Origin: Spirochaetota bacterium
GTDB lineage: Bacteria > Spirochaetota > GWE2-31-10
Assembly (NCBI GenBank): GCA_045133795.1
Contig: JBGUUT010000108.1
Location: 2,499-66,498 of the forward strand
Length of the DNA stretch: 64,000 nt
Direction: 5' to 3'
Shown here: piece by piece, positions 1-64,000 of the stretch
Layout of the letters: the number at the start of each line of letters is the position of its first letter
Numbering within the stretch: the first letter of the stretch is position 1
Program-made: the position numbers and the translations under genes
The notes under the pieces: model-generated
What the model saw: only the letters and a program-made list of their open reading frames with translations
Databases searched by the model: none
What the model was told of the DNA's origin: nothing

Positions 1-652
1 TTTTTTCGAAAAATTGAAATATTCTATTAATCAAGAAATGGAATTAGAATTCTTCTTAATTAAATTATCAAAATACAAAGATTTTATAAGACCCGGAACT
101 CTTTTAAAACAAATTAAAAACCTTCAAAACTCATTTATTGAAAAAAAAAAATTAAATGAAATAGATGTTCCACAAATAAAAAGAAATGAGAGTTTAAATA
201 GTATTTCTACCGATAGCGTTTCTACACCTATCGAAAATAAAACACCGGAAGATATAAAAGAGGAAATACTTTCTCCGCAAACGGAAAAGACTCCCCTATT
301 AAAAACTTCGGAAGTAAATGAAACATCAATACAAAAAGAAAATAATTTCATTGAAACAACAAAAGTTATGCTTGAAGAAGTAAATCAGGAATCTACACCT
401 GAAACTATTGTTGAAAAAGTTAATCTAACACCGGAAACAAAATCGATTGCAGAAAAAGCAGTTTCAACTTCTTCTACGGATAATAGTTTGACTATTGAAG
501 CAAAACCGACTATAGAAAAAACAACTTCTGAGTTCTCTTTTTCTTCTCTCATAAAGGAAAGCACTATTCCTGAAAATAAGGAAAAACTTTCACCTTATGA
601 AATTAATAAGAAAAATCTAAAACAACTTTTTTCATGTACAGAATATAGATAA
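1..652 (+). CDS. dnaX: Probable C-terminal part of DNA polymerase III tau/gamma subunit (partial, open to window start); low-complexity tail
   Basis: Frame is open from position 2. The protein is a low-complexity T/P/E/K-rich tail. The position immediately upstream of ybaB-recR matches the conserved dnaX-ybaB-recR order. No catalytic motifs are visible in this part. Confidence 0.35.
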   Translation, partial: FFEKLKYSINQEMELEFFLIKLSKYKDFIRPGTLLKQIKNLQNSFIEKKKLNEIDVPQIKRNESLNSISTDSVSTPIENKTPEDIKEEILSPQTEKTPLLKTSEVNETSIQKENNFIETTKVMLEEVNQESTPETIVEKVNLTPETKSIAEKAVSTSSTDNSLTIEAKPTIEKTTSEFSFSSLIKESTIPENKEKLSPYEINKKNLKQLFSCTEYR

Positions 653-663
653 GGAGATTTATA

Positions 664-978
664 ATGTCACCATTTGATTTACTAAAAAATTTTAACATCA
701 ATTCTTTAAAAGAAAAAGCTGAAGAAATGAAAGAAAAAATTGAAAACTGTGAAGTTACCGGTGAAGCCGGAGGCGGTTTTGTCAAAGTTAAAATTAACGG
801 TAAATTTAAAATACTTGATATCAGTTATGAAAATAACAAATACATCACCGAAGATTTAGAAACATTCAAAAATCTTATAATCTGTGCTCAAAATGATGCT
901 TGTGATAAAATGAATGAACAAATCAAAAATGAGCTCGGACCTTCTTTCGGAGATTTATCTTCGTTTCTGGGAAAATAA
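664..978 (+). CDS. ybaB: Nucleoid-associated protein YbaB/EbfC
   Basis: 104 aa. Contains GGGFVKVKINGKF..ISYE core and the conserved C-terminal AQNDA..K helix typical of YbaB. Sits between dnaX-like and recR. Confidence 0.85.
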   Translation: MSPFDLLKNFNINSLKEKAEEMKEKIENCEVTGEAGGGFVKVKINGKFKILDISYENNKYITEDLETFKNLIICAQNDACDKMNEQIKNELGPSFGDLSSFLGK

Positions 979-980
979 AA

Positions 981-1574
981 ATGTATCAAATTGAAGATTT
1001 AATCGCAATATTAAGCAGACTCCCCGGTTTAGGTAAAAAAACAGCCTCTAAGTTGGCTTATTTCTTCGTTAAAAACAAAGAATATTCTAATGATTTCATT
1101 AAGATTCTTTCATTTATACAGAAAAATACAAGTTTCTGTCCTGATTGCGGCTGTATTATTTTAAATGTAGAAAAATGTTCTATTTGTTCTTCTGATATTA
1201 GAAACAAAAACCTTTTATGTATTGTAGAAGAACAAAAAGATATGATGGCAATAGAAGATACCGGTGTTTTTTCAGGTCTTTATCATATTCTTTCAGGAAC
1301 AATAAATCCGTTAGAAAATCGCACACCCGAAAAATTAAGAATAAAAGAATTAATAAATAGATTACAAGAAAATAATTTTGAAGAAATTCTTATAGCTACT
1401 AATCCTACCATTGAAGGCGATGCTACATTTTTATATCTTCAAAATCTTATCAAAACAACTTTTCCAAATATAAAAATATCTAAAATAGCCACCGGTCTTC
1501 CAATGGGAGGAGTTTTAGAATACGCAGATAAACATACTCTATCACGAGCAATAGAGCAAAAACAATATTTTTAA
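981..1574 (+). CDS. recR: Recombination protein RecR
   Basis: 197 aa. N-terminal HhH (LSRLPGLGKKTASKLAYF), a C4 zinc finger (CPDCGC..CSIC) and a Toprim-like region. Confidence 0.9.
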   Translation: MYQIEDLIAILSRLPGLGKKTASKLAYFFVKNKEYSNDFIKILSFIQKNTSFCPDCGCIILNVEKCSICSSDIRNKNLLCIVEEQKDMMAIEDTGVFSGLYHILSGTINPLENRTPEKLRIKELINRLQENNFEEILIATNPTIEGDATFLYLQNLIKTTFPNIKISKIATGLPMGGVLEYADKHTLSRAIEQKQYF

Positions 1575-2968
1575 GATTCTTCTTTATTTATAGGAAGCTG
1601 AATAACTAGTTTTGTTCCCTGATTAACTTTTGCAAAAAAGATAGAGCCTTTATGTTCTTCTATTATCCCTTTACATATTGCTAATCCTAAACCAAAACCG
1701 CCGGATTCTCTGTCTCTGGCTTTATCTACACGATAAAACTTTTCGAAAACAAGTTGAAAATATTCTTCTGATAAAGTTTTTCCGTTGTTTTGAATCGAGA
1801 TTTCACACAAATTATTACATTCATTCATCATTACTTTTATATACGTAGCTCTCGCATTAATAGCATTCTGAATTATATTAACAATCACTCTCTTTATCTT
1901 CTCAACATCAATATTACATAAAATATCTTTATCACAAAAATATTCGATTTGTACATTTCTTGATTTTTCTAAAACAACCAACTCTTTAGATAACATCTCA
2001 AAGAAATATTTCATTTCAAATGATTCTAAAAATAAACGTTCTTTTTTCATTTCAAGACGAGATACTTCTAATATTTCACCAACCATATTATTCAATAAAT
2101 CAATTTCTGATAAAATTGATTTATAAAATTCTTTCTCTTCTTTTTCCGGTAAATCAATATCAAGCATTAATTCGGTATAACCTCGAATTCTCCCTAAAGG
2201 AGAACGCAATTCATGACTTACGGTAGCCAATAAATCATCACGAATCTCTTTCATCTTTACCAATTCTTCTGACATCGAATTAAAAGAGCTTATTACTTGA
2301 CCGATTTCATCTTTAGGTTGGATTTTAACTTTTACACCATATTTTCCTGCAGCAATTTGTGAGGCTGCTTTTGCTAAGTCAAACAATGGTTTTATTGCAT
2401 TGTTCACATGAAAAACTAAAAAAGGTATTATAAAAATAGCAGAGATAATAGAACTAATTAAAAGGCTTTGAAAAATTATTTTTAAGAAATTAATCTTTAC
2501 GGATAACTCTATAGATTTAAAAGGCAAATTCGCCTTAAAACTAATTTGCCTTTTTATTTCAAATAAATAACTTTTCGTTTCCTTTCTATATATCAATTTA
2601 GGAAAATCTTTATATTTTATATCGCCTTCGACACTGTTTATTGTAAACTCCATTCCCGGAAATGTCTTTTCTACTTGGCTTTTTAAAATATCAGTTCCAT
2701 TATCTGAATCATAAGTTAATAAATCATAAACATCATAATGCTCTTCCGAAACTCCGTTATAATACTTTTCAATTTGAGACTTTAATGCTGTCGTTTTAAA
2801 ATCAATTCCAGCCATTTGAGAATCTAATAACTTATGAAAAGTAAAATAAGAAATTACAACTGTTAAAATAACATGGATTGCGAGCAATATAAGAAAAAGG
2901 CTTATCATCCTTTTTCTTAAAGAACTTTTTATGTGTTTATTTTTTAACTTCAAATCTATATCCTGCAC
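1571..2968 (-). CDS. Two-component sensor histidine kinase (two TM helices, HAMP, HisKA, HATPase_c)
   Basis: H-box VSHELRSPL, N/G boxes (NAINA.., GGFGLGLAICKG) and two N-terminal hydrophobic segments. Its 3' end overlaps recR stop (shared ttaa). Confidence 0.85.
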   Translation of the reverse strand: MQDIDLKLKNKHIKSSLRKRMISLFLILLAIHVILTVVISYFTFHKLLDSQMAGIDFKTTALKSQIEKYYNGVSEEHYDVYDLLTYDSDNGTDILKSQVEKTFPGMEFTINSVEGDIKYKDFPKLIYRKETKSYLFEIKRQISFKANLPFKSIELSVKINFLKIIFQSLLISSIISAIFIIPFLVFHVNNAIKPLFDLAKAASQIAAGKYGVKVKIQPKDEIGQVISSFNSMSEELVKMKEIRDDLLATVSHELRSPLGRIRGYTELMLDIDLPEKEEKEFYKSILSEIDLLNNMVGEILEVSRLEMKKERLFLESFEMKYFFEMLSKELVVLEKSRNVQIEYFCDKDILCNIDVEKIKRVIVNIIQNAINARATYIKVMMNECNNLCEISIQNNGKTLSEEYFQLVFEKFYRVDKARDRESGGFGLGLAICKGIIEEHKGSIFFAKVNQGTKLVIQLPINKEES

Positions 2969-3635
2969 CCCAAACGGTTCTTATACTACAATTTTCTGAT
3001 TTTTGTTGTTTCAACTTATTTCTCAAGTGGCTTATATGCATATCCACTGAACGGTCAAAACTTTCATAATCTCTATCAGAAATAACTTTTAACAACTCTT
3101 CTCTGGTAAATGTTTTTTCAGGATTTGATGCTAATAAATACAAGATTTCAAACTCTGTTTTTGTTAATTCCATTTCATTACTATCAACAATCAACATTCT
3201 CTTATCTGCATTTATTACAAGATTACCGAAAACCAATTCTTTCTTTTGAGTGTAATCAAACGGTGTACTTGCTGAACGTCTTAAAACACTTCTGATTCTT
3301 GCACTTAATTCTCTTATAGAAAAAGGTTTTGTTACATAATCATCAGCACCTAATTCAAGACCGATAATCTTATCAATTTCATCACCTTTTGCAGTTAACA
3401 TAATAATAGGAACGTCTACTTTCTTCTGCAATTCTTTTAACAAATCAAGACCGTTTTTTCCCGGAAGCATAATATCCAATAATATAATATCCGGTTTTTC
3501 TGTATCTACAATTTGGTCTACATCTTTTCCATCATTTATTATTACAACGTTAAACTCGTATTGAGTAAAATATTTTTGTACTATATCTGTCAGTTTCTTA
3601 TCATCATCTACAATTAATATCTTTTTCTTCACCAT
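2937..3635 (-). CDS. OmpR-family response regulator (receiver plus winged-helix)
   Basis: ILIVDDD..LLDIMLPGKNGLDL receiver and C-terminal TVWGAGYRF wing motif. Overlaps the downstream HK gene by 32 nt, so operonic. Confidence 0.9.
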   Translation of the reverse strand: MVKKKILIVDDDKKLTDIVQKYFTQYEFNVVIINDGKDVDQIVDTEKPDIILLDIMLPGKNGLDLLKELQKKVDVPIIMLTAKGDEIDKIIGLELGADDYVTKPFSIRELSARIRSVLRRSASTPFDYTQKKELVFGNLVINADKRMLIVDSNEMELTKTEFEILYLLASNPEKTFTREELLKVISDRDYESFDRSVDMHISHLRNKLKQQKSENCSIRTVWGAGYRFEVKK

Positions 3636-3740
3636 AAAGAAAACTCCTCATTTTGTTTATTAAAAAATATACAAATAATAAAAAAAATATACTACTCGAA
3701 AATAAAAAATAAATGCAGTATATATTTTAATATTTACAAT

Positions 3741-4769
3741 TTAGAAAAAAACGGATATTCCCAACAACGAAACATCCAACAGTGGCAAATCATAATCAAA
3801 TATCTTTCCGTACCACTGATTATTTTTATTCGAATACTTTTGAGTCGTATGAAAATTTATAAACATTGTATAATAAATCTTTTTATAAAGTTTTATATCT
3901 AATCTCTGATAAAACGAAAACTGCGGTAAGAAATAAGACTCTATAGCTTCAAATGTATCGCCTTTTTCTTTTATTGCTGAAATATTATAAATACTTGCAC
4001 CAAATGAATAATGAGAAATTTTATAAAAAAATGAAAATCCTAATGACATTCCATAAAATTGTGCAAAAGGTGCTAATCCGTCAGCATTTTTTTCAAGATA
4101 AAAATCTTTATATGACAAATTATAGAACAATCCGATTTCCATATATCTTACGGGATAAAACGCTACATTAAAATTTATGGGAAATATAGAAAAATTATTC
4201 AAATCCTCATAATACAAATGCAACGATACACCGCTTAGACTCAAACTTGCATAAGGATAATCATGTTCTATTTTTCTATCTTGCGAGTAATTAATTTTAT
4301 TCTCAATTACTGTATTTTGAACAGTGGTTACTTCGTCATTTACTACTAAAGATATATCTTTCTCTATTTGTTTATATATATCTTCCTTTATCAAATTTAA
4401 ATCTTCCAATGATACACACATTTCTGTATTGAAAGTTGATGATGACAAAAGTTCACCTTTTTTATTATAAATACCAAGTTTCAATATTTTTTCTTCATAT
4501 TTAAAAATATAAAACGCATCATTTTTATTTAGAGCAACACGCTTTTCAAACGGTAATTTCGCAAAACTGTAATCGCAAAAAAAACGACAATCTGATATTT
4601 TTTTCTCACTCTCAATACAATTGAAAATATACATCATTACCAAATTATCTTCTTCTTTTGCTAATTCTGCCTTTTCATAAAAAAGCGAAACTTTTTTTTC
4701 TTCCCCGTAAAAAACAGAAGCAATAAATAAAATAAAAATAATTAATAACCCTTTATAATTTAATGCCAT
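3741..4769 (-). CDS. Hypothetical secreted protein, possible outer-membrane beta-barrel (C-terminal ..SVFF)
   Basis: N-terminal signal peptide, aromatic-rich alternating C-terminal half ending in Phe-Phe. No family recognised. Confidence 0.3.
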   Translation of the reverse strand: MALNYKGLLIIFILFIASVFYGEEKKVSLFYEKAELAKEEDNLVMMYIFNCIESEKKISDCRFFCDYSFAKLPFEKRVALNKNDAFYIFKYEEKILKLGIYNKKGELLSSSTFNTEMCVSLEDLNLIKEDIYKQIEKDISLVVNDEVTTVQNTVIENKINYSQDRKIEHDYPYASLSLSGVSLHLYYEDLNNFSIFPINFNVAFYPVRYMEIGLFYNLSYKDFYLEKNADGLAPFAQFYGMSLGFSFFYKISHYSFGASIYNISAIKEKGDTFEAIESYFLPQFSFYQRLDIKLYKKIYYTMFINFHTTQKYSNKNNQWYGKIFDYDLPLLDVSLLGISVFF

Positions 4770-5763
4770 AGCCTATCAAAACCCCTAATGTTAATTGATT
4801 ATCCCATTGATAATCTGTTAAATTTAGAGACATTATTGGAAATACCCCGGATATACGCAAAACATGTTTTTTAGCCAAATGTATTTTCATTCCAACTTCA
4901 AATGGTATAGATAAAAAAACTGCTCCTATATTATTATATAATATTTCAATTTTCGCACCGATATTCGGTTCAAACCACCCTTTCAGATAAAAATGAAAAC
5001 CTGCAAATCCACCGCCGTAAAAAGAGTTCCACTTCCAATCTGAAAAATCAATCCATTTATCTTGTTTTCCAATCCCAAAACAACCGCCTGCATCAAGATA
5101 TATAAAATCACTGGCATAAAAACTATATCCAGTATAAACAGAAGCCAACGTTAACGTCTGAGAATTTACTTTAAAAAAACCATGACTTACAAAAATCTCA
5201 TGTCTTATTTTTTCTTTATCTAATAAATTTTCGATTCGTTCTTTTTCTACATTTTCTTCTGCTTCTTTCACTTCAGCTTTTTCCGGAACTTTTTTTATTA
5301 TTTGTTCTTTTTCAAATTCCAATAGTGAAATATCACTTATTATTTGTTCCGCTACTAACGCTATTGACTCATTAATCTTTAAATTAAATTCGATTGGATA
5401 ATTTTTGTTATATAACAATTGATTTTTACCAATATCATAAAGATATGTATGTAAAATTATATTTCCGTATAGATTATAAGTTTTAAATAAAAAAACATAT
5501 CTTAAATCTTCTTCTATCCCTGATAAAAACGCATTCTTTTGCAAATCTTCAAATGTAGAACCTTTACAAGTCAAATTTCTTAAATCAAAAGAACCTTCAT
5601 CATTAGCACTGAATATTTCAAAAATCAAATTGCTTTTTATCAATAATGTTTCAGTTGTGTTTTGATATAAAAAAGGATTAACAATACCTATAGCTATAGG
5701 TTGTGAAAATACTACTGATAACGAAAATAAATAAATAATCAAAAAAAACTTCAGGCTTTTCAT
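4753..5763 (-). CDS. Hypothetical secreted protein
   Basis: Signal peptide MKSLKFFLIIYLFSLSVVFSQ. Glu/Lys-rich linker then Gly/aromatic-rich C-terminal half. Overlaps next gene by 17 nt. Confidence 0.3.
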   Translation of the reverse strand: MKSLKFFLIIYLFSLSVVFSQPIAIGIVNPFLYQNTTETLLIKSNLIFEIFSANDEGSFDLRNLTCKGSTFEDLQKNAFLSGIEEDLRYVFLFKTYNLYGNIILHTYLYDIGKNQLLYNKNYPIEFNLKINESIALVAEQIISDISLLEFEKEQIIKKVPEKAEVKEAEENVEKERIENLLDKEKIRHEIFVSHGFFKVNSQTLTLASVYTGYSFYASDFIYLDAGGCFGIGKQDKWIDFSDWKWNSFYGGGFAGFHFYLKGWFEPNIGAKIEILYNNIGAVFLSIPFEVGMKIHLAKKHVLRISGVFPIMSLNLTDYQWDNQLTLGVLIGYGIKL

Positions 5764-5770
5764 AACTACA

Positions 5771-7105
5771 TTATCCTTGAAAATAATTTCTTAAAATTTC
5801 AAGTCCACGTAAAGTATTTTTTTCATCTTGATAATAAATATTATTAAAACCAAAACGTTCTGCTTCTTTTACTCGCTTTTCTATTTGATTTACTTTTTTT
5901 ATTCCGCCAGTTAACGATAATTCTCCGATAAATACATCTTTATTTATTATCATCTTCTGCTTTTTAGACGAAATTAATGCCGCAGCTATCGCTAAATCAA
6001 TACCAATATCTGATGTTTTTATTCCGCCGGATATATTAGTATATACATCATAATTATTAAAATTTTCCCCCAAGTGTTTATCAATTATCGCCAAAATTCT
6101 ATTAATTCTGGATATTTCTATTCCCTCTGAAAATCTTTTAGGCATAGGATAAGCTGAAGGTACAACTAAAGCCTCTACTTCTACAATTAAAGGTCGCTTT
6201 CCCTCTATTATTACACATTTACACTTTCCTACTGATGAATCTTCTATATTTTCACTTTCTATAAAATAAGATGACGGATTATCAATTACCTCAAGACCTT
6301 TTTCCTTCATCTCAAATACAAGTATCTCGTCTACATTACCAAACCTATTTTTTCTTGAGCGTAATATTCTGAATTGATTCTTATAATCACTTTCAAAATA
6401 AGTAACAACATCAACCATATGTTCCATTAGTTTAGGACCCGCTATTTCTCCTGATTTTGTTACATGACAAACAATTACTACTACAGCATTAGATGTTTTT
6501 GCATAATCAATTAACATTTGAGTACATTTTTTTATTTGAGAAATAGTTCCTTGACCGGAATCAACTTCCGATGAAAAACAAGTTTGAATAGAATCTACAA
6601 AGACAAACATAGGTTTTTCTTTTACACAGATTTCATTTATCTTTTCTAGTTGAGATATATTAGATACAAACAAAGATGAATCTGAAGCTCCGACACGATC
6701 AAATCGTTTTTTTATTTGCGATACAGATTCTTCTCCCGAAAAATAATAAATCTTCTTTGATCTTTTTATAAATTTAGCTAATAAAAAAAGAAAAGTCGAC
6801 TTACCTACTCCTGGCTCGCCTGATAATAAAATAACAGAACCGGGTACAATTCCCGTTCCGAAGAAAATATTCATATTTTCATTTTCTAAAACAAAAATAT
6901 CTTCTTCTAAACGTTGTATTTCTTGAATCTTTACTGGGTATTGTATTTCTTTATTAGTAACATTTTTTTCTGTCGCATTTTTATTGTCATTTATTACTTC
7001 TTCAATAAAAGAGTTCCAGCTGTTACATTCAGGACATTTTCCCATCCACGCACTTGATATATACCCGCATTCATTACATGCAAATCTTTTTTTTAACTTT
7101 GTCAT
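5771..7105 (-). CDS. radA: DNA repair protein RadA/Sms
   Basis: N-terminal C4 zinc ribbon (CNECGY..CPECNSW), Walker A GEPGVGKST, KNRFG motif and a Lon-protease-like C-terminal domain. Confidence 0.9.
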   Translation of the reverse strand: MTKLKKRFACNECGYISSAWMGKCPECNSWNSFIEEVINDNKNATEKNVTNKEIQYPVKIQEIQRLEEDIFVLENENMNIFFGTGIVPGSVILLSGEPGVGKSTFLFLLAKFIKRSKKIYYFSGEESVSQIKKRFDRVGASDSSLFVSNISQLEKINEICVKEKPMFVFVDSIQTCFSSEVDSGQGTISQIKKCTQMLIDYAKTSNAVVVIVCHVTKSGEIAGPKLMEHMVDVVTYFESDYKNQFRILRSRKNRFGNVDEILVFEMKEKGLEVIDNPSSYFIESENIEDSSVGKCKCVIIEGKRPLIVEVEALVVPSAYPMPKRFSEGIEISRINRILAIIDKHLGENFNNYDVYTNISGGIKTSDIGIDLAIAAALISSKKQKMIINKDVFIGELSLTGGIKKVNQIEKRVKEAERFGFNNIYYQDEKNTLRGLEILRNYFQG

Positions 7106-7758
7106 TTTTTTATTTTAAAAATCTTCTCATCTACCGTATCTAAAAAAAGCTTTTTCATATTGATTTCACTTTCTTCATTAGTCAATCCCAGCATTCGGTC
7201 TATTCTTATATAATTACCATCACAATTTTTTCCTTTATCTGAAATAATAGGAATTTTTACTGTAGAGTGAAGCATTTGAATAAAATCATCCGGAAAGTTT
7301 TCTAAAATCAAAAGTTCTCCGCCTGAAGCTTGAAACTCAATTGCTTTTTCCTTTATAAAATCAACGGAAATACTGTTGTAATTTGAATATGCTATAAATT
7401 TTAAACCAATTTGACTTCCTTTTTTTATTAAATCAAAATCAAAATAATTTAAATCTATAGATAAATAATCTGCATTCGTAGCATTCGCAAAATTAAGCAT
7501 TTTCTCTATGCTTATTTCATTTTTTGACAATAAAGATAATATAGGAACATCTACCGCTAACGGAATATTACCTTTATAAGAAGAAGTAATACTTTTTATA
7601 TCATCTTCTTTGATATTCAATACCTTATTTACACCACATAAATTCGCTGTTTCTTTTAAATCACATCGTAAAAATGAAATTTCTCGTTTCATTAAAAAAC
7701 TACTGAACAATGAATTAAAAAATGACATCGCAATTATTTTTTTATTATTTTCAAACAA
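7102..7758 (-). CDS. Hypothetical protein (alpha/beta, possibly TIM-barrel-like)
   Basis: 218 aa, no recognised motif. Stop overlaps radA start by 4 nt (translational coupling). Confidence 0.3.
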   Translation of the reverse strand: MFENNKKIIAMSFFNSLFSSFLMKREISFLRCDLKETANLCGVNKVLNIKEDDIKSITSSYKGNIPLAVDVPILSLLSKNEISIEKMLNFANATNADYLSIDLNYFDFDLIKKGSQIGLKFIAYSNYNSISVDFIKEKAIEFQASGGELLILENFPDDFIQMLHSTVKIPIISDKGKNCDGNYIRIDRMLGLTNEESEINMKKLFLDTVDEKIFKIKK

Positions 7759-7814
7759 AATTACATCTCCTAATAAAAAAAGTAGGATAATAAAATCCTA
7801 CTTTCAAATATATT

Positions 7815-8453
7815 TTAACCTTGTATTACTTCTTCTTGGTATAAAACTTTTACTCGTTTAATAGTTCCTTCACCTTCAGAAACAGTGTCTATATTTTCCA
7901 CACTTTTTAAAGTCATATGAATTATTCTTCTTTCAAAAGGATTCATAGGATCTAATAATACTGATTTTTTTTCTTTCTTAACCTGTTTAGCTGCATCTTG
8001 AGCTATCTTCTTTAAATTACGTTCTCTTCTTTCTCTGTAACCGCAAGTATCAATAATTATCTTAGTCCATACAGAATAATCTTTATTCATTATAACATTT
8101 ACTATTGTTTGAATCGCTTCTAAAGTTTTACCTTGTTTTCCTATTAAAATAGCTGAATCATCTTTAGCATCAATATCAATTAAAACTTTTTCATCATCTT
8201 CTTCCATAAGATAAATCTTAGCTTCAATATCCATACGTTCCAATAATTCTTTTACTAACATCAAACTTCGATTAGCAAATGATAAATCATCGTCATAAGA
8301 AATTTTAACTACAACTTCTTTTTTTCCTAAGCCTAAAAAACCGCCCTTATTTTCAATTTTAATCTCAACTTGATCTCTTTTTAATTTTAAAACATCAAGA
8401 GCTGCGGAAATCACTTCATCTTCTGATTTTCCAGTAAAATCTCTTTCTATCAT
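7815..8453 (-). CDS. khpB: Jag/KhpB RNA-binding protein (Jag_N, KH, R3H)
   Basis: R3H motif RRIIHMTL..., KH-like core, position immediately downstream of yidC as in most bacteria. Confidence 0.8.
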   Translation of the reverse strand: MIERDFTGKSEDEVISAALDVLKLKRDQVEIKIENKGGFLGLGKKEVVVKISYDDDLSFANRSLMLVKELLERMDIEAKIYLMEEDDEKVLIDIDAKDDSAILIGKQGKTLEAIQTIVNVIMNKDYSVWTKIIIDTCGYRERRERNLKKIAQDAAKQVKKEKKSVLLDPMNPFERRIIHMTLKSVENIDTVSEGEGTIKRVKVLYQEEVIQG

Positions 8454-8491
8454 ATAAGAAACTCCTTTAATTTAGAGAATTTTTTTCTTAT

Positions 8492-10222
8492 TTATTTTTT
8501 TCTTTTACCTTTAGGTGCATCAACAACAGTAGCATTTGCTAATGTTTTATTCATAAATAATTGCTGAACTATTCCTAACAAGTTCATTACCGTCCAATAT
8601 AAAACCAAACCGGAAGATACATTGTAAAAGAAAAAGAAAAACATTAACGGCATTAACCAAATCATCATTTTTGCTTGAGGATTATTATCCATTCCCGGAG
8701 TAAGCAAACTCTGGAATACTTGTGATATAACCATGATAATCGGTAATATATTTAAAGAACTTATATTTAACAACGGTATTGTGAAACTAAAAGCTATTAA
8801 AGCATCCGGCATAGCCAAATCCTTTATCCATAAAAAACTTGCACCTTTCAATTCAAACATTCTATCCAATAATTGATACATAGCAAATAAAAACGGCATT
8901 TGTAGTAACATTGGTAAACAACCGGACATAGGACTTACGCCGGCTTTTCTGTATAATTCCATTGTTTTTTGACTTAACATTTCCGGTTTATCTTTATATT
9001 TAGTCTGTAATTCTTTTAATTTAGGTTGTAACGTTTGCATCTTTTGAGAGTTTTTCATACTGTTCATCATTAAAGGTGCTAACAAAACTTTTAGAATTAC
9101 AGTTAAAATAATTATCGCTACTCCGTAATTTTTTACAGCAGCATACAATACTTTCAAAAACCAGCCTAATAAATTACCAAGTCCGAAAACAATAGAAGGA
9201 TCCATCTTTGATAATTCTGTTTTAGCCAAATAAACATCTTCATTTCTGAAATCATCATACTTTTTTAAAATCTTACTGGATTTTGGTCCACAATAAACAT
9301 TAAAACTTGTTTCTATTACTGATTTATTTGAAATTAATGACAAACCACAATAATATAATTTTTCATCTGATTTACTGTAGTCAAAGAAATAATCATATTC
9401 ATTTCCGTCAGGAATTATAACAGATGTAAAATAATGACTGTCTGAAGCAATCCAAGAATCTTTCAATGATTTTCTTATGCTTGCAAAACCATTATTCCCC
9501 TTAAATAATTTATGTTTAGAATTAACATTTACTATTTTACTGTTAGACAAATATCTGAATTGATCATATCTGTCATCTTTTTTCTCTGAAACACCTAAAC
9601 TAGGTCCCCATGCCAATGAAAAAACATTTGAAGAAGAATCAAATCTCATACTCTTATTTTTATCATTAGACAATTTTATATCAACATGAAATAGATTTTC
9701 ATTTTCATAGAATGTATATATTTTCTCTAGTTTATAATTAACTAATTCTTCTGTATCATCTGAAGAAAAATCACAAGAAAAACAATATTTATTCTCATTC
9801 TTAGTGAAAGTATAAATAGAATCACCTAACAATGAATTTAAATCTACTCCGTTTTCCCAAGAGCCTAATTTTAATTTCATTGCATTGTTTATATTACTTC
9901 CGTTTACCAAATCAAATGCTTTCTGATTCGGCGTTTTTACTATAAGCTCTGCTATTTCTGCTTTAGCTGAATTAAATACAACTTTTAAAACATCATTTTC
10001 ATAAATAATATCTTCTGCATTTGGAACAATTTCATTATTCAATGAAAACTTTTTTTCTTCTTTTACTTTTTTTATTTCTTCATTCTGATTGATTATTGAT
10101 TCTTCATTGTTTGTTTGCACACTATTATTAGTAGTAGGATTAAAAAATTGGTACAAAGTTATACCAAAACAAACCATAGTTAAAACTACCATAATAAAAA
10201 ACGTCTTATTTGCACTATCCAT
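8492..10222 (-). CDS. yidC: Membrane protein insertase YidC
   Basis: 576 aa. N-terminal TM, large periplasmic domain, C-terminal 5-TM core and basic tail PKGKRKK. Conserved rpmH-rnpA-yidD-yidC-jag context. Confidence 0.9.
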   Translation of the reverse strand: MDSANKTFFIMVVLTMVCFGITLYQFFNPTTNNSVQTNNEESIINQNEEIKKVKEEKKFSLNNEIVPNAEDIIYENDVLKVVFNSAKAEIAELIVKTPNQKAFDLVNGSNINNAMKLKLGSWENGVDLNSLLGDSIYTFTKNENKYCFSCDFSSDDTEELVNYKLEKIYTFYENENLFHVDIKLSNDKNKSMRFDSSSNVFSLAWGPSLGVSEKKDDRYDQFRYLSNSKIVNVNSKHKLFKGNNGFASIRKSLKDSWIASDSHYFTSVIIPDGNEYDYFFDYSKSDEKLYYCGLSLISNKSVIETSFNVYCGPKSSKILKKYDDFRNEDVYLAKTELSKMDPSIVFGLGNLLGWFLKVLYAAVKNYGVAIIILTVILKVLLAPLMMNSMKNSQKMQTLQPKLKELQTKYKDKPEMLSQKTMELYRKAGVSPMSGCLPMLLQMPFLFAMYQLLDRMFELKGASFLWIKDLAMPDALIAFSFTIPLLNISSLNILPIIMVISQVFQSLLTPGMDNNPQAKMMIWLMPLMFFFFFYNVSSGLVLYWTVMNLLGIVQQLFMNKTLANATVVDAPKGKRKK

Positions 10223-10237
10223 ATATACATCCTCTCT

Positions 10238-10426
10238 TTACGGTAACGGGTCAAATCCACCTTTAGAAAAGGGGTTACAGCGTAAGATACGCCATATAGT
10301 TAAAATTGAAGCTTTTAAAAAACCATATTTTAAAAAAGCTTGTTTTGCATATTCTGAACAAGACGGGTAAAATCGACATGAAGAAGGGAAAAATGGGGAT
10401 ATGTAATGTTGATAAAGGAATATCAT
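10238..10426 (-). CDS. yidD: Membrane protein insertion efficiency factor YidD
   Basis: 62 aa with conserved [10 protein letters not shown] motif. Confidence 0.85.
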
Positions 10427-10446
10427 AAAAAGAATTACTTTTTTTA

Positions 10447-10791
10447 TTATATCCCCCTCTGTAAGCTTTTTATAAAATCCTCAAAATCTAAAGCTTTTTT
10501 ATCATTAGGAGAAGAACTCTTTTTTATAATACATACAAAATCATAAGAAAGAGACTCTTTGTCTTTTATTTTTCTAAAAAACTCTCTCACAAGTCTCTTT
10601 TCATGATTTCTTACAACAGCACATCCTATATTCTTTTTTGCAACAATCCCTATTCGCAAAAAACCTAAAGAATTTTGCTTATAAACAAAATTATAACTAG
10701 AAGTTCTTCTAAAAAGAGAAAACTTACTTTGAAAAATGGAATCGAAATCTTTCTTCTTTTTTAATTTTTCACAGCGTCTAAAATTTTCCAA
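10447..10791 (-). CDS. rnpA: RNase P protein component
   Basis: 114 aa, basic. RNR-like motif region [27 protein letters not shown]. Downstream of rpmH. Confidence 0.85.
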
Positions 10792-10800
10792 AATATAAAA

Positions 10801-10938
10801 TTAAACTCTTGTTAATTGTTTTCTACCTTTTGCTCTTCTTCTCTTTAATACTAAACGACCTTTTTTTGTAGCCATTCTAGCTCTAAATCCGTGAGTTCTT
10901 ACTCTTTTAATTTTAGATGGTTGATAAGTCATTTTCAT
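10801..10938 (-). CDS. rpmH: 50S ribosomal protein L34 (not in supplied ORF track, below length cut-off)
   Basis: Manual translation of the minus strand gives [45 protein letters not shown], the canonical L34 sequence. Confidence 0.9.
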
Positions 10939-11006
10939 ATATAAAAATCTCCCGCAATATTATTTCAAAATTTCAGCGGGAACATAGCATTTTCTATGAA
11001 AAAATG

Positions 11007-11351
11007 TCAAGTTATACTTTTATTTTCTTTTTTCTTAGCTGAAAAATAAATATCTTGTATTTTTAATTCTGGAACTTTTAATTCAATTTTCTTTAATAAA
11101 TTATTTTTATAAAACGTCAAACTTTGAATTAATCCGGGATGTTTGCAATATACGCAAAGTGTATTTTTATAGATATATTCGGGATATGTTAAATTATACA
11201 ACTTTTCACCTATTATTTCCGACCAAATATTTCTTAGCGTTTCTATCTTAAACATCCAATAAACTGAATTATTAGTAACGCTTAATAATTTTGACATTTC
11301 ATCTTTTACTGACGAAATATTATAAAAATTCTTATTGAAGTATCGTGCCAT
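11007..11351 (-). CDS. DUF721 / DciA-like protein (putative replicative helicase operator)
   Basis: 114 aa. Position immediately after recF is where DUF721/DciA genes are usually found. Start overlaps recF 3' end by 20 nt. Assignment by context and size only. Confidence 0.45.
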   Translation of the reverse strand: MARYFNKNFYNISSVKDEMSKLLSVTNNSVYWMFKIETLRNIWSEIIGEKLYNLTYPEYIYKNTLCVYCKHPGLIQSLTFYKNNLLKKIELKVPELKIQDIYFSAKKKENKSIT

Positions 11352-12417
11352 TTTGAACCTTTATAATTTGAACTGCATTTTGATTAACAAAAAAGTTCTT
11401 ATATTTTTCATTTGTTAAAGTAATAAAGAGTTGATGTTTATTACAAATTACATCTAAAAATTGTTTTTGCTTCTCTGTATCAAGTTCTAATATAACATCA
11501 TCTAGCAATAATATAGGAGATGTTTTAAACTTTTCTTCATAACAAATAGCTTGTACTAATTTCAAGACTAAGGCACCTAATCTTATTTGTCCCAATGAAG
11601 CATATTTGGAAAAAACGGTATTATTTAAAATAAAATTATAATTATCTTTATGCGGACCTAAAAAACAAAATCCTTTTTCAAAATCAATTTTATCTTGATA
11701 GGATATATAGTCTAATAAATCCAGAGAAGAGTTAAAATTTTTATCATAAGACGGATTATATTTTATTACAGCTTCTTCTTTGAAATTACCTATAATTTTA
11801 AAATATTTAGAAAAAATACTACTTACATATTGAACAAGAGATTTTCTTTTATTCATCAACAAAAAAGATGTCTCTGCTATCTGTTGATTAAAAAAACATA
11901 AAATATCACTACGTCTGCTTTTTATTGCTGCATTTTTTTGTTTTAATAAAAGGCTGTAATTTCTTAGTGCTACAAGGTAATCATAATCAAGTATAGATAA
12001 AAAAATATCAAAAAAAACTCTCCTTTCTGCAGGCGTACCAGAAATAATTGAAATATCATTACTTCCAAAAAAAACAGTTTGTAATTTTCCTAAAATCTCG
12101 GAATGTTTAACTATTCTTTTTTCATCCAATAATATTTCTTTTTTTCCTGAGTACTTAACACTGACTTTACCGTGAATTCCTTTATTTTCATATCCGCAAG
12201 AAAGATGAAAGCAATTTTGTCCGTGTAAAATTAAATCCTTATCTGTTGCATTTCGAAATGCTCTAAGATGTGATAGATAATAGAGCATTTCTAAAAGATT
12301 GGACTTTCCCATTCCGTTTTGAGCAACAATTAAATTTATATTCTTCGTCGAATCAAACGACAAATCAAGGTTTTTATAATTTCGAAAATTTAAAGCTTTT
12401 AGATTATTTAATATCAA
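11332..12417 (-). CDS. recF: DNA replication and repair protein RecF
   Basis: N-terminal Walker A (AQNGMGKSNLLE), SMC-like signature and Walker B region. Classic dnaA-dnaN-recF context. Confidence 0.9.
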   Translation of the reverse strand: MILNNLKALNFRNYKNLDLSFDSTKNINLIVAQNGMGKSNLLEMLYYLSHLRAFRNATDKDLILHGQNCFHLSCGYENKGIHGKVSVKYSGKKEILLDEKRIVKHSEILGKLQTVFFGSNDISIISGTPAERRVFFDIFLSILDYDYLVALRNYSLLLKQKNAAIKSRRSDILCFFNQQIAETSFLLMNKRKSLVQYVSSIFSKYFKIIGNFKEEAVIKYNPSYDKNFNSSLDLLDYISYQDKIDFEKGFCFLGPHKDNYNFILNNTVFSKYASLGQIRLGALVLKLVQAICYEEKFKTSPILLLDDVILELDTEKQKQFLDVICNKHQLFITLTNEKYKNFFVNQNAVQIIKVQNGTILQ

Positions 12418-13530
12418 TTAAACACTCATTGGCATCATAATATAAATATAATCAGGATTGTCTTCTTCCAATATGACAATTGTACTGGAAGCATTATTAA
12501 ACTTAAATATAAGATTATCATTTTTTATAACGCTTATGACATCTGTTATATAAGAGAAGTTAAATGCGATTTTGATATCATCACTGTCATACTCAATATC
12601 GATTGTTTCTTCTCCGTCTCCGTAAGTCATATTTTCACTATAGATTTTCATCGTATTGCCAGACAGTGATATTATAACTTTGTGAGTATCTTTTTCTCCC
12701 ATTACACTTACACGATCTATAGCATCTTTAAAATCTTTTCTGTTAACTTTGAAGCTTTTTGCTGAATTAGCAGGAATTACAGATTGATAACTAGGAAAAC
12801 CTGAATCTAAAAGATTTGAAATAAAGAAACAGTTATCAATATTAATAAATACTTCTTTTTCATTAAGACCTACTTTTAGTTCTGTTTTATCATCTCCGGA
12901 ACACAATTTTAAAGCTTCTTGTAATATTTTAGGAGGTACGACTACTTTAGAAAAAGTTTCTTTTATTTCCACGTCTTTTTCTATTTTAGCAAGTCTTTTT
13001 CCATCAGTTGTAACCATTCTTAGTTTATTATCTTCATATTCAAACAAAGTACCTATTGCAAATTTTCTATTGTCATTTTGTGATACCGCAAACTTTGTTT
13101 TGTTTATCATATCAGCAAAAATGTCTTTAGGTACGTTAAAATAATTGATATTTGAAGTATCTAAGATTTCAGGAAATTTATCTGGCGAAATACCTTTGAG
13201 ATTGTATTTTAAAGTGTTTTTTCCTTTTGCTTTTATTTGAATATTTAAATCACTATCGCTTTGTATTTCTATTTCATCTGAAGGTAATTTTCTTGCTATA
13301 GAATAAAGCTTGTTTGAGTTTACACAGATTTCTCCTTCTTCTTCTACATCAGCTCCTATTTCTCCATAGAAACTTATTAATGTATCGCAAGCTTTTATTG
13401 TTAATTGATTGTTTTGTGCTTTTATATGAATGTTTGATAATATAGTTATACTGTTTTTTGAAGATATAACACTTTCACAAATACCAAGAATTTTGTTTAG
13501 ACTTTCAATTGAACAGAAAAATTTCATCAT
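12418..13530 (-). CDS. dnaN: DNA polymerase III beta subunit (sliding clamp)
   Basis: 370 aa, three-domain clamp length, abuts recF start. Confidence 0.9.
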   Translation of the reverse strand: MMKFFCSIESLNKILGICESVISSKNSITILSNIHIKAQNNQLTIKACDTLISFYGEIGADVEEEGEICVNSNKLYSIARKLPSDEIEIQSDSDLNIQIKAKGKNTLKYNLKGISPDKFPEILDTSNINYFNVPKDIFADMINKTKFAVSQNDNRKFAIGTLFEYEDNKLRMVTTDGKRLAKIEKDVEIKETFSKVVVPPKILQEALKLCSGDDKTELKVGLNEKEVFINIDNCFFISNLLDSGFPSYQSVIPANSAKSFKVNRKDFKDAIDRVSVMGEKDTHKVIISLSGNTMKIYSENMTYGDGEETIDIEYDSDDIKIAFNFSYITDVISVIKNDNLIFKFNNASSTIVILEEDNPDYIYIMMPMSV

Positions 13531-13710
13531 AACTCCTTTAGTTATTAACTTTCTCTATTATTTCTAAATTTATTAAATTTTAGTAGTAGAAGTAATAGGG
13601 GGTGTTTATATGTTTATAACACAGTTAAATTGTTTTATATAGCGATTTTACAGTTATGAAAACTTGTTCATAAGGTTTTCTGGTTATTAACGTTATAAAC
13701 ATAAAAATAC

Positions 13711-13749
13711 TTTTTAACATTTTATTCTATCTTATTAAACAACTTATCA
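13711..13749. repeat. 39-bp direct repeat, copy 1 (second copy at 14205-14242, 37/39 identical)
   Basis: tttttaacattttattctatcttattaaacaacttatca versus tttttaacattttattttatcttattaacaacttatca. Each copy lies just downstream (minus-strand sense) of a copy of the dnaA 3' end. Confidence 0.8.
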
Positions 13750-13770
13750 CTAATATTTTTGTCTCAATAT

Positions 13771-13803
13771 CTTCTTTTATTCTGTTTTCAATATTAATAA
13801 CTT
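13771..13803. repeat. Perfect 33-bp duplicate of the dnaA 3' coding end (identical to 15888-15920)
   Basis: cttcttttattctgttttcaatattaataactt is present at both sites. The copy at 13771 is non-coding and lies 2.08 kb away from the real gene end. Confidence 0.9.
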
Positions 13804-14040
13804 TATTTATCTTCCTTATAAAGCATTAATAATGATAATTGTTTCTTCTTTTATAATACGGTTTATGTGTAATTGATTGTTGTAGTTATTTTCAAATATC
13901 ATTATATATCTTTTGTATATTTTTTGCTTATAAGGTTAATAAAAGACTATGTAAATAAAGAAAAACGGCATTTCTTATATAAAAGAGATGTCGTTTTATC
14001 AAAATAATATATAGAGGTGAAAAATAAGTGATAGTGCGGA

Positions 14041-14140
14041 TATAAAAAAGCGTCTGAGGGGGCGGGCCATTCCCCATAAAGACGGTAGCATAAAGCCCTT
14101 AATCTCTCGGCTGCCCTTTCCGATGTTCCAGACGCTAATT
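14041..14140 (-). ncRNA. Candidate small structured RNA (GC-rich element with 8-bp closing stem and 3' T-run on minus strand)
   Basis: Positions 14048-14135 are about 57% GC in an AT-rich intergenic region. agcgtctg (14048-55) pairs with cagacgct (14128-35); internal G/C runs (ggggg, cgggcc, cccc, agccc/ggct, gccc) can pair. On the minus strand the element is followed by tttttt; a GATAAT-like -10 lies about 10 nt upstream (14150s). Confidence 0.35.
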
Positions 14141-14204
14141 AAATATTATCATATAATAATGGAAGAAAAGATAATTTTTTTTTCTGTTATTTAAGGAAAG
14201 ATAG

Positions 14205-14242
14205 TTTTTAACATTTTATTTTATCTTATTAACAACTTATCA
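14205..14242. repeat. 39-bp direct repeat, copy 2, preceded by partial dnaA-end copy ccttcttttattct (14256-14269)
   Basis: See 13711-13749. A 14-bp match to the dnaA 3' end at 14256-14269. Confidence 0.8.
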
Positions 14243-14356
14243 TTGTTGTTAAATTCCTTCTTTTATTCTACCAATGCTATATGCTTGTGTATAGAAGGCA
14301 ATAATAATTGGCGTTCTCGAATTAATTAGTAGAAGATAATTCTATAAAACCAGTTA

Positions 14357-14974
14357 TTAATTAACAACAAGTGCAGAGAAGGTGTCTACGATTTTTTTTA
14401 CAAAATTAGAAACATTACTGTCTGTGAAAGTCCCCAAGTCCTGTGGTTCAGGAACATTATCAATTCGCTTCACAGTTGCCTGTGGATGATTTTTATTATA
14501 AGCGTCGATAATCGAATTAAAACCACGAAGTAGAAAAACATAAGCATAATACGCATCGTTAAGATGTTTTACGAGTTTTTCAAAGTTTGGGTTTGTAACT
14601 TCATTTGCTTTAGTCGTAACCGTATCATAAGAGTTTTTCGCATTTTGAAATTTATTTTCAATAGCTACTGAAAGTCCCAAATCCTTAAAATCGTTTGAGG
14701 TTTTATACTTATTGTAAAATCCAACAAGTAAGCTTGAAGTCCGCTTAAACTCTTCGAAGAAAGACTCATAGGAATCTTTTATACTTTTCTTGTCAGTTTC
14801 GATGTCTTTCTCTGATTCGGTTAATGGGGCTAAAAGATAATTACTTAGCAAGTTAACAAAAGAAAAATCCAACGCAAAAAAGCTATTCTTTAAGTCCGCT
14901 ATGTCCTTTTGTAGGTCGGTTTTTATCTCGTCTTCAAAGAATTTGTTAAGTGCAAAAATTTTTTCAAAATCCAT
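14357..14974 (-). CDS. Hypothetical protein (island ORF-B, 205 aa, predicted helical)
   Basis: Long ORF with noticeably higher GC than flanking genes and no recognisable motif. Located between dnaA and dnaN. Confidence 0.4.
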   Translation of the reverse strand: MDFEKIFALNKFFEDEIKTDLQKDIADLKNSFFALDFSFVNLLSNYLLAPLTESEKDIETDKKSIKDSYESFFEEFKRTSSLLVGFYNKYKTSNDFKDLGLSVAIENKFQNAKNSYDTVTTKANEVTNPNFEKLVKHLNDAYYAYVFLLRGFNSIIDAYNKNHPQATVKRIDNVPEPQDLGTFTDSNVSNFVKKIVDTFSALVVN

Positions 14975-15053
14975 AATGATTTCCTCTTTTTCTAATTTAA
15001 ATATTATAATCTTCCAATATTTACCCCTGTTATTTTAATGGTACCAGAATGCG

Positions 15054-15065
15054 TTGTTGCAACAA
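15054..15065. promoter_or_regulatory. Perfect 12-bp palindrome TTGTTGCAACAA in the ORF-A/ORF-B intergenic region (candidate operator)
   Basis: gcgTTGTTGCAACAAtttg is exactly self-complementary. It lies about 90 nt upstream of the ORF-B start. Confidence 0.35.
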
Positions 15066-15207
15066 TTTGTCAAAGGCGTTACCTTCTAGGTTATTCTGTC
15101 TGAAGTAACATAAAATTATATAACTTTGGAAAAACTCAGGCAATATATGGATTGTTTCTGCTAATTGTACGTTTCTAAATAGCCATGTAGTACTTTTATT
15201 TTTTTGT

Positions 15208-15816
15208 TTATGACAAAGTAAGTGAATCTACTCCGGGAATAATATATTGTAAGCAATCTTTGCCTGAATCGGGGGCTTTATATGCCTTAAAACTACCACC
15301 ATTTTTTTGGGCAATTTTTTTATAAGCTTTGTTAGCAGGATTTTCTTCTAAAGAGTCCCATTTTATACAAGTGTATTTTTGTTTTAATTCAGGAATAAGG
15401 TTAGCTAAATCACATGCAAGTGTAGTGTAAGGGTGGTCAATGTCAAAAGAAAACATTTTTATACCAATTATTTCAGTTCCTGAACAAATAATGGCTACGA
15501 ATCCTTTTAAGTTTTTTGTTTCTGTGTCTATATTGAAAAATGACTTTATTGTTCCACCTATAGACTTTATGGATAAAGAAATTAAATCGTACAAAGTAAC
15601 ATGCTCATCTTCTGGCTCAATGCTTGAAATAAGGTATTTGTATTTTGTATCCATCAATTCTTTAGCTGGTGTTTTTAAGATATTTTCTACTGCCGGATTC
15701 TTTTTAAGATAATCATCTAGTACTTTGATTTCTGCTCTTTCTAGCACTTCTGTAATTCGATGACTTTTTCCAAGATAAGCAAAGAATTGTTCTACTATTT
15801 TTTCTTCTTTGGTCAC
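15208..15816 (-). CDS. Hypothetical protein (island ORF-A, 202 aa)
   Basis: ORF with good RBS (GGAGG upstream of ATG) and no recognised family. Immediately downstream of dnaA. Confidence 0.4.
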   Translation of the reverse strand: MTKEEKIVEQFFAYLGKSHRITEVLERAEIKVLDDYLKKNPAVENILKTPAKELMDTKYKYLISSIEPEDEHVTLYDLISLSIKSIGGTIKSFFNIDTETKNLKGFVAIICSGTEIIGIKMFSFDIDHPYTTLACDLANLIPELKQKYTCIKWDSLEENPANKAYKKIAQKNGGSFKAYKAPDSGKDCLQYIIPGVDSLTLS

Positions 15817-15879
15817 TTTTAATCTCCTCCCAAAAAAAAAGAAAAGACATTTTTTACAGAAAGCACTAAAAACAATTGA

Positions 15880-17343
15880 CTAACCACCTTCTTTTATTCT
15901 GTTTTCAATATTAATAACTTCAGATTTTAATTTTTTATCATCATTCATACATTTTTTTATTTTGTTTGCAGCATGAATGATGGTTGCATGTTCTTTATTG
16001 AAATATTTTCCAATTTGATTTGTTGATAATCGAGTGTATTGTGTGCTCAAATACATAGCTATTTGTCTTGCGATAGCAATTGATTGTGTGCGTTTTTTAC
16101 CTCGTATGTCTAAAACGGTTAAATCATAGTAATTCGCAACTATTTCCATTATCTTATCAATAGATATATTTCCTACTGATTTAACAGCAGTTATTTTATC
16201 TTTTAAACATTTATTGATAACATCAATTGTTATTTCTTTTATATTCATAATACTTGTATAAGCCAATAAATCCCTGAAAGCACCTTTTATTTCTCTTATG
16301 TTACCGGAAATATTTGTACAAATATATTCTATATTTTGAAGATTTAAGTTCATGTTATTTTGTTGAGCTAAATCTTTTAATATAGCCATCTTTAATTCAT
16401 AATCAGGTTGTTTTAATTCTACGGTTGTCCCCATACTGAAACGACTTTTAATTCTTTTTTCAACATCTTTAACTTTAGATATAGGTTGATCGCAAGTTAT
16501 AACGATTTGTGTTTTTCTGTCATAAAGTTCGTTAAACGTATTAAAAAGCTCGTTTAAACAAGCACCTTTTCCGGATAAAACTTGAAAATCATCAAGAAGT
16601 AAAATATCTAGTTTGCGGTATTTTTCTCTGAATATTTTAGGTTTATCAGAGTCTTTATGTCTGATTGAATCTAAAAACTCATTTAAAAAATTTTCAGATG
16701 TAACATATGTAATTTTCTTTTGATTGAATAATCTTTCCGCACGTTGTTTTATTGCTTTTATAAGATGAGTTTTTCCGGTTCCGCTTTCGCCCCATAGAAA
16801 AAGAGGATTTCTTTTAGGATTACCGGGTTCTTCGGCTATTGTCTGAGCTAGTCTGAAAGCGTATTCGTTTGTATCATCTGTTAAAAACGAATCAAACGTA
16901 CATTCTTCATCATTATCTGAAAAAACTCTGTCTGTTTGTTCTTCTTCAACAGGAAGAATTTCTTCTGCTTTTATATCAATAATCGGTTCTATTTTCTGAG
17001 GTTCTTCGACTAATTGTGTTTTAGGCGGAATTACAATTTTTTCTTCAATGATTTCTTTTTGTTTTGGCTGCTCTTTTTTTTCTATTTGAACTGCATCACA
17101 TCCTGAATCAACGATAATATTGATGTTTATTTTCTGGTTCCAACATTTTAAGAGTATATTTTCAAATGTTTTTTTGTAGTTTGAAAGAATAAAATCTTTT
17201 AAGAAATCGTTAGGAGTGACCAAGGTTAAGCTTTTGTCACCTTCTGAAAAAGAATAATATTGCAATTGTGTTAAAAACATACTTGGAACATCTTGTTCCG
17301 ATATAAAATTTTGAATTCCTGTCCAGAAAATTGAATAATCCAT
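15880..17343 (-). CDS. dnaA: Chromosomal replication initiator DnaA
   Basis: 487 aa. AAA+ Walker A GESGTGKTHL, sensor motifs, C-terminal DNA-binding domain with the DnaA signature region (..IGKYFNKEHATIIHA..). Confidence 0.95.
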   Translation of the reverse strand: MDYSIFWTGIQNFISEQDVPSMFLTQLQYYSFSEGDKSLTLVTPNDFLKDFILSNYKKTFENILLKCWNQKININIIVDSGCDAVQIEKKEQPKQKEIIEEKIVIPPKTQLVEEPQKIEPIIDIKAEEILPVEEEQTDRVFSDNDEECTFDSFLTDDTNEYAFRLAQTIAEEPGNPKRNPLFLWGESGTGKTHLIKAIKQRAERLFNQKKITYVTSENFLNEFLDSIRHKDSDKPKIFREKYRKLDILLLDDFQVLSGKGACLNELFNTFNELYDRKTQIVITCDQPISKVKDVEKRIKSRFSMGTTVELKQPDYELKMAILKDLAQQNNMNLNLQNIEYICTNISGNIREIKGAFRDLLAYTSIMNIKEITIDVINKCLKDKITAVKSVGNISIDKIMEIVANYYDLTVLDIRGKKRTQSIAIARQIAMYLSTQYTRLSTNQIGKYFNKEHATIIHAANKIKKCMNDDKKLKSEVINIENRIKEGG

Positions 17344-17654
17344 GTCACATATCCTATGTATAAAAAAAGTAATAAAAAAATAAAATTGAATTCAATTTTT
17401 AGTATACTGGTGCCGAAAATCGAATCTTTTTTTGTATCGGTACTTAAAACAGTTTATTAACAAGTTTTTTGAAAAAAAATATTTCTACGATTTATTAACA
17501 AGAGTACGTTTGAATTACTTGTTAATACTTGTAACTTGTTTAATAAACATTAATTAGAAGAAAAAAGGTAATGTTTTTTTATAATGTTATTAACATAGAT
17601 ATAGTTAAAAAATGAGTTAAATTAACAAGTTATTAACAACTTTAGGAGTTTAAT
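17344..17654. promoter_or_regulatory. Candidate oriC: AT-rich region with 7 copies of TTATTAACA(AG) in both orientations
   Basis: Copies at about 17454, 17491, 17517 (rev), 17534 (rev, one insertion), 17586, 17620 (AATTAACAAG) and 17631. AT-rich tract 17344-17410 is a possible unwinding element. Lies immediately upstream of dnaA. Confidence 0.5.
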
Positions 17655-18431
17655 GTGATTATTAAAGATAGTTATTTACAACCTTTTTGGAGTGAGAAAT
17701 TCGCAGATTATATATGTTGTGGTTTTACTTTAGCACAAATGGGAAACATGGCATTGACAAGAGAAAGTTTGAACGGAAAGACTACAAGTTTCAATAAAGA
17801 GCAGATATTGAAAGAGGTAAAAGCTGATGATTTTTCTCTCTTTTCTCCGCTTCAAACGCATTCTAATGAGTTTATAGAGGTTTTACCGCATATAAAAGAT
17901 TGTGGAAGATATGGAAAAGAAGATGCAATTGAAGGTGATGCAGCAATAACTGAAAACACTAAAATGATGTTGTTAACGACATGGGCGGATTGTATTCCGG
18001 TTATATTATATTCTCCGGAAAATAATATAGTTGCGACAATTCACTCAGGATGGAAAGGAACTTATAAACAGATTGTGAACAATGTACTGTCATATTTTCA
18101 CAAGAAACAAACAAATTTTGAACAACTATATGCAGCAGTTGGACCGGGTATAAAAAAGTGTTGTTATCAAGTAAGTGATGATTTTTTAGATTATTTTCCT
18201 TTATATAAAGATAAGCTTTTTCAATATAAAAATGAAAAATTGTATTTTGATTTGTCATATTGTGTTTATTTACAGCTAATAGAATGTGGAATAAAACAAG
18301 AAAATATTGATTACAGTGAATATTGTACTTGTTGCAATGAATCTCCTTTATTTTCTTCATTTAGAAGAGAAAAAGATTTATTTCAAGGACAGGCTGCGTT
18401 TATAGGAATGAGAAAGAAATATGGAGAATAA
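17655..18431 (+). CDS. pgeF: Peptidoglycan editing factor PgeF / YfiH family (DUF152, purine nucleoside phosphorylase/laccase-domain protein)
   Basis: Motifs TWADCIPV, HSGWKGT and CTCC..PLFSSFRRE, characteristic of the YfiH family. GTG start with AGGAG RBS. Confidence 0.8.
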   Translation: MIIKDSYLQPFWSEKFADYICCGFTLAQMGNMALTRESLNGKTTSFNKEQILKEVKADDFSLFSPLQTHSNEFIEVLPHIKDCGRYGKEDAIEGDAAITENTKMMLLTTWADCIPVILYSPENNIVATIHSGWKGTYKQIVNNVLSYFHKKQTNFEQLYAAVGPGIKKCCYQVSDDFLDYFPLYKDKLFQYKNEKLYFDLSYCVYLQLIECGIKQENIDYSEYCTCCNESPLFSSFRREKDLFQGQAAFIGMRKKYGE

Positions 18432-19077
18432 TTTATTTTATGAAATCGTAGATAATAATGAAGATTTTATAGTTATTAACAAGTTTCCTGATGTAAGTTT
18501 CCATTCTGAGAATAATGAAGTTGGATTGTTTGCTAAGTTAAAAGAAGATTTAAATATTCCGCTGTTTTCGGTACATAGGCTTGATAAAATAACATCAGGC
18601 TTGATATTGATAGCTAAAAGTTCCGAATCGGCAGCAGAATTGTCTGATTTATTTTCATCAAGACAAATAGAAAAATATTATGTCGCCGTATCGGATAAAA
18701 AGCCTAAGAAAAAGCAAGGTATTATTTCCGGTGATATGAAGAAAGCAAGAAGAGGTCAATGGAAATTATGCAGAACTTATGAAAATCCGGCAATAACCCG
18801 CTTTTCTTCCTTAAAACACGAAGATAAATATTTATTTTTATTAAAACCGCAAACAGGAAAAACGCATCAAATAAGAGTTGCGATGAAATCAATTTGTGCT
18901 CCTATAGTAGGAGATGTTTTATATGGCGGCACAGTGTCGGATAGAGGGTATTTGCATTCGATAAAATTAAGTTTTTCTCATAAAGGAAAGAAATACGAGT
19001 ATATTAATTTTCCTAATGTAGGTAAGCTTTTTAAGGTTGAAGAAGTAGAAAGATTGATGTCAGAAATTATTTTGTAA
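18421..19077 (+). CDS. RluA-family pseudouridine synthase (no S4 domain)
   Basis: Catalytic motif HRLDKITSGLILIAK with the Asp in HRLD. Length 218 aa, as in TruC/RluA short forms. Confidence 0.8.
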   Translation: MENNLFYEIVDNNEDFIVINKFPDVSFHSENNEVGLFAKLKEDLNIPLFSVHRLDKITSGLILIAKSSESAAELSDLFSSRQIEKYYVAVSDKKPKKKQGIISGDMKKARRGQWKLCRTYENPAITRFSSLKHEDKYLFLLKPQTGKTHQIRVAMKSICAPIVGDVLYGGTVSDRGYLHSIKLSFSHKGKKYEYINFPNVGKLFKVEEVERLMSEIIL

Positions 19078-19170
19078 TATACGAGTTATTTTAAAAAAAA
19101 AGAAAGATATTGATTTTTGAAAATTTTCTCGTATAGTGTAGAACAATATTTTTAAAAAAGGGGTTGGTTG

Positions 19171-19779
19171 ATGGAATCTAAATTGCAAGAACTGACACAA
19201 AAGATTTATCAAGACGGAATTGAAAAAGCTAATAATGAAGCAAAAGCGTTACTTGATAGTGCAAAAAAAGAAGCTGAGCAAATTTTAGCAGAAGCAAAAA
19301 AAGAAGCTGAAACTTTAAAGGCAAATGCAAAGAAAGATGCAGAATTGTTGGAACAAAAGACAAATGCAGAAATAAAAGTTGCAGGCGAACAAGCCATGTC
19401 TTTATTAAAACAAGAAATTACAGCTATTTTATCAAAAAATACTATTTCAGCAGGAGTATCTGAAGCTGTAAACGGTAAAGAATTAATAGCAGATGTAGTA
19501 AAAGTTGTTGCTGCTAAAATGGGTTCAGAAGAAATGGATTTGAATGTTATTCTTCCTGAAAAATCAAAAGCTGATTTTGAAGCTTTCTTAAAGAAAGAAA
19601 TGACTGCATTCTTGAATAAAGGAATGGAGTTGAAATTTGAAGAAAGAATGGCTGGCGGATTTAAAATTACACCGAAAGACGGTTCATATGTATTGTCTTT
19701 TACTGAAGATGATTTTGTGAATTTCTTTCAGTCATTTTTAAGACCGAAAGCAAAGAAAATTCTCTTCCCGGGAGCATAA
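19171..19779 (+). CDS. atpE: V-type ATP synthase subunit E
   Basis: About 200 aa Ala/Glu/Lys-rich coiled-coil N-terminus (AKKEAEQILAEAKKEAE...) and globular C-terminus. First gene of V-ATPase cluster. ATG at 19171 preferred over the TTG at 19168 in the ORF track. Confidence 0.8.
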   Translation: MESKLQELTQKIYQDGIEKANNEAKALLDSAKKEAEQILAEAKKEAETLKANAKKDAELLEQKTNAEIKVAGEQAMSLLKQEITAILSKNTISAGVSEAVNGKELIADVVKVVAAKMGSEEMDLNVILPEKSKADFEAFLKKEMTAFLNKGMELKFEERMAGGFKITPKDGSYVLSFTEDDFVNFFQSFLRPKAKKILFPGA

Positions 19780-19781
19780 CA

Positions 19782-20609
19782 GTGAAAGAATATTTTTATC
19801 TGATATCAAGCCTTCCAGATTTGGAGCTTGATTCACAGAAAAAACTTCCTTCATTGACCGAGTTTCTTGATTTTTGTGAAAGTCAGTTATCGGAAAAGGA
19901 ATTTAAGGAATTAAAAAAGGTATTTATTTTTAATGATATTTTAAATGCCGTAAAAAATAGTTCCGGTAATTCTACCCCTTATCTTTATCCTGCATTTTAT
20001 ACAAAAGAAGAGTTTGATGAAAATCTAAAAGATCCGGATGATTTTTTCCCTTTTCTATCGACTTATTTTAATAATAAAAAATCAGGTAAAAGAAATTTTC
20101 CTGATTTACAGGAAACAGATGAGGTTTTTGCCCTTTTCTTCGAAAATCTTGAATCATTAAGTAAAAATCGCTTTATAACAGATTATTTTCGTTTTGAACT
20201 GGATTTAAGAAATACGTTAACTTTTTTGAATATGAAAAAAAGTAATATGGATTTTAAAGATTTTCTGGTTCCTTTCGGAGATTCTTATGAACGATTGTCT
20301 AAGACAATGAATGTAGAAAATTCATTGCCGGATATAGAAGTGATTGTAGAATCGGTAAATGAAGGTGATATTATTGCGACAGAATTAACAGTGGATAATA
20401 TTCGCTGGAAATGGCTGGATAATGAAGTGGGAAATGACTATTTCTCATTAAAATTTATAATAGCATATGCAGTCAAACTTACATCAGTAGAAAGATGGCG
20501 TAAATTAACAGATATTTCCGGAAAAAATATGCTTGATAAACTGATTGATAAAATCAAGACAAGTATTGTTTTTTCGGATGAGTTTTTAAAATCTGGAGGT
20601 AAAAAATAA
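19782..20609 (+). CDS. V-ATPase-associated protein of unknown function (occupies the slot between E and A, as in spirochete/chlamydial V-ATPase operons; possible C/d-like subunit)
   Basis: 275 aa, GTG start 3 nt after atpE stop. Stop overlaps atpA start (taATG). No motif recognised; assignment by conserved operon position. Confidence 0.45.
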   Translation: MKEYFYLISSLPDLELDSQKKLPSLTEFLDFCESQLSEKEFKELKKVFIFNDILNAVKNSSGNSTPYLYPAFYTKEEFDENLKDPDDFFPFLSTYFNNKKSGKRNFPDLQETDEVFALFFENLESLSKNRFITDYFRFELDLRNTLTFLNMKKSNMDFKDFLVPFGDSYERLSKTMNVENSLPDIEVIVESVNEGDIIATELTVDNIRWKWLDNEVGNDYFSLKFIIAYAVKLTSVERWRKLTDISGKNMLDKLIDKIKTSIVFSDEFLKSGGKK

Positions 20610-22363
20610 TGACTAAAGGTAAAGTAACGGGAGTCGTTGGTAACCTGGTTACTGTAGAAGTAAACGGACCTGTAGGACAAAATGAAATTTGTTACATCCT
20701 GCTAGGTGAAACTAAATTAATGGCAGAAGTTATTAAAATTATTGGAAATATTGCTTATGCTCAGGTATACGAAAGTACTCGTGGATTAAAGGTTGGTACT
20801 GAAGTAGAATTTACTGGTCATATGCTGGAAGTAGAACTAGGACCGGGTTTGCTTTCAAAAAACTTTGATGGTTTGGAAAGTGATTTGGATAAAAAAGAAG
20901 GTGTATTCTTGAAAAGAGGAGAATATACCGATCCTTTGGATAAGGATAAAAAATTTGCGTTTACACCGATTGCAAAAGTTGGTGATACTGTAAAAGCTTC
21001 AGATTGGCTTGGTAGTGTAAAAGAAGGTTGGGTTGACCATAAAATTATGGTTCCTTTTAAATTGGAAGGAAAATATACGGTTAAATCTCTTGTAGCAGCC
21101 GGAGAGTATGGTATTTATGATACTATCGCTGTTCTTGCAGATGAAAAAGGTAATGAAGAAAAAGTTACTATGACTCAAAAATGGCCGGTAAAAAAAGCTA
21201 TCAGAAATTACAAAGAAAAACCACGTCCGTCAAAAATAATGGAAACAGGTGTTCGTGTAATTGATATTTTTAACCCAATGGCTGAAGGTGGAACAGGTTT
21301 TATTCCGGGACCGTTCGGTTGTGGTAAAACAGTTTTGCAGCATGCAATTTCAAAAAATGCCGAAGCTGATATAATTATTTTTGCTGCTTGTGGAGAGCGT
21401 GCGAATGAGGTTGTAGAAATCTTTACAGAGTTCCCAGAGTTGGTTGACCCTAGAACTGGCAGAAAATTGATGGAAAGAACATTGATAATTTGTAATACAT
21501 CAAACATGCCGGTTGCAGCTCGTGAAGCTTCTGTTTATACGGCAATGACAATCGGTGAATATTACCGCCAGATGGGATTGAAAGTTTTATTACTTGCCGA
21601 TTCAACATCTCGTTGGGCACAGGCATTGCGTGAAATGTCTAACCGTTTGGAAGAGTTGCCGGGACAGGATGCGTTCCCTATGGACTTAACAGCGATTATT
21701 TCGTCTTTCTATTCTCGTGCCGGAATGGTTTACTTGAATAACGGAAATACGGGTTCTGTAACTTTTATCGGAACTGTATCTCCTGCCGGTGGTAACTTAA
21801 AAGAACCGGTAACAGAATCTACAAAAAAAGCAGCACGTTGTTTCTATGCGTTACAACAGGCACGTGCGGATTCTAAACGTTATCCGGCCGTAGACCCTAT
21901 TGATTCATATTCAAAATATTTGGAATATCCTGAAATGCAAGAGTATTTTAAATCAAACATTTCTGAAAACTGGGTAGACTTAGTTTTGGATGCAAAGAAC
22001 TGGGTATTAAGAGGAAAAGAAACAAAAGATCAGATTGATATCTTAGGTGATGACGGAGTTCCTGTTGATTATCATATTGTTTTCTGGAAAGCAGAGTTAA
22101 TTGACTTTATTTTAATGCAACAAGATGCTTTTGATTCTATTGATTCTATTACACCGTTGAAGCGTCAAAAATATATGCTTGAATTAGTAATGGACGTATG
22201 TAGTTCAGATTTCAAATTTGAAGCATTTGAGGAAGTTGCCCCTTATTTTAAAGAGTTGATAAATACTTTCAAACAAATGAACTATTCAGAATTCCCTTCT
22301 GATAACTTTGATAAATACGAAAAACAGATTAGAGAATTTGTAGATAGTAGGAGGGCAAAATAA
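20609..22363 (+). CDS. atpA: V-type ATP synthase catalytic subunit A
   Basis: 584 aa. Walker A GPFGCGKTVLQ, non-homologous insertion region and AtpA C-terminal domain. Confidence 0.95.
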   Translation: MTKGKVTGVVGNLVTVEVNGPVGQNEICYILLGETKLMAEVIKIIGNIAYAQVYESTRGLKVGTEVEFTGHMLEVELGPGLLSKNFDGLESDLDKKEGVFLKRGEYTDPLDKDKKFAFTPIAKVGDTVKASDWLGSVKEGWVDHKIMVPFKLEGKYTVKSLVAAGEYGIYDTIAVLADEKGNEEKVTMTQKWPVKKAIRNYKEKPRPSKIMETGVRVIDIFNPMAEGGTGFIPGPFGCGKTVLQHAISKNAEADIIIFAACGERANEVVEIFTEFPELVDPRTGRKLMERTLIICNTSNMPVAAREASVYTAMTIGEYYRQMGLKVLLLADSTSRWAQALREMSNRLEELPGQDAFPMDLTAIISSFYSRAGMVYLNNGNTGSVTFIGTVSPAGGNLKEPVTESTKKAARCFYALQQARADSKRYPAVDPIDSYSKYLEYPEMQEYFKSNISENWVDLVLDAKNWVLRGKETKDQIDILGDDGVPVDYHIVFWKAELIDFILMQQDAFDSIDSITPLKRQKYMLELVMDVCSSDFKFEAFEEVAPYFKELINTFKQMNYSEFPSDNFDKYEKQIREFVDSRRAK

Positions 22364-23685
22364 TGGAAGGAAAAGCATTCCAGAAAATTTATACAAAGAT
22401 TAATAAAATAACAAAAGCTACTTGTACATTAACTGCCGAAGGTATTGGTAATGACGAAATGGCTTATGTTGACGGTAAACCGGCTCAGGTTGTAAAACTG
22501 GAAGGAAATGAAGTAACATTACAGGTATTTCAAGGAACTGAAGGTATTGCAACTAATGCAGAAGTTGTATTTACAGGAAAACCGCCAGTATTAAAAGTAT
22601 CTGAAGAATTAGCAGGAAGATTTTTTAATGCTTACGGTGACCCAATAGACGGTGGTCCAGCTATCGACGGAGAAGAAAGAGAAATCGGTGGTCCGTCTGT
22701 AAATCCGGTAAGAAGAAAGCAACCGTCTGAGTTGATTAAAACAGGTATTGCCGGTATCGATATGAACAATACACTTGTAACTGGTCAGAAGATTCCGTTT
22801 TTTGCCGATCCGGATCAGCCGTATAACCAAGTTATGGCAAATGTAGCATTGCGTGCTGAAGCTGATAAAATCATTCTTGGTGGAATGGGGCTTTCAAATG
22901 ATGACTACTTGTACTTTAAACAATTGTTTGATAATGCAGGTGCATTGGATAAAATTATTTCATTTATCAATACAACAGATGACCCTTCTGTAGAACGTTT
23001 GCTTGTTCCTGATATGGCATTAACTGCTGCAGAGTATTTTGCTGTAGATAAAAATGAAAAAGTTCTTGTTTTACTTACAGATATGACATTGTATGCGGAT
23101 GCTTTGGCGATTGTATCTAATAAGATGGATCAGATTCCTTCTAAAGATTCAATGCCGGGTTCTTTGTATTCTGATTTGGCAAAGATTTATGAAAAAGCGG
23201 TTCAATTCCCTGCTGGTGGTTCTATAACTATTATTGCGGTAACAACACTTAACGGTGGAGATATTACTCATGCCGTACCGGATAATACCGGATATATTAC
23301 AGAAGGTCAGTTGTTCTTAAGAAAAGATACTGATGTTAATAAAGTAATTATTGACCCATTCAGATCTCTTTCTCGATTGAAACAGCTTGTTATCGGTAAA
23401 AAGACAAGAGAAGATCATCCTCAAGTAATGAATACGGCTGTACGTTTGTATAATGATGCATCTAATGCAAAAACAAAACGTGATAACGGATTCGATTTAA
23501 GTGATTATGATGAACGATGTATTAAGTTTGCATCTGATTACTCAGTTAAATTACTTGCGATAGACGTAAATATTGACGTTGACGAAATGCTTGATACTAC
23601 ATGGGATTTATTTGGTAAATATTTCAAACCTACAGAAGTTAGTATCAAACAGAACTTGATGGATAAATATTGGAAAGGCAATTAG
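22363..23685 (+). CDS. atpB: V-type ATP synthase subunit B
   Basis: 440 aa non-catalytic nucleotide-binding subunit (..SLSRLKQL.. region). Start overlaps atpA stop. Confidence 0.95.
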   Translation: MEGKAFQKIYTKINKITKATCTLTAEGIGNDEMAYVDGKPAQVVKLEGNEVTLQVFQGTEGIATNAEVVFTGKPPVLKVSEELAGRFFNAYGDPIDGGPAIDGEEREIGGPSVNPVRRKQPSELIKTGIAGIDMNNTLVTGQKIPFFADPDQPYNQVMANVALRAEADKIILGGMGLSNDDYLYFKQLFDNAGALDKIISFINTTDDPSVERLLVPDMALTAAEYFAVDKNEKVLVLLTDMTLYADALAIVSNKMDQIPSKDSMPGSLYSDLAKIYEKAVQFPAGGSITIIAVTTLNGGDITHAVPDNTGYITEGQLFLRKDTDVNKVIIDPFRSLSRLKQLVIGKKTREDHPQVMNTAVRLYNDASNAKTKRDNGFDLSDYDERCIKFASDYSVKLLAIDVNIDVDEMLDTTWDLFGKYFKPTEVSIKQNLMDKYWKGN

Positions 23686-23733
23686 TTTTCAGAAATATGT
23701 TGAATGAGTTTCAGCATATAAGGAGATCTTTTA

Positions 23734-24336
23734 ATGGCGATTAAATACCAATTTAATAAGATTTCAATGCAGAGTTTGAATAAACAATTGAAGATAAGAC
23801 AAAATGCCTTGCCTACAATAAAAAGCAAAGAGTCTGCATTGAGACTTACAGTAAAGAAACAGAAAGAAACGCTTCGTGATTTAACTGAATCTTATCAAGA
23901 AAAAATGGAAAGTTTGATGGGATTGATGAGATTGTGGGGGGAGTTTCCGGAAGAGATTTTCAGCCTGAAAGAAGTAATTCTCAATGTTGTAAAAATTGCC
24001 GGTGTAAAAACTCCGGAATTAAAACAAATTAATTATGAGGTTGCTAATTTTTCTCGATTTTCAAGTCCGATTTGGTTAAACGGTGGAATTGTAATTTTAA
24101 AACAAATTACAGAAATTATTTGCCAGATGGAAATTGCCGAGAAAAAGTTAGGAATTTTGGAATATGCCAGAAAGAAAACTACTCAAAAAGTTAATCTTTA
24201 TGAAAAAGTGCAGATTCCTGAATTTTCAGAAGCAATTCGAAAAATTAAGAGATACTTGGAAGACGTTGATAATCTAGAAAAAGCCAGCCAGAAAATAACA
24301 AAACAAAGGCAGGCAACAATGGTAAAGGAGGGATAA
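23734..24336 (+). CDS. atpD: V-type ATP synthase subunit D
   Basis: 200 aa coiled-coil protein. Conserved V-D N-terminus MAIKYQFNKISMQSLNKQLK. Confidence 0.85.
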   Translation: MAIKYQFNKISMQSLNKQLKIRQNALPTIKSKESALRLTVKKQKETLRDLTESYQEKMESLMGLMRLWGEFPEEIFSLKEVILNVVKIAGVKTPELKQINYEVANFSRFSSPIWLNGGIVILKQITEIICQMEIAEKKLGILEYARKKTTQKVNLYEKVQIPEFSEAIRKIKRYLEDVDNLEKASQKITKQRQATMVKEG

Positions 24337-24340
24337 AAGC

Positions 24341-26263
24341 ATGATCGAAAAAATGAAAAAAACAACATTGCTTATTTATCATTCCTCTAAAGATAAGTTT
24401 TTGAGTGAACTTCAATCTCTTGGTATGATGCACCTTGAAACAAATAACAGTGTGCAATCAGAAGAGTTATCTGTAACAAAGGATAAAATTATAAGATTAT
24501 CTAAAGCAAAAAAAGTTTTGGAATCTTATAAAAAAGAAGGTGTTATTGCAGCTAAAGAAGTAAATGGCGAAGTTGAAGATTTATTGTGTGAGTTTGAAGA
24601 AAAAAAAGGTGAATTAGATATCCTTTTAAATGAATGCGAAAATCTAAAAAAAGAATTTGCAACTGTAGTACCTTTCGGAAACTTTAGCAGAGAGATTCTA
24701 AAAGAGTTGGAAGCTAATAAAGTAAATATGAAAGTTTATTGTGCTTCTAAAAAGAACTTTGCAAAGATTTCAGCAGATGTTGTTTGCAGTGAAATATATA
24801 GTGAAGGTTCAGAAGTTTATTTTGCAGTATTTTATAAAGATGATGATGAATTATCGGATATTCAGGGAACTGAATGTAAAATACCTGACCGTAATTTGAC
24901 AGAGGTAAAACAACGAGCCGAAAAAGTAAATCTGTCTATAAAAGAGATAGAAGAATCTTTGAAAAATATGGTAGTGATTTTGCCTTTACTTGAAAAAGAA
25001 ATGGCAAAACAAGAAGATTTACTTCATTATCAAGTTGCGTCAGAAAGTTTATCAGCAGAAGTTGAAGGTAAAATACTTGCAATTACTGGTTTTTTCCAGG
25101 CAAAACAAGAGGAAAAAATAAGAGCATTTCTTGATAAAGAAGATGTAGCTTATTTTATTGAAGAACCGACAGCGGAAGATGTAACTCCGGTAAAATTGAA
25201 AAACGGAAAGCTTGCAAGTTTATTTGAACCGGTAGGAAATTTATTTAGTTTACCGGATTATTTCGAACTTGATGTTGTACCGTTTTTTGCTCCGTTTTTT
25301 GCATTTTTCTTTGGTATTTGTTTAGGCGATTTAGGTTACGGTTTGATAATTGTATTACTTTGTCTTTTTGCCTTGTTAAAAGTAAAAAACAAAAGTGTAA
25401 GAAATATTGTGAAACTGGGCTTGATACTCGGTATATGTACCGGTGTAGCCGGATTTATGTTGAATGGATTTTTCGGAACAAATATCATAAAAGCCGACGG
25501 TTCAGCAGGAATGCCGTTTTTTGAAGCTGTAAAAGATTATGTAACTTTCGGTAATCCGCAAGACAGAACAGGTCCAATGGTGTTTGCGATATTGTTAGGT
25601 ATGATGCAATTATTGTTAGGTTATATTCTAAATGCGTACAGTCGCTGTAAAAGTGACGGATGGCAAGGTTTATTTCAGCCGATAGGAACAATTTTAATCA
25701 TGATAGGTGCAGTTGTTCTTGTAATGGTATGGATGTACAAACCGACAGAAGCTAATCCGTTTGAGGCGTTTGCTGTAGGTCCTATTCCGTTGGGTAAATG
25801 GTTGATGGCTGTAGGCGGCGGAACTTTGGCAGGACTTGTAAAACTTATGGTGATTCTTGTTGCTGTGGGTGTTGCATTAGTTTTACTGTTTAATAATATT
25901 CAAAAAAGCATTTTTATTCGTCCTGTAGCAGGATTGTGGGAAATGTATAATATCGTAACCGGTTTATTAAGTGACTTGCTTTCATACATACGTTTGTTTG
26001 CATTGGGACTTGCCGGAGGACTTTTAGGCTCTGCATTTAATGACATTGCATTAATGTTAAAAGATGTATTTCCGGGTGGAATTGTATTGACGATATTAAT
26101 TATGATTATCGGTCATACATTAAACTTTTTGTTGAATGCGATTGGTTCGTTTGTACATCCGTTGCGTTTGACATTTGTAGAATTTTATAAAGCCGTTGGC
26201 TTTAATGGGGGCGGAAAACCGTTTATCCCTTTTAGTAATAAAGCATCAAAAAATAATAATTAA
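24341..26263 (+). CDS. atpI: V-type ATP synthase subunit I (a subunit)
   Basis: 640 aa. Hydrophilic N-terminal half followed by multiple TM helices including the conserved Arg-containing helix (..YIRLFALGLAGG..). Confidence 0.9.
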   Translation: MIEKMKKTTLLIYHSSKDKFLSELQSLGMMHLETNNSVQSEELSVTKDKIIRLSKAKKVLESYKKEGVIAAKEVNGEVEDLLCEFEEKKGELDILLNECENLKKEFATVVPFGNFSREILKELEANKVNMKVYCASKKNFAKISADVVCSEIYSEGSEVYFAVFYKDDDELSDIQGTECKIPDRNLTEVKQRAEKVNLSIKEIEESLKNMVVILPLLEKEMAKQEDLLHYQVASESLSAEVEGKILAITGFFQAKQEEKIRAFLDKEDVAYFIEEPTAEDVTPVKLKNGKLASLFEPVGNLFSLPDYFELDVVPFFAPFFAFFFGICLGDLGYGLIIVLLCLFALLKVKNKSVRNIVKLGLILGICTGVAGFMLNGFFGTNIIKADGSAGMPFFEAVKDYVTFGNPQDRTGPMVFAILLGMMQLLLGYILNAYSRCKSDGWQGLFQPIGTILIMIGAVVLVMVWMYKPTEANPFEAFAVGPIPLGKWLMAVGGGTLAGLVKLMVILVAVGVALVLLFNNIQKSIFIRPVAGLWEMYNIVTGLLSDLLSYIRLFALGLAGGLLGSAFNDIALMLKDVFPGGIVLTILIMIIGHTLNFLLNAIGSFVHPLRLTFVEFYKAVGFNGGGKPFIPFSNKASKNNN

Positions 26264-26287
26264 CTTTTAATAAGGAAGGAGTTTATA

Positions 26288-26740
26288 ATGACATTAGGAT
26301 TTGTTTTAGCAGGAATTGGTTTAGCATTGATGGTTGGTTTGGCAGGTTGTGGATCTGCATTCGGTACAAGTTCTGCAGGTAGTGCAGCTGTAGGTTCTTT
26401 AAAGAAAAAACCTGAAGGTTTTGGTTCTTACATGGTATTGGCTGCTCTTCCGGCAACACAGGGTTTGTATGGATTTGTAAGTTACATTATCTGGTCTGGT
26501 TCTGTTAATATGGAAATGAGCGTTTTAGCAGGTTCATTATGTTTAGCTTCAGGTATTGCTGTTGGTTTGGTAGGTTTAGTATCTGCTATGTATCAGGCAA
26601 AAGTTTGTGCTTCAGGTATTAATGCAATCGGTTCTGGTCACAACGTATTTGGTAACACAATGATTTTCGCTGCGTTCCCTGAGTTCTATGCGATTCTTGC
26701 ATTGGTAGCTAGTATTTTGATGAATGGTGTAGCTGCGTAA
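26288..26740 (+). CDS. atpK: V-type ATP synthase subunit K (proteolipid c)
   Basis: 150 aa, four TM helices, Gly/Ala-rich, conserved carboxylate helix (..AAFPEFYAILALV..). Confidence 0.85.
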   Translation: MTLGFVLAGIGLALMVGLAGCGSAFGTSSAGSAAVGSLKKKPEGFGSYMVLAALPATQGLYGFVSYIIWSGSVNMEMSVLAGSLCLASGIAVGLVGLVSAMYQAKVCASGINAIGSGHNVFGNTMIFAAFPEFYAILALVASILMNGVAA

Positions 26741-26758
26741 TAAATAAAAATATAAAAA

Positions 26759-26790
26759 AGAGCCTCGGAAATATTTCCGGGGTTTTTTTT
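26759..26790 (+). terminator. Rho-independent terminator after the V-ATPase operon
   Basis: cctcggaaat/atttccgggg hairpin followed by T8. Confidence 0.75.
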
Positions 26791-26847
26791 ATGCAATAAT
26801 CATAATATGAGAAGCGAAATGTTTTTTTTAAAAATAAGGAGCATGTA

Positions 26848-28845
26848 ATGAAGCCGTTGAAAGTTGTAAGTGATTTTGCACCGGGCGGAGATCAGCCTCA
26901 GGCAATAGAAAAATTGTCTTCTAATTTAAAATCGGGAATGAAGTTTCAAACTCTTTTGGGGGTAACAGGTTCAGGAAAAACTTATACAATGGCAAAAATA
27001 ATAGAACAGGTTCAAAAACCTACACTTATTTTAGCTCATAATAAAACATTGGCTGCACAGTTATATAGAGAGTTTAAGGATTTTTTTCCGGATAATGCGG
27101 TAAAATATTTTGTTTCGTATTATGATTATTATCAACCGGAGGCTTATATTGCCTCACGCGACCTTTACATTGAAAAAGATGCAAGCATTAATGATGAAAT
27201 AGAAATGATGCGACTTGATGCTACAAGTGCATTGATGGATAGACGAGATGTAATAATTGTAGCAACGGTAAGTTGTATTTATGGATTGGGAAATCCGGAT
27301 GATTATAAGGATTTAAGTATAAGATTAAAGGTTGGTGATGAAATCGAACGCAAGGAATTATTTTTGCGTTTGGTAGAAATCCAATATTCCAGAGAAGATG
27401 AAGTTTTTGAACGTGCAAAGTTTAGAGTTCGCGGAGATGTGATTGATATTTTTCCGGCATATTCAAAAAACGGAGTAAGATTGGAATTTTGGGGTGATGA
27501 AATTGACCGAATTACAAGATTTGATGTAATGAATAATAAAGAGTTGGAGGAAATAAAAGAAGTTACCATATTCCCCGCAAAACATTTTGTAACCAGCAAA
27601 GAAGCATTAAATGCCATAATTCCACAGATAAAAAATGAAATGGAAGAACGCTGTGAATGGTTTAAGTCACAAGACAGAATGTTGGAAGCACAGCGATTAC
27701 GTTCAAAAACAGAGTATGATTTGGATATGCTTTCGGAAATAGGATATTGCAAAGGAATAGAAAATTATTCGAGGTATTTTGCTCATCGTGGAGCCGGAGA
27801 ACGTCCTTCTACGTTAATAGACTTTTTTCCTGAAGATTTTTTAATATTTATAGATGAAGCTCATGTATCTGTTCCGCAAATCGGCGGAATGTCTAATGGT
27901 GATAAAGCAAGAAAAGAAGCTTTAATTGAATATGGATTTCGCCTACCCTCTGCACTTGATAACCGACCGTTGTATTACAGAGAATTTGAATCACTTATAC
28001 ATCAATGTGTTTTTGTTTCGGCTACACCTCGTGATGAAGAAAAAAAGATTTCCGGTGCGATAGTAGAACAGATTATTCGCCCGACAGGTTTGGTAGATCC
28101 GGAAATATTTGTTCGTCCTACAAAATTTCAAATAGACGACATAATAAATGAAATAAAAATAACAGTAGAAAAAAATGAACGTGTATTGATAACGACTTTA
28201 ACTAAAAAAATGGCTGAAGATTTGACGGAATATTTGGCTAATAATGGGATAAAAGTGCGTTATTTACATTCAGAAATAGAAACTATCGAACGTGTAGAAA
28301 TTATAAAAGGACTCAGAGCAGGAGAGTTTGATGTATTAATTGGAATAAACTTATTGCGAGAAGGACTTGATATGCCGGAAGTTTCACTTGTAGCGATAAT
28401 GGATGCAGATAAAATTGGTTTTTTACGTTCGGCAACATCATTGATTCAAACTATAGGTCGTGCTGCCAGGAATGCCGGCGGACGTGTAATAATGTATGCA
28501 GACAGGGAATCAGATGCGATGAAAGAAGCTATAGCTGAAACAGAACGTCGTCGTGAAATCCAGATTGAATACAATAAACAAAACGGAATAGTGCCGAAAA
28601 CTATTCGTAAAAAAATAGAAGATATTTTAACACGTCAAAAAGATTTGGAAATCCAAGAAGAAAAAAATCAACTGAAAGAAATACAAAAGAAGTTTAACTT
28701 GTTGGAACCGACAGCACGCAAAAATTATTTGAAAAAGTTAAAAGCAGAAATGATTGAATGTGCAAAAAATCTGGAGTTTGAAAAAGCTGCAATGTTACGT
28801 GATGAAATTGAAAAGTGTAAAACGGAATGGAATATGACAAAATAA
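26848..28845 (+). CDS. uvrB: Excinuclease ABC subunit B
   Basis: 665 aa. Helicase motif I GVTGSGKT, beta-hairpin region, C-terminal UVR domain (..[11 protein letters not shown]..). Confidence 0.95.
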
Positions 28846-28945
28846 AATTAAGAGTTCGATTTTGAACACATGGGAAGCTTGATTTTTTTCATGTTAGCTA
28901 CTACAGTCTGTTCCATTAAGCTAAATCAGAAAGACAAATTGCAAA

Positions 28946-28985
28946 TAAAAAAGAGCGGATTTCTCCGCTCTAATTAATTATTTTT
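28946..28985. terminator. Bidirectional terminator between convergent uvrB and U32 peptidase genes
   Basis: agagcgga-tttc-tccgctct hairpin flanked by A-run and T-run. Confidence 0.65.
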
Positions 28986-31062
28986 TATCAGTTTTTGAAT
29001 CTTCCGGTTTATCGAAGTAAAAACCGTCTTTCCAATTGAATCGACAAGTTTGTTCCATGTGTCGGCTTTCGTTTACGTGTTGTAAAATTTCACGATATAA
29101 ACCTTTTGAAATTTTCATTCCGCTGAGGTCTACAAAGAATTTTCTGAAACCGCGTTTTTTCAAATCATTAACTTTGTCAGTTATAGAAAATGCTTTTTCC
29201 GGTAAAACGGTGATTTTTTCTTTTCCGTATTCTACTGAAAACTCGTAGCCGGTTTGTACATCTTTTAGGAATTTGTGGTGATAATGTTTATCCAAACGGC
29301 TGATAATTTGGAAAAGTTCCGGATAAGCAAAAACAGGAACAATTATATTTTGATTTTTTATATGTTCTTGTGTTTGATACAAATTACGTTTGTTATTTTC
29401 CAATGGAGAAACAAAATTACGAATATCTTGTTGTGATAAGAATGAGGCAGCAAACGAATTGAACACATACAAAAACGGTCCGGCAATTCGTTCTACGGGA
29501 TAACTACGCAATAAGTTTAACTGTCCGTAATTATTAACCATAAATTTGTTAAAACCACGTTCTACAAGTTTTTGAGCTGTAGTATTCCAGAAATTGCAAG
29601 CGTTTTGGTCGAAATACGGCTCCATGTAAATAATTACATCGTCCGGTTTAAATTGAGTTCTGGAAATCGTACTTAAAAACTCATCGATATTAGATTGTGT
29701 TACAGAAAAAACTAAATAGTCCGGTTTTTGTGTTTGTAACGGGTAAATATCCGCAGCTTTTTCGACTTTCACAAAAATACCGTCTTTTAATTTCAATTGT
29801 GATTTCGGCATATTAGGCGGTAAAGGTGTGACCGGTGTAATTCCGGGATGATGGCGATATTTTTCCAAATCAGAACCGATTATTTTTTCATAAGGTTTGT
29901 CGAAGTCTTGGCGTGAAACAAGGAAAACTCTGTCTCCTTCGTTTGGAAGTGGTTTTTCTTCCGTTATTCGAACAGTAACTTTTTTGTTTTCAGCGTCGAT
30001 TACTTTGTAAGTTTCACGAGAACTGTCGTTTTCGGCTTGTATACGTAAATGGTCACCCGGCTGTAAATCTGTATTTTTAGTGAGTGTAATTAAAGCATCT
30101 CCGGTTCCCGGTTTTACGGAAGAAATATTACCTAAAGATATTCCGGTTTGTCCGGATTTTTCCGGGCTTATAATGTCGGAATTTGCCCTGTTTATAAAAA
30201 GAAACTCAGTTTTGTTACGTGCAAAATCATTTTGTAAAATCTCTGCAGCTTTTGCGAATGCGGCTTCTTTGTCGTTAGGATATTCATCAATCATTGTTCT
30301 GTAAGCTCGTACTACGGAAGCGATGTATTGGTGAGATTTCATTCGCCCTTCGATTTTTAGACTGTTAATTCCGGCTTCTTCCAATTCAGGAATATGACCG
30401 ATTAACTGTAAGTCATTAAGTGAGAAATAGAACTTTTTATCAGATGGATTTGTAACATTTGCATACAATCGACGACAAGCTTGTGTACAACGTCCGCGAT
30501 TTGCAGATTTACCTCCGAAATAACTTGAAAAAAGACAAGCTCCCGATAAAGAAACACATAATGCTCCGTGACAGAAAACTTCCAATTGTGCAGAAGTATT
30601 TTGGCGGATTTCTTTAAGCTGTTGCAAATCAAGTTCACGTGAAAGAACTACACGCTTAAAGTTTTGACGAGACCAAAAATTAACACCTTCGGAAGATGAA
30701 ACATTCATTTGTGTAGAACAATGCAATCGTAAATCAGGGAAATAAGCATTTGCCATTGCAGCAACTCCCATATCCTGTACAATTAAACCGTCCGGTCCTA
30801 CAGCAGATAAATATTTCAGAAAATTATATAATCTTGAAGTCTCATGTTCTTCTATAACCGTGTTTAGCGTAACGTAAACTTTACGTTTCATTGCATGCAG
30901 ACGATCTACGGCACATTCAAACTGTCGATATGCAAAGTTTTTAGCACGAGCTCTTGCGTTAAAATCACGTAATCCTAAATAAACTGCGTCTGCGCCCTCA
31001 CCTATTGCAGCATCTAAAGCTTCAGGTGAACCGGCGGGTGCTAATAATTCAATTCGATTCAT
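28978..31062 (-). CDS. Peptidase U32 family protein, long form (collagenase-like / RlhA-type)
   Basis: N-terminal MNRIELLAPAGSPEALDAAIGEGADAVYLG typical of U32. Cys cluster CTQAC; 694 aa with C-terminal extension. Confidence 0.85.
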   Translation of the reverse strand: MNRIELLAPAGSPEALDAAIGEGADAVYLGLRDFNARARAKNFAYRQFECAVDRLHAMKRKVYVTLNTVIEEHETSRLYNFLKYLSAVGPDGLIVQDMGVAAMANAYFPDLRLHCSTQMNVSSSEGVNFWSRQNFKRVVLSRELDLQQLKEIRQNTSAQLEVFCHGALCVSLSGACLFSSYFGGKSANRGRCTQACRRLYANVTNPSDKKFYFSLNDLQLIGHIPELEEAGINSLKIEGRMKSHQYIASVVRAYRTMIDEYPNDKEAAFAKAAEILQNDFARNKTEFLFINRANSDIISPEKSGQTGISLGNISSVKPGTGDALITLTKNTDLQPGDHLRIQAENDSSRETYKVIDAENKKVTVRITEEKPLPNEGDRVFLVSRQDFDKPYEKIIGSDLEKYRHHPGITPVTPLPPNMPKSQLKLKDGIFVKVEKAADIYPLQTQKPDYLVFSVTQSNIDEFLSTISRTQFKPDDVIIYMEPYFDQNACNFWNTTAQKLVERGFNKFMVNNYGQLNLLRSYPVERIAGPFLYVFNSFAASFLSQQDIRNFVSPLENNKRNLYQTQEHIKNQNIIVPVFAYPELFQIISRLDKHYHHKFLKDVQTGYEFSVEYGKEKITVLPEKAFSITDKVNDLKKRGFRKFFVDLSGMKISKGLYREILQHVNESRHMEQTCRFNWKDGFYFDKPEDSKTDKK

Positions 31063-31119
31063 TATAGACCTTCCTTTTTTTAAAAAATAAAATAGAGAAT
31101 CTACCTTAATAATAAGTAA

Positions 31120-31494
31120 TTATTTTTTGATATTTAATAAGTAGTGTTTTTTTAATGCATTAAAACTTTCTTCACTTAAATCGTGTTCAAGTTTACAAGC
31201 GTCTTGAGAAGCGATTTCTTTGTCGACACCCAAAGCTATAAGAAATTCGGCAATTAATTTGTGACGTTCATAAATCGGTTCGGCAATCTCACGACCTAAT
31301 GCGGTAAGTGAGAGGCCTCCGTTTTCTGTTACACATACAAGTCCGGCTTCTTTATAATTTTTTAGAGCAATACTTACAGTCGGTTTGGAAAATCCAAGTC
31401 GACGTGCTAAGTCTACAGCATGGACTTCGGGAACTTCTTCTTCCAGCATTAAAATTGTTTCTAAATAATTTTCAACAGTTTCTGTAATTGTCAT
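31120..31494 (-). CDS. DtxR/MntR-family metal-dependent transcriptional regulator
   Basis: HTH (LARRLGFSKPTVSIALK) plus metal-binding/dimerisation helix. Divergent from feoAB. Start taken at internal MTITE (31494), which has a better context than the ORF-track start. Confidence 0.75.
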   Translation of the reverse strand: MTITETVENYLETILMLEEEVPEVHAVDLARRLGFSKPTVSIALKNYKEAGLVCVTENGGLSLTALGREIAEPIYERHKLIAEFLIALGVDKEIASQDACKLEHDLSEESFNALKKHYLLNIKK

Positions 31495-31537
31495 AAAAAC
31501 GAATGTAACATAAAAAAGCATAAATTAAAATCGATTT

Positions 31538-31573
31538 TTCTTGACAAGATAGTTAGTTAGTGATAACTAACTA
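31538..31573. promoter_or_regulatory. TTGACA -35 box followed by 10-bp-arm inverted repeat TAGTTAGTTA-gtga-TAACTAACTA (DtxR-type iron box-like operator) upstream of feoA
   Basis: Inverted repeat 31550-31573 is perfect in its arms and resembles DtxR/IdeR box TTAGGTTAGCCTAACCTAA. It overlaps the putative feoAB promoter and lies between divergent regulator and feoA. Confidence 0.55.
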
Positions 31574-31595
31574 GAGATAAAAAATGGAGCTTATT

Positions 31596-31817
31596 ATGAG
31601 AACATTGCGTAATGTAAATATAGGAGAAACTGTAAAAGTTAAAAAAGTACAAGGTGAAGGTGTTGTAAAAAGAAGAATTATGGATATGGGAATAACAAAA
31701 GGTGTTGATATTTTTGTTCGTAAAGTTGCACCGTTGGGAGACCCCATAGAAATTAAAATCAGAGGATATGAATTATCGCTGAGAAAAGTTGATGCAGAAA
31801 TGATTGAAGTAGAATAA
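31596..31817 (+). CDS. feoA: Ferrous iron transport protein A
   Basis: SH3-like FeoA domain (GETVKVKKV..RRIMDMGITKG..IKIRGYELSLRK). Start at ATG 31596 (GGAG RBS) preferred over 31584. Confidence 0.85.
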   Translation: MRTLRNVNIGETVKVKKVQGEGVVKRRIMDMGITKGVDIFVRKVAPLGDPIEIKIRGYELSLRKVDAEMIEVE

Positions 31818-31823
31818 AAAGAG

Positions 31824-33974
31824 GTGAATATGGGAATTGTAATTGCATTAGCCGGAAATCCGAATTGCGGAAAGACAACAACTTTCAATGAATTAACCGG
31901 TTCAAATCAATTTGTAGGAAATTGGCCCGGCGTAACCGTTGAAAAAAAAGAAGGTAAATTAAAATATGATAAAGATGTAATAATTGTCGATTTACCAGGA
32001 ATTTATTCGTTGTCACCTTATACGTTGGAAGAAGTTGTTACAAGAAATTATTTAATTGAAGAAAAACCTGATGTAATTTTAAATATTGTAGACGGAAGTA
32101 ATATTGAGCGTAATCTTTATCTTACCACGCAATTGATGGAAATAGGACTTCCTGTTGTAATAGCTATAAATATGATGGATATTGTCAAAAAGAATGGAGA
32201 CAGTATTGATACGGCAAAATTATCGCATGAATTAGGTTGTGAGATTGTAGAAATCTCGGCGTTAAGAGGTGAAGGTCTTGAAGAGGCTGTCAAAAAAGCG
32301 ATAGAAGTGGCAAAAAAGGCAGAAAAAAGAAAGCCTAAACATGGTTTTTGCGGCTGTGTAGAACATGCACTTGCACATATTGAAGAATTACTTTTGCACA
32401 ATATGAAAGAAGACTTACAACGTTGGTTTTCTATAAAATTGTTTGAAAGAGACCAAAAAATAGCAGAGAAATTAAGTTTAAGTGAAGAACATATAGCTCA
32501 TATTGAAAAAGATATTTGTTCGTGTGAAGAAGAAATGGACGATGATGCGGAAAGTATTATTACTTCGGAGCGTTACTTATATATAGAAAAGGTCGTTGGT
32601 ACTTGTGTTAAAAAAAGTAACAGAGATAAGTTATCAACTAAAATAGACCATATTGTAACAAACCGTATACTTGCATTACCTATTTTTATAATCACTATGT
32701 TGTTAGTTTATACATTGTCTATAGGAACAATCGGAAATTGGACAGTAGGTTTTATGAATGATACGTTGTTCGGGGAATGGATTATACCGGGAGTGACATC
32801 AGGACTTGAAGCAATTGGCTGTGCAGAATGGTTGATAAGTTTGATAGCCGGCGGGATTCTTGGGGGTGTCGGTTCAGTTTTAGGTTTTGTACCGCAAATG
32901 TTTATCTTGTTTTTATTGCTTTGTATACTCGAAGACATTGGATATATGTCTCGTGTTGCTTTTATTATGGATAAAATATTTAGAAAGTTTGGTTTGTCAG
33001 GAAAAAGTTTTATTCCTATGTTGATAGGTTCCGGCTGTGGAGTTCCAGGAGTTATGGCAAGTCGTACGATAGAAAATGACCGAGACAGAAAAATTACGAT
33101 AATGACAACTTGTTTTATTCCTTGCGGTGCAAAAATGCCGATTGTAGCGTTTATTGCGGCAGCATTTTTTAATAACGCAGTTTGGGTTGCGACGTCAGCT
33201 TATTTTATAGGAGTAATGGCAGTTATTATTTCCGGTATTATATTAAAAAAGACAAAATTATTTTTTGGAGAGCCGTCACCGTTTGTTATGGAACTTCCTA
33301 TGTATCATGCTCCGACTATGAATAATATTTTACGTGGGACATGGGAAAGAGGCTGGAGTTTTATAAAACGTGCCGGAACCGTTATTATTCTTGCAAGTAT
33401 TGTAATTTGGATTTTTAATAGTTTGAGTTTTGATGGGGGATTTCATTATATTACGGAAGAGAATGGCGGAAAATCGATATTACAATTAATAGGTGGAACT
33501 ATTGCATATATATTTGTACCGTTAGGTTTCGGTAATTGGCAATCGGCTGTAGCAACAATTTTGGGATTATTGGCAAAAGAAGAAGTTGTAGGTGTGTTTG
33601 GTTCACTTTCGTCAATGGGAAATGCGGATGTTGCATTTGAACTTGTAGAAGAAGGAAGCAGAGAACTTGCGATTATCGGACAAGAGATTTTTGGCGGAAA
33701 TAAGTTAGGTGCATTCTCGTTTATGATATTTAATTTGTTGTGTGCGCCTTGTTTTGCTGCAATGGGAGCAATCAAAAGAGAAATGAATAATGCTAAATGG
33801 ACATGTTTTGCTATTAGTTATATGTGTGTATTTGCGTATGCAGTTTCACTTTGCGTATATCAAATAGGCAGTTTGTTTACCGGCGGAAGTTTCGGTCTTG
33901 GAACAGTTTGCGGAATAATAGTTTTATTAACAATACTTTACTTGGTTGTAAGACCCGGTAAATGCGGTAAATAA
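31824..33974 (+). CDS. feoB: Ferrous iron transport protein B
   Basis: N-terminal G-domain (GNPNCGKTT, DLPG), GDI-like linker and polytopic membrane domain. 716 aa. Confidence 0.95.
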   Translation: MNMGIVIALAGNPNCGKTTTFNELTGSNQFVGNWPGVTVEKKEGKLKYDKDVIIVDLPGIYSLSPYTLEEVVTRNYLIEEKPDVILNIVDGSNIERNLYLTTQLMEIGLPVVIAINMMDIVKKNGDSIDTAKLSHELGCEIVEISALRGEGLEEAVKKAIEVAKKAEKRKPKHGFCGCVEHALAHIEELLLHNMKEDLQRWFSIKLFERDQKIAEKLSLSEEHIAHIEKDICSCEEEMDDDAESIITSERYLYIEKVVGTCVKKSNRDKLSTKIDHIVTNRILALPIFIITMLLVYTLSIGTIGNWTVGFMNDTLFGEWIIPGVTSGLEAIGCAEWLISLIAGGILGGVGSVLGFVPQMFILFLLLCILEDIGYMSRVAFIMDKIFRKFGLSGKSFIPMLIGSGCGVPGVMASRTIENDRDRKITIMTTCFIPCGAKMPIVAFIAAAFFNNAVWVATSAYFIGVMAVIISGIILKKTKLFFGEPSPFVMELPMYHAPTMNNILRGTWERGWSFIKRAGTVIILASIVIWIFNSLSFDGGFHYITEENGGKSILQLIGGTIAYIFVPLGFGNWQSAVATILGLLAKEEVVGVFGSLSSMGNADVAFELVEEGSRELAIIGQEIFGGNKLGAFSFMIFNLLCAPCFAAMGAIKREMNNAKWTCFAISYMCVFAYAVSLCVYQIGSLFTGGSFGLGTVCGIIVLLTILYLVVRPGKCGK

Positions 33975-33986
33975 AAGGAGATTGTC

Positions 33987-34127
33987 ATGGGAACTGTAAT
34001 AGTATTGATAATTTTAGCTTTAATTGTTGCCGGAATCATTAATAAAATAATCCATGATAAAAAGTTAGGAAAAGGATGTGGTTGTAATTGCGGAGAATGC
34101 GGCGGCAAATGTTCCGGTAATAAATAA
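33987..34127 (+). CDS. FeoB-associated Cys-rich small membrane protein (46 aa; not in ORF track)
   Basis: MGTVIVLIILALIVAGIINKIIHDKKLGKGCGCNCGECGGKCSGNK. One TM helix plus C-terminal Cys-Gly cluster, 13 nt after feoB stop with AAGGAG RBS. Confidence 0.6.
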   Translation: MGTVIVLIILALIVAGIINKIIHDKKLGKGCGCNCGECGGKCSGNK

Positions 34128-34249
34128 AAAAAACAAATGGAGCGGGTACTTGATAATAATTGTAAAAAAACAAAATAACTCCTTCTTTTTACATATAGCG
34201 AAGTACCTGCAAAACCATTTTTTTATAAAAAGACTGCATTATAAATGCA

Positions 34250-34293
34250 AAAACCGTCTGTTAAGTAAAAAAACTTTATCAGACGGTTTTTTT
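34250..34293. terminator. Bidirectional terminator between feoAB operon and hpf
   Basis: accgtctg ... cagacggt stem followed by T7. A-run on the other side serves the minus strand. Confidence 0.6.
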
Positions 34294-34315
34294 GTGAAAC
34301 AAAACGTAAAGTTAA

Positions 34316-34660
34316 TTATGCTTCTTCACTTTCCACAAGTGATTCTACATATCCTTCACGGTTAGAAGAATGGTCTTGCATTTTACCTTTTTCACGATGA
34401 ATTTTTTCATCAATTTTATGTATAACTTTATCAATTGCGTTATACATATCATCATCTTTTGCTGAAAATTGGAATGTTCCAAGTTTGTGAGTGACCATAG
34501 TAACGTCTACTTTATATTCAATCTTTTCTTTATCAAGATGAAAATCAATCTCCTTTATATTTTCCTTAAAGTAGTCAAATTTAAGAACTTTTTCCTCAAT
34601 AGTACTTTTCATTGAGTCTGAAACACTAAATGCTTTGCAACCTTGAATAATTAGATTCAT
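34316..34660 (-). CDS. hpf: Ribosome hibernation promoting factor (short HPF/RaiA, sigma-54 modulation protein family)
   Basis: 114 aa. Conserved MNLIIQGCK.. N-terminus and beta-alpha-beta-beta-beta-alpha layout. Immediately downstream of rpoN as in many bacteria. Confidence 0.85.
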   Translation of the reverse strand: MNLIIQGCKAFSVSDSMKSTIEEKVLKFDYFKENIKEIDFHLDKEKIEYKVDVTMVTHKLGTFQFSAKDDDMYNAIDKVIHKIDEKIHREKGKMQDHSSNREGYVESLVESEEA

Positions 34661-34726
34661 GGTGTCCTCCTTTATTTCTATCTCTAATATCTTCTTTTAT
34701 AAGTCTACATTTTTTGAATCCATAAA

Positions 34727-36133
34727 TCAAATGTTTCTTTTTGCAGATGGAAGAATATTCAAAATGTTACGATATTTTGCAACAGTTCTTCGTGCAATGT
34801 GAATTCCTTTGGTTTGAAGGATGTCTGCAATCTTTTGGTCGGAGATTTTTTTACCGACATTTTCTTCAATTATTTCCTTAATCATTTCACGAACACTTTC
34901 GGAAGATTGAACATCTCCGTCTTTTTTCTTGATTGCGTTGGTGAAGAAATATTTTAATTCGTGTATTCCCCATTCTGTTTGAATGTATTTTGATGATGTC
35001 AGACGTGAGATTGTTGATTCAGCCAACCCTACTTCTTCAGCAATATCTTTCATTATAAGCGGAACTAAATATTTAGAACCGCGTCTGAAAAATTCTTTCT
35101 GAGCTTGTACAATGGCTAAAATAACTTTAAATAATGAATTATTTCTGTTGCGAATTATCTCGATAAATTTTTTTGCCGAAGCAACTTTTTCAAGAATAAA
35201 TTTATTTTTCTCATCTTTAGCATGTTTTTCTTTTGCAATTTTAGCAATTTTTTCCATGTATTCGCTGATTGTCAGTTCCGGTAAAACTTCATTATTTATT
35301 TCAACTTGTAATTCACCGTCTTTCATGTAAACAATGGCATCCGGGACAATGTAGTTATCGGCACTGTTATCGTATGCTCTGCCGGGATACAATTCAAATT
35401 GAGTTAAATAAACAAAGGCTTTTTTTATTTCATCAATAGATATTCCCATGGCTCTTGCCAATTGAACATCCTTACGTTCTAAAACTAAATGAAAATAATC
35501 ACGAACTATTTCATAAGCTGTTTCATTAACGTTATCTTCCGGCAGAGACTCTAATTGATATAATAAGGCTTCACGAACATCGGCAGTTGCGACACCGGGT
35601 GGGTCAAACATTTGAATGTTTTCTAAAACTTCAAGTGCTTCATCAGTATTGTCCGGGAAAATAGCCATTAAATCTTCTTTAAAAAAACCATTGGAATCTA
35701 TGTAACTGATGATAGTCTCGCCTATTTCTTTTTGTTCCTCTGTCATATGTGACAAATTAAGTTGCCATCTGAGTTTATCATGTAGTCCTTCTTTAAAAGA
35801 AAATGCACCTTCCAGAAACATACGTTTGCTGTCATCATCATCATCAGAACTATTGCTACGGTATGAAGAATAAATATTATTGTTGGATTCACAAAAATAT
35901 CTGTCACGTTCATCGAAAACTTCATCGTCTAAATCTTTTTCTTTTTGTGAAAATTCTTTTCTTGAATCATCTTTTTCTATAATTTCTAGAGCTGGATTTT
36001 CCATGACTTCCTGCTCTATTTTTTCTTTTAATTCCAAAACCGGTAATTGAATCAATTCTAAGGATTGAAGCATTTCCTGAGATAGAACGAGTTTTTGTGA
36101 TAATTGTACATTTAAGTTTTGTGATAGATTCAT
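34727..36133 (-). CDS. rpoN: RNA polymerase sigma-54 factor
   Basis: 468 aa. Gln/Leu-rich region I, C-terminal HTH and RpoN box ARRTVAKYR. Confidence 0.9.
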   Translation of the reverse strand: MNLSQNLNVQLSQKLVLSQEMLQSLELIQLPVLELKEKIEQEVMENPALEIIEKDDSRKEFSQKEKDLDDEVFDERDRYFCESNNNIYSSYRSNSSDDDDDSKRMFLEGAFSFKEGLHDKLRWQLNLSHMTEEQKEIGETIISYIDSNGFFKEDLMAIFPDNTDEALEVLENIQMFDPPGVATADVREALLYQLESLPEDNVNETAYEIVRDYFHLVLERKDVQLARAMGISIDEIKKAFVYLTQFELYPGRAYDNSADNYIVPDAIVYMKDGELQVEINNEVLPELTISEYMEKIAKIAKEKHAKDEKNKFILEKVASAKKFIEIIRNRNNSLFKVILAIVQAQKEFFRRGSKYLVPLIMKDIAEEVGLAESTISRLTSSKYIQTEWGIHELKYFFTNAIKKKDGDVQSSESVREMIKEIIEENVGKKISDQKIADILQTKGIHIARRTVAKYRNILNILPSAKRNI

Positions 36134-36328
36134 AACGCAAAAAAAATATTATCCTTTAATTTTTTATAGTTATATAGATTACTATATTTATCGGATATGA
36201 GTTTTATATTTTTTGTTTTTTATTAGATTTTTCGTTATAAGTATTCTTAAATTTTTTTAGTTCCTTTTTTTTGTTTTTTTATCTATATTCCCACTTGATT
36301 GTATAAGTGCTTAATTTAGGAGTAGTAA

Positions 36329-37168
36329 ATGGGAGATATTACTTTATTTCGTAAAAAGAAATTATCAGGCGAAAAAATTACTATGTTTACATGTTATGAT
36401 TATTCGTCAGCAAAATTATTATCAGAAACAGATTTAGATGTAATTTTAGTTGGTGATTCTCTCGGAAATGTAATACAAGGTTTAGATAATACAATGCCTG
36501 TGACAATAGAAGATATGATTTATCATACTCGTGCTGTTAGACGTGCATTACCGGATATATTTATAGTTACTGATTTACCTTTTTTATCATATCACGTATC
36601 AAAAGAAGATACAGTGCGTAATGCAGGTAAGATAATGAAAGAAAGTGGTACAAATGCAGTAAAGCTTGAAGGCGGAGCGGAAATTATCGACAGCGTAAAA
36701 GCGTTAATTGCTGCGAAAATACCGGTAATGGGGCATTTAGGATTAACTCCGCAATCATTTCAGGTTTTCGGTGGATTTAAGGTTCAGGGAAAAGATTACA
36801 ATACGGCAAAAAGAATTATCGAAGATGCTTTGTTATTGGAAAGTGCCGGTGTTTTTGCAATAGTATTGGAAGGTGTTCCTGAAAAATTAGCAACATTGAT
36901 TTCTAAAATGTTAAAGATTCCTACGATAGGTATCGGTGCAGGAAACAATACCGATGGTCAAGTTCTTGTTTTTCAAGATGCATTAGGGATAAATCAAGGA
37001 AAGTTACCGCGTTTTGTGAAACAATTTTCGAATGCGGGACAAGAGATTATAAACGGAGTAAAAAGTTATATTGATGAAGTAAGAAATAAAACTTTTCCGA
37101 CAGAAGAGCATACTTATAAAATGGATGAAGATTTATATAAAAAATTAGAGAGTGAGTATAAAGAATGA
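36329..37168 (+). CDS. panB: 3-methyl-2-oxobutanoate hydroxymethyltransferase
   Basis: 279 aa. KITMFTCYDY..VGDSLG..KLEGG motifs of ketopantoate hydroxymethyltransferase. Confidence 0.9.
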   Translation: MGDITLFRKKKLSGEKITMFTCYDYSSAKLLSETDLDVILVGDSLGNVIQGLDNTMPVTIEDMIYHTRAVRRALPDIFIVTDLPFLSYHVSKEDTVRNAGKIMKESGTNAVKLEGGAEIIDSVKALIAAKIPVMGHLGLTPQSFQVFGGFKVQGKDYNTAKRIIEDALLLESAGVFAIVLEGVPEKLATLISKMLKIPTIGIGAGNNTDGQVLVFQDALGINQGKLPRFVKQFSNAGQEIINGVKSYIDEVRNKTFPTEEHTYKMDEDLYKKLESEYKE

Positions 37169-38022
37169 AAGTAAAATTAATTGAAACAATAGAGGAAATG
37201 CGTCTTTTTTCAAAAGAACTAAAAGCAAAAAATATGTCTATCGGATATGTTCCGACAATGGGAGCTTTGCATGAAGGGCATGTGTCTTTAATGAAAGCAG
37301 CGGTGGAACAAAATGATGTTGCAGTAATGACAATCTTTGTTAATCCTATTCAGTTTGGACCGAATGAGGATTATGATAAGTATCCGAGAACGTTGGAAGC
37401 TGATTTGGAAAAAGCTGAAAAAGCCGGAATATCAGCCGTATTTTTTCCTTCTCCCAATGAATTGACTGCAAATCTATATTCATATGTAGATATAAATAGT
37501 TTACAAGATAATTTATGCGGAGCTAAACGCCCCGGACATTTTAGAGGTGTATGTACGATTGTAAGTAAATTTTTTAATATAATAAAACCGGACAATGCGT
37601 ACTTTGGAAAGAAAGATATTCAACAATTGTATATTATAAAACAGATGGTAAAAGACTTAAACTTTGATGTGAATATTGTTCCGTGTGAAATTGTAAGAGA
37701 AAGTGACGGTTTGGCGATGAGTTCAAGAAATCGTTATTTATCAGCAGAAGAAAGAAAAGATGCTTTGGTTCTTTCAAAGTCAATAAAAAAAGCTATAGAT
37801 TTGCAACAACAAGGAGAGAAATCAGCTCAAGTTATAATTAATTGTATACAGGAGGAAGTTTCAAAAGTTTCTTCGGCTAAAATTGATTATATTAGCATTG
37901 TAAACGAACAAATGCAGGATGTTGATGTTGTTGAGGATAAAAATATTCTTGCGTTGGCAATATATATTGGCAAAACAAGATTAATTGATAATCATATAAT
38001 TGGAGAGGCATTATGTTTTTAA
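37165..38022 (+). CDS. panC: Pantoate--beta-alanine ligase
   Basis: [13 protein letters not shown] (HIGH-like) and ..GKKD.QQL.. motifs. Overlaps panB stop. Confidence 0.9.
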
Positions 38023-38372
38023 CCATGATGAAAGGAAAAATACACCGTGCAACAGTGACTCAGGCGGAATTGAATTATATCGGTAGTATAACGATTGATG
38101 AAGCTTTGTTGGAAGCTGCAGGAATTCTTGAAAATGAAAGAGTACAAGTTGTAAATTTAAATAACGGCAGTCGTTTTGAGACTTATGCAATAAAAGGAGC
38201 TAAAGACAGCGGAGTAATTTGTATTAATGGTCCGGCAGCCAGAATTGCGGCAGTAGGTGATAAAGTAATTATTATTGCTTATGCCATGATGGAGAAAGTG
38301 GAAGCAGAAAGCTTTTCTCCTGTAGTTGTACATGTTGATGAGGCAAATAAAGTATCATCTGTTACAAAATAA
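38013..38372 (+). CDS. panD: Aspartate 1-decarboxylase
   Basis: 119 aa. [29 protein letters not shown] with the self-cleaving Gly-Ser site. Confidence 0.9.
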
Positions 38373-38403
38373 AAAAACCGGAGTTAATCTCCGGTTTTTT
38401 TAT
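38372..38403. terminator. Bidirectional terminator after panD / HEAT-repeat gene
   Basis: aaaaaaaccggagttaatctccggttttttt. Confidence 0.8.
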
Positions 38404-38414
38404 TTTTATTTATC

Positions 38415-39092
38415 TTATTCACTTAAAGTTTCAATTGCATTAAGAGCTCTGGCTCTGATGTCTTTGTTATAATTTCCGTGCTGTATTTCAGAAAGTAAAT
38501 AAATTGCTTCAGAATAACTCATAGGATTACCTTTTGCAATGTTTTTAACAGCATCAATCAATGCAGCAACAAGATTGTGGTCTGGACGGTTAGTAGTTCT
38601 GTACATATAACTTAAAGCTCTTAAAATATCACCAGAATCGTCACTCATGTTAGGATCTGCAAGAGCAAGACAAATTTCTGCTTTTACAGCACTGTGAGGT
38701 TCAGTATTTAACGCATTTAAAAGAGACAATCTAGCACCGGAACCTCCGATTTTAGCCATAACTTTTACTGATTTTCTTCTTATTTCAGGATAGTCATTAA
38801 TCAATCTTCCGTTTTCATATTGTGTTCTGATTGATCCTTCACCCATTAAAAAATCTGCCAATTCTACAAGTTTTTTGTCATCTTCTGAATACTTTTCTGA
38901 ATCGAATCCGTTTAAGATTTCATCAAGTACACGTTCTTTTGCTGTTCTGTCTCCAGCTTTTACTTCTGTTAAGTAATTTTTTAATTTTTGTTCTTTTCTT
39001 GATAATAATTCTTCTTCCGGAGTACTTGCAAAAGTATTAAACGCACTCAAAGTAAGTATAGTACAAATAAAAACTAAAATTGTTCTTTTCAT
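38415..39092 (-). CDS. Secreted HEAT-repeat-like protein
   Basis: Signal peptide. Repeated ..LNAL..E...VR..A..AL.. units resembling PBS-lyase HEAT repeats. Confidence 0.35.
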   Translation of the reverse strand: MKRTILVFICTILTLSAFNTFASTPEEELLSRKEQKLKNYLTEVKAGDRTAKERVLDEILNGFDSEKYSEDDKKLVELADFLMGEGSIRTQYENGRLINDYPEIRRKSVKVMAKIGGSGARLSLLNALNTEPHSAVKAEICLALADPNMSDDSGDILRALSYMYRTTNRPDHNLVAALIDAVKNIAKGNPMSYSEAIYLLSEIQHGNYNKDIRARALNAIETLSE

Positions 39093-39148
39093 TTTTTGCT
39101 TCCTTTTCTACTTAATATTTTTTAAATTAATTTTTAAAGTCGCAGACA

Positions 39149-39853
39149 TTACTTTTTGTCTAATTTCCATGAATCATTTTCGTAAACAAAATCATAAACA
39201 AAATTTGCATTACCGTCAAGCATACAATTTACTTTGATATTTTTTTCATTAATTTGTTGGAAATTTACATACTTTAAAGCAATTCCTTCTCTGGAAGGAA
39301 TTACAATATAATCAAAGTAATCTTTCGCAGAACGTAAAACGATTTTTTTTCGTTTGAGATATGCAGATTTTTTGGACATTCTTAATAATTCATCCGGGTT
39401 TTCTATAAAGGAACGATAATTTGAACTTAAACTGTTGTACCAGCCGTTGAAATCTTCAGAAATGATTTTTTCTTCGATTGTTTCAAAAAGACCGCGTATT
39501 TTGGAGTTTAATTCGTCAGTAGATATTTCTTCCAATTTAAACTTCAATCTGGAATCTACATTTGGATTATCTTCGACAATTTGTTTTACCGGAACTTCAG
39601 CAGTTTTATTGCTAATTTCTTTTTCGATTACGACAATTTGTTCTTTTTTTTCCGGAATGTTTATGGCTTCATTTTTTACCGTAGAGTCAATTTTTACTTC
39701 CGGTTCAGTCTTTAAAGTATTTTGAATTATTTCAGGTTCTTTTTCTGAAATTGCGGTTTCTTTTTCAATGACAACTTGCTTTGTTGTATTTTTACAAGTA
39801 ACGAAACAGCATAGAAATAAACATAATAATAATATAAATAGACGGCTTCTCAT
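39149..39853 (-). CDS. Hypothetical lipoprotein/secreted protein
   Basis: Signal peptide with Cys (LCLFLCCFVTC). No family recognised. Confidence 0.3.
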   Translation of the reverse strand: MRSRLFILLLCLFLCCFVTCKNTTKQVVIEKETAISEKEPEIIQNTLKTEPEVKIDSTVKNEAINIPEKKEQIVVIEKEISNKTAEVPVKQIVEDNPNVDSRLKFKLEEISTDELNSKIRGLFETIEEKIISEDFNGWYNSLSSNYRSFIENPDELLRMSKKSAYLKRKKIVLRSAKDYFDYIVIPSREGIALKYVNFQQINEKNIKVNCMLDGNANFVYDFVYENDSWKLDKK

Positions 39854-39940
39854 AAAATCCTTATTTTGCTATAAATCTTTTCTAAATTATAAAAGACATT
39901 CTTTATATGTCAACTATTGTTTAATTAAGGAAGATATTTT

Positions 39941-40540
39941 ATGCCACAAACACGGCTTATGTCAATACGTGAGACATTGAGATTAATGGAAGATTCAATA
40001 ATTTTTACATTAATAGAGCGTTCCAGATACAAATCGTCTCATGACTGTTTGGATTTGTTTAGGAAGTTTTGGAATGAACAAAATAGTTTGGTGTTTAAGT
40101 TTCAATCAAGTCGGGCTGAAAGTAAAATATTTTCCGAGATACAAGAAAAATTATTTTCATTTTATTTTACGAATATTCTTCCTGCTAATTGCAAAGATAA
40201 AGAATTACCGCTTACTTCTATCTTTCTTAAAGATACGAATATTCTTTTTCAGGTATCGGAAAGAATGCAACAGGGGATTTTTGTAGCAAAAGCAAAGTTC
40301 CAGTCGGAACCGGAACTTTATCAAAAGCTAGCAAAGGAAAATAATAAAAAAGAAATTATGCGAAAACTAACTAATTCAGAAGTAGAAGAAAAGATTCTTT
40401 TTCGCATAGAAGAGAAAGCAAAACAATTAAACTTTTTAAATCCCGATTTTAATCCGGAAGTTGCAGTTTCATTTTATAGAGATTGTATTATTCCGCTGAC
40501 TAAAGAAATAGAACTTGCTTATTTACTGAATTGCAAATAA
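39941..40540 (+). CDS. Hypothetical protein (weak chorismate-mutase-like N-terminal helix pattern)
   Basis: N-terminus IRETLRLMEDSIIFTLIERSRY loosely resembles AroQ helix 1 (R..D..L..R). The rest is unassigned. Confidence 0.25.
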   Translation: MPQTRLMSIRETLRLMEDSIIFTLIERSRYKSSHDCLDLFRKFWNEQNSLVFKFQSSRAESKIFSEIQEKLFSFYFTNILPANCKDKELPLTSIFLKDTNILFQVSERMQQGIFVAKAKFQSEPELYQKLAKENNKKEIMRKLTNSEVEEKILFRIEEKAKQLNFLNPDFNPEVAVSFYRDCIIPLTKEIELAYLLNCK

Positions 40541-40545
40541 TAAGA

Positions 40546-41802
40546 TTAAAAGTTTGATTCCATTCGCAATATATCCATTTCTTTCGGTTTTATAATATTA
40601 CCGTCGATATCGTATAAAATTGCAGAAAAAGGTTCTGTATGTTTAGCTTCTGTAGCGGGATTTCCGTGTTTGTCGAAAAATTGAATATTTCCCAAAGGAA
40701 CGGTTTTCATATTTTTTCCGATTAATACAAGTTTATCGTTTGGAGTTATTTTATTGTAAATTTTAAGATTAACTTTTTCATCGGTTGATAAAACCATTGC
40801 AGCAAGTCTTGTGTTACGTTTGTATTCTGCAGAACTTGCAATATTTGCATCAAGCCAAGGTTTTTTATAGAAAAATCCTGTTGAAAACTCACGATGAGAA
40901 ACAACGTCCAATTCATGGTAAACTTGTTCCATTTTATCAAGCGGTTTTCCGGCTAATATACAATCGATGACGTATCTATATGCTCGAACAATACTTGAGA
41001 TATAAAGAATAGATTTCATTCTGCCTTCGATTTTAAAACTTGAAACTCCGGCTTCGATTAAATCTTTGACGTGTTCTATCATACAAATGTCTTTTGATGA
41101 CAAAATATATGTTCCGTTTTCATCAGCAGATACGTCAAAAGTGTCATTTTCACGAGTTTTTTCCTTTAAAAAGAACTCCCAACGACAGGAATGTGCACAA
41201 TCACCTTGATTTGCAGATCTTGTTCCATCCTCTTTTTGAGTTCCCAGTCCTTTGGTTGTCATATAAGATGAAAGTAAACATCGTCCGGAATATGCAATAC
41301 ACATGGCTCCGTGAATAAATGCTTCCAGTTCCAACGACGGTAATTCTTTACGGATTTCTTTAATGCCTTCAATATCGACTTCTCGTGCTAAAACGACACG
41401 ATTTGCTCCGATGGAAGAATACATTGTAGCTGCATATTGATTTGTACAATTTGCTTGTGTACTTATGTGAACGGGAATTTCCGGAGCGTATTTTTTGGCT
41501 AAATAGAAAACTCCCATGTCGGAAATAATCATTCCGTCCGGTTTTATTTTTGCAAGGAAAGTCAACGCATCGATAATGCGTTCTGTATGTTCCGGCATAA
41601 AATAAATATTTAGTGCGATGTAGATTTTTTTGCCGATGTCATGTGTATATTTCACAGCTTCGGCAAGTTCTTCACGTGTAAAATTATCAGCATTTGCACG
41701 AAGCGATAATTTATCGAGTCCTGCATATACTGCATCTGCTCCATAATGAAAAGCGACTTTCAATTTTTCAAAATTTCCTGCCGGTGCTAATAATTCTACC
41801 AT
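40546..41802 (-). CDS. Peptidase U32 family protein (short form)
   Basis: MVELLAPAGNFEKLKVAFHYGADAVYAGL..; CAHSC Cys motif; 418 aa. Confidence 0.85.
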   Translation of the reverse strand: MVELLAPAGNFEKLKVAFHYGADAVYAGLDKLSLRANADNFTREELAEAVKYTHDIGKKIYIALNIYFMPEHTERIIDALTFLAKIKPDGMIISDMGVFYLAKKYAPEIPVHISTQANCTNQYAATMYSSIGANRVVLAREVDIEGIKEIRKELPSLELEAFIHGAMCIAYSGRCLLSSYMTTKGLGTQKEDGTRSANQGDCAHSCRWEFFLKEKTRENDTFDVSADENGTYILSSKDICMIEHVKDLIEAGVSSFKIEGRMKSILYISSIVRAYRYVIDCILAGKPLDKMEQVYHELDVVSHREFSTGFFYKKPWLDANIASSAEYKRNTRLAAMVLSTDEKVNLKIYNKITPNDKLVLIGKNMKTVPLGNIQFFDKHGNPATEAKHTEPFSAILYDIDGNIIKPKEMDILRMESNF

Positions 41803-41837
41803 CTATTATCTCCTTTAATTATGCAAATTGAAATATT

Positions 41838-42800
41838 TTATTTTGCCAGATATTTGTCTAAAAAATCAGTTACTACTTTTATATATTCAGCTTTGTCGCT
41901 TTGAACCATTCCCAAGCAGTGTGCAGACTTAGGGAAAATATGAAATTCTTTTGGTTCAAGGGCATTTGCAAAGATTTCTTCACTGTTTTTAATATCTACG
42001 GATTGGTCTTTTCCGCCGTGTAAGATTAATAAAGGTCTCGGAGAAATTTTTTGAGCGACAACGTTTGCACGATAAATGTCGTCAGTAGGATTTACTCCGG
42101 ATTTATTTTTTATAATTTCGATTGATTTTTCATCTAAATCATCCCAGATTTTATCTTTGGGAGCGGCATCTTCCAATACAACTTTTAATTGTTCGTATCT
42201 TGCTCCGGCTAAAACAGCTCTTAATGCTCCGTATGAAAAACCAAAGATTCCTATTTTGTTTTTATCAACGTCCGGACGGTCAGAAAGAAAAGTTATTATA
42301 TCACCGATATCTTGCAAATCTTTTTCCATGGAATTAATAAATTTTTTTGGTTTTTTTGAGTAATTCCACATTCTTGGATTGTAAACTAGCAGTTGATATC
42401 CGTACTCTAAAAGGAAACGAGATTGATAAAGGCCGAATGACAAATCAGAACTGTATCCCGGAACAATAATTAATGTACCTTTTGCATTTTCTACGGGAAT
42501 AAACCAGCCGTCAAGTTTTAGTTTATCAGATACTGGGATTTTAACTTCATCGTATTTTTCGATACGGTATTTTTTTGAAATGTCATTTTTGACATAATCA
42601 TAATCATTTCCTGGAGTGTAACCTTCAAATCGCATAAAATGGAATGCGACAGCATCTTCTTTATTTTTTATTTTTTCTTGTTTTGTCAAATACGCTTTCC
42701 AGTCGTTGTTTCTTTTTATTCTAGCTTTATCTGCAGCTGTTTGTGCAGCTAACGATGATAAGTTAAAAATAATTAAGAGTAATAAAAAAGACTTTTTCAT
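41838..42800 (-). CDS. Secreted alpha/beta-hydrolase (dienelactone hydrolase/S9-like)
   Basis: Signal peptide. Nucleophile elbow GFSYGA and downstream His region (..FPKSAHCLG..). Confidence 0.55.
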   Translation of the reverse strand: MKKSFLLLLIIFNLSSLAAQTAADKARIKRNNDWKAYLTKQEKIKNKEDAVAFHFMRFEGYTPGNDYDYVKNDISKKYRIEKYDEVKIPVSDKLKLDGWFIPVENAKGTLIIVPGYSSDLSFGLYQSRFLLEYGYQLLVYNPRMWNYSKKPKKFINSMEKDLQDIGDIITFLSDRPDVDKNKIGIFGFSYGALRAVLAGARYEQLKVVLEDAAPKDKIWDDLDEKSIEIIKNKSGVNPTDDIYRANVVAQKISPRPLLILHGGKDQSVDIKNSEEIFANALEPKEFHIFPKSAHCLGMVQSDKAEYIKVVTDFLDKYLAK

Positions 42801-42942
42801 AAAGAATAATAACCTCCACTATTTGAAAAAACTTGTGCATTTATATAACAACTTTAATTCATTTACAAGTATGCCTTTTTTGACAAAATAACGCATTTTC
42901 AGTATAACGAAACATCAATTAATTAAACCATAAGAGGCAACT

Positions 42943-44685
42943 ATGAAAAGTGAAGATTTTATAAAACAAGTAAAAGAAAAAATTGTTTCTATAATAGGAG
43001 AAATAGCCGGCAAAGAAACTTCGGCATTACCGGAACTTGTAACAGAGATTCCGCCGCAACAGGAACTGGGAGATTTAGCGTTTCCTATGTTTAAATATGC
43101 AAAAGAACTTCACATGGCTCCCCCTAAGATTGCCCAAGAAATCCAAAATAAACTTGTAGATTGTGAACTTATTGCTAAGAGTGAAATAAAAGGTCCGTAT
43201 TTAAATGTATTTTTAAATCGAGGGATTTTATCAAAAGCGGTATTAAGTGAAACTCTTGAAAAAAAAGAGAATGTAGGAACTTTAGACGCAAAAAATGAAA
43301 AAGTGTTAATAGAGTTTTCATGTCCTAATACAAATAAACCGCTTCATTTAGGACATTGCAGAAATAACGTTTTAGGTGACAGTATTGCCAGAATCTATAA
43401 AAAAGCCGGATTCGATGTTACAAAAGTGAATCTTATTAACGACAGAGGTGTTCATATTTGTAAGTCAATGCTTGCATATCAAAAGTTCGGGGATAATTGT
43501 ACACCGGAAAGTTTAAATAAAAAAAGTGATCATGTAGTCGGAGACTTTTATGTGAAGTTTGCGATAGAAGCTGATAAAGATGCTAATCTTAATAAAGAAG
43601 CTCAAGAAATGCTTATAAAATGGGAAGCAAAAGACCCGGAAGTGAGAGCGTTGTGGGAAAAAATGAACGATTGGGCTATCGGCGGAATAGAAGAAACGTA
43701 TAAAAAAATGGGAATCAGTTTTGATTGCGTACAGCGTGAAAGTGAAACTTATATTCTCGGAAAAGACATTGTTCAACAAGGTTTGGATAAAGGTGTTTTT
43801 TACAAGGAAAAAGAAGATAACAGCGTTTGGATAGATAACGAAGATGTCGGATTGGATAAAAAGATTGTATTACGCGGTGACGGAACAAGTATTTATATTA
43901 CGCAAGATATCGGAACGCTTGTAAAACGTCAGGAGCTTTTTGGTTTTGACAGAATGATTTATGTTGTAGGGTCAGAGCAGATTTATCACTTTCAGACATT
44001 GTTTGCCATTATGAAAAAGTTAGGCTACAAATGGGCCGACAAGTGCTATCATTTAAGCTACGGAATGGTAAATCTTCCTGAAGGAAAAATGAAGAGCCGT
44101 GAAGGAAAAGTTGTAGATGCTGATAATTTAATGGAAGAATTGCAGCAGTTATCATTTGAAGTTGTTTGTGAAAAACATCCGGATTGGACAGAAGAAGATA
44201 AAAAAGAAATTGCTCGAAAAATCAGTCTCGGAGCATTAAAATATTACTTATTAAATTTTAATACCGGAAAAGATGTAATGTTTGACCCTAAAAAATCAAT
44301 CAGCTTTGACGGTAATACCGGTCCGTACTTGCAATATACTACTGCCAGAATTAATTCATTATTGAAAAAAGCATCAGACGTTAGTTTTGATTTTGAAATA
44401 TTGAAAGATTATTCTTTCCGAGATGAAGAATGGCAAGTTGTATCTAAATTAATGCAGTTTGACCATGCTATAACTCAGGCTGCGGCGGAATATTCTCCGT
44501 TGGAAATCTGTAATTATTTGTATGATTTGGTACGTTTGTACAGTAAAATGTATCATGAGTTGCCAATTGTTACGGCTGAAAAACAGGAAGAAAAGAGCGT
44601 TCGATTGATGATAACGAAAGCAGTACAATATGTATTGACATCTGGACTAGAAATGCTGGGAATTGATGCTTTAGAAAAAATGTAA
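42943..44685 (+). CDS. argS: Arginine--tRNA ligase
   Basis: 580 aa. HIGH motif PNTNKPLHLGH, class I KMSK-like GKMKSREGK, C-terminal DALR anticodon-binding domain. Confidence 0.9.
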   Translation: MKSEDFIKQVKEKIVSIIGEIAGKETSALPELVTEIPPQQELGDLAFPMFKYAKELHMAPPKIAQEIQNKLVDCELIAKSEIKGPYLNVFLNRGILSKAVLSETLEKKENVGTLDAKNEKVLIEFSCPNTNKPLHLGHCRNNVLGDSIARIYKKAGFDVTKVNLINDRGVHICKSMLAYQKFGDNCTPESLNKKSDHVVGDFYVKFAIEADKDANLNKEAQEMLIKWEAKDPEVRALWEKMNDWAIGGIEETYKKMGISFDCVQRESETYILGKDIVQQGLDKGVFYKEKEDNSVWIDNEDVGLDKKIVLRGDGTSIYITQDIGTLVKRQELFGFDRMIYVVGSEQIYHFQTLFAIMKKLGYKWADKCYHLSYGMVNLPEGKMKSREGKVVDADNLMEELQQLSFEVVCEKHPDWTEEDKKEIARKISLGALKYYLLNFNTGKDVMFDPKKSISFDGNTGPYLQYTTARINSLLKKASDVSFDFEILKDYSFRDEEWQVVSKLMQFDHAITQAAAEYSPLEICNYLYDLVRLYSKMYHELPIVTAEKQEEKSVRLMITKAVQYVLTSGLEMLGIDALEKM

Positions 44686-44708
44686 AAATCAGATTTATTT
44701 TTATGTAG

Positions 44709-44747
44709 AAGACACAGCTTTGTATAATGAAGTTGTGTCTTTTTTTA
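44709..44747 (+). terminator. Rho-independent terminator after argS
   Basis: agacacagctt ... aagttgtgtct stem (one G-U) followed by T7. Confidence 0.7.
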
Positions 44748-44907
44748 TATAAAAAGGCTTTAGATATTCTTATATAAAATATTATGTAAAACTTTGGACA
44801 AGTAAAGATAAAAAAAATGTAGAAAAAGGCATGAATGCGGTGTTTATTTTGTTAATGAATAATGCATATATGGGTTTATAAAGTTTTTATAAAAAAAGGA
44901 AAAAAAG

Positions 44908-46167
44908 ATGAATATTGTTATAGGAAGTTTAAAGTCTAAGGTTGTAAGTGATTTTAAAGAGGCATTTCATAATAAAATCGGGAAAGTTTTTTCGGTACAA
45001 AATGCTCAAATGTGTTTTCAAATATTGGAGAATGAAGATATTGCAATATGTTTTCTTGAATCATTGACCGGTGAAAAGCAACTGAAAGAATTATTACCGG
45101 CGATAAACAGAACCTCTCCGAGAACTAAAGTAATTTTGCTAAACCAAGAATCAAAAGGTGTATGTAATGAAATTATTTCTAATATAAAGCAGTCATTTGT
45201 AAATCACGGTAATGATACAATGATAGGAAAATCAGTAAAAATGATGAATACCATCAAAACTATTACAGCGGCAGCTAATTCTCTATCAAGGGTTTTATTA
45301 TTGGGAGAGAACGGAACCGGAAAGGAAATGGCGGCAAAGTTACTGCACGAGAAATCTTCCAGAGCTAAAAAACCGTTTATATGTATAAATTGTGCTGCGA
45401 TACCGCAAACATTAATGGAGTCGGAATTTTTCGGTCATGTAAAAGGTGCGTTTACTGGGGCTACGAGCGACAGAATAGGAAAATTAGAACAGGCAGACGG
45501 AGGAATACTATTTCTTGATGAAGTCGCAGAAATGCCGTTATCTATTCAGGCGAAGTTATTGAGAGCGTTACAAGAAATGAAAATATGCAGAGTCGGCGGC
45601 AATAAAGAACGTTCGATAGATGTGCGAATTATTGCAGCGACGAATAAAGATTTAAGGAATGAAGTTTTATGTGGGCGATTTAGAGAGGATCTTTATTATC
45701 GTTTGAATGTAATTTCAATTCGAATGCCGGCTTTACGAGAACGGGTGGAAGATATTCCCTTTTTGATTGACTATTTTGCAAAAAAGTTGTCTGTAGAAAA
45801 TAATTTTGAAGTGAAAAAAATAGAGAAAGAAGCAATGCTTTATTTGAAAGGATATGCATGGCCGGGAAATGTTCGCCAATTGAAAAACTTTGTGGAACGA
45901 ATTATGGTTTTAGAAAATAAACCGGAACTTTATGTAAGTGATGTTCGCAAATATCTTGATGAAGAAGAGGCTTTTGTAAGTACGAATGATTTTTGGAATC
46001 TATTTAATAATTTTTCACTGAAAGAGGCTCGTGATTTATTTGAGTCAATCTTCATAGAAAAGAAGTTGCGTGAGAATCAATATAATTTAACGAAAACCGC
46101 CAATGTTTTAGGCGTTTTTCCGAGTAATTTGAAAAGCAAATTACTTCGATTAAAGAATAATACTTAG
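44908..46167 (+). CDS. Sigma-54-dependent transcriptional activator (bEBP) with atypical N-terminal domain
   Basis: AAA+ Walker A GENGTGKE, GAFTGA loop (ESEFFGHVKGAFTGA), Walker B and C-terminal Fis-type HTH. The N-terminal 120 aa lack the receiver Asp residues. Confidence 0.85.
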   Translation: MNIVIGSLKSKVVSDFKEAFHNKIGKVFSVQNAQMCFQILENEDIAICFLESLTGEKQLKELLPAINRTSPRTKVILLNQESKGVCNEIISNIKQSFVNHGNDTMIGKSVKMMNTIKTITAAANSLSRVLLLGENGTGKEMAAKLLHEKSSRAKKPFICINCAAIPQTLMESEFFGHVKGAFTGATSDRIGKLEQADGGILFLDEVAEMPLSIQAKLLRALQEMKICRVGGNKERSIDVRIIAATNKDLRNEVLCGRFREDLYYRLNVISIRMPALRERVEDIPFLIDYFAKKLSVENNFEVKKIEKEAMLYLKGYAWPGNVRQLKNFVERIMVLENKPELYVSDVRKYLDEEEAFVSTNDFWNLFNNFSLKEARDLFESIFIEKKLRENQYNLTKTANVLGVFPSNLKSKLLRLKNNT

Positions 46168-46176
46168 GAGATAACG

Positions 46177-47394
46177 TTGGATTATCAGTCATTTAAACAT
46201 TTATTGTTAAAAGGTTCTTTGAAAAATATTTATATGTTTTCCGGAGTTGAAATCGGAGATAAAAAGGAAGCATTGACACTTTTTAAGCAACGTTTATTTG
46301 GTAAAGAAAGTCCGACAGTTTATACATTTTATTGTGATTCAGAATTTGTTCCTGCAGATTTCTTAAATGCTGTACAGACTGCAGGACTTTTCTCTTCAAC
46401 AAAATTAATTTTATTGAAAGGAATAGAACAAGCAAAAGATTCAACGATAAAAACGTTAACATCTCTTTTGTTACCGCAGTCTTTTGACATGAATCATTAT
46501 GAAAGTATTTTTTCCGGTTTTTCGAAAGAATATTCCCAGTTAAGTACTTATTATGAGAAAAAAGATAATCGCTATTTTTTGAAAAAAATTAAAGAAGCTG
46601 ACAAAAAGAAAATTGTTGATTTATTTGCTCGTTGTAATTTTTCGCCGTTGGATAAAGATACTTTTTTAATCGTTTTAGATGAAACTCATGAAAAAGTTCC
46701 TGAAGCGGTAATGCGATTATTTCCGGAAAATCAAATAATCCAATTTTTTGAAATGTTTGAAAATAAAAAAGTTGATTGGATTCGAATGGAGTTTAATAAA
46801 TATAACCTCTCTATTGATAATAATTCTATTTCACTATTGCTTGATATGGTAGAAAATAACAAAAGTGCATTAGAGCAAGAAATAAATAATATCGCAACGG
46901 CAGTTTTGAATACTACAGAAAAAAAAGTAACGCATGATTTAATAGAAGAATATTTATATCATTCAAAAGAAGAGTCGCCCTTTTCTCTGTTTGCGGCGTT
47001 AATCGCAAAAAAACGAGATAAAGCGTTGGAGATTTTGGATAAATTATTTATCGATGATATCGACGGGATTTTGCCGGGATTATTGTGGTCACAACGTCGA
47101 GCTGTAAGAATCCTTGATTTGTATGAAAATATGAAACAACCGAAAGAATTAATATTTAGAGAATTATTTATAAACGGGAAAAAAGTACAACAAGAACTTT
47201 CTATGTTATTCGGACATTTTTCTTTTCGTCATGCGGTTCATGCTCTAAACAGATTGTCACAATTGGAGTATTTTTTGAGAATATTACCTACAAGTTTAAA
47301 ACTTGTACAATTGCAAATATTTATTCTTGATTATATTGACGGAAGAATTGATAGAGATTTTTTGCAAGGTGATTTCCAATTTGTGGTAAGCTAG
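46177..47394 (+). CDS. holA: Probable DNA polymerase III delta subunit
   Basis: TTG start with AGGAG RBS. N-terminal pattern (..IYMFSGVE..LFSSTKLILLKG..) typical of HolA; 405 aa. Confidence 0.55.
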   Translation: MDYQSFKHLLLKGSLKNIYMFSGVEIGDKKEALTLFKQRLFGKESPTVYTFYCDSEFVPADFLNAVQTAGLFSSTKLILLKGIEQAKDSTIKTLTSLLLPQSFDMNHYESIFSGFSKEYSQLSTYYEKKDNRYFLKKIKEADKKKIVDLFARCNFSPLDKDTFLIVLDETHEKVPEAVMRLFPENQIIQFFEMFENKKVDWIRMEFNKYNLSIDNNSISLLLDMVENNKSALEQEINNIATAVLNTTEKKVTHDLIEEYLYHSKEESPFSLFAALIAKKRDKALEILDKLFIDDIDGILPGLLWSQRRAVRILDLYENMKQPKELIFRELFINGKKVQQELSMLFGHFSFRHAVHALNRLSQLEYFLRILPTSLKLVQLQIFILDYIDGRIDRDFLQGDFQFVVS

Positions 47395-49147
47395 CAAGTT
47401 CTTCTTGTGACAATGTTTTGATTTTTTCAACCGACCCGAAAGTTTTCAGTAAAAATCGTGCTCGTGTTTTTCCTATGCCCGGAATATTTTCCAGCTGTGT
47501 TTTTAAACTGTCGTTTTTGTATCGAACAGCCAGTCTTGTATTACTGAATCTATGTGCTTCATCTCGAATATGTTGAATAATTTTCAATGCGTACGAACTT
47601 CTCGGTAAAATAATTGGTTCTTTCTGATTTCTGATGAAAATGTGTTCTTCTTTTTCGGCAATCGCAGCCATAGAAATATCGATATTCAGTAAGTCGATAA
47701 TTTCGGCAGCGGCATTTAATTGACCTTTACCGCCGTCAAGGAGTATCAAATCGGGAAAGTCTTGCTTTTCAATTTGTAATCGTTGGTAACGTCTTGCCAT
47801 GATTTCTTTCATCATAGAGTAATCGTCTGGGTGTCCCTCCCCTTCTACATTAAATTGTCTGTATAATGAACGTTCGGGATTTCCGTCTACAAAAACAGAC
47901 ATGGCGGCGGTGTTAAATTTTCCGTTTAAGGTAGCAATATCGAAACACTCTATTTTTCTTGGGATTTTTTCTAATTGCAAAATCTTCTTTAATTCACGTA
48001 AATGATGAATCTTTTCCAGTTTTAATTTCTTTTCTTCATAGAAGATTTCAGCGTTGTCTATTGCGAGTTTTGTAAGTCGTCTGTCTTTTTGAATTGTGGG
48101 TTTTTCAATTTTAATTTTACAACCGCGTTTTTTTTCGATGGCACTGTAAAAAAGTTCCTCATCTAAGAACGTATCTTTGAAATATATTGTAGAAGGCAAA
48201 AATATTTCATTCAAATAATAAAGGTTGAAAAAATCTGCAATAAACTCTGTGTCCGGAAGTAAACGAGTAAATAAGAAAGTTTTTTTATCATTAACAATTC
48301 CGTTTCTTACACTGATAACTGAAACAGCGGCTGTTTCTCCGTCTTGATATATTCCGACATAATCATTATTTTCAGCACTGTTGTTTTCTTGCATAAATTG
48401 GTCGGGTTTTATTTCGAGAACTTGTTTTATTTGATCTCTGATTTCTGCGGCTTTTTCAAACTTTAAGGCTTTAGAATATCTGGTCATTTCAGCAGTCAAA
48501 GTTTTAACTAAAGGTTCAGTGTTGCCGTTTAGAAAATCTTTTGCGGTTCTGATACGTCGCAGATAGTTCTTTCTGGATATTAATGAAGCACAAGGTGCAC
48601 TGCATAATTGCATATGATAATTAAGACACGGAGTTTTATTAAACGGTTCTTTTAATCGGTGGCGACATTTTCGCAATTTTAGAACTCGATTTAGTATAAG
48701 GATAATATTATCTGCTTGTTCACTGCTGACGTAAGGTCCGAAAAAAGTTCCGTTCTTTGAGATTCTTTCTCGGCATTTATAGATTTTGGGAATTGGCTCG
48801 TTTGTAATTTTTATAAAAGGATAAGATTTGGAATCTTTTAAAAGAATATTGTAACGAGGCATATATTTTTTAATCATGTTGTTTTCAAGGATTAAAGCCT
48901 CGGTTTCATTCTCAGTAACAAAATATTCTATATTTGCAATCTGTTTTAATAAAGCCGTAGTTTTAGGGTCTTTTTTTCCTGTGAAATATGAGTTTACTCG
49001 ATTGAATAAATTTTTTGCTTTTCCTACATAAATGACAATGTCTTCATTGTTACGATACATGTATATGCCGGGATTTTTGGGAATTTGTTTTAAAATCTCT
49101 GTAAATCTTTTCATTTTCTTATTTCCGAATTGTTGCTCACTTGACAA
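47321..49147 (-). CDS. uvrC: Excinuclease ABC subunit C
   Basis: GIY-YIG N-terminus (GIYMYRN..YVGKAKNL), UVR domain, RNase H-like domain and tandem HhH (IPGIGKTRA). Confidence 0.9.
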   Translation of the reverse strand: MSSEQQFGNKKMKRFTEILKQIPKNPGIYMYRNNEDIVIYVGKAKNLFNRVNSYFTGKKDPKTTALLKQIANIEYFVTENETEALILENNMIKKYMPRYNILLKDSKSYPFIKITNEPIPKIYKCRERISKNGTFFGPYVSSEQADNIILILNRVLKLRKCRHRLKEPFNKTPCLNYHMQLCSAPCASLISRKNYLRRIRTAKDFLNGNTEPLVKTLTAEMTRYSKALKFEKAAEIRDQIKQVLEIKPDQFMQENNSAENNDYVGIYQDGETAAVSVISVRNGIVNDKKTFLFTRLLPDTEFIADFFNLYYLNEIFLPSTIYFKDTFLDEELFYSAIEKKRGCKIKIEKPTIQKDRRLTKLAIDNAEIFYEEKKLKLEKIHHLRELKKILQLEKIPRKIECFDIATLNGKFNTAAMSVFVDGNPERSLYRQFNVEGEGHPDDYSMMKEIMARRYQRLQIEKQDFPDLILLDGGKGQLNAAAEIIDLLNIDISMAAIAEKEEHIFIRNQKEPIILPRSSYALKIIQHIRDEAHRFSNTRLAVRYKNDSLKTQLENIPGIGKTRARFLLKTFGSVEKIKTLSQEELASLPQIGNHLAKNLYQFFRQYNQE

Positions 49148-49240
49148 GGATAAAAAAAATTGATAAGTAAAACGACATCATAAAAAGATGTCATTGAACA
49201 ACAAATAACAATATATTTTATATTTTATCAAGGAGAAAAA

Positions 49241-49528
49241 ATGCCGGTTCACAAATCTGTATTAAAAAGAGAAAGAGAAAATGAAGCTAGAAGATTAGCT
49301 AACAGAATTAATAAATCAATAGTTCATACTGCTAAAATTCGTTTGGAAGAAGCTATTGCAGCTAAGGACAAAGAAGTTGCTTATAAAAAATTAAGCGTTT
49401 ACATGAGCGTTGTAGATAAAAATGCAAAACGTGGTATTTTCCACAAAAATAAAGCAAATCGTTTAAAAGCTAGAGCTACAAAAAGAGTAAAAGTTGCATT
49501 TAATGAACTTGCCCCTGTAGCAAATTAA
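49241..49528 (+). CDS. rpsT: 30S ribosomal protein S20
   Basis: 95 aa. MPVHKSVLKRERENEARRLANR.. canonical S20. Confidence 0.9.
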   Translation: MPVHKSVLKRERENEARRLANRINKSIVHTAKIRLEEAIAAKDKEVAYKKLSVYMSVVDKNAKRGIFHKNKANRLKARATKRVKVAFNELAPVAN

Positions 49529-49576
49529 TTTTTTAAAACGTCTGTAATTCAATTTTAATTATTACATTAAGCAATA

Positions 49577-49620
49577 AAAAGTTTTCTATCTTACAGTGTT
49601 AAGTTAGAAAACTTTTTACA
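49577..49620 (+). terminator. Putative terminator after rpsT (12-bp AT-rich inverted repeat)
   Basis: aaaagttttcta ... tagaaaactttt followed by ttt. Confidence 0.45.
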
Positions 49621-49689
49621 AGAACAATCTTATCTATTTTTTGTTCTTTATTAATAATATTATATTTGAAATTATATTTGCAGGTTTAT

Positions 49690-50001
49690 ATGACTAAAAT
49701 AGAAATTGTTTCAATGATTCAACAAAAAATCCTAGAAGACAATACAAAATCTAAAAGCCAATTTACTCAAAAAAATCTAATGTTAATTCTTGATACGTTT
49801 TTTGATATTGTAAAAAATAGTATTACAGAAGGAGAACATATCGAATTGCGTGGCTTTGGAACTTTTGAAAGAAAAATAAGGGAAGCTAAAAAGGCGATTA
49901 ATCCCAGAACAAAAGAATCCATCGTTGTAGAAAAACATGCAGTTCCAGTCTTTCGTCCGGGAAAAGAATTAAAAGAATTTGTCCGAACTTCTAAAGTTTA
50001 A
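49690..50001 (+). CDS. hup: HU-family DNA-binding protein
   Basis: ..LRGFGTFERKIREAKKAINPRTKESIVVEKHAVPVFRPGKELK.., the HU/IHF beta-arm signature. Start at internal MTKIE preferred. Confidence 0.85.
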   Translation: MTKIEIVSMIQQKILEDNTKSKSQFTQKNLMLILDTFFDIVKNSITEGEHIELRGFGTFERKIREAKKAINPRTKESIVVEKHAVPVFRPGKELKEFVRTSKV

Positions 50002-50083
50002 TAATAAAAAACACAAATTTTTATGTTAGGTTTTACAGGCTATAATTTGATGAGGGGAAAACTCAAAGGCGAGGAAATAAAAA

Positions 50084-50434
50084 GTGAGTCAGGTTTTAGC
50101 AAATTATTATAATAATAAGTGTGTAAAAACTATTTTGGGAGAAAAGACAGAATTTATAGGAAAAATGTCTTTTAATGATTCTTTAAAAATTAACGGAAGT
50201 TTTAAGGGAACGATAAATGCATCGGGATTATTGTGGATAGGAGAAGGTGCATCTGTTTCTGCTAATATTTCTGCTAAGTCAGTTGTTGTCTCAGGAACTG
50301 TAAATGGCGATATTTGTGCAAGTGAAAAAATAGATATGCTGGTTTCCGGTAGAGTCTATGGAAATATAAAAGCAAAGAAGATTAAGATTTCTGATGGTGT
50401 TATTTTTAATGGTGAATGTGAAATCATTAAATAA
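50084..50434 (+). CDS. Bactofilin-family cytoskeletal protein
   Basis: Repetitive beta-helix pattern (G.V.G.I.A..V.VSG.V.GDI.A..KIDMLVSGRV.GNIKAKKIKISDGV..G). GTG start with GAGGAAA RBS. Confidence 0.55.
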   Translation: MSQVLANYYNNKCVKTILGEKTEFIGKMSFNDSLKINGSFKGTINASGLLWIGEGASVSANISAKSVVVSGTVNGDICASEKIDMLVSGRVYGNIKAKKIKISDGVIFNGECEIIK

Positions 50435-50492
50435 CTCAATATGATTAAAAATAATATATGTACATTTAATAAACTTCTAGCGGAGAAAGATA

Positions 50493-52106
50493 ATGACTGA
50501 AGATGATTTAATACCGGTAGAAAGTACGGCGGCTGAAGTTGTTCCGGTTAAGGAAGAGCCTTCTGTTGCTAATACTGAGCCAGTAGTATCAGAGAGTAAT
50601 TCTAATGCAGAACAAAATAGTAGTGTTGTTGAAGTATCAGAACCACCCAAAAGAAAAACTAGAAAAGTTGTAGAGACGGTAACAAACAATAGTAAGAGAA
50701 ATAATAATAATAGTCGTTACAACGGTGTAGTACGTAAAAAAAGACAAGCACCGACTAATAAAGATTCTTATATAACGGCAGAACTTACAGAGCGTTATGA
50801 GAAGCTTTTGAATGACCCAAATGCACCTAGATTGAATATTAATGATTTAACAAATCTAAATATTCAGGAATTAAAAGAAAAAGCAGAACTTGCCGGAGTT
50901 TCAGCAGAGAATATTGCTTCAATGAAAAAGCAAGACATTATTTTCAATATTTTAAAAACACATGTAGAAAATAACGGAATTATTTTTGCATCAGGTGTAT
51001 TGGAAATATTACCGGAAGGTTATGGTTTTCTAAGAAGTGTGAATTATAATTATTTATCCGGTCCGGATGACATTTATATTTCATCGAGTCAAATTAAGCG
51101 TTTTTATTTAAAAACCGGTGATACGGTAAGCGGCCAGATTCGACCGCCTAAAGAAGGTGAAAAATATTTTGCTTTATTGCGTGTAGAATCAATTAACGGA
51201 GAAAGTCCGGAATCGACATATCACAGAATTTTATTTGATAATTTGACACCGTTACATCCGACAGAGCGTTTTAATTTATCTGGTAATCCAGAAACATGCA
51301 ATTTGACGACACGAATTATTGATTTGTTTGCACCGATAGGAAAAGGTCAAAGAGGTTTGATTATCTCCCCTCCTAAGGCTGGTAAAACAACGATATTGCA
51401 AACTATTGCTAATGCTATAGTAAGTAATCATCCGGAAGTATATTTAATTATGTTATTAATAGATGAGCGTCCGGAAGAAGTTACGGAAATGCAACGTAGC
51501 GTAAAAGGTGAAGTTGTAAGTTCGACTTTTGATGAACCGGCGACAAGACATGTTCAAGTAGCAGAAATGGTTTTGGAAAAAGCGAAACGTTTGGTTGAGA
51601 ATAAAAAAGATGTTGTAATTGTTCTTGATTCGATAACTCGTTTGGCAAGAGCTTATAACCAGGTTGTACCGACTTCAGGAAAGATTTTATCCGGTGGTGT
51701 TGATTCTAATGCATTACATAAACCTAAAAGATTTTTTGGTGCGGCAAGAAATATCGAAGAAGGCGGTAGTTTAACCATTATCGCTTCTGGTTTAATTGAT
51801 GATGGTTCAAAGATGGATGAGGTTATCTTTGAAGAGTTTAAAGGTACCGGAAACATGGAATTGTCTTTGGACAGAAAGCTGGCAGAAAAACGAGTTTTTC
51901 CGGCGTTAAACATAAAGAAATCAAGTACAAGAAAAGAAGACTTGTTGCTTTCTGAAGAAGAATTAGCAAAATTATGGATTCTGAGAAAGGCGTTGTTTGA
52001 TATGGATGACATACCTTTATTAGAGTTTTTAATTGATAAAATAAAGAAAACTAAAACCAATGAAGAGTTTCTGGCTTCAATGAATGATAATAAAGCTAGG
52101 CAATAA
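50493..52106 (+). CDS. rho: Transcription termination factor Rho with about 130-aa low-complexity N-terminal extension
   Basis: OB/CSD RNA-binding domain, Walker [20 protein letters not shown] and R loops. Extension is Asn/Ser/Lys-rich. Confidence 0.95.
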
Positions 52107-52168
52107 CATTGATTTTTTTTCTATAATATATTATTAAACAAAAGGTTATTACTTAAGGAGAAAGAAAA

Positions 52169-52369
52169 ATGAGAGATGGAATTCATCCAAATTATGTAGA
52201 AGCTACAGTTATTTGTGGTTGTGGGAATACCTTCAAAACAATGTCTACTTCAAAAGAAATTAAAGTGGAAATTTGTTCAAAATGTCACCCTTTCTTTACT
52301 GGTAAGCAGAATCTTGTAGATACTGCAGGAAGAATTGAAAAATTCAAAAACAGATATAATATTAAATAA
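52169..52369 (+). CDS. rpmE: 50S ribosomal protein L31 (type A, C-x-x-C zinc form)
   Basis: [47 protein letters not shown]. Confidence 0.9.
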
Positions 52370-52434
52370 TTTATTTTGTTATGCAGTGGGATTTTATCCA
52401 ATGCGAGAGTTTCAATTCTGTTTATTTGTGAATA

Positions 52435-52472
52435 CCCTTTTAGTTTAGATAAAAAACTGAAAGGGTTTTTTC
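52435..52472 (+). terminator. Rho-independent terminator after rpmE
   Basis: cccttttagtt ... aactgaaaggg hairpin followed by T6. Confidence 0.7.
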
Positions 52473-52571
52473 ATTTACGTATGCATGCAAAAATATTTAA
52501 TTTTGTAGATTACAAAAAGCATGAATAAATGTATAAGTTAGCGACTTTTTTGGAAAACGGGAGGTGGCGTT

Positions 52572-53267
52572 ATGAATGACCAAAAACGAAAATTAAGCAA
52601 AGACGGAAGTATACATGTAACAGATGAAAAGTTTAATACAATATCTCATATGTTAGGATTAATGGTTTCACTTTTAGGAGTTGCAGTTTTAATTGTAAGT
52701 GCAGCAATACAAAAAGCACCATGGAAGATTGTCAGTTTTTCATTATATGGTTTTTCGTTACTCGGAATGTTTTTATTCAGTACATTACATCATGGAATAA
52801 ATGGAACACATAAAATAGAAGAAATATTCAGATTGTTTGATTATGCAGCAATATTTCCATTAATTGCAGGAACTTATACGCCTTTGTGTTTGGTAACAAT
52901 GCGTGGTGATGACTTTTGGAAACCTTATGCGTGGTGTATATTTGGTGTTGTTTGGTTTTTGGCAATATTAGGAATATCTTTAAAAGGTGCAATGTCTTGG
53001 TTGCCTAAGTGGGTTACAACTACTATTTATGTAGGAATGGGCTGGGTCGGCGGATTGTTATTGGTTCCTGTATATAAACTTTGTGGAATAATGGCTGTTG
53101 TGTTGATATTGTTAGGTGGTGTATTTTATACCGTAGGATCATTGATATTTTTTATGGAAAAACCTAATCCGATAGAGGGAAAGTTTGGATTTCATGAGAT
53201 ATGGCATATTTTTGTTATATTGGGAGCATTATCACATTATTTAGTAATGCTTATTTATGTTTTATAA
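52572..53267 (+). CDS. Hemolysin III / PAQR family membrane protein
   Basis: 7 TM helices. Conserved His motifs (TLHHGINGTHK; HEIWHIFVILGALSHY). Confidence 0.8.
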   Translation: MNDQKRKLSKDGSIHVTDEKFNTISHMLGLMVSLLGVAVLIVSAAIQKAPWKIVSFSLYGFSLLGMFLFSTLHHGINGTHKIEEIFRLFDYAAIFPLIAGTYTPLCLVTMRGDDFWKPYAWCIFGVVWFLAILGISLKGAMSWLPKWVTTTIYVGMGWVGGLLLVPVYKLCGIMAVVLILLGGVFYTVGSLIFFMEKPNPIEGKFGFHEIWHIFVILGALSHYLVMLIYVL

Positions 53268-53356
53268 ATAAAATAAGACATCAATTCTATAAAAGGTAGA
53301 ATTGATGTCTTTTGTTTTATGAACAAAGTAGACGTTGTATCATTTTAGAAAGAAAA

Positions 53357-54082
53357 TTATTTCTTTTTAGTTGTGTCAGCTTTTTCAGTTTCAGCAGTAT
53401 TTGCTGTTTCTTCACCATCTTCTGCAGGTTGTTCTTCAGCGGGAACCAAAAGCTCAGCTTCAGTTATTAAAGCATCGCCTTGAGATACAGAATCTGCAAG
53501 TAATGAGTTTTGAGCTGCAATTGCATCAATTTCATTCTTAATTTTTTTGATTTCAAAAGTATTTGCATTGATTTTATAAGTTGCATCAGATAGTTCGTAT
53601 CTTTTTTGCATGATAGTGTTTGTTTTTTCAGTAAGTTCTTTTTTTAAGTTTGCAGATTCAGTTGCAAGTTTATCTTTTGTTGCAGTTAATTTTTCATAAG
53701 AAGCAACGGCATTAGCTTTTGCATCTGCATCAATTGCAACTTCAGATAAATATAGAATATTTGTTGATTCTGCATTGATTTTTTCAGTCATAGCAGTAAT
53801 ACTTGCGATTTTTTTCTGAATTTCTAAAGATGCATCTTCTTCTGTTGTAATTTCAGTAGTTAATGTATCAATTTTTGTTTGTAATTCAGTGTTTGCAGTT
53901 TCCAATTCTGCAACTTTTGCATTTAATTCTTCTGTTTTGGTTTTTGGTGCTTCTGTTGTTTCTTCTACTTTTACTTCTTTTGTGTCAACAGCTTTTGGTT
54001 GAGTTTTCTTTGTTTGTGCAAAAGTAAAAGACAATTGGCATAAAAGCATTAAAACTACGAATAATTTGATTTTGTTTTTCAT
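53357..54082 (-). CDS. Secreted coiled-coil protein (Thr/Glu/Ala/Lys-rich)
   Basis: Signal peptide then heptad-like low-complexity repeats. No family recognised. Confidence 0.3.
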   Translation of the reverse strand: MKNKIKLFVVLMLLCQLSFTFAQTKKTQPKAVDTKEVKVEETTEAPKTKTEELNAKVAELETANTELQTKIDTLTTEITTEEDASLEIQKKIASITAMTEKINAESTNILYLSEVAIDADAKANAVASYEKLTATKDKLATESANLKKELTEKTNTIMQKRYELSDATYKINANTFEIKKIKNEIDAIAAQNSLLADSVSQGDALITEAELLVPAEEQPAEDGEETANTAETEKADTTKKK

Positions 54083-54180
54083 TGAAAAGCTCCTTAAAAT
54101 AAAAAAATGTAGGTAGATTATATATGTCTTTTTTTTTAAAAGGAAGCCTTTTTTGTAAAGTATTGTTTTTTTAAAAAATG

Positions 54181-54223
54181 ATAAAAAAAGTACCTAATCA
54201 AATAATATTTGAATTAGGTACTT
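54181..54223 (-). terminator. Terminator downstream of pyruvate kinase gene
   Basis: agtacctaat ... attaggtact perfect 10-bp stem, T-run on minus strand. Confidence 0.7.
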
Positions 54224-54251
54224 TTAAGAGTTTAATAAGTATAATTAAATC

Positions 54252-56024
54252 TTATTTTACTTTTCCTGAGTAAATGCTCATTTCGCATCCGCTTACGATT
54301 ACTTCTTCACCGTTTTCAAACAATGATGAAGCGTTCTTTACTCCGGAAACCATAGCTGTTAAGTTCACATTTTCTTCTTTTAATACATCGAAAGAGAACT
54401 CAGAAGAATCTTCAAGGATAATTCCTTTTACATTTTTCAATGCACCTTTGAAAGATTCATCTAATTTTGCAGTTAACAATATAGAACCTTCTGCAACTTT
54501 TTTAGCTTCTTCAGCGTTAGCAACTTTTGCGATTTTACCTGTTGCAGAACATCCGAATCCTTTATCAGCTCTGCATTGTTTTTTGCAAGCAGTGTGGATT
54601 TTCATGATGTTAGGAACACCGGCCAAGATAACTGCTTTTTCGAAATTATCTAAGTAACCTTTTTCAAGAGCCAAATCGATTGATTTATCAAATAAAGCAT
54701 CTGTATCTTCGATAACATCAACAACATCAGAGTAAACACCAGAAAGAATCATTAATTGTCTTGCAACTCTTTCAGAAGTTGTAGGAGCGAAAATGATTTG
54801 TTTAGGTCTGAACTTACTGATTTGTTTTGCTGTATTTCCACTCATTGTAGGAGCGATAATAACTTCTGCATTAAGTTCTTTAGCTGAAATGTAAGTAGCT
54901 TTAGCTGTTGCTTCTGCAATATTTTTTGCAGGGTGAAGTTCCATATATTTGTTTGTTGTAGCACGATATTCTTCAGAATCTTCGATTGTTTTTGCAATAG
55001 TAGCCATTGTAGTAACAGCTTCTAGTGGCCAATCTCCGTTAGCTGTTTCACCAGAAAGCATAACTGCATCTGTACCGTCGAAAATTGCATTAGCAACGTC
55101 ATTAGATTCAGCTCTTGTTGGGCGTGGATTGTTAATCATTGAATCCAACATCTGAGTAGCTGTAACAACAGGTTTTCCGGCAGCATTACATTTAGCAATG
55201 ATTTTTTTCTGTGCCAAAGGAATGTCTTGGATAGGAATTTGTACACCTAAGTCTCCACGAGCTACCATTATACCGTCAGATACACGGATAATGTCGTCAA
55301 TGTTAGACAAACCTTCATCATCTTCAATTTTTGAAATGATTTTTACGTCAGCTCCGCCTACTTCTGCAAGATATTTTCTCATTTCCATAACGTCAGAAGC
55401 TTTTCTGATAAAAGAAGCTGCAACAAAGTGGATTCCGTTTTTAACACCCATTTCCAAGTCAGCTCTATCTTTTTCTGCCATAGCAGGAAGACGAGTGTGA
55501 ACACCTACAACGTTTACGTTCTTTCTTGCCCCTAATTCTCCGCCGGCTTCGATAAGACATCTGATGTCATCGTTAGGCATTACTTCAAGAACTTTTAATT
55601 TGAATACACCGTCAGCGATGTAAACATAAGTTTTATCTGTAATTCCTACGTTTCTGATATCTTCAGGAAGAAGATTATAAGATAATGCAATTTTTTCAGC
55701 AGAACATTCAAAAGTTTCGTAATCTTTAACAGTTAAAAGAATTTCTTTACCTGCTTCAAGTTGGATTTTTTTACCGTCTTTAAGTACGCCACCTGTACGG
55801 ATTTCCGGACCTTTAGTGTCCAAAAGATATGCACAAGGAATACCTGATTGTTTAACTGCTTCTTTTACAACATCCATTTGGTCTTTTTTTTCTTTATGGT
55901 CACCGTGAGAAAAATTGAAACGTGCAACATTCATTCCGGCTGCTAACATTTTTTTCAATGTTTCAACGTCGTGACAGCTTGGTCCGATTGTACAAACAAT
56001 TTTTGTTCTTTTTAAATCTTTCAT
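54252..56024 (-). CDS. pyk: Pyruvate kinase with C-terminal PEP-utilising-enzyme-like domain
   Basis: KIVCTIGPS..; ..FNFSHG..; MVARGDLG signature. About 110-aa C-terminal extension as in some Firmicute/spirochete PykA. Confidence 0.9.
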   Translation of the reverse strand: MKDLKRTKIVCTIGPSCHDVETLKKMLAAGMNVARFNFSHGDHKEKKDQMDVVKEAVKQSGIPCAYLLDTKGPEIRTGGVLKDGKKIQLEAGKEILLTVKDYETFECSAEKIALSYNLLPEDIRNVGITDKTYVYIADGVFKLKVLEVMPNDDIRCLIEAGGELGARKNVNVVGVHTRLPAMAEKDRADLEMGVKNGIHFVAASFIRKASDVMEMRKYLAEVGGADVKIISKIEDDEGLSNIDDIIRVSDGIMVARGDLGVQIPIQDIPLAQKKIIAKCNAAGKPVVTATQMLDSMINNPRPTRAESNDVANAIFDGTDAVMLSGETANGDWPLEAVTTMATIAKTIEDSEEYRATTNKYMELHPAKNIAEATAKATYISAKELNAEVIIAPTMSGNTAKQISKFRPKQIIFAPTTSERVARQLMILSGVYSDVVDVIEDTDALFDKSIDLALEKGYLDNFEKAVILAGVPNIMKIHTACKKQCRADKGFGCSATGKIAKVANAEEAKKVAEGSILLTAKLDESFKGALKNVKGIILEDSSEFSFDVLKEENVNLTAMVSGVKNASSLFENGEEVIVSGCEMSIYSGKVK

Positions 56025-56164
56025 TAATACCTTCCTTGTTTTATTAAAATATTAAAAATAATTTCCTAAAATATTTGTTTTTTGGTACAAAACTTAGTAA
56101 CTTTTCGTGCTCGGAAAAGCAGGCTACTTATAACATAAAAGAAAGGACTTGGAAAGTTTTTTAA

Positions 56165-56812
56165 ATGAAATTAACGAACATAAACATGAGTAAGAAAAAA
56201 GCATTTGTTCTTTTGTTTGTAGGTATGACATTTTTTTCTGTAGCTTCTCATTTTGATAATATCCAATGGGAAAAATCACGTGTAGATAAAAATGTAACTT
56301 TGTATAGTGTCGGCGGAGACGGTTGCAATTATTATAAGACAGAAGCAATTATTGATAAATCTTATGGTTATAAAGCAGAAGATTTAATGAATATAATTTT
56401 AGATTACGAAAAATATCAACAGATTTTTGTAAAGACGACAGCTTTTTTCCCGGTAAAGGAAACCAATAAAGGAACGGTTGTTTATTGCAGAATTGATTTT
56501 TCACCGATGAAAGACAGAGATTATCATATTTTGATGACGAAAGATTGTACTTCGGATACCCAGACATTAGAATGGAAACCTTATAACGGAATGGATGTGA
56601 AAGCGGCAGAAAAGGATTGTCAACGTGTAAATCATGTTTACGGCAGATGGCAATTTAAAGATTTACCGGACGGAAATGTAAGGCTCAGTACTGAATATTA
56701 TAATAATTGGGAATATAAGAATCTTTCGATGAAAATTGTAACGCCGTTTGAAAAAGATGTGGCAGTTAATAATATGAAAGCATTTTTACGTTATGTCATG
56801 AAAAGAAAATAG
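56165..56812 (+). CDS. Secreted hypothetical protein, possibly START/SRPBCC lipid-binding fold
   Basis: Signal peptide; size and alternating beta-strand pattern. No catalytic motif. Confidence 0.3.
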   Translation: MKLTNINMSKKKAFVLLFVGMTFFSVASHFDNIQWEKSRVDKNVTLYSVGGDGCNYYKTEAIIDKSYGYKAEDLMNIILDYEKYQQIFVKTTAFFPVKETNKGTVVYCRIDFSPMKDRDYHILMTKDCTSDTQTLEWKPYNGMDVKAAEKDCQRVNHVYGRWQFKDLPDGNVRLSTEYYNNWEYKNLSMKIVTPFEKDVAVNNMKAFLRYVMKRK

Positions 56813-56821
56813 GAGAATAAA

Positions 56822-57298
56822 ATGGCAGCAAAAACCAATGCAGCGAGACTTCTTGATACATTAAAGCTTCCGTATGATTTGGTTTCCTATGAAGTGGACG
56901 AAGAGCATTTAGATGCGGTACATGTAGCAGAATCTTGCGGTCAAAATGTAGATCAAGTATTTAAAACACTTGTTGCATTAGGCGACAAGAACGGTATAAA
57001 TGTTTTTTGTATTCCGGGAGCGTATGAGTTGGATTTAAAAAAAGCCGCCGCTGCCAGCGGAAATAAGAGCGTAGAAATGGTTAAGGTAAAAGATTTATTT
57101 GCGTTAACCGGATATATTCGCGGCGGGTGCTCGCCTTTAGGAATGAAAAAGAAATATCCGGTTTTTATAGATGAAACAGCTCAACTTTATGACACGGTAT
57201 TTGTCAGCGGAGGATTACGCGGCTTACAAATAAAAATAGCACCCGACAATCTTGCGACTGCAGCAGGTGCTGTTTTTGTGGATTTGCTACATTATTAG
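56822..57298 (+). CDS. ybaK: Cys-tRNA(Pro)/Cys-tRNA(Cys) deacylase YbaK
   Basis: 158 aa. AARLLD..YE..; ..KTLV..; GGCSPLG motifs of YbaK/ProX editing domain. Confidence 0.85.
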   Translation: MAAKTNAARLLDTLKLPYDLVSYEVDEEHLDAVHVAESCGQNVDQVFKTLVALGDKNGINVFCIPGAYELDLKKAAAASGNKSVEMVKVKDLFALTGYIRGGCSPLGMKKKYPVFIDETAQLYDTVFVSGGLRGLQIKIAPDNLATAAGAVFVDLLHY

Positions 57299-57969
57299 AA
57301 CTTCAAAAGGAACTCTAATTTTTTCTTAGAATCACCTAGCATATCTTTAGATTTGAAATTGTAAGAAGCTGATTTTTTATCGGCAGAAAGAGAAATCCCT
57401 TTTGCTTCTAAGATAGGAGTTTTTGTTGTTACGTTTATGGCAAAGTTACTTTCCATGAAACTGTTATACCAATCAGGTTTATCTTCTTTAACCAATAAAA
57501 TGTAGTTTTCTAGAGTTTCTACATCGCCCATTTGCGATAAATCAAGATTTTCAGCGAAAGTATAAACGTTCTTATCTTTTGATAAACTAAATCCCTTTTC
57601 TGCAACCGGAAATTGAGTTAATAATAGTTCCAGATTTTTAAAATCAACGGAAATTGTTCCAGTATATTTATCTTTATTTTGCTGAATTACGGCACTTTTC
57701 AATTTTAAATCTTTCATGTTCATGCTGTTGAAATAAGCAGAAAACTCGTTTTGGTCGATTAAAACTGACGGGTCGAAAGGTTCTCCGTTTATTCCCGGGA
57801 TTGAAGATAAGACAAGTGATAAAATCTCAAAGTCATCATCGTTAAAAGAATAATTGATTGAAAGTGTTCCGCTTTCTTTGTTTGCATTCATTGCAATATC
57901 CATAGAAAAACATGATGTTAATGACAACAATGCAAATGAAAGTAAAATAGTTAGTAATATTTTTTTCAT
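57295..57969 (-). CDS. Hypothetical lipoprotein
   Basis: Signal peptide with lipobox-like LSLTSC. No family recognised. Confidence 0.3.
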   Translation of the reverse strand: MKKILLTILLSFALLSLTSCFSMDIAMNANKESGTLSINYSFNDDDFEILSLVLSSIPGINGEPFDPSVLIDQNEFSAYFNSMNMKDLKLKSAVIQQNKDKYTGTISVDFKNLELLLTQFPVAEKGFSLSKDKNVYTFAENLDLSQMGDVETLENYILLVKEDKPDWYNSFMESNFAINVTTKTPILEAKGISLSADKKSASYNFKSKDMLGDSKKKLEFLLKF

Positions 57970-58165
57970 TACCTACTCCTTTTTGTTCCCTATGTAGAAA
58001 AACTACTATAGATTTGTTTGAAAATAATTGTCTATCATTATGAATTATGATAGTTTAGCGTGATTTTTTTAAGAAGTCATATTCTTTGCATTTATGCAAA
58101 AAAGATGACAAAAAATTGGTTAGACATTAGCAAAATATTTTTAATATTGTCAATGAGAGGGTGTT

Positions 58166-58969
58166 TTGAAACTATCAAAATATGGGATTGTAACATTAGT
58201 TTTAAGTATGATTATTTGTTTTTTACCTACGGGATGTAAAACAATGCAGGTAAAAAATACAGAGAATATAGAAGCAAACGTTTTGTTTAAGCGTGTGATG
58301 AAGAATGCAAAGTCGTTAGAATATGTAAATATAGCGACTTCGGTAATGATTGCAGGAAATAAAATGATTCCGTCTGTTTACATAAAAATGAATGCAAATG
58401 CGAATTATTTAGAGAAAAAGACAATTTTACGCTTTTCGGTTTTATCAAAGAAATTATTTGATATTGCGATTAATTCGGAAGAAATGACATTGATAAATCA
58501 TACTGCATCGCAGTTTATAACTTTTCCGGTAGAAGAAATTAATTTGGGAAAATTGTTAGGATTAAATTTTGATCCGATTGATGTTGCATATTTTTTAACA
58601 GGGAATATTCCTTATACGGAAGAAATGCAAGTCGTTTCATTTTCCCATAATGAAAAGCAAAATGTTTTGTTAAATTTAACAAACAGTAATTCTGAGTATC
58701 AATTAGAGTTTGATAAAAACGGTCGTATGGTTCATGCATTGGCAAATAATCAATTTTTTCAACCTTTGAATATCGATACATTAACATTTTCAGATAACGA
58801 AGGAATTATAATGCCGCAAAAACTAAAGATAACATCGGATGAGTCTGCGGTATCAATGACATTTTTGGTAAAAAATGTAACTTATGAAAAAAATGATAAT
58901 TATGAAGCAGATATTCCGCAAGGATACGAACAAATATTTGACATTAATGGTATGAAAATTAACCTGTAA
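58166..58969 (+). CDS. Hypothetical lipoprotein
   Basis: Signal peptide with LPTGC lipobox. Upstream of Omp85-like gene. Confidence 0.3.
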   Translation: MKLSKYGIVTLVLSMIICFLPTGCKTMQVKNTENIEANVLFKRVMKNAKSLEYVNIATSVMIAGNKMIPSVYIKMNANANYLEKKTILRFSVLSKKLFDIAINSEEMTLINHTASQFITFPVEEINLGKLLGLNFDPIDVAYFLTGNIPYTEEMQVVSFSHNEKQNVLLNLTNSNSEYQLEFDKNGRMVHALANNQFFQPLNIDTLTFSDNEGIIMPQKLKITSDESAVSMTFLVKNVTYEKNDNYEADIPQGYEQIFDINGMKINL

Positions 58970-58987
58970 CGTAAGTAAGGGGTAATA

Positions 58988-60823
58988 ATGAAAAAAGTTT
59001 TTTCACTGTTTATTTTTTTATGTTTATCGATTGTTGCTGTTTCGGCACAAACAATCGGAGAGATTCGCTTTGAAGGTTTGAAGAGAACTAATCAGAAGTA
59101 TTTATTAAAAGTTGCCGGTATTTCTGTGGGCGGTAACTGGAATGAATCTATAAAATCGTCGGTTGTATCAAAGCTTACAGCATTAGACAAGATTATAGAA
59201 AAAGTTGAAGTTACAGAATCGGAAGGAGAAAATGATACCGTTGCCGTGACAATTGTACTTCAGGAAAAATATTCATTTTTGATAGTTCCGTTTTTTACTT
59301 ACGGGAATAAAGCCGGAATAAAACCGCGCGTTATTTTTAGAAACTATAATTTAGGCGGATACGGAAAATATTTGGGAGTAAAAGGGGCGTTTAGTTGCGA
59401 TGACTCTTTAGATTTTTCCGTAGATTATAAAGACTATCAATTTCTTAATCGTGATGATATGACTCTTTCGGTAGAAGCAGCGTTTGAGACTTCAGCTCCG
59501 AATTATGCTGTTACCGATTATGCTCCGGGTTTGGCTCCTATCGGGGCAACTTCATGGACAGAAGAACGCTGGAATGATGAAAATGTTACAGAGTTTAGTT
59601 TGTATGGATTGTATGGTTATAAATTGCCGTGGCGAAATGCTCAATTTTATGCAAATGCAAAATTTGTTTATGAGTATATTGCGGCATGGGATGACAAAAG
59701 TGATGATTATTATTATGAAGTGCCTATTCATCGAGTAATTCCGAGTACGGCTGCTTCCCTTCTTATTCCGGTTGCAGAGCATTTTGAAATTACACCATGG
59801 GTAAGTTTTGCTTATCGTTTGCAGCACAATGAAGAAAGCGGAGAATTAGTGTATAAAGATAATTCCGCACTTGATTTTGTGGGACAGTATTTAATGTATT
59901 ATTCTCCGTATTTTAATACAAAATTTTCTGTTCCTTTTAAGGAAATCGGACTTACCTACTCTATTACTCCGGCAATCAGTTTTTATATAGGAGACCATCA
60001 AGTAAAAACGTCGACTAATTTTATGGATTTCGGCTTGCGAAAGTTTTTTAACGAATGTGCATTAAACTTTTCATTAAAAAATGTAGTTTCTCGTTACGGA
60101 ACTTTGGCTAAGGGGCTTACTTATAATATTGAGTTGTCAAATACGATACATCAGCGATTTTTCCATTATAAGACTGCATATGAAAAAGGGACAAGCTGGT
60201 TTGCAGATGATAATCCATGGAAATCGGTTGAAAATACTATTCAGGTGGAAACGCATTTAACTTATAAATTGAATTATAATTTTTATAAACGTCATTTGTT
60301 TGCTATGAAATTTCGCTTGTTCTACTATTACAACGGCATGAATACAAAAGATGATTATAAACCGATTGATGAAAGTATTTATTCTCCTGTAACAAGAAGA
60401 GTTTGGGAGCAAGATGTTGACTATGAAATGTTTGAGAATGTCGGAGATTTTACCGGATATGCCGGTGGGATGTTGAACTTAGGTTATCGTTTGCCGTTGT
60501 TTACATTTAAAACACCGAACTTCCTGGGATTGACAATGAAACGAGAATTAATTTGGGATGCAGATTTGTCTTTCTTTGTGGATATGGGGCTTGCTCAAAA
60601 CTACGGTGAAATAATGAAAGATGGCGATTATAAAGACTACATTATAAACAGGAACTTGTTACATCTTTGTCCGGGATTGGGGGCCGGTATAAAATTGGAA
60701 GTCGCTCCGAGATTTATTCCGGTAAAGGCGGTTGTATCGTTGGGAGTTGATCTTTATAAAATGTTAAAAGAGAAGAATTTCAATTCTAATCTTGTATTTA
60801 CGATAGGTATTGATAATCAATAG
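58988..60823 (+). CDS. Outer-membrane protein, Omp85/BamA-like (single POTRA-like domain plus beta-barrel)
   Basis: Signal peptide. POTRA-like segment IGEIRFEGLKRTNQKYLLKVAGI..VTIVLQEK followed by about 450 aa aromatic-rich alternating sequence. Confidence 0.4.
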   Translation: MKKVFSLFIFLCLSIVAVSAQTIGEIRFEGLKRTNQKYLLKVAGISVGGNWNESIKSSVVSKLTALDKIIEKVEVTESEGENDTVAVTIVLQEKYSFLIVPFFTYGNKAGIKPRVIFRNYNLGGYGKYLGVKGAFSCDDSLDFSVDYKDYQFLNRDDMTLSVEAAFETSAPNYAVTDYAPGLAPIGATSWTEERWNDENVTEFSLYGLYGYKLPWRNAQFYANAKFVYEYIAAWDDKSDDYYYEVPIHRVIPSTAASLLIPVAEHFEITPWVSFAYRLQHNEESGELVYKDNSALDFVGQYLMYYSPYFNTKFSVPFKEIGLTYSITPAISFYIGDHQVKTSTNFMDFGLRKFFNECALNFSLKNVVSRYGTLAKGLTYNIELSNTIHQRFFHYKTAYEKGTSWFADDNPWKSVENTIQVETHLTYKLNYNFYKRHLFAMKFRLFYYYNGMNTKDDYKPIDESIYSPVTRRVWEQDVDYEMFENVGDFTGYAGGMLNLGYRLPLFTFKTPNFLGLTMKRELIWDADLSFFVDMGLAQNYGEIMKDGDYKDYIINRNLLHLCPGLGAGIKLEVAPRFIPVKAVVSLGVDLYKMLKEKNFNSNLVFTIGIDNQ

Positions 60824-60841
60824 TTTTGTGGAGGAAATAAA

Positions 60842-61480
60842 ATGAATATTGTTACGCTTTTATTTTATCCGTTGCTTTGTGTTTGTATGTTACCGACGAT
60901 TGTAGCACTTACAAATCATGAAGAACGTGTCGGATTTTTTCGTTGTTATTTCTTTACTGTATTGATTACATTTGTGTGGCTTTTTATGTTCGGACGACTT
61001 GAGACGTTTCCTTATAATCATATAGAATGGTATCAGGTTTTCTCGTATTACTTTTTATTAGATTATCAAGGTCTTTTAGGAATTGTGCTTTGTGCTGCGA
61101 TTGTGATATTGCTTAATTTGAAAGGGCAAAAAATGCCGACTTGGCTTAGAGTCATTGCAATTCTTTTTGGAGTTAATACGGTATTTTCAGTAAGTCAAAT
61201 GTTAAGAACAGAAAATCCTAATAATATTTTTGAATTGTTGACTCCGTTGGCAGCCAATATATTAATCGGGATTTTGATAATTTTAAGTGTTTCGCTTGTA
61301 AAAGAAAAAAAACACTGGTGGATTATTGGAGTTTCTGTAATTGCAGTTTGTTTTTATAACGGATTTTTTAATAGCTTGTTATTTTTCTATAAGCCTCTGC
61401 ATTGTGTGAGTATTTTTATTGCAGCAGTGATAATATTTTTAACAGCTCTTCTAAAAAAGAAGGGAATTATCAAATTATAA
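60842..61480 (+). CDS. Hypothetical polytopic membrane protein
   Basis: Six predicted TM helices. No family recognised. Confidence 0.3.
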   Translation: MNIVTLLFYPLLCVCMLPTIVALTNHEERVGFFRCYFFTVLITFVWLFMFGRLETFPYNHIEWYQVFSYYFLLDYQGLLGIVLCAAIVILLNLKGQKMPTWLRVIAILFGVNTVFSVSQMLRTENPNNIFELLTPLAANILIGILIILSVSLVKEKKHWWIIGVSVIAVCFYNGFFNSLLFFYKPLHCVSIFIAAVIIFLTALLKKKGIIKL

Positions 61481-61654
61481 AATACAGAATCGAAGAAGAA
61501 ATAAGTGAATGTTTAAAATTGTATTATTTATGACAAGCTTTCGGGTTTTATTTTGAGGAAATCCTTGCGGAGCCAGAAGAAAGAACAGAAAAGAACTTTT
61601 GAACTTATATGTAATTTCTAATCCAACAAAATAATATTTATCTGTGAATATTTA

Positions 61655-61686
61655 AGAGACTGTTTTTATAGCAGTCTCTTTTTTAT
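61655..61686 (+). terminator. Orphan Rho-independent terminator 175 bp downstream of nearest gene end
   Basis: agagactg-tttttatag-cagtctct followed by T6. Confidence 0.6.
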
Positions 61687-61805
61687 TTTGAGAATAAGCC
61701 AAAATAAGTATCATAAATTAAATTTATACGTAAGATTAGACATGGACAAATAGGTTGTATTATAATGACTTAATCTAATTATTCCGTACAATTCAGAAAG
61801 AATGA

Positions 61806-62723
61806 GTGATGGAAAGAATTTGGGCTTACAATCAAATGGAAAATAATTATCAACCTTCAACAAAAGCTCCTCTTTCTACATTTCCAACTATTGTCAATAT
61901 AAAAAAATGTGAAGTTTATTGCCGATATCATCATTGTTGGGAACCGATTTTTTCCTTTTCTTCTAATGTTTTAAAAGCAGCCTGTGGAAAATTATATATG
62001 GGGTCATTTTCTTACGAAGGAAAAATTTTTTCTTATGGTTACGAAGTTTTAAAACGCCAAAACTCCTATCAAATAAGAGCATTATCCCAACTTGTTTCCG
62101 TAAAAAATCGAAAGTTAATTAATTTTGATTTCGAAGTAAATACAGAAAGAAAACGCATTTACAAAAATGATTCTATAGTTTTTGAAGAAAAAGACATAAG
62201 AGGATTTTTATGTGATGAGATTTCAAATATACTGCTTGAAGAGATAGGCGAAAGTTTCAAAGAAAAATATGGTATAAAGCCAACTGTTTCTAGTTCATAT
62301 AAAGGATTTGAAGTTGTTCTTGGTTATATGCTTTGTCCTTTTAATGTAAACTTTTATAAAATTGCAAAACATTGGGGCTTAAATCCTTGTGATGCTGATT
62401 TTACATCTTTATCTTCAGGTGATACTCCATCTGCAGAAAATGGAATGTTTTCCTGTATGAATATTAAGCCAACAAAAGTTATACGAAAGCTTTACCAGAA
62501 AAATCCCTATAGCATAATTCCTTACGCAGCAGTAAAAGATTTGGGTTTTACAGATGTAAACTTATTACAAAAGAGCACTAATAAAGATTTTTATATTTTT
62601 TTTAGTTACTACCAGATTTCTTTTGCATCCGGAGAAATTAGTTATCAAATCAGAGATTCTTTGCAGACTTTTATTACGAATATGCTTGCTCTGAGCGACC
62701 AAAAAACGTATGGCATTCTCTAA
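61806..62723 (+). CDS. Hypothetical protein
   Basis: 305 aa, Cys/His cluster near N-terminus (CEVYCRYHHCWEP). No family recognised. Confidence 0.3.
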   Translation: MMERIWAYNQMENNYQPSTKAPLSTFPTIVNIKKCEVYCRYHHCWEPIFSFSSNVLKAACGKLYMGSFSYEGKIFSYGYEVLKRQNSYQIRALSQLVSVKNRKLINFDFEVNTERKRIYKNDSIVFEEKDIRGFLCDEISNILLEEIGESFKEKYGIKPTVSSSYKGFEVVLGYMLCPFNVNFYKIAKHWGLNPCDADFTSLSSGDTPSAENGMFSCMNIKPTKVIRKLYQKNPYSIIPYAAVKDLGFTDVNLLQKSTNKDFYIFFSYYQISFASGEISYQIRDSLQTFITNMLALSDQKTYGIL

Positions 62724-62876
62724 AGCGAACAATAGACATTTTTGTAAACAAACAAATCTCTGAATATATTATTACTGACGGAATCAATATGTATGCTGGA
62801 ATTTCTGCTTTTTTAACAGATAGAGAAAAAAAAGAAATTATTTAATACTTATATCCATGATTTTCTTATCCGTTGA

Positions 62877-63343
62877 CAAAATCAATTATCAAATCAAGAA
62901 AGAAGAATAAAAAATAGAAAAGAAGAGAAAATAAAATTTGATATTGAACAAGAATTTCTAGACCTTGAATATAAATGTGGCGAAGATTTTTACCTTGATA
63001 AAAAAAAGGGGAAAGAATTCCTATTTCAGATGCAGACCGCTGGTGTTTTTATGTTGCAAAAGATTCTTATCAATTAAAAGTTATTGGCAGCGAAATGAGC
63101 AACTGTGTAGGCAGGGGGTATTCAAAAGCAGTACAACAACGTAAAGCTACAATTGTTTATGCCATTTATAAATGCAAGTTTAAGATTTGTATAGAAGTAA
63201 CTCCCCAATTTACAATCCGCCAAGCTTTTGGACCTCATAATTCTCAATTGGAAGGCGATGCCTTTAAAGCTTATTTGGAATGGTGCAAAGAGAAAAAAAT
63301 AAAAAAAATTAGAGTATTTGACCGTCAGCTAGCACCACGCTAA
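62877..63343 (+). pseudogene. Possible frameshifted gene: frame 0 (62877-63076) and frame 2 (63002-63343) are both open and meet at an A7G3 run near 63000
   Basis: Manual translation: frame 0 ..IEQEFLDLEYKCGEDFYLDKKKGKEF.. has no ATG. Frame 2 continues KKGERIPISDADRWCFYVAKDSYQLKVIGSEMSNCVGRGY.. into the 82-aa ORF 63095-63343. Confidence 0.3.
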
Positions 63344-63377
63344 ATATTTTTCGGTTTTGTTAACAAAATAAATTTAT

Positions 63378-63420
63378 AAAAAAGCCTGCGAAAAAAATAT
63401 TTCAATCGCAGGCTTTTTTA
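63378..63420. terminator. Bidirectional terminator between 63095 ORF and murA
   Basis: agcctgcga ... tcgcaggct stem flanked by A-run and T6. Confidence 0.75.
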
Positions 63421-63430
63421 TGTGAAATTA

Positions 63431-64000
63431 TTAATCTTCTTCTACGCTGATGTGAGCTCCCAAGCTCTGCAATTTTGCCGGAAGATTTTCATATCCACGC
63501 TCGATTTGAATAACATTGTGGATTGTACTTTTTCCTTCAGCACATAATGCAGCTATTACAAGAGCCATTCCGGCACGAATGTCCGGACTTGTAAGTGTAG
63601 TTCCGCGTAAATGTGCCGGTCCTGAAATTACGGCTCTGTGTGGGTCACAAAGTATTATTTTTGCTCCCATTGAAACTAACTTATCTACAAAGAACATTCT
63701 GGATTCAAACATTTTTTCAAATACAAGAACTGTTCCTTCAACTTGTGTTGCGGTTACTATTACAATACTCATCAAATCAGGTGGGAATCCTGGCCATGGA
63801 GCATCATCGATTTTCGGAATCATACCGCCGATATCTGATTGTACTTTGAGTTCTTGGTGACCCGGAATAAATATAGATTTTCCGTCTGTTTCCCAGCGAA
63901 TTCCTAATTTACCGAATGTCAAACGTGCCATATTCATGTTTTCCGGTTGGCAGTTAAGGATTTCCATTTCACTTCTGGTAACGGCAGCAAGTCCGATTAA
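63431..64000 (-). CDS. murA: UDP-N-acetylglucosamine 1-carboxyvinyltransferase, 3' part (gene runs off window end)
   Basis: C-terminal MurA domain (..TDGKSIFIPG..; ..PGFPPDLM..; ..IERGYENL..). Frame stays open to the window edge upstream of the Met used by the ORF track. Confidence 0.85.
   Translation of the reverse strand, partial: LIGLAAVTRSEMEILNCQPENMNMARLTFGKLGIRWETDGKSIFIPGHQELKVQSDIGGMIPKIDDAPWPGFPPDLMSIVIVTATQVEGTVLVFEKMFESRMFFVDKLVSMGAKIILCDPHRAVISGPAHLRGTTLTSPDIRAGMALVIAALCAEGKSTIHNVIQIERGYENLPAKLQSLGAHISVEED

Follow-up and report, generated by a model that had tools for sequence, protein, structure and literature searches.

CIMEs (cis-mobilizable elements) and their tandem accretion at the 3′ end of a housekeeping gene have been defined in a review for ICESt1-related elements of Streptococcus: inserts are stacked at one site, the target stays intact, and the remnants carry no integration or transfer genes (PMC5704250). 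At the essential single-copy gene ssrA of Dehalococcoides, several tandem islands lie downstream of the gene and are bounded by repeats of its 3′ end; most have a serine-recombinase module beside attL and a uniform 20-bp repeat, and some have no integration module and may be fixed (PMC3146451). In Mycobacterium tuberculosis, IS6110 has inserted into the dnaA–dnaN intergenic region, parting the two genes and inactivating neither (PMC3701491). No account of dnaA as an integration target was found in the literature searched. The dnaA–dnaN pair is among the most conserved in bacteria and maps to the replication origin or right beside it.

The window analysed here, a whole stretch of 64 kb, comes from one uncultured gut spirochete species and has a gap of 2,349 bp between dnaA and dnaN. 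This gap is organized as three modules (ORF-B; ORF-A; a hairpin plus 240 bp), with a copy of the dnaA terminus after each. The modules are 0.4–0.9 kb in size and hold a single gene or the hairpin alone. From dnaA to dnaN the features are:

15880–17343, minus strand: dnaA, from its open reading frame and translation and the Pfam Bac_DnaA annotation in conspecific loci
15888–15920, minus strand: E1, the functional dnaA terminus core, AAGTTATTAATATTGAAAACAGAATAAAAGAAG
15127–15887, minus strand: module 3, comprising the new dnaA tail, a 63-nt leader and ORF-B
15079–15126, minus strand: E_AB, a decayed dnaA-terminus copy, located by a pattern count and alignment of the copies
14287–15078, minus strand: module 2, ORF-A with its own promoter-like site
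14186–14286, minus strand: Emid and S1′, a copy of the dnaA end followed by a copy of native spacer
13804–14185, minus strand: module 1 (X), made up of a promoter-like stretch, the hairpin and AT-rich non-coding DNA of about 240 bp
14044–14134, minus strand: GC-rich irregular hairpin, from folds
13771–13803, minus strand: E2, a displaced dnaA-terminus copy, 33/33 identical to E1
13531–13770, minus strand: native dnaA–dnaN spacer adjoining dnaN, from alignment with relatives
12418–13530, minus strand: dnaN, called product of 369 aa starting at 13527

A first-pass annotation had placed two ORFs of 202 and 205 aa and about 830 bp of non-coding DNA between dnaA and dnaN; both ORFs are confirmed (ORF-B, 15208–15816; ORF-A, 14357–14974), and the stretch from ORF-A to dnaN amounts to about 826 bp with no credible ORF. 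The annotation took the region for a lineage-specific insertion and suggested aligning the dnaA–dnaN junctions of relatives. This alignment supports its view. In six related lineages (L001–L004, L038/L039 and L040; DnaA 68–80% identical) the gap is an ORF-free spacer of 235–258 bp that is colinear with positions 13531–13803 of the window, and ORF-A and ORF-B are absent from seven other lineages. All relatives keep the native spacer, in which two TTATAAACA motifs form an inverted pair, at 13611 and 13693.

The seventh lineage, a sister with 91% DnaA identity, has a dnaA–dnaN gap of 545 bp that contains the hairpin module only. Its native spacer is 93% identical to that of the window, and its real dnaA end (…AGAATAAAAGAAGGAATTTAA; GGAATTTAA) is identical to the mid copy of the window. 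The hairpin and about 40 bp upstream of it are kept in the sister, whereas the 240-bp 3′ part of module 1 is unalignable, scoring no better than shuffled sequence. The S1′ spacer copy is absent from the sister, and the sister's counterpart of E2 has no significant similarity to dnaA. Within the species, the full layout is present in 10/10 conspecific loci with a recovered dnaA–dnaN interval (L014 and L017–L025, a set that includes one contig twice), and none of the loci recovered has an empty site. The insertion is therefore fixed in the species and not a recent strain-level acquisition. Inserts are confined to two of the eight lineages examined, namely this species and the sister, and the site is therefore no general hotspot. 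A scan of metagenome contigs for native-type dnaA ends gave five chance matches, none with dnaA.

The repeats that bound the modules derive from the end of dnaA and the spacer that follows it. The annotation described 13771–13803 as a perfect copy of the last 33 bp of dnaA; the match to 15888–15920 is exact, although the repeat stops 8 nt short of the end of the stop codon. This 33-mer is the sole exact repeat of at least 20 nt in the 64-kb window, and is thus far beyond chance. At the real dnaA end the core is followed by the tail GTGGTTAG (15880–15887), which is unlike the native tail, so that DnaA ends here in …RIKEGG-stop and in the relatives in …RIKEGI/V-stop, as tabulated from the C-terminal variants. 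E2 is followed by ATATTGAG and then by the native spacer, and is kept in all ten interval-spanning conspecific loci.

The mid copy, Emid, consists of the exact 14-bp match already annotated at 14256–14269, AGAATAAAAGAAGG, and a native-type tail, GAATTTAA, and reads …KEGI-stop. The adjoining S1′ is a copy of the first 63–65 bp or so of the native dnaA–dnaN spacer. It includes the 39-bp repeat that had been reported at 13711–13749 and 14205–14242, which is indeed present, with one mismatch and one indel. The whole mid copy is 81% identical to the dnaN-proximal copy over 81 bp (E about 1e-14), and by alignment the 39-bp repeat is a duplicated piece of the conserved native spacer, not a DnaA-box array. 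A fourth, decayed copy of the dnaA end lies between ORF-B and ORF-A (E_AB, 15126–15079); its sequence is AAGTTATATAATTTTATGTTACTTCAGACAGAATAACCTAGAAGG followed by TAA and contains ACAGAATAAcctAGAAGG directly before that TAA. The pattern ACAGAATAA(0–4 nt)AGAAGG occurs only in E_AB and at the real dnaA end, with an expectation of 0.005 per 64 kb, and a decayed version is also found in L076. The four copies are direct repeats on the same strand and delimit the three modules. The left boundary AAGTTAT is common to three of the four, and to the decayed copy of the sister. The annotation had proposed two successive events: its stepwise scheme is upheld by the sister, which is the predicted hairpin-only intermediate, but the number two is not, since there are three modules and four dnaA-end copies.

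The same annotation called the insert foreign-looking, and ORF-B and the spacer between the ORFs more GC-rich than the neighbouring housekeeping genes; GC content gives no evidence of foreignness: ORF-A (32.7% GC), ORF-B (31.2%) and the spacer between them (28.8%) are typical of the window (mean 31.5%, sd 4.2; median long ORF 31.1%). The low-GC genes are dnaA (28.8%), dnaN (27.6%) and recF (25.6%), and only the 91-nt hairpin stands out. We agree with the annotation that the window has no integrase or transposase, as no ORF of at least 200 aa contains such a Pfam domain. There is also no recombinase among the called genes within about 5–6 kb in the conspecific loci, and no match of ORF-A or ORF-B to a recombinase in Pfam, NCBIfam or PHROG. 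We found no attP-bearing element, the att core having zero matches in viral contigs, and no integrase-bearing element sharing the att site in viral contigs or in 40 relevant loci. The hallmarks of insertion sequences and transposons (transposase, terminal inverted repeats and a short target-site duplication) are missing from the region, and there is no intI integrase or attI beside the array in the 64 kb. A general inverted-repeat search detected no attC-like palindromes at the module ends, which are instead direct dnaA-terminus copies. Of the site-specific integration at the dnaA 3′ end that had been suggested, the stepwise build with gene-end copies therefore stands; the integrase would be an extrapolation, with no recombinase or attP found.

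ORF-B (15208–15816, 202 aa) has a GTG start and is preceded by a 63-nt leader with the ribosome-binding site GGGAGGAG. No promoter or terminator is predicted between dnaA and ORF-B, suggesting that the two are co-transcribed. With 14 homologues and 60 invariant columns, ORF-B is a divergent orphan that is modelled by AlphaFold as a GNAT-like fold at medium confidence (pLDDT 63.8). Direct reading of its sequence reveals no Q/RxxGxG/A acetyl-CoA motif. ORF-A (14357–14974, 205 aa) is preceded, some 35 nt before its ATG, by a promoter-like TATAAT site and is predicted to be a fast-evolving helical bundle (AlphaFold pLDDT 84, pTM 0.81). It has 240 homologues at 73% identity or more, and only 31 cluster representatives among 1.84 billion proteins. 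Its nucleotide homology to other contexts covers only the ORF and about 35–48 bp upstream. ORF-A occurs without ORF-B in L009, L013, L016 and L079–L084, and ORF-B without ORF-A in L006 and L015; the two are therefore not an obligate pair. Neither has a match in PADLOC, Pfam or NCBIfam, and no relatives of either were found in viral contigs. A 1.76-kb block that includes the mid copy is also present in a non-dnaA context (L076), best read as a secondary copy of the dnaA-locus block.

The locus resembles CIME accretion in its stacked inserts, intact target and remnants without integration or transfer genes (PMC5704250). It differs in that its modules are 0.4–0.9 kb, against several kb to tens of kb, in that no related integrase-bearing element is known, and in being species-fixed rather than strain-variable. 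It shares with the Dehalococcoides ssrA islands the series of tandem inserts downstream of an essential single-copy gene with 3′-end copies between them (PMC3146451), but has no recombinase, and its copies range from 33/33 identity to heavily decayed. As in the IS6110 case, dnaA is parted from dnaN with neither inactivated (PMC3701491); unlike IS6110, with its transposase, inverted repeats and short target duplications, the insert has none of these and the gene end itself is duplicated. In being small single-gene units, mostly orphans in one orientation, stacked beside a fixed site to which the newest is inferred to lie closest, the modules recall integron cassette arrays. GNAT-type and orphan proteins are typical cargo of integron cassettes. 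Unlike integrons, the array has no intI in the 64 kb, ORF-A has its own promoter, and the unit-end repeats, as read from the sequence, are dnaA-terminus copies and not attC sites with RYYYAAC/GTTRRRY cores.

We lean towards interpreting the 2.1 kb between the 33-bp repeats as a species-fixed mini-island that was built by three successive insertions at the dnaA terminus and consists of recombinase-less remnants. The following account, from the recombinase and its circular substrates to the succession of insertions and the way the genes are transcribed, is inferred. Small circular elements would have integrated site-specifically into the 3′ end of the gene, with the last 35–45 bp or so of dnaA as the target, followed by tandem accretion. 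Each incoming piece would have brought a variant dnaA terminus of its own, in the form of an att-like segment that starts at AAGTTAT and that in the oldest piece would also have included the first 65 bp or so of the downstream spacer. Recombination inside this segment would keep dnaA intact while changing its tail from …KEGI-stop to …KEGG-stop, and would push earlier inserts and relic dnaA ends towards dnaN. The hairpin module, common to the sister species, would have arrived first, ORF-A second and ORF-B third. Because a recombinase is not encoded here, it would have been supplied in trans or lost, and the modules may now be CIME-like remnants. ORF-B would be read through from dnaA, ORF-A would use its own promoter, the GC-rich hairpin and U-tract would end these transcripts, and dnaN would retain its native conserved upstream region.

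Serial insertion is consistent with the native spacer being intact beside dnaN. The altered tail that follows the core at the real dnaA end fits an element-derived attL arm, and the independent histories of ORF-A and ORF-B elsewhere fit separate acquisition. As in islands at gene 3′ ends, there are direct repeats of the target end, a regenerated dnaA end and an empty site in related genomes, but no tyrosine or serine recombinase inside; as in CIMEs, at the sequence level, the repeats (putative attL and attR) are retained and mobility genes are absent. Other observations argue against serial insertion. The supposedly oldest copy, E2, matches the present dnaA end at 33/33 positions, among them synonymous sites at which the sister differs, and the sister's own counterpart is not significantly similar to dnaA; this calls for gene conversion or a more recent re-formation of E2. 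The sister lacks S1′ and its module-1 3′ part cannot be aligned with that of the window. The modules are far below known integrative elements in size, their composition is not foreign, the inserts are limited to this species and the sister, and neither a recombinase nor an attP-bearing element was found.

An alternative that we consider unlikely is Campbell-type RecA recombination, in which circular or transformed DNA carrying the dnaA end and spacer of a related strain is integrated and the homologous stretch is duplicated each time. The lack of a recombinase is in keeping with this, as are the flanks of the oldest module, in which about 100 bp resemble the native site, both dnaA end and S1′, with 81% identity, a length beyond that of a typical att core and an appearance expected of captured host DNA; the L076 block, with its mid copy away from dnaA, likewise suggests that host-derived segments travel. 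For the later events, however, Emid offers no more than 14 bp of identity and E_AB an interrupted match, little for a RecA-dependent crossover, and the same left boundary AAGTTAT recurs in three copies, whereas homologous crossovers should scatter. By reasoning, not computation, a single crossover with an L076-like circle also predicts a different gene order. A little less likely again is a history with no mobile element, in which slippage or unequal crossing-over duplicated the dnaA end and spacer, illegitimate insertion occurred between the copies, and gene conversion acted on E2. The perfect match of E2 to the species' own dnaA allele would then reflect ongoing or recent conversion or duplication, and local instability is indicated by a polymorphic 30-bp tandem duplication inside the region and by the complete turnover of the module-1 3′ part between window and sister. 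Yet such a history would need duplications to arise independently several times at one and the same left boundary, and a complete functional gene to be inserted exactly between copies each time; the new dnaA tail is not copied from the old one, and none of the six other related lineages has any such duplication.

We regard it as very improbable that ORF-B and ORF-A form one cassette, a GNAT toxin–antitoxin or anti-phage defence pair inserted as a unit. The annotation had suggested a two-gene module as possible cargo, but each gene is found alone in the separate contexts listed above, a dnaA-end relic sits between them, and the absence of PADLOC, Pfam and NCBIfam matches gives a defence pair no support. 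Their arrangement is also unlike a toxin–antitoxin locus: in GNAT systems of the TacAT or AtaRT type a small DNA-binding antitoxin of about 90 aa is encoded directly upstream and always co-occurs with the toxin, whereas here the upstream gene is dnaA, and ORF-A lies downstream, encodes 205 aa and has its own promoter. No acetyl-CoA motif is seen on reading ORF-B, and L076 carries the dnaA-derived mid copy and so is best read as a secondary copy of the block. Hardly credible at all is the view that a bipartite origin with DnaA-box arrays accounts for the repeats and that the ORFs are ordinary conserved residents. The native spacer is strongly kept with its inverted TTATAAACA pair, and the mid copy has one TTATTAACA, but each repeated unit matches the coding end of dnaA and the spacer in a base-by-base alignment, the region upstream of dnaA at about 17450–17630 is where the GC-skew switch and the clearest box-like cluster (four copies of TTATTAACA) are located, and seven other lineages lack the ORFs. 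This was the outcome that the annotation had named as fatal to its own reading, and it is not what we find, the repeats being gene end plus spacer.

If serial insertion at the dnaA terminus is correct, accessory genes have been stacked three times inside dnaA–dnaN with no damage to either gene or to the conserved region upstream of dnaN. Even this locus can then act as an integration site, and the main interest lies in the unusual target. Should a trans-acting recombinase be found, the modules would rank with the smallest mobile units bounded by att sites described so far, with their expression tied to the promoter of the replication initiator itself; should none exist, the locus would be a tidy case of local genome remodelling of limited wider importance. 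A more far-reaching proposal, which we think improbable, is that the dnaA terminus is the attachment site of an undescribed single-gene cassette system of gut Spirochaetales, with circular units that carry dnaA-end mimics and a recombinase elsewhere in the genome. Such a system would be integron-like but have no integrase gene linked to it. The newest cargo would lie beside the replication origin and be expressed by read-through from the dnaA promoter, which is autoregulated, and the conserved 77–91-nt hairpin would serve the system as a small RNA of its own or as a terminator. Among the proteins, ORF-A offers a lead as a very narrow, fast-evolving orphan family that, in ruminant-gut spirochetes, is mobile between chromosomal islets and a phage-like contig, and ORF-B as a divergent GNAT-like orphan.

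The hairpin of module 1 is a further lead, as a candidate structured RNA without an Rfam family. It is 91 nt long with 53.8% GC, is closed by CGTCTGG/CAGACG and is followed by T6, making it a candidate intrinsic terminator or small RNA. Its consensus structure has 26 pairs, 4 of which differ in a compensatory manner between the window and the sister. To the eye, GGAAAGGGCAGCC looks like the SRP helix-8 sequence, but searches of Rfam 15 at gathering thresholds and at E up to 10 match the hairpin to no known RNA, SRP RNA and 6S included; the best permissive matches are on the wrong strand, with scores well below threshold. Moreover, the GGAA of an SRP-like reading is not kept in the sister, and the fold sets it in a stem flank and not at the apex. 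A multicopy REP- or MITE-like hairpin is likewise rejected: a covariance model of the hairpin (R1) found only the window and sister copies in the 219 kb of sequence searched, and BLAST no other copy in the window. In viral contigs a hairpin 21-mer had zero matches, and the 35 matches to a 15-mer are taken as chance.

Several further resemblances at the locus were considered and set aside. The motif TATTGCCT, shared 14–19 nt upstream of two dnaA-end copies, is too weak, with 5 occurrences in the window against 2.3 expected. The dnaA-end motif is not a general cassette boundary, as a one-mismatch copy lies only at the edge of the ORF-A homology in L009 and there is none in L013, L015 or L016. 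A resemblance of the core to a sequence some 7.9 kb downstream in L002–L004 is a coincidence of the RadA peptide QIEKRIKEA. Module 1 does not derive from the dnaA 3′ region by tandem duplication and decay, as the two have no similarity beyond the 33-mer. The 30-bp tandem duplication (14174–14203) is specific to the window, spans the boundary between module 1 and S1′, and appears as an indel relative to the conspecific loci. Module 2 also contains a perfect 12-bp palindrome, TTGTTGCAACAA, at 15054–15065.

The window comes from an uncultured AT-rich member of the Spirochaetales (window GC 31.5%). The closest species-representative genomes, with DnaA identity of 68–79%, are MAGs from the ruminant gut that carry the label Spirochaetales or Spirochaetota. 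Two orphan ORFs, ORF-B (202 aa) and ORF-A (205 aa), lie between dnaA and dnaN together with a hairpin element. The genes after dnaN are recF, a DciA-family gene, rpmH, rnpA, yidC and jag, all on the minus strand like the four genes listed here.

Features of the dnaA–dnaN interval
15880–17343, minus strand: dnaA
15208–15816, minus strand: ORF-B
14357–14974, minus strand: ORF-A
14134–14044, minus strand: hairpin, an irregular fold closed by CGTCTGG/CAGACG, then six U at 14044–14049
12418–13530, minus strand: dnaN

The first-pass annotation read this arrangement as an insertion, and comparison with related lineages bears this out: in L001–L004 and in two further lineages found via DnaA homologues (L038/L039 and L040) the dnaA–dnaN distance is 235–258 bp and holds no ORF. 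Its argument from a higher GC content of the ORF-B region and the ORF-A/ORF-B spacer fails, as ORF-A (32.7%) and ORF-B (31.2%) are close to the long-ORF median of 31.1%; dnaA, dnaN and recF fall below that median.

The sole exact repeat of at least 20 nt in the 64-kb window is a 33-mer, AAGTTATTAATATTGAAAACAGAATAAAAGAAG, at 15920–15888 and 13803–13771 (minus-strand reading). This pair, a 14-bp copy (14269–14256) and a 39-bp repeat are all present as first described, except that the 33-mer is not the last 33 bp of dnaA but stops 8 nt short of the stop-codon end. Alignment of all window dnaA-end copies with the native dnaA ends of eight lineages gives four co-oriented dnaA-end units.

Copies of the dnaA terminus
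E1: the real dnaA end, with a new tail, GTGGTTAG
E_AB: a decayed dnaA-end copy, with TAA after it
Emid (the mid copy): an exact 14 bp, then the native tail and a 63-bp spacer copy
E2: an exact 33 bp, with the native spacer after it

E_AB (15126–15079, between ORF-B and ORF-A) reads AAGTTATATAATTTTATGTTACTTCAGACAGAATAACCTAGAAGG before its TAA; the pattern ACAGAATAA(0–4 nt)AGAAGG, expected 0.005 times per 64 kb, has no match besides this one and the real dnaA end. The mid copy is 81% identical to the dnaN-proximal copy over 81 bp. Three of the four window copies share the start AAGTTAT, as does the decayed counterpart in a sister lineage. The spacer copy that follows Emid, a duplicate of the first part of the native spacer, is called S1'. 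The four co-oriented units therefore give the layout dnaA, ORF-B (module 3), relic, ORF-A (module 2), relic with S1', hairpin with 240 bp (module 1), relic with native spacer, dnaN. The evidence as a whole shows serial insertion at one site, with the gene end regenerated each time and the native dnaN upstream region preserved.

Window positions 13531–13803 are colinear with the relatives' dnaA end and spacer (alignment A1). The 39-bp repeat is a conserved portion of that native spacer (ATAAGTTGTTnAATAAGAnnnAATAAAATGTTAAAAAG); it is neither a mobile-element feature nor a DnaA-box array. The spacer itself (13531–13770) is unusually conserved among lineages whose DnaA proteins are only 68–91% identical, with AAATTTAGAAATAATAGAGAAAGT, for instance, nearly invariant. 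Two TTATAAACA motifs, at 13611 and 13693, form an inverted pair within it. The spacer may serve as promoter/operator for dnaN or as a further site of DnaA binding.

An intermediate state is seen in the sister lineage (L032–L037; DnaA 91% identical, C-terminus …KEGI*), in which the dnaA–dnaN spacer is 545 bp and ORF-free. Here the dnaA end, …AGAATAAAAGAAGGAATTTAA, is followed by ~40 bp, a homologue of the hairpin, 143 bp, ATATTGAG and the native spacer. The window's mid copy, AGAATAAAAGAAGGAATTTAA, is identical to the sister's real dnaA end and thus represents the ancestral dnaA end, parted from its gene on arrival of the ORFs. The P0136 lineage is closer still, at 96% DnaA identity.

All ten conspecific loci that span the interval (L014 and L017–L025, with L014 and L021 being one contig fetched twice and L017–L025 having identical DnaN) share the layout and both 33-mers, and differ from the window by small indels only; the insert is fixed within the species. 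Metagenomes containing the species include ERZ27297675, ERZ28633500 and ERZ28436057. An eleventh locus, L026, is uninformative because its contig ends ~285 bp upstream of dnaN. That end (L026 1–285) falls 11 nt upstream of the E2 core, an assembly break at the repeat that might stem from strains differing at this junction in its sample. A 30-bp tandem duplication in the window (14174–14203) is missing from most other conspecific contigs (L014, L018–L025); L017 has the window form here and a 39-bp in-frame deletion in ORF-A that gives a 192-aa product.

Among known processes the best fit, to which we give slightly better than even odds, is that circular elements integrated site-specifically, accreted in tandem and lost their mobility genes, as described for CIMEs (PMC5704250) and for the Dehalococcoides ssrA islands (PMC3146451). 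Each incoming circle would carry an att segment mimicking the 3' end of the target gene, and each internal relic would be the att arm of the incoming element joined to the previous dnaA tail; in the proposed order the hairpin module came first, then ORF-A and last ORF-B. Such joining would explain why the relics differ in their similarity to dnaA, why the sister's dnaA tail follows Emid and why DnaA now terminates in GG and not in GI. Against integration stand the lack of a recombinase at the locus, the failure to find a parent element and the very small size of the modules. Moreover, E2 matches the species' own dnaA allele at 33 of 33 positions, yet the hairpin module seems to predate the split from the sister, which requires gene conversion or later re-formation of the copy. 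Two alternatives stay live at lower probability: RecA-mediated Campbell insertion of DNA with a captured dnaA-end sequence, which we consider unlikely, and local duplication followed by illegitimate insertion, which we rate as slightly less probable again.

The locus behaves like known cases of tandem accretion at a gene 3' end. We do not assign it to any integrase-defined family, because the search for a recombinase found none: in agreement with the first-pass annotation, which saw no remaining integrase or transposase, ORFs of at least 200 aa in the window contain no recombinase or transposase domain. It differs from an integron array in having no intI and in that its unit ends are dnaA-end copies, not attC-type palindromes. 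An insertion sequence and a recognised toxin–antitoxin or defence system were also rejected as its identity. Searchable literature yielded no instance of dnaA as a 3'-end integration target; the known dnaA–dnaN case is IS6110 transposition in M. tuberculosis (PMC3701491). The architecture is clear-cut and well supported, and its location is unusual.

Within module 1, conservation in the sister is restricted to the hairpin (87%); the 240 bp at the 3' side of the module align no better than shuffled sequence does. For scale, window and sister share 93% identity in the native spacer and differ at 26–37% of four-fold sites. In the consensus fold 26 pairs are kept, 4 of them through compensatory changes, in two lineages, which are too few for statistics, and an Rfam search matched no family. 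Because a promoter-like GATAAT-ATTTAATTAG lies upstream, the hairpin could, judging from its sequence, be a self-standing RNA of ~95 nt. A more conservative reading is an intrinsic terminator closing the dnaA/ORF-B/ORF-A transcripts ahead of the dnaN promoter region. Immediately before the hairpin, the sequence ATGATAATATTTAATTAG (14147–14172, minus strand) resembles the ORF-A promoter region (GATTATAATATTTAAATTAG; 14993–15022, minus strand); in L076 the two are reported as a direct repeat (2357–2381 and 3182–3206, 80%).

At ~17000–17600, just upstream of dnaA, the cumulative GC skew reverses, and the 311-bp gap there contains four same-strand TTATTAACA motifs (17454–17630, plus strand) that share 7 of 9 positions with the DnaA-box consensus, TTATCCACA. 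The origin therefore most likely lies upstream of dnaA and not in the dnaA–dnaN region, the gap probably being oriC. Elsewhere in the window, and unrelated to the insert, orphan long ORFs (343, 345, 408, 614, 218 and 305 aa) have no Pfam match at E 1e-3 to 1e-5 or better.

Regions holding the orphan long ORFs
3744–5790, minus strand
46168–47391, plus strand
58979–62720, plus strand

Homologues of ORF-B number only 14 and are well conserved. Pfam, NCBIfam and PADLOC give no match to it, and PHROG gives one weak match, to a function-unknown family. The AlphaFold model, of medium quality (pLDDT 63.8), suggests a GNAT-like fold with putative catalysis only; no Q/RxxGxG/A acetyl-CoA motif was seen in the sequence. 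The ORF-A family is very narrow, with 31 cluster representatives in a set of 1.84 billion proteins, and has many close variants in ruminant metagenomes. A good model shows ORF-A as an all-helical bundle (pLDDT 84, pTM 0.81); its structural matches are of mixed kinds and uninformative. A perfect 12-bp palindrome, TTGTTGCAACAA (15054–15065, minus strand), lies right after E_AB and ~80 nt upstream of the ORF-A start, is imperfectly kept in L076 and may be an operator.

The proposal that the two ORFs form a two-gene module was not borne out, as they are not an obligate pair. ORF-A homologues occur without ORF-B beside a ParE toxin–antitoxin pair (L009, 88% nucleotide identity), in a phage-like series of small ORFs (L016, 91%), in L013, and in L079–L084, a four-gene orphan-ORF block with differing downstream neighbours. 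ORF-B homologues occur without ORF-A in a Treponema contig (L006) and beside an IS1595 transposase (L015). Nucleotide homology to these contexts covers the ORF and at most ~50 bp upstream.

Both ORFs are also found together outside dnaA, in a 1.76-kb block that runs from ORF-B through ORF-A, the mid copy and S1' into the hairpin, of which it includes the first 65 nt, with its left junction present in at least three independent assemblies (L076–L078). Because it contains dnaA-derived sequence and a truncated hairpin, the block is best read as a secondary copy derived from a dnaA locus. Its non-coding parts are 92–100% identical to the window and its ORF-A protein only 79%; either ORF-A alleles are swapped between flanks that stay conserved, or L076 was chimerically assembled at its right-hand junction. 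In ORF-A, the first and second codon positions differ between the window and L076 at about half the rate of the third. Variants of ORF-A (73–99% identity) number in the hundreds, mostly on contigs shorter than 3 kb, several of which break at one point beside the gene. These observations suggest that the gene is hypervariable or has been relocated repeatedly.

Outside the species, ORF-A has its closest homologue on the 30.6-kb contig L016, positions 1–10941 of which carry tightly packed co-oriented small ORFs, with NAD synthase, nucleoside deoxyribosyltransferase, isochorismatase and Thg1 domains, and look phage-like from their sequence. In L009 the 17 nt that open the ORF-A homologue (ATGGATTTTGAAAAAAT) are repeated 252 bp upstream (5745–5765 and 5997–6017, 20/21 identity), and a one-mismatch copy of the dnaA-end motif (AAAATAAAAGAAGG) stands exactly where homology to the window starts (5953). 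These repeats may represent another gene-end duplication, or a coincidence.

Follow-up and report, generated by a model that had tools for sequence, protein, structure and literature searches.

An 88-nt G+C-rich element lies between dnaA and dnaN of an uncultured, Treponema-like gut spirochaete (Spirochaetota) whose nearest relatives come from gut metagenomes. It is tentatively read here as an intrinsic (Rho-independent) terminator, or 3'-end structure, of unusual length, which would shield oriC and dnaN. The 64-kb stretch of DNA that was analysed is referred to as the window, and the diverged copy of the element found in closely related strains as the sister allele. According to the favoured reading, the element would be transcribed as a strand-specific RNA and would fold into one irregular hairpin of about 24-26 bp (helices P1, P2 and P3) with a conserved bulge of 9-12 nt on its 5' side. 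The basal G+C-rich stem is directly followed by six U, where transcription would end. Transcription of dnaA would thereby be stopped in the sister allele, and that of dnaA and two inserted genes in the window, in both cases ahead of the oriC spacer and dnaN. The element came in with island 2, an insertion of small size that is specific to these lineages and lies at the 3' end of dnaA. Both the transcription of the element and its activity in termination are what we infer from these features.

The element is the most G+C-rich 88-nt stretch of the window and the only one of at least 55% GC (56.8%, against a mean of 31.5% for the window and about 20% for the flanks). The 8-bp stem, the length of 88 nt and the GC content of about 57% given in a preliminary description of this DNA hold, but the position given there, 14048-14135, had to be shifted one base to the right, to 14049-14136 (Table 1). 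The perfect complementarity of the outer arms and the minus-strand TTTTTT end noted at the same time are both present in the sequence. On the plus strand, AGCGTCTG at 14049-14056 and CAGACGCT at 14129-14136 constitute a perfect 8-bp inverted repeat closing the element; read on the minus strand, its 3' arm passes into UUUUUU (14049-14044). Only two repeats of this type (perfect, 8 bp, five G/C or more, loop of 40-100 nt) exist in the window, compared with 0.35 +/- 0.57 in composition-matched block shuffles. Outside coding sequence, the element is the only G+C-rich long-range stem of this kind. An extended -10-like string, TGaTAATAT, is located at 14151-14143 and ends 6 nt upstream of the element on the minus strand. 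This string is window-specific: it overlaps the downstream end of the block at 14151-14174 by one base and is missing from the sister allele. Sequence and covariance-model searches detected no second copy of the element in the 64-kb window. Four independent metagenome contigs (L012-L015) carry the element with 100% or 99% identity in the order dnaA-ORF202-ORF205-element-dnaN, which shows that this order was not created by assembly. In public assemblies, the exact DnaA protein of the window is recorded in 65 blocks.

Table 1. Position of the element, its parts and the surrounding features in the window, with the evidence for each.
Feature	Position	Strand	Evidence or remark
Element: 88-nt long bulged hairpin (P1, 5' bulge, P2, P3, apical extension)	14049..14136	-	GC maximum, MFE and consensus folds, sister homologue
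P1 5' arm, AGCGUCUG	14129..14136	-	perfect complement of 14049-14056; CGUCUGG identical in sister allele
P1 3' arm, CAGACGCU, abutting the U-tract	14049..14056	-	CAGACGCUUUUUUAUAU the same in both alleles
Remainder of U-tract, and tail	14043..14048	-	UUUUU (14048-14044) after the P1-terminal U at 14049 (six U in total), then A at 14043
Conserved 5'-side bulge, GAACAUCGGAAA	14117..14128	-	only two transitions relative to sister allele
P2 5' strand, GGGC	14113..14116	-	pairs with GCCC inside 14060-14067, two registers possible; compensatory C-G for A-U in sister allele
P2 3' strand region, GCCCGCCC	14060..14067	-	predicted folds
P3 5' arm, CCGAGAGAU	14102..14110	-	two transitions relative to sister allele, pairs kept (C-G/U-G, G-U/A-U)
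P3 3' arm, GUCUUUAUGG	14074..14083	-	within invariant block CUACCGUCUUUAUGG
Apical region	14084..14101	-	about 9-13 nt inserted in the window copy only, folding into a mini-hairpin of 3 bp (14095-14097 with 14087-14089)
Upstream block, TTATCTTTTCT..TATTATAT	14151..14174	-	common to sister allele
dnaA 3'-end copy 1, in live dnaA (15880-17343)	15888..15920	-	repeat search
dnaA 3'-end copy 2: core AGAATAAAAGAAGG, old stop GGAATTTAA, duplicate of first ~45 nt of oriC spacer	14204..14269	-	island 1/island 2 border
dnaA 3'-end copy 3	13771..13803	-	33-nt perfect repeat of 15888-15920; island 2/oriC spacer border
Island 1, ~1.6 kb, with ORF202 (15208-15816) and ORF205 (14357-14974)	14270..15887	-	absent from sister allele
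Island 2, holding the element	about 14256-13804	-	between copies 2 and 3 of the dnaA 3' end
Ancestral dnaA-dnaN spacer with TTATAAACA-type DnaA-box-like repeats	13531..13770	-	93% identical in sister lineage, alignable to relatives

The sister copy is predicted to form a single long hairpin (-24.8 kcal/mol, z = -3.8) followed by U6. This hairpin comprises P1 (CGUCUGGA/UCCAGACG), a 9-nt 5' bulge, P2 (AGGGAA/UUCCCU), P3 (GUCG-AAAGAU/GUCUUU-UGGC) and a 9-nt loop. The window copy shares this architecture, to which extra G+C-rich loop sequence on the 3' side and an apical insertion of 9-13 nt are added. Its folding energy is no better than that of shuffles (z = -0.9 for the minus strand and -1.1 for the plus strand), and it still forms one hairpin when the upstream flank is included in the fold. 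The consensus structure contains 26 pairs, two of which show compensatory changes (C-G/A-U in P2, G-C/A-U beside P1) and four of which show one-sided changes that preserve pairing. Paired cells amount to 95.7%, against 49-60% with slid partners. Of the homologues and covariation that had first been called for, a homologue with pair-preserving changes was indeed recovered, whereas the covariation, matched by 54 of 500 shuffles and drawn from only three distinct sequences, is not significant. Nested helices, proposed initially for the interior, appear in the predicted folds; the pseudoknots proposed with them find no support. A third variant (L087, L090, L092) carries an uncompensated U-to-C change in P1.

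Several G-U pairs on the minus, dnaA-sense strand would be A-C mismatches on the opposite strand. These one-strand-only pairs, together with the U-tract, point to the dnaA-sense strand as the folded strand, in agreement with the strand initially chosen for the RNA. The U-tract is kept in the sister allele and is one base shorter in the L087-type variant. An alternative short local hairpin at the 3' end is weak (-10 and -4 kcal/mol), so termination at the U-tract would need the long-range P1, with the whole element serving as terminator hairpin. A terminator/antiterminator switch, in which the 3' arm CAGACG would pair with an inner CGUCU, was considered and rejected, as the local hairpin is weak and both alternatives share the U-tract.

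Along the minus strand, the locus reads dnaA (17343..15880), ORF202 (15816..15208), ORF205 (14974..14357), the element, a DnaA-box-like spacer and dnaN (13530..12418), beyond which come recF, dciA, rpmH, rnpA, yidD and yidC. The dnaA-dnaN gap measures 216-254 bp in relatives whose DnaN is 89-90% (L003, L004, L082/L083), 64% (L005-7) or 55% (L008-10) identical. No element-like sequence or terminator-like site was found in the gap of these relatives (L003-L010, L082/L083). Since their spacer is short and plain (~240 bp), the window holds about 2.1 kb of inserted DNA. The placing of the element inside an insertion, made from the window alone, is thus borne out by its absence from relatives. Several TTATAAACA/TGTTTATAA repeats resembling DnaA boxes are carried by the spacer at 13531-13770 and are recognisable in the relatives with 90% DnaN identity; from its position and motif, this spacer is probably oriC. 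Two independent assemblies with the exact DnaN of the window (L001, L002) end within one base of the dnaN start codon, breaks that are probably due to co-occurring strains with different island alleles upstream. As a consequence of these breaks, the 370-aa DnaN (MMKF..) is on record only from edge contigs.

The inserted DNA consists of two neighbouring insertions at the 3' end of dnaA: island 1 with the ORFs and island 2 with the element. The last 33 nt of dnaA before the final GG* (15920-15888) are repeated perfectly at 13803-13771, and a 13-nt core, AGAATAAAAGAAG, is present three times (15900-15888, 14269-14257 and 13783-13771; chance expectation 0.03). The ancestral stop in copy 2, GGAATTTAA, reads ..G I * and is the same in L003, L004 and the sister allele. 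Island 1 is absent from three loci, namely L011, whose DnaN is 99% identical to that of the window, and L080 and L081, the contigs of the DnaA cluster members P0127 and P0129. At these three loci, a diverged copy of the element begins 41 nt past the dnaA stop codon. The sister-type allele is carried by L011, L080, L081 and L084-L093. Island 2 already existed in the common ancestor of both sister lineages, and island 1 was added later in the window lineage. Domain searches detected no integrase, transposase or recombinase domain in the neighbouring ORFs.

The cargo of island 1 received no usable annotation from Pfam, PHROGs, PADLOC or NCBIfam. ORF202 has no match in Pfam, NCBIfam or PADLOC and a single weak PHROG match (phrog_30343, E = 0.0016), and of its 14 homologues only the one from 'Treponema sp.' bears a name, the others being unnamed proteins from metagenomes. 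The structure model of ORF202 is weak (pLDDT 64) and its top PDB matches are all GNAT acetyltransferases (E about 1e-3, TM about 0.4), so that it is probably a divergent GNAT-fold protein. With a gap of 63 nt and a GGAGG ribosome-binding site, ORF202 is apparently co-transcribed with dnaA. ORF205 has 25 relatives among 1.84 billion representative proteins and is modelled with confidence as a long-helix bundle (pLDDT 83, pTM 0.81), for which there is no significant fold match in the PDB.

Exchange between lineages is visible at the same place. A comparison of dnaA in the window and in L080 gives 0.5% differing sites over nt 1-1005 and 14% over nt 1006-1464, which places a sharp recombination breakpoint at about nt 1005. 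The sister lineage (DnaA P0133, N-terminal part 92% identical; L084-L093) has a dnaA 3' part and an island 2 identical to those of L080. The L080-type strains are therefore recombinants, to which the sister lineage has supplied the 3' end of dnaA together with island 2 and the spacer. The reciprocal mosaic is represented by DnaA P0132, in which a different N-terminal part is joined to a window-type C-terminus. Between the window and L084, identity is 88.5% for dnaA and 92.3% for dnaN, and third positions diverge by 22-24%. The 3' end of dnaA and the islands are swapped between lineages as a block. One sister-lineage contig (L092, 6676-6863) diverges about 80 nt downstream of the element into an opposite-strand ORF fragment that matches PLDc_2 and the NgoFVII restriction-endonuclease PLD domain; either the locus has received further cargo there or the contig ends in a chimera. 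On either side of the element, the locus is prone to insertions.

Between the window and the sister allele, 67 of the 77 aligned bases of the element are kept (87%), compared with 47.3 +/- 2.5 in shuffles, and three indels account for a total size difference of 16 nt. Three blocks of 12-17 nt, CGUCUGGAACAU, CUACCGUCUUUAUGG and CAGACGCUUUUUUAUAU, are identical in both alleles. Upstream of the element about 35 nt can be aligned; downstream, a stretch of 80/184 nt is unalignable, after which homology (83%) is found again toward the oriC spacer. The element is the sole conserved feature of island 2. The adjoining 3' part of dnaA differs between the alleles at 33% of third codon positions, and the identity excess of the element over this 22-33% third-position divergence appears moderate and is partly inflated by the gapped alignment. 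The two forms are best seen as orthologues that diverged along with the two sister lineages, the only ones from which the element is known.

Such a pattern could also be left by a functionless relic, a terminator or end piece surviving from an integrated element that has decayed; the similarity between alleles would in that case be due to common descent only. The very narrow distribution, the moderate identity excess, the P1-breaking polymorphism and the 16-nt size difference agree with this explanation. However, the island DNA around the element can no longer be aligned, whereas the element itself retains three blocks of 12-17 nt without a single difference, and the substitutions in its interior helices all keep pairing. 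Moreover, the window copy has become more G+C-rich and longer with its architecture retained. A mere relic is accordingly considered very unlikely.

A second hairpin of island 2 is window-specific and without conservation in the sister allele. On the plus strand, 13962-13998 reads AACGGCAUUUCUU-auauaa-AAGAGAUGUCGUU followed by UUUAUC; it pairs fully on that strand by means of G-U and looks like a plus-strand terminator. Its only Rfam match is a weak one to the terminator part of GibS (E = 2.1). It overlaps a 44-codon ORF starting with TTG (13873-14007), the product of which would have a hydrophobic N-terminus and a basic tail.

The reading of the element as a terminator is suggested by its G+C-rich stem GCGUCUG/CAGACGC followed by U6 on the dnaA strand only, to which CGUCUGGA/UCCAGACG followed by U6 corresponds in the sister allele. 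In the window, transcription of dnaA-ORF202-ORF205 would meet it as its first hairpin with a U-tract, ahead of the oriC spacer. The start of the element 41 nt past the dnaA stop in the sister allele, its conserved sequence and pairing, the G-U pairs of a single strand and the lack of a conserved promoter point the same way. Hairpins followed by U6 serve as terminators elsewhere in this genome, e.g. a minus-strand one at 63380-63415 whose stem measures 8 bp. The other terminators of the window have stems of 6-11 bp and loops of 3-14 nt and the element is far longer. A simple consensus terminator scan does not report it: with 72 nt between its arms, the element departs from the compact, short-loop form. 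This length speaks against a terminator function, and so do other observations. The bulge and the half-loop block CUACCGUCUUUAUGG are kept more than a plain terminator needs, the relatives do without any terminator between dnaA and dnaN, and the P1-breaking variant with a shorter U-tract segregates in the sister lineage. In addition, the window copy folds no better than shuffles and the covariation falls short of significance.

The structured interior, with its near-invariant bulge and apical block, is what chiefly speaks for a rival reading as a small structured RNA, either a gene of about 90 nt with its own promoter or a stable 3'UTR-derived RNA processed from the dnaA/island transcript. P1 and U6 would then be its built-in terminator, and the bulge and the apical block may act as protein- or RNA-binding surfaces. 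The ends of the element pair, and its entire length is structured and conserved beyond the basal stem. Its unpaired segments are near-invariant (GGAACAUYGRAAAGGG and the loop CUACC), nothing else is conserved in island 2, and no ORF is common to the alleles. The structured interior of 56-72 nt is found in no other terminator of the window. An excess of GC over AT-rich surroundings is typical of structured RNAs, and the element shows this excess over its flanks. A start at about 14136 would be set by the TGaTAATAT string in the window, and TATTAT is present 7 nt ahead of the first base of the element in the sister allele. On the other hand, these -10-like strings differ in sequence and distance between the alleles, which are offset by a 10-nt indel, no -35 is found in either, and promoter-like matches in this 20%-GC DNA are fewer than expected from shuffles. 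The discrete RNA gene with its own promoter advanced in the preliminary description finds no support in this comparison: the -10-like string of the window is lost in the sister allele through that indel, and the element begins there 41 nt after the dnaA stop, at the place expected of a terminator. The complements of the conserved bulge and apical block occur within the window at chance level only, so that no target stands out, the covariation is not significant (see above), no Rfam family matches, and the searches recovered homologues from two sister lineages only. A small structured RNA is thus regarded as unlikely, if a serious candidate. A more specific form of it, in which a new lineage-restricted structured RNA (self-standing, of about 90 nt, or 3'UTR-derived) would couple dnaA expression or origin firing to a cargo-acquiring locus, appears quite unlikely.

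Family searches agree with the original statement that the element could not be matched to a known family. Rfam 15 gave no match for the whole window at gathering thresholds and chance-level matches only around both alleles at E <= 10; no tRNA, rRNA or Rfam family at gathering score was found anywhere in the 64 kb, and ARAGORN detected no tRNA or tmRNA. BLAST of phage and plasmid collections returned no match. An exact-pattern scan of a viral contig collection returned 0 matches with window-specific 18-20-mers and 4 + 59 seed-only chance matches with the blocks common to both alleles. Two scans of a metagenome collection with the shared blocks gave 0 matches each; as neither known allele was matched, this collection is evidently without the species. 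Among the genomes of 185,579 species, one per species, the shared blocks gave a single chance match in a GC-rich coding region of an unrelated MAG. The contig scans demand exact matches to the conserved blocks, and distant relatives could escape them. A covariance model derived from the two alleles detected no additional copy, whether in the window or among 27 related loci; its best further hit was an ordinary terminator, and no copy of the element lies elsewhere in 192 kb and 115 kb of related loci. A full-text literature search yielded nothing relevant on RNAs between dnaA and dnaN in spirochaetes.

Several other identities were considered and rejected. A dispersed repeat of the MITE or REP type is at odds with one copy in 64 kb and no further one in 192 kb and 115 kb of related loci. 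The possibility that the element is a fragment of a protein-coding gene was raised at the outset as what would undo its description as an RNA, and a comparison of the frames of the two alleles indicates that it is non-coding: the frame that they partly share lacks a start codon in the window, and a difference of 5 nt in length interrupts it in the 3' part. A small protein or type I toxin was discarded as the ORFs through or beside the element differ between alleles. A retron msr/msd was suggested by TTAGCG at the 5' end; no reverse transcriptase accompanies it, and the sister allele does not conserve the motif.

A function at the DNA level, as a hairpin or cruciform site for recombination or attachment or as a replication-linked site beside oriC, would fit a locus that has undergone repeated insertions and lineage exchange, with three copies of the dnaA 3' end and a recombination tract starting at about nt 1005 of dnaA. 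In another strain the PLD-nuclease fragment lies about 80 nt downstream, so that cargo flanks a constant element on either side. None of the three kinds of junction falls at the element, however: copy 2 ends about 70 nt upstream and copy 3 lies about 245 nt downstream. The element is single-copy, which leaves no attL/attR pair, and no integrase or transposase gene is present nearby. It contains neither an integron attC consensus nor a DnaA-box-like motif, and the empty sites of L003, L004 and L082 hold nothing like it. The preservation of G-U pairs on one strand and the conserved U-tract are RNA-level signatures. A DNA site is thus highly improbable, and the att site put forward as an alternative in the preliminary description has to be abandoned, since the border repeats are those of the dnaA 3' end and the single-copy element sits at no junction.

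If the element is only a terminator, its import is small: it would be an oversized case of an insertion at the dnaA 3' end supplying its own stop before the origin. If it is a stable RNA with a partner, an RNA beside oriC would be worth testing; we know of no small RNAs described in these uncultured gut spirochaetes. The more useful lead is probably the pattern of insertion and exchange at the locus level and not the hairpin. If this pattern is general, the dnaA-oriC junction would be a hotspot for cargo insertion and swapping between lineages; among the cargo at this locus are a GNAT-like protein, a protein modelled as a helical bundle and a nuclease of the PLD family.

Compared with known systems, the element resembles intrinsic terminators in its G+C-rich stem and U-tract on the strand of the upstream gene and, like them, would act unidirectionally. 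It differs from them in that its stem closes a structured interior of 72 nt (window) or 56 nt (sister allele) instead of a loop of 3-8 nt, and in its conserved bulge and apical sequence. Bacterial small RNAs may derive from 3'UTRs and share the terminator of an mRNA, e.g. those of the CpxQ/SroC type. Like these, the element would form the structured tail of an mRNA whose terminator it shares, and would expose conserved single-stranded segments; neither in sequence nor in Rfam is it related to them. With integron attC sites and REP/MITE sequences it has in common an imperfect palindrome in the range of 60-140 nt beside gene cassettes, with terminal inverted repeats. It departs from attC sites by its ends, AGCGTCTG/CAGACGCT in place of RYYYAAC/GTTRRRY, and by the absence of an integron integrase, and from REP/MITE sequences by the lack of target-site duplication and its single copy in the window and all related loci. 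Finally, the islands recall integrative elements inserting at gene 3' ends (tRNA/tmRNA-type att), as they are flanked by direct repeats of the dnaA 3' end and rebuild the end of the gene (C-terminus KEGG in the window, ancestral KEGI). In contrast with such elements, the islands are without integrase and only 0.3-1.6 kb long, the GC-rich element is not the repeat, and the exchange between lineages resembles homologous recombination beginning inside dnaA.
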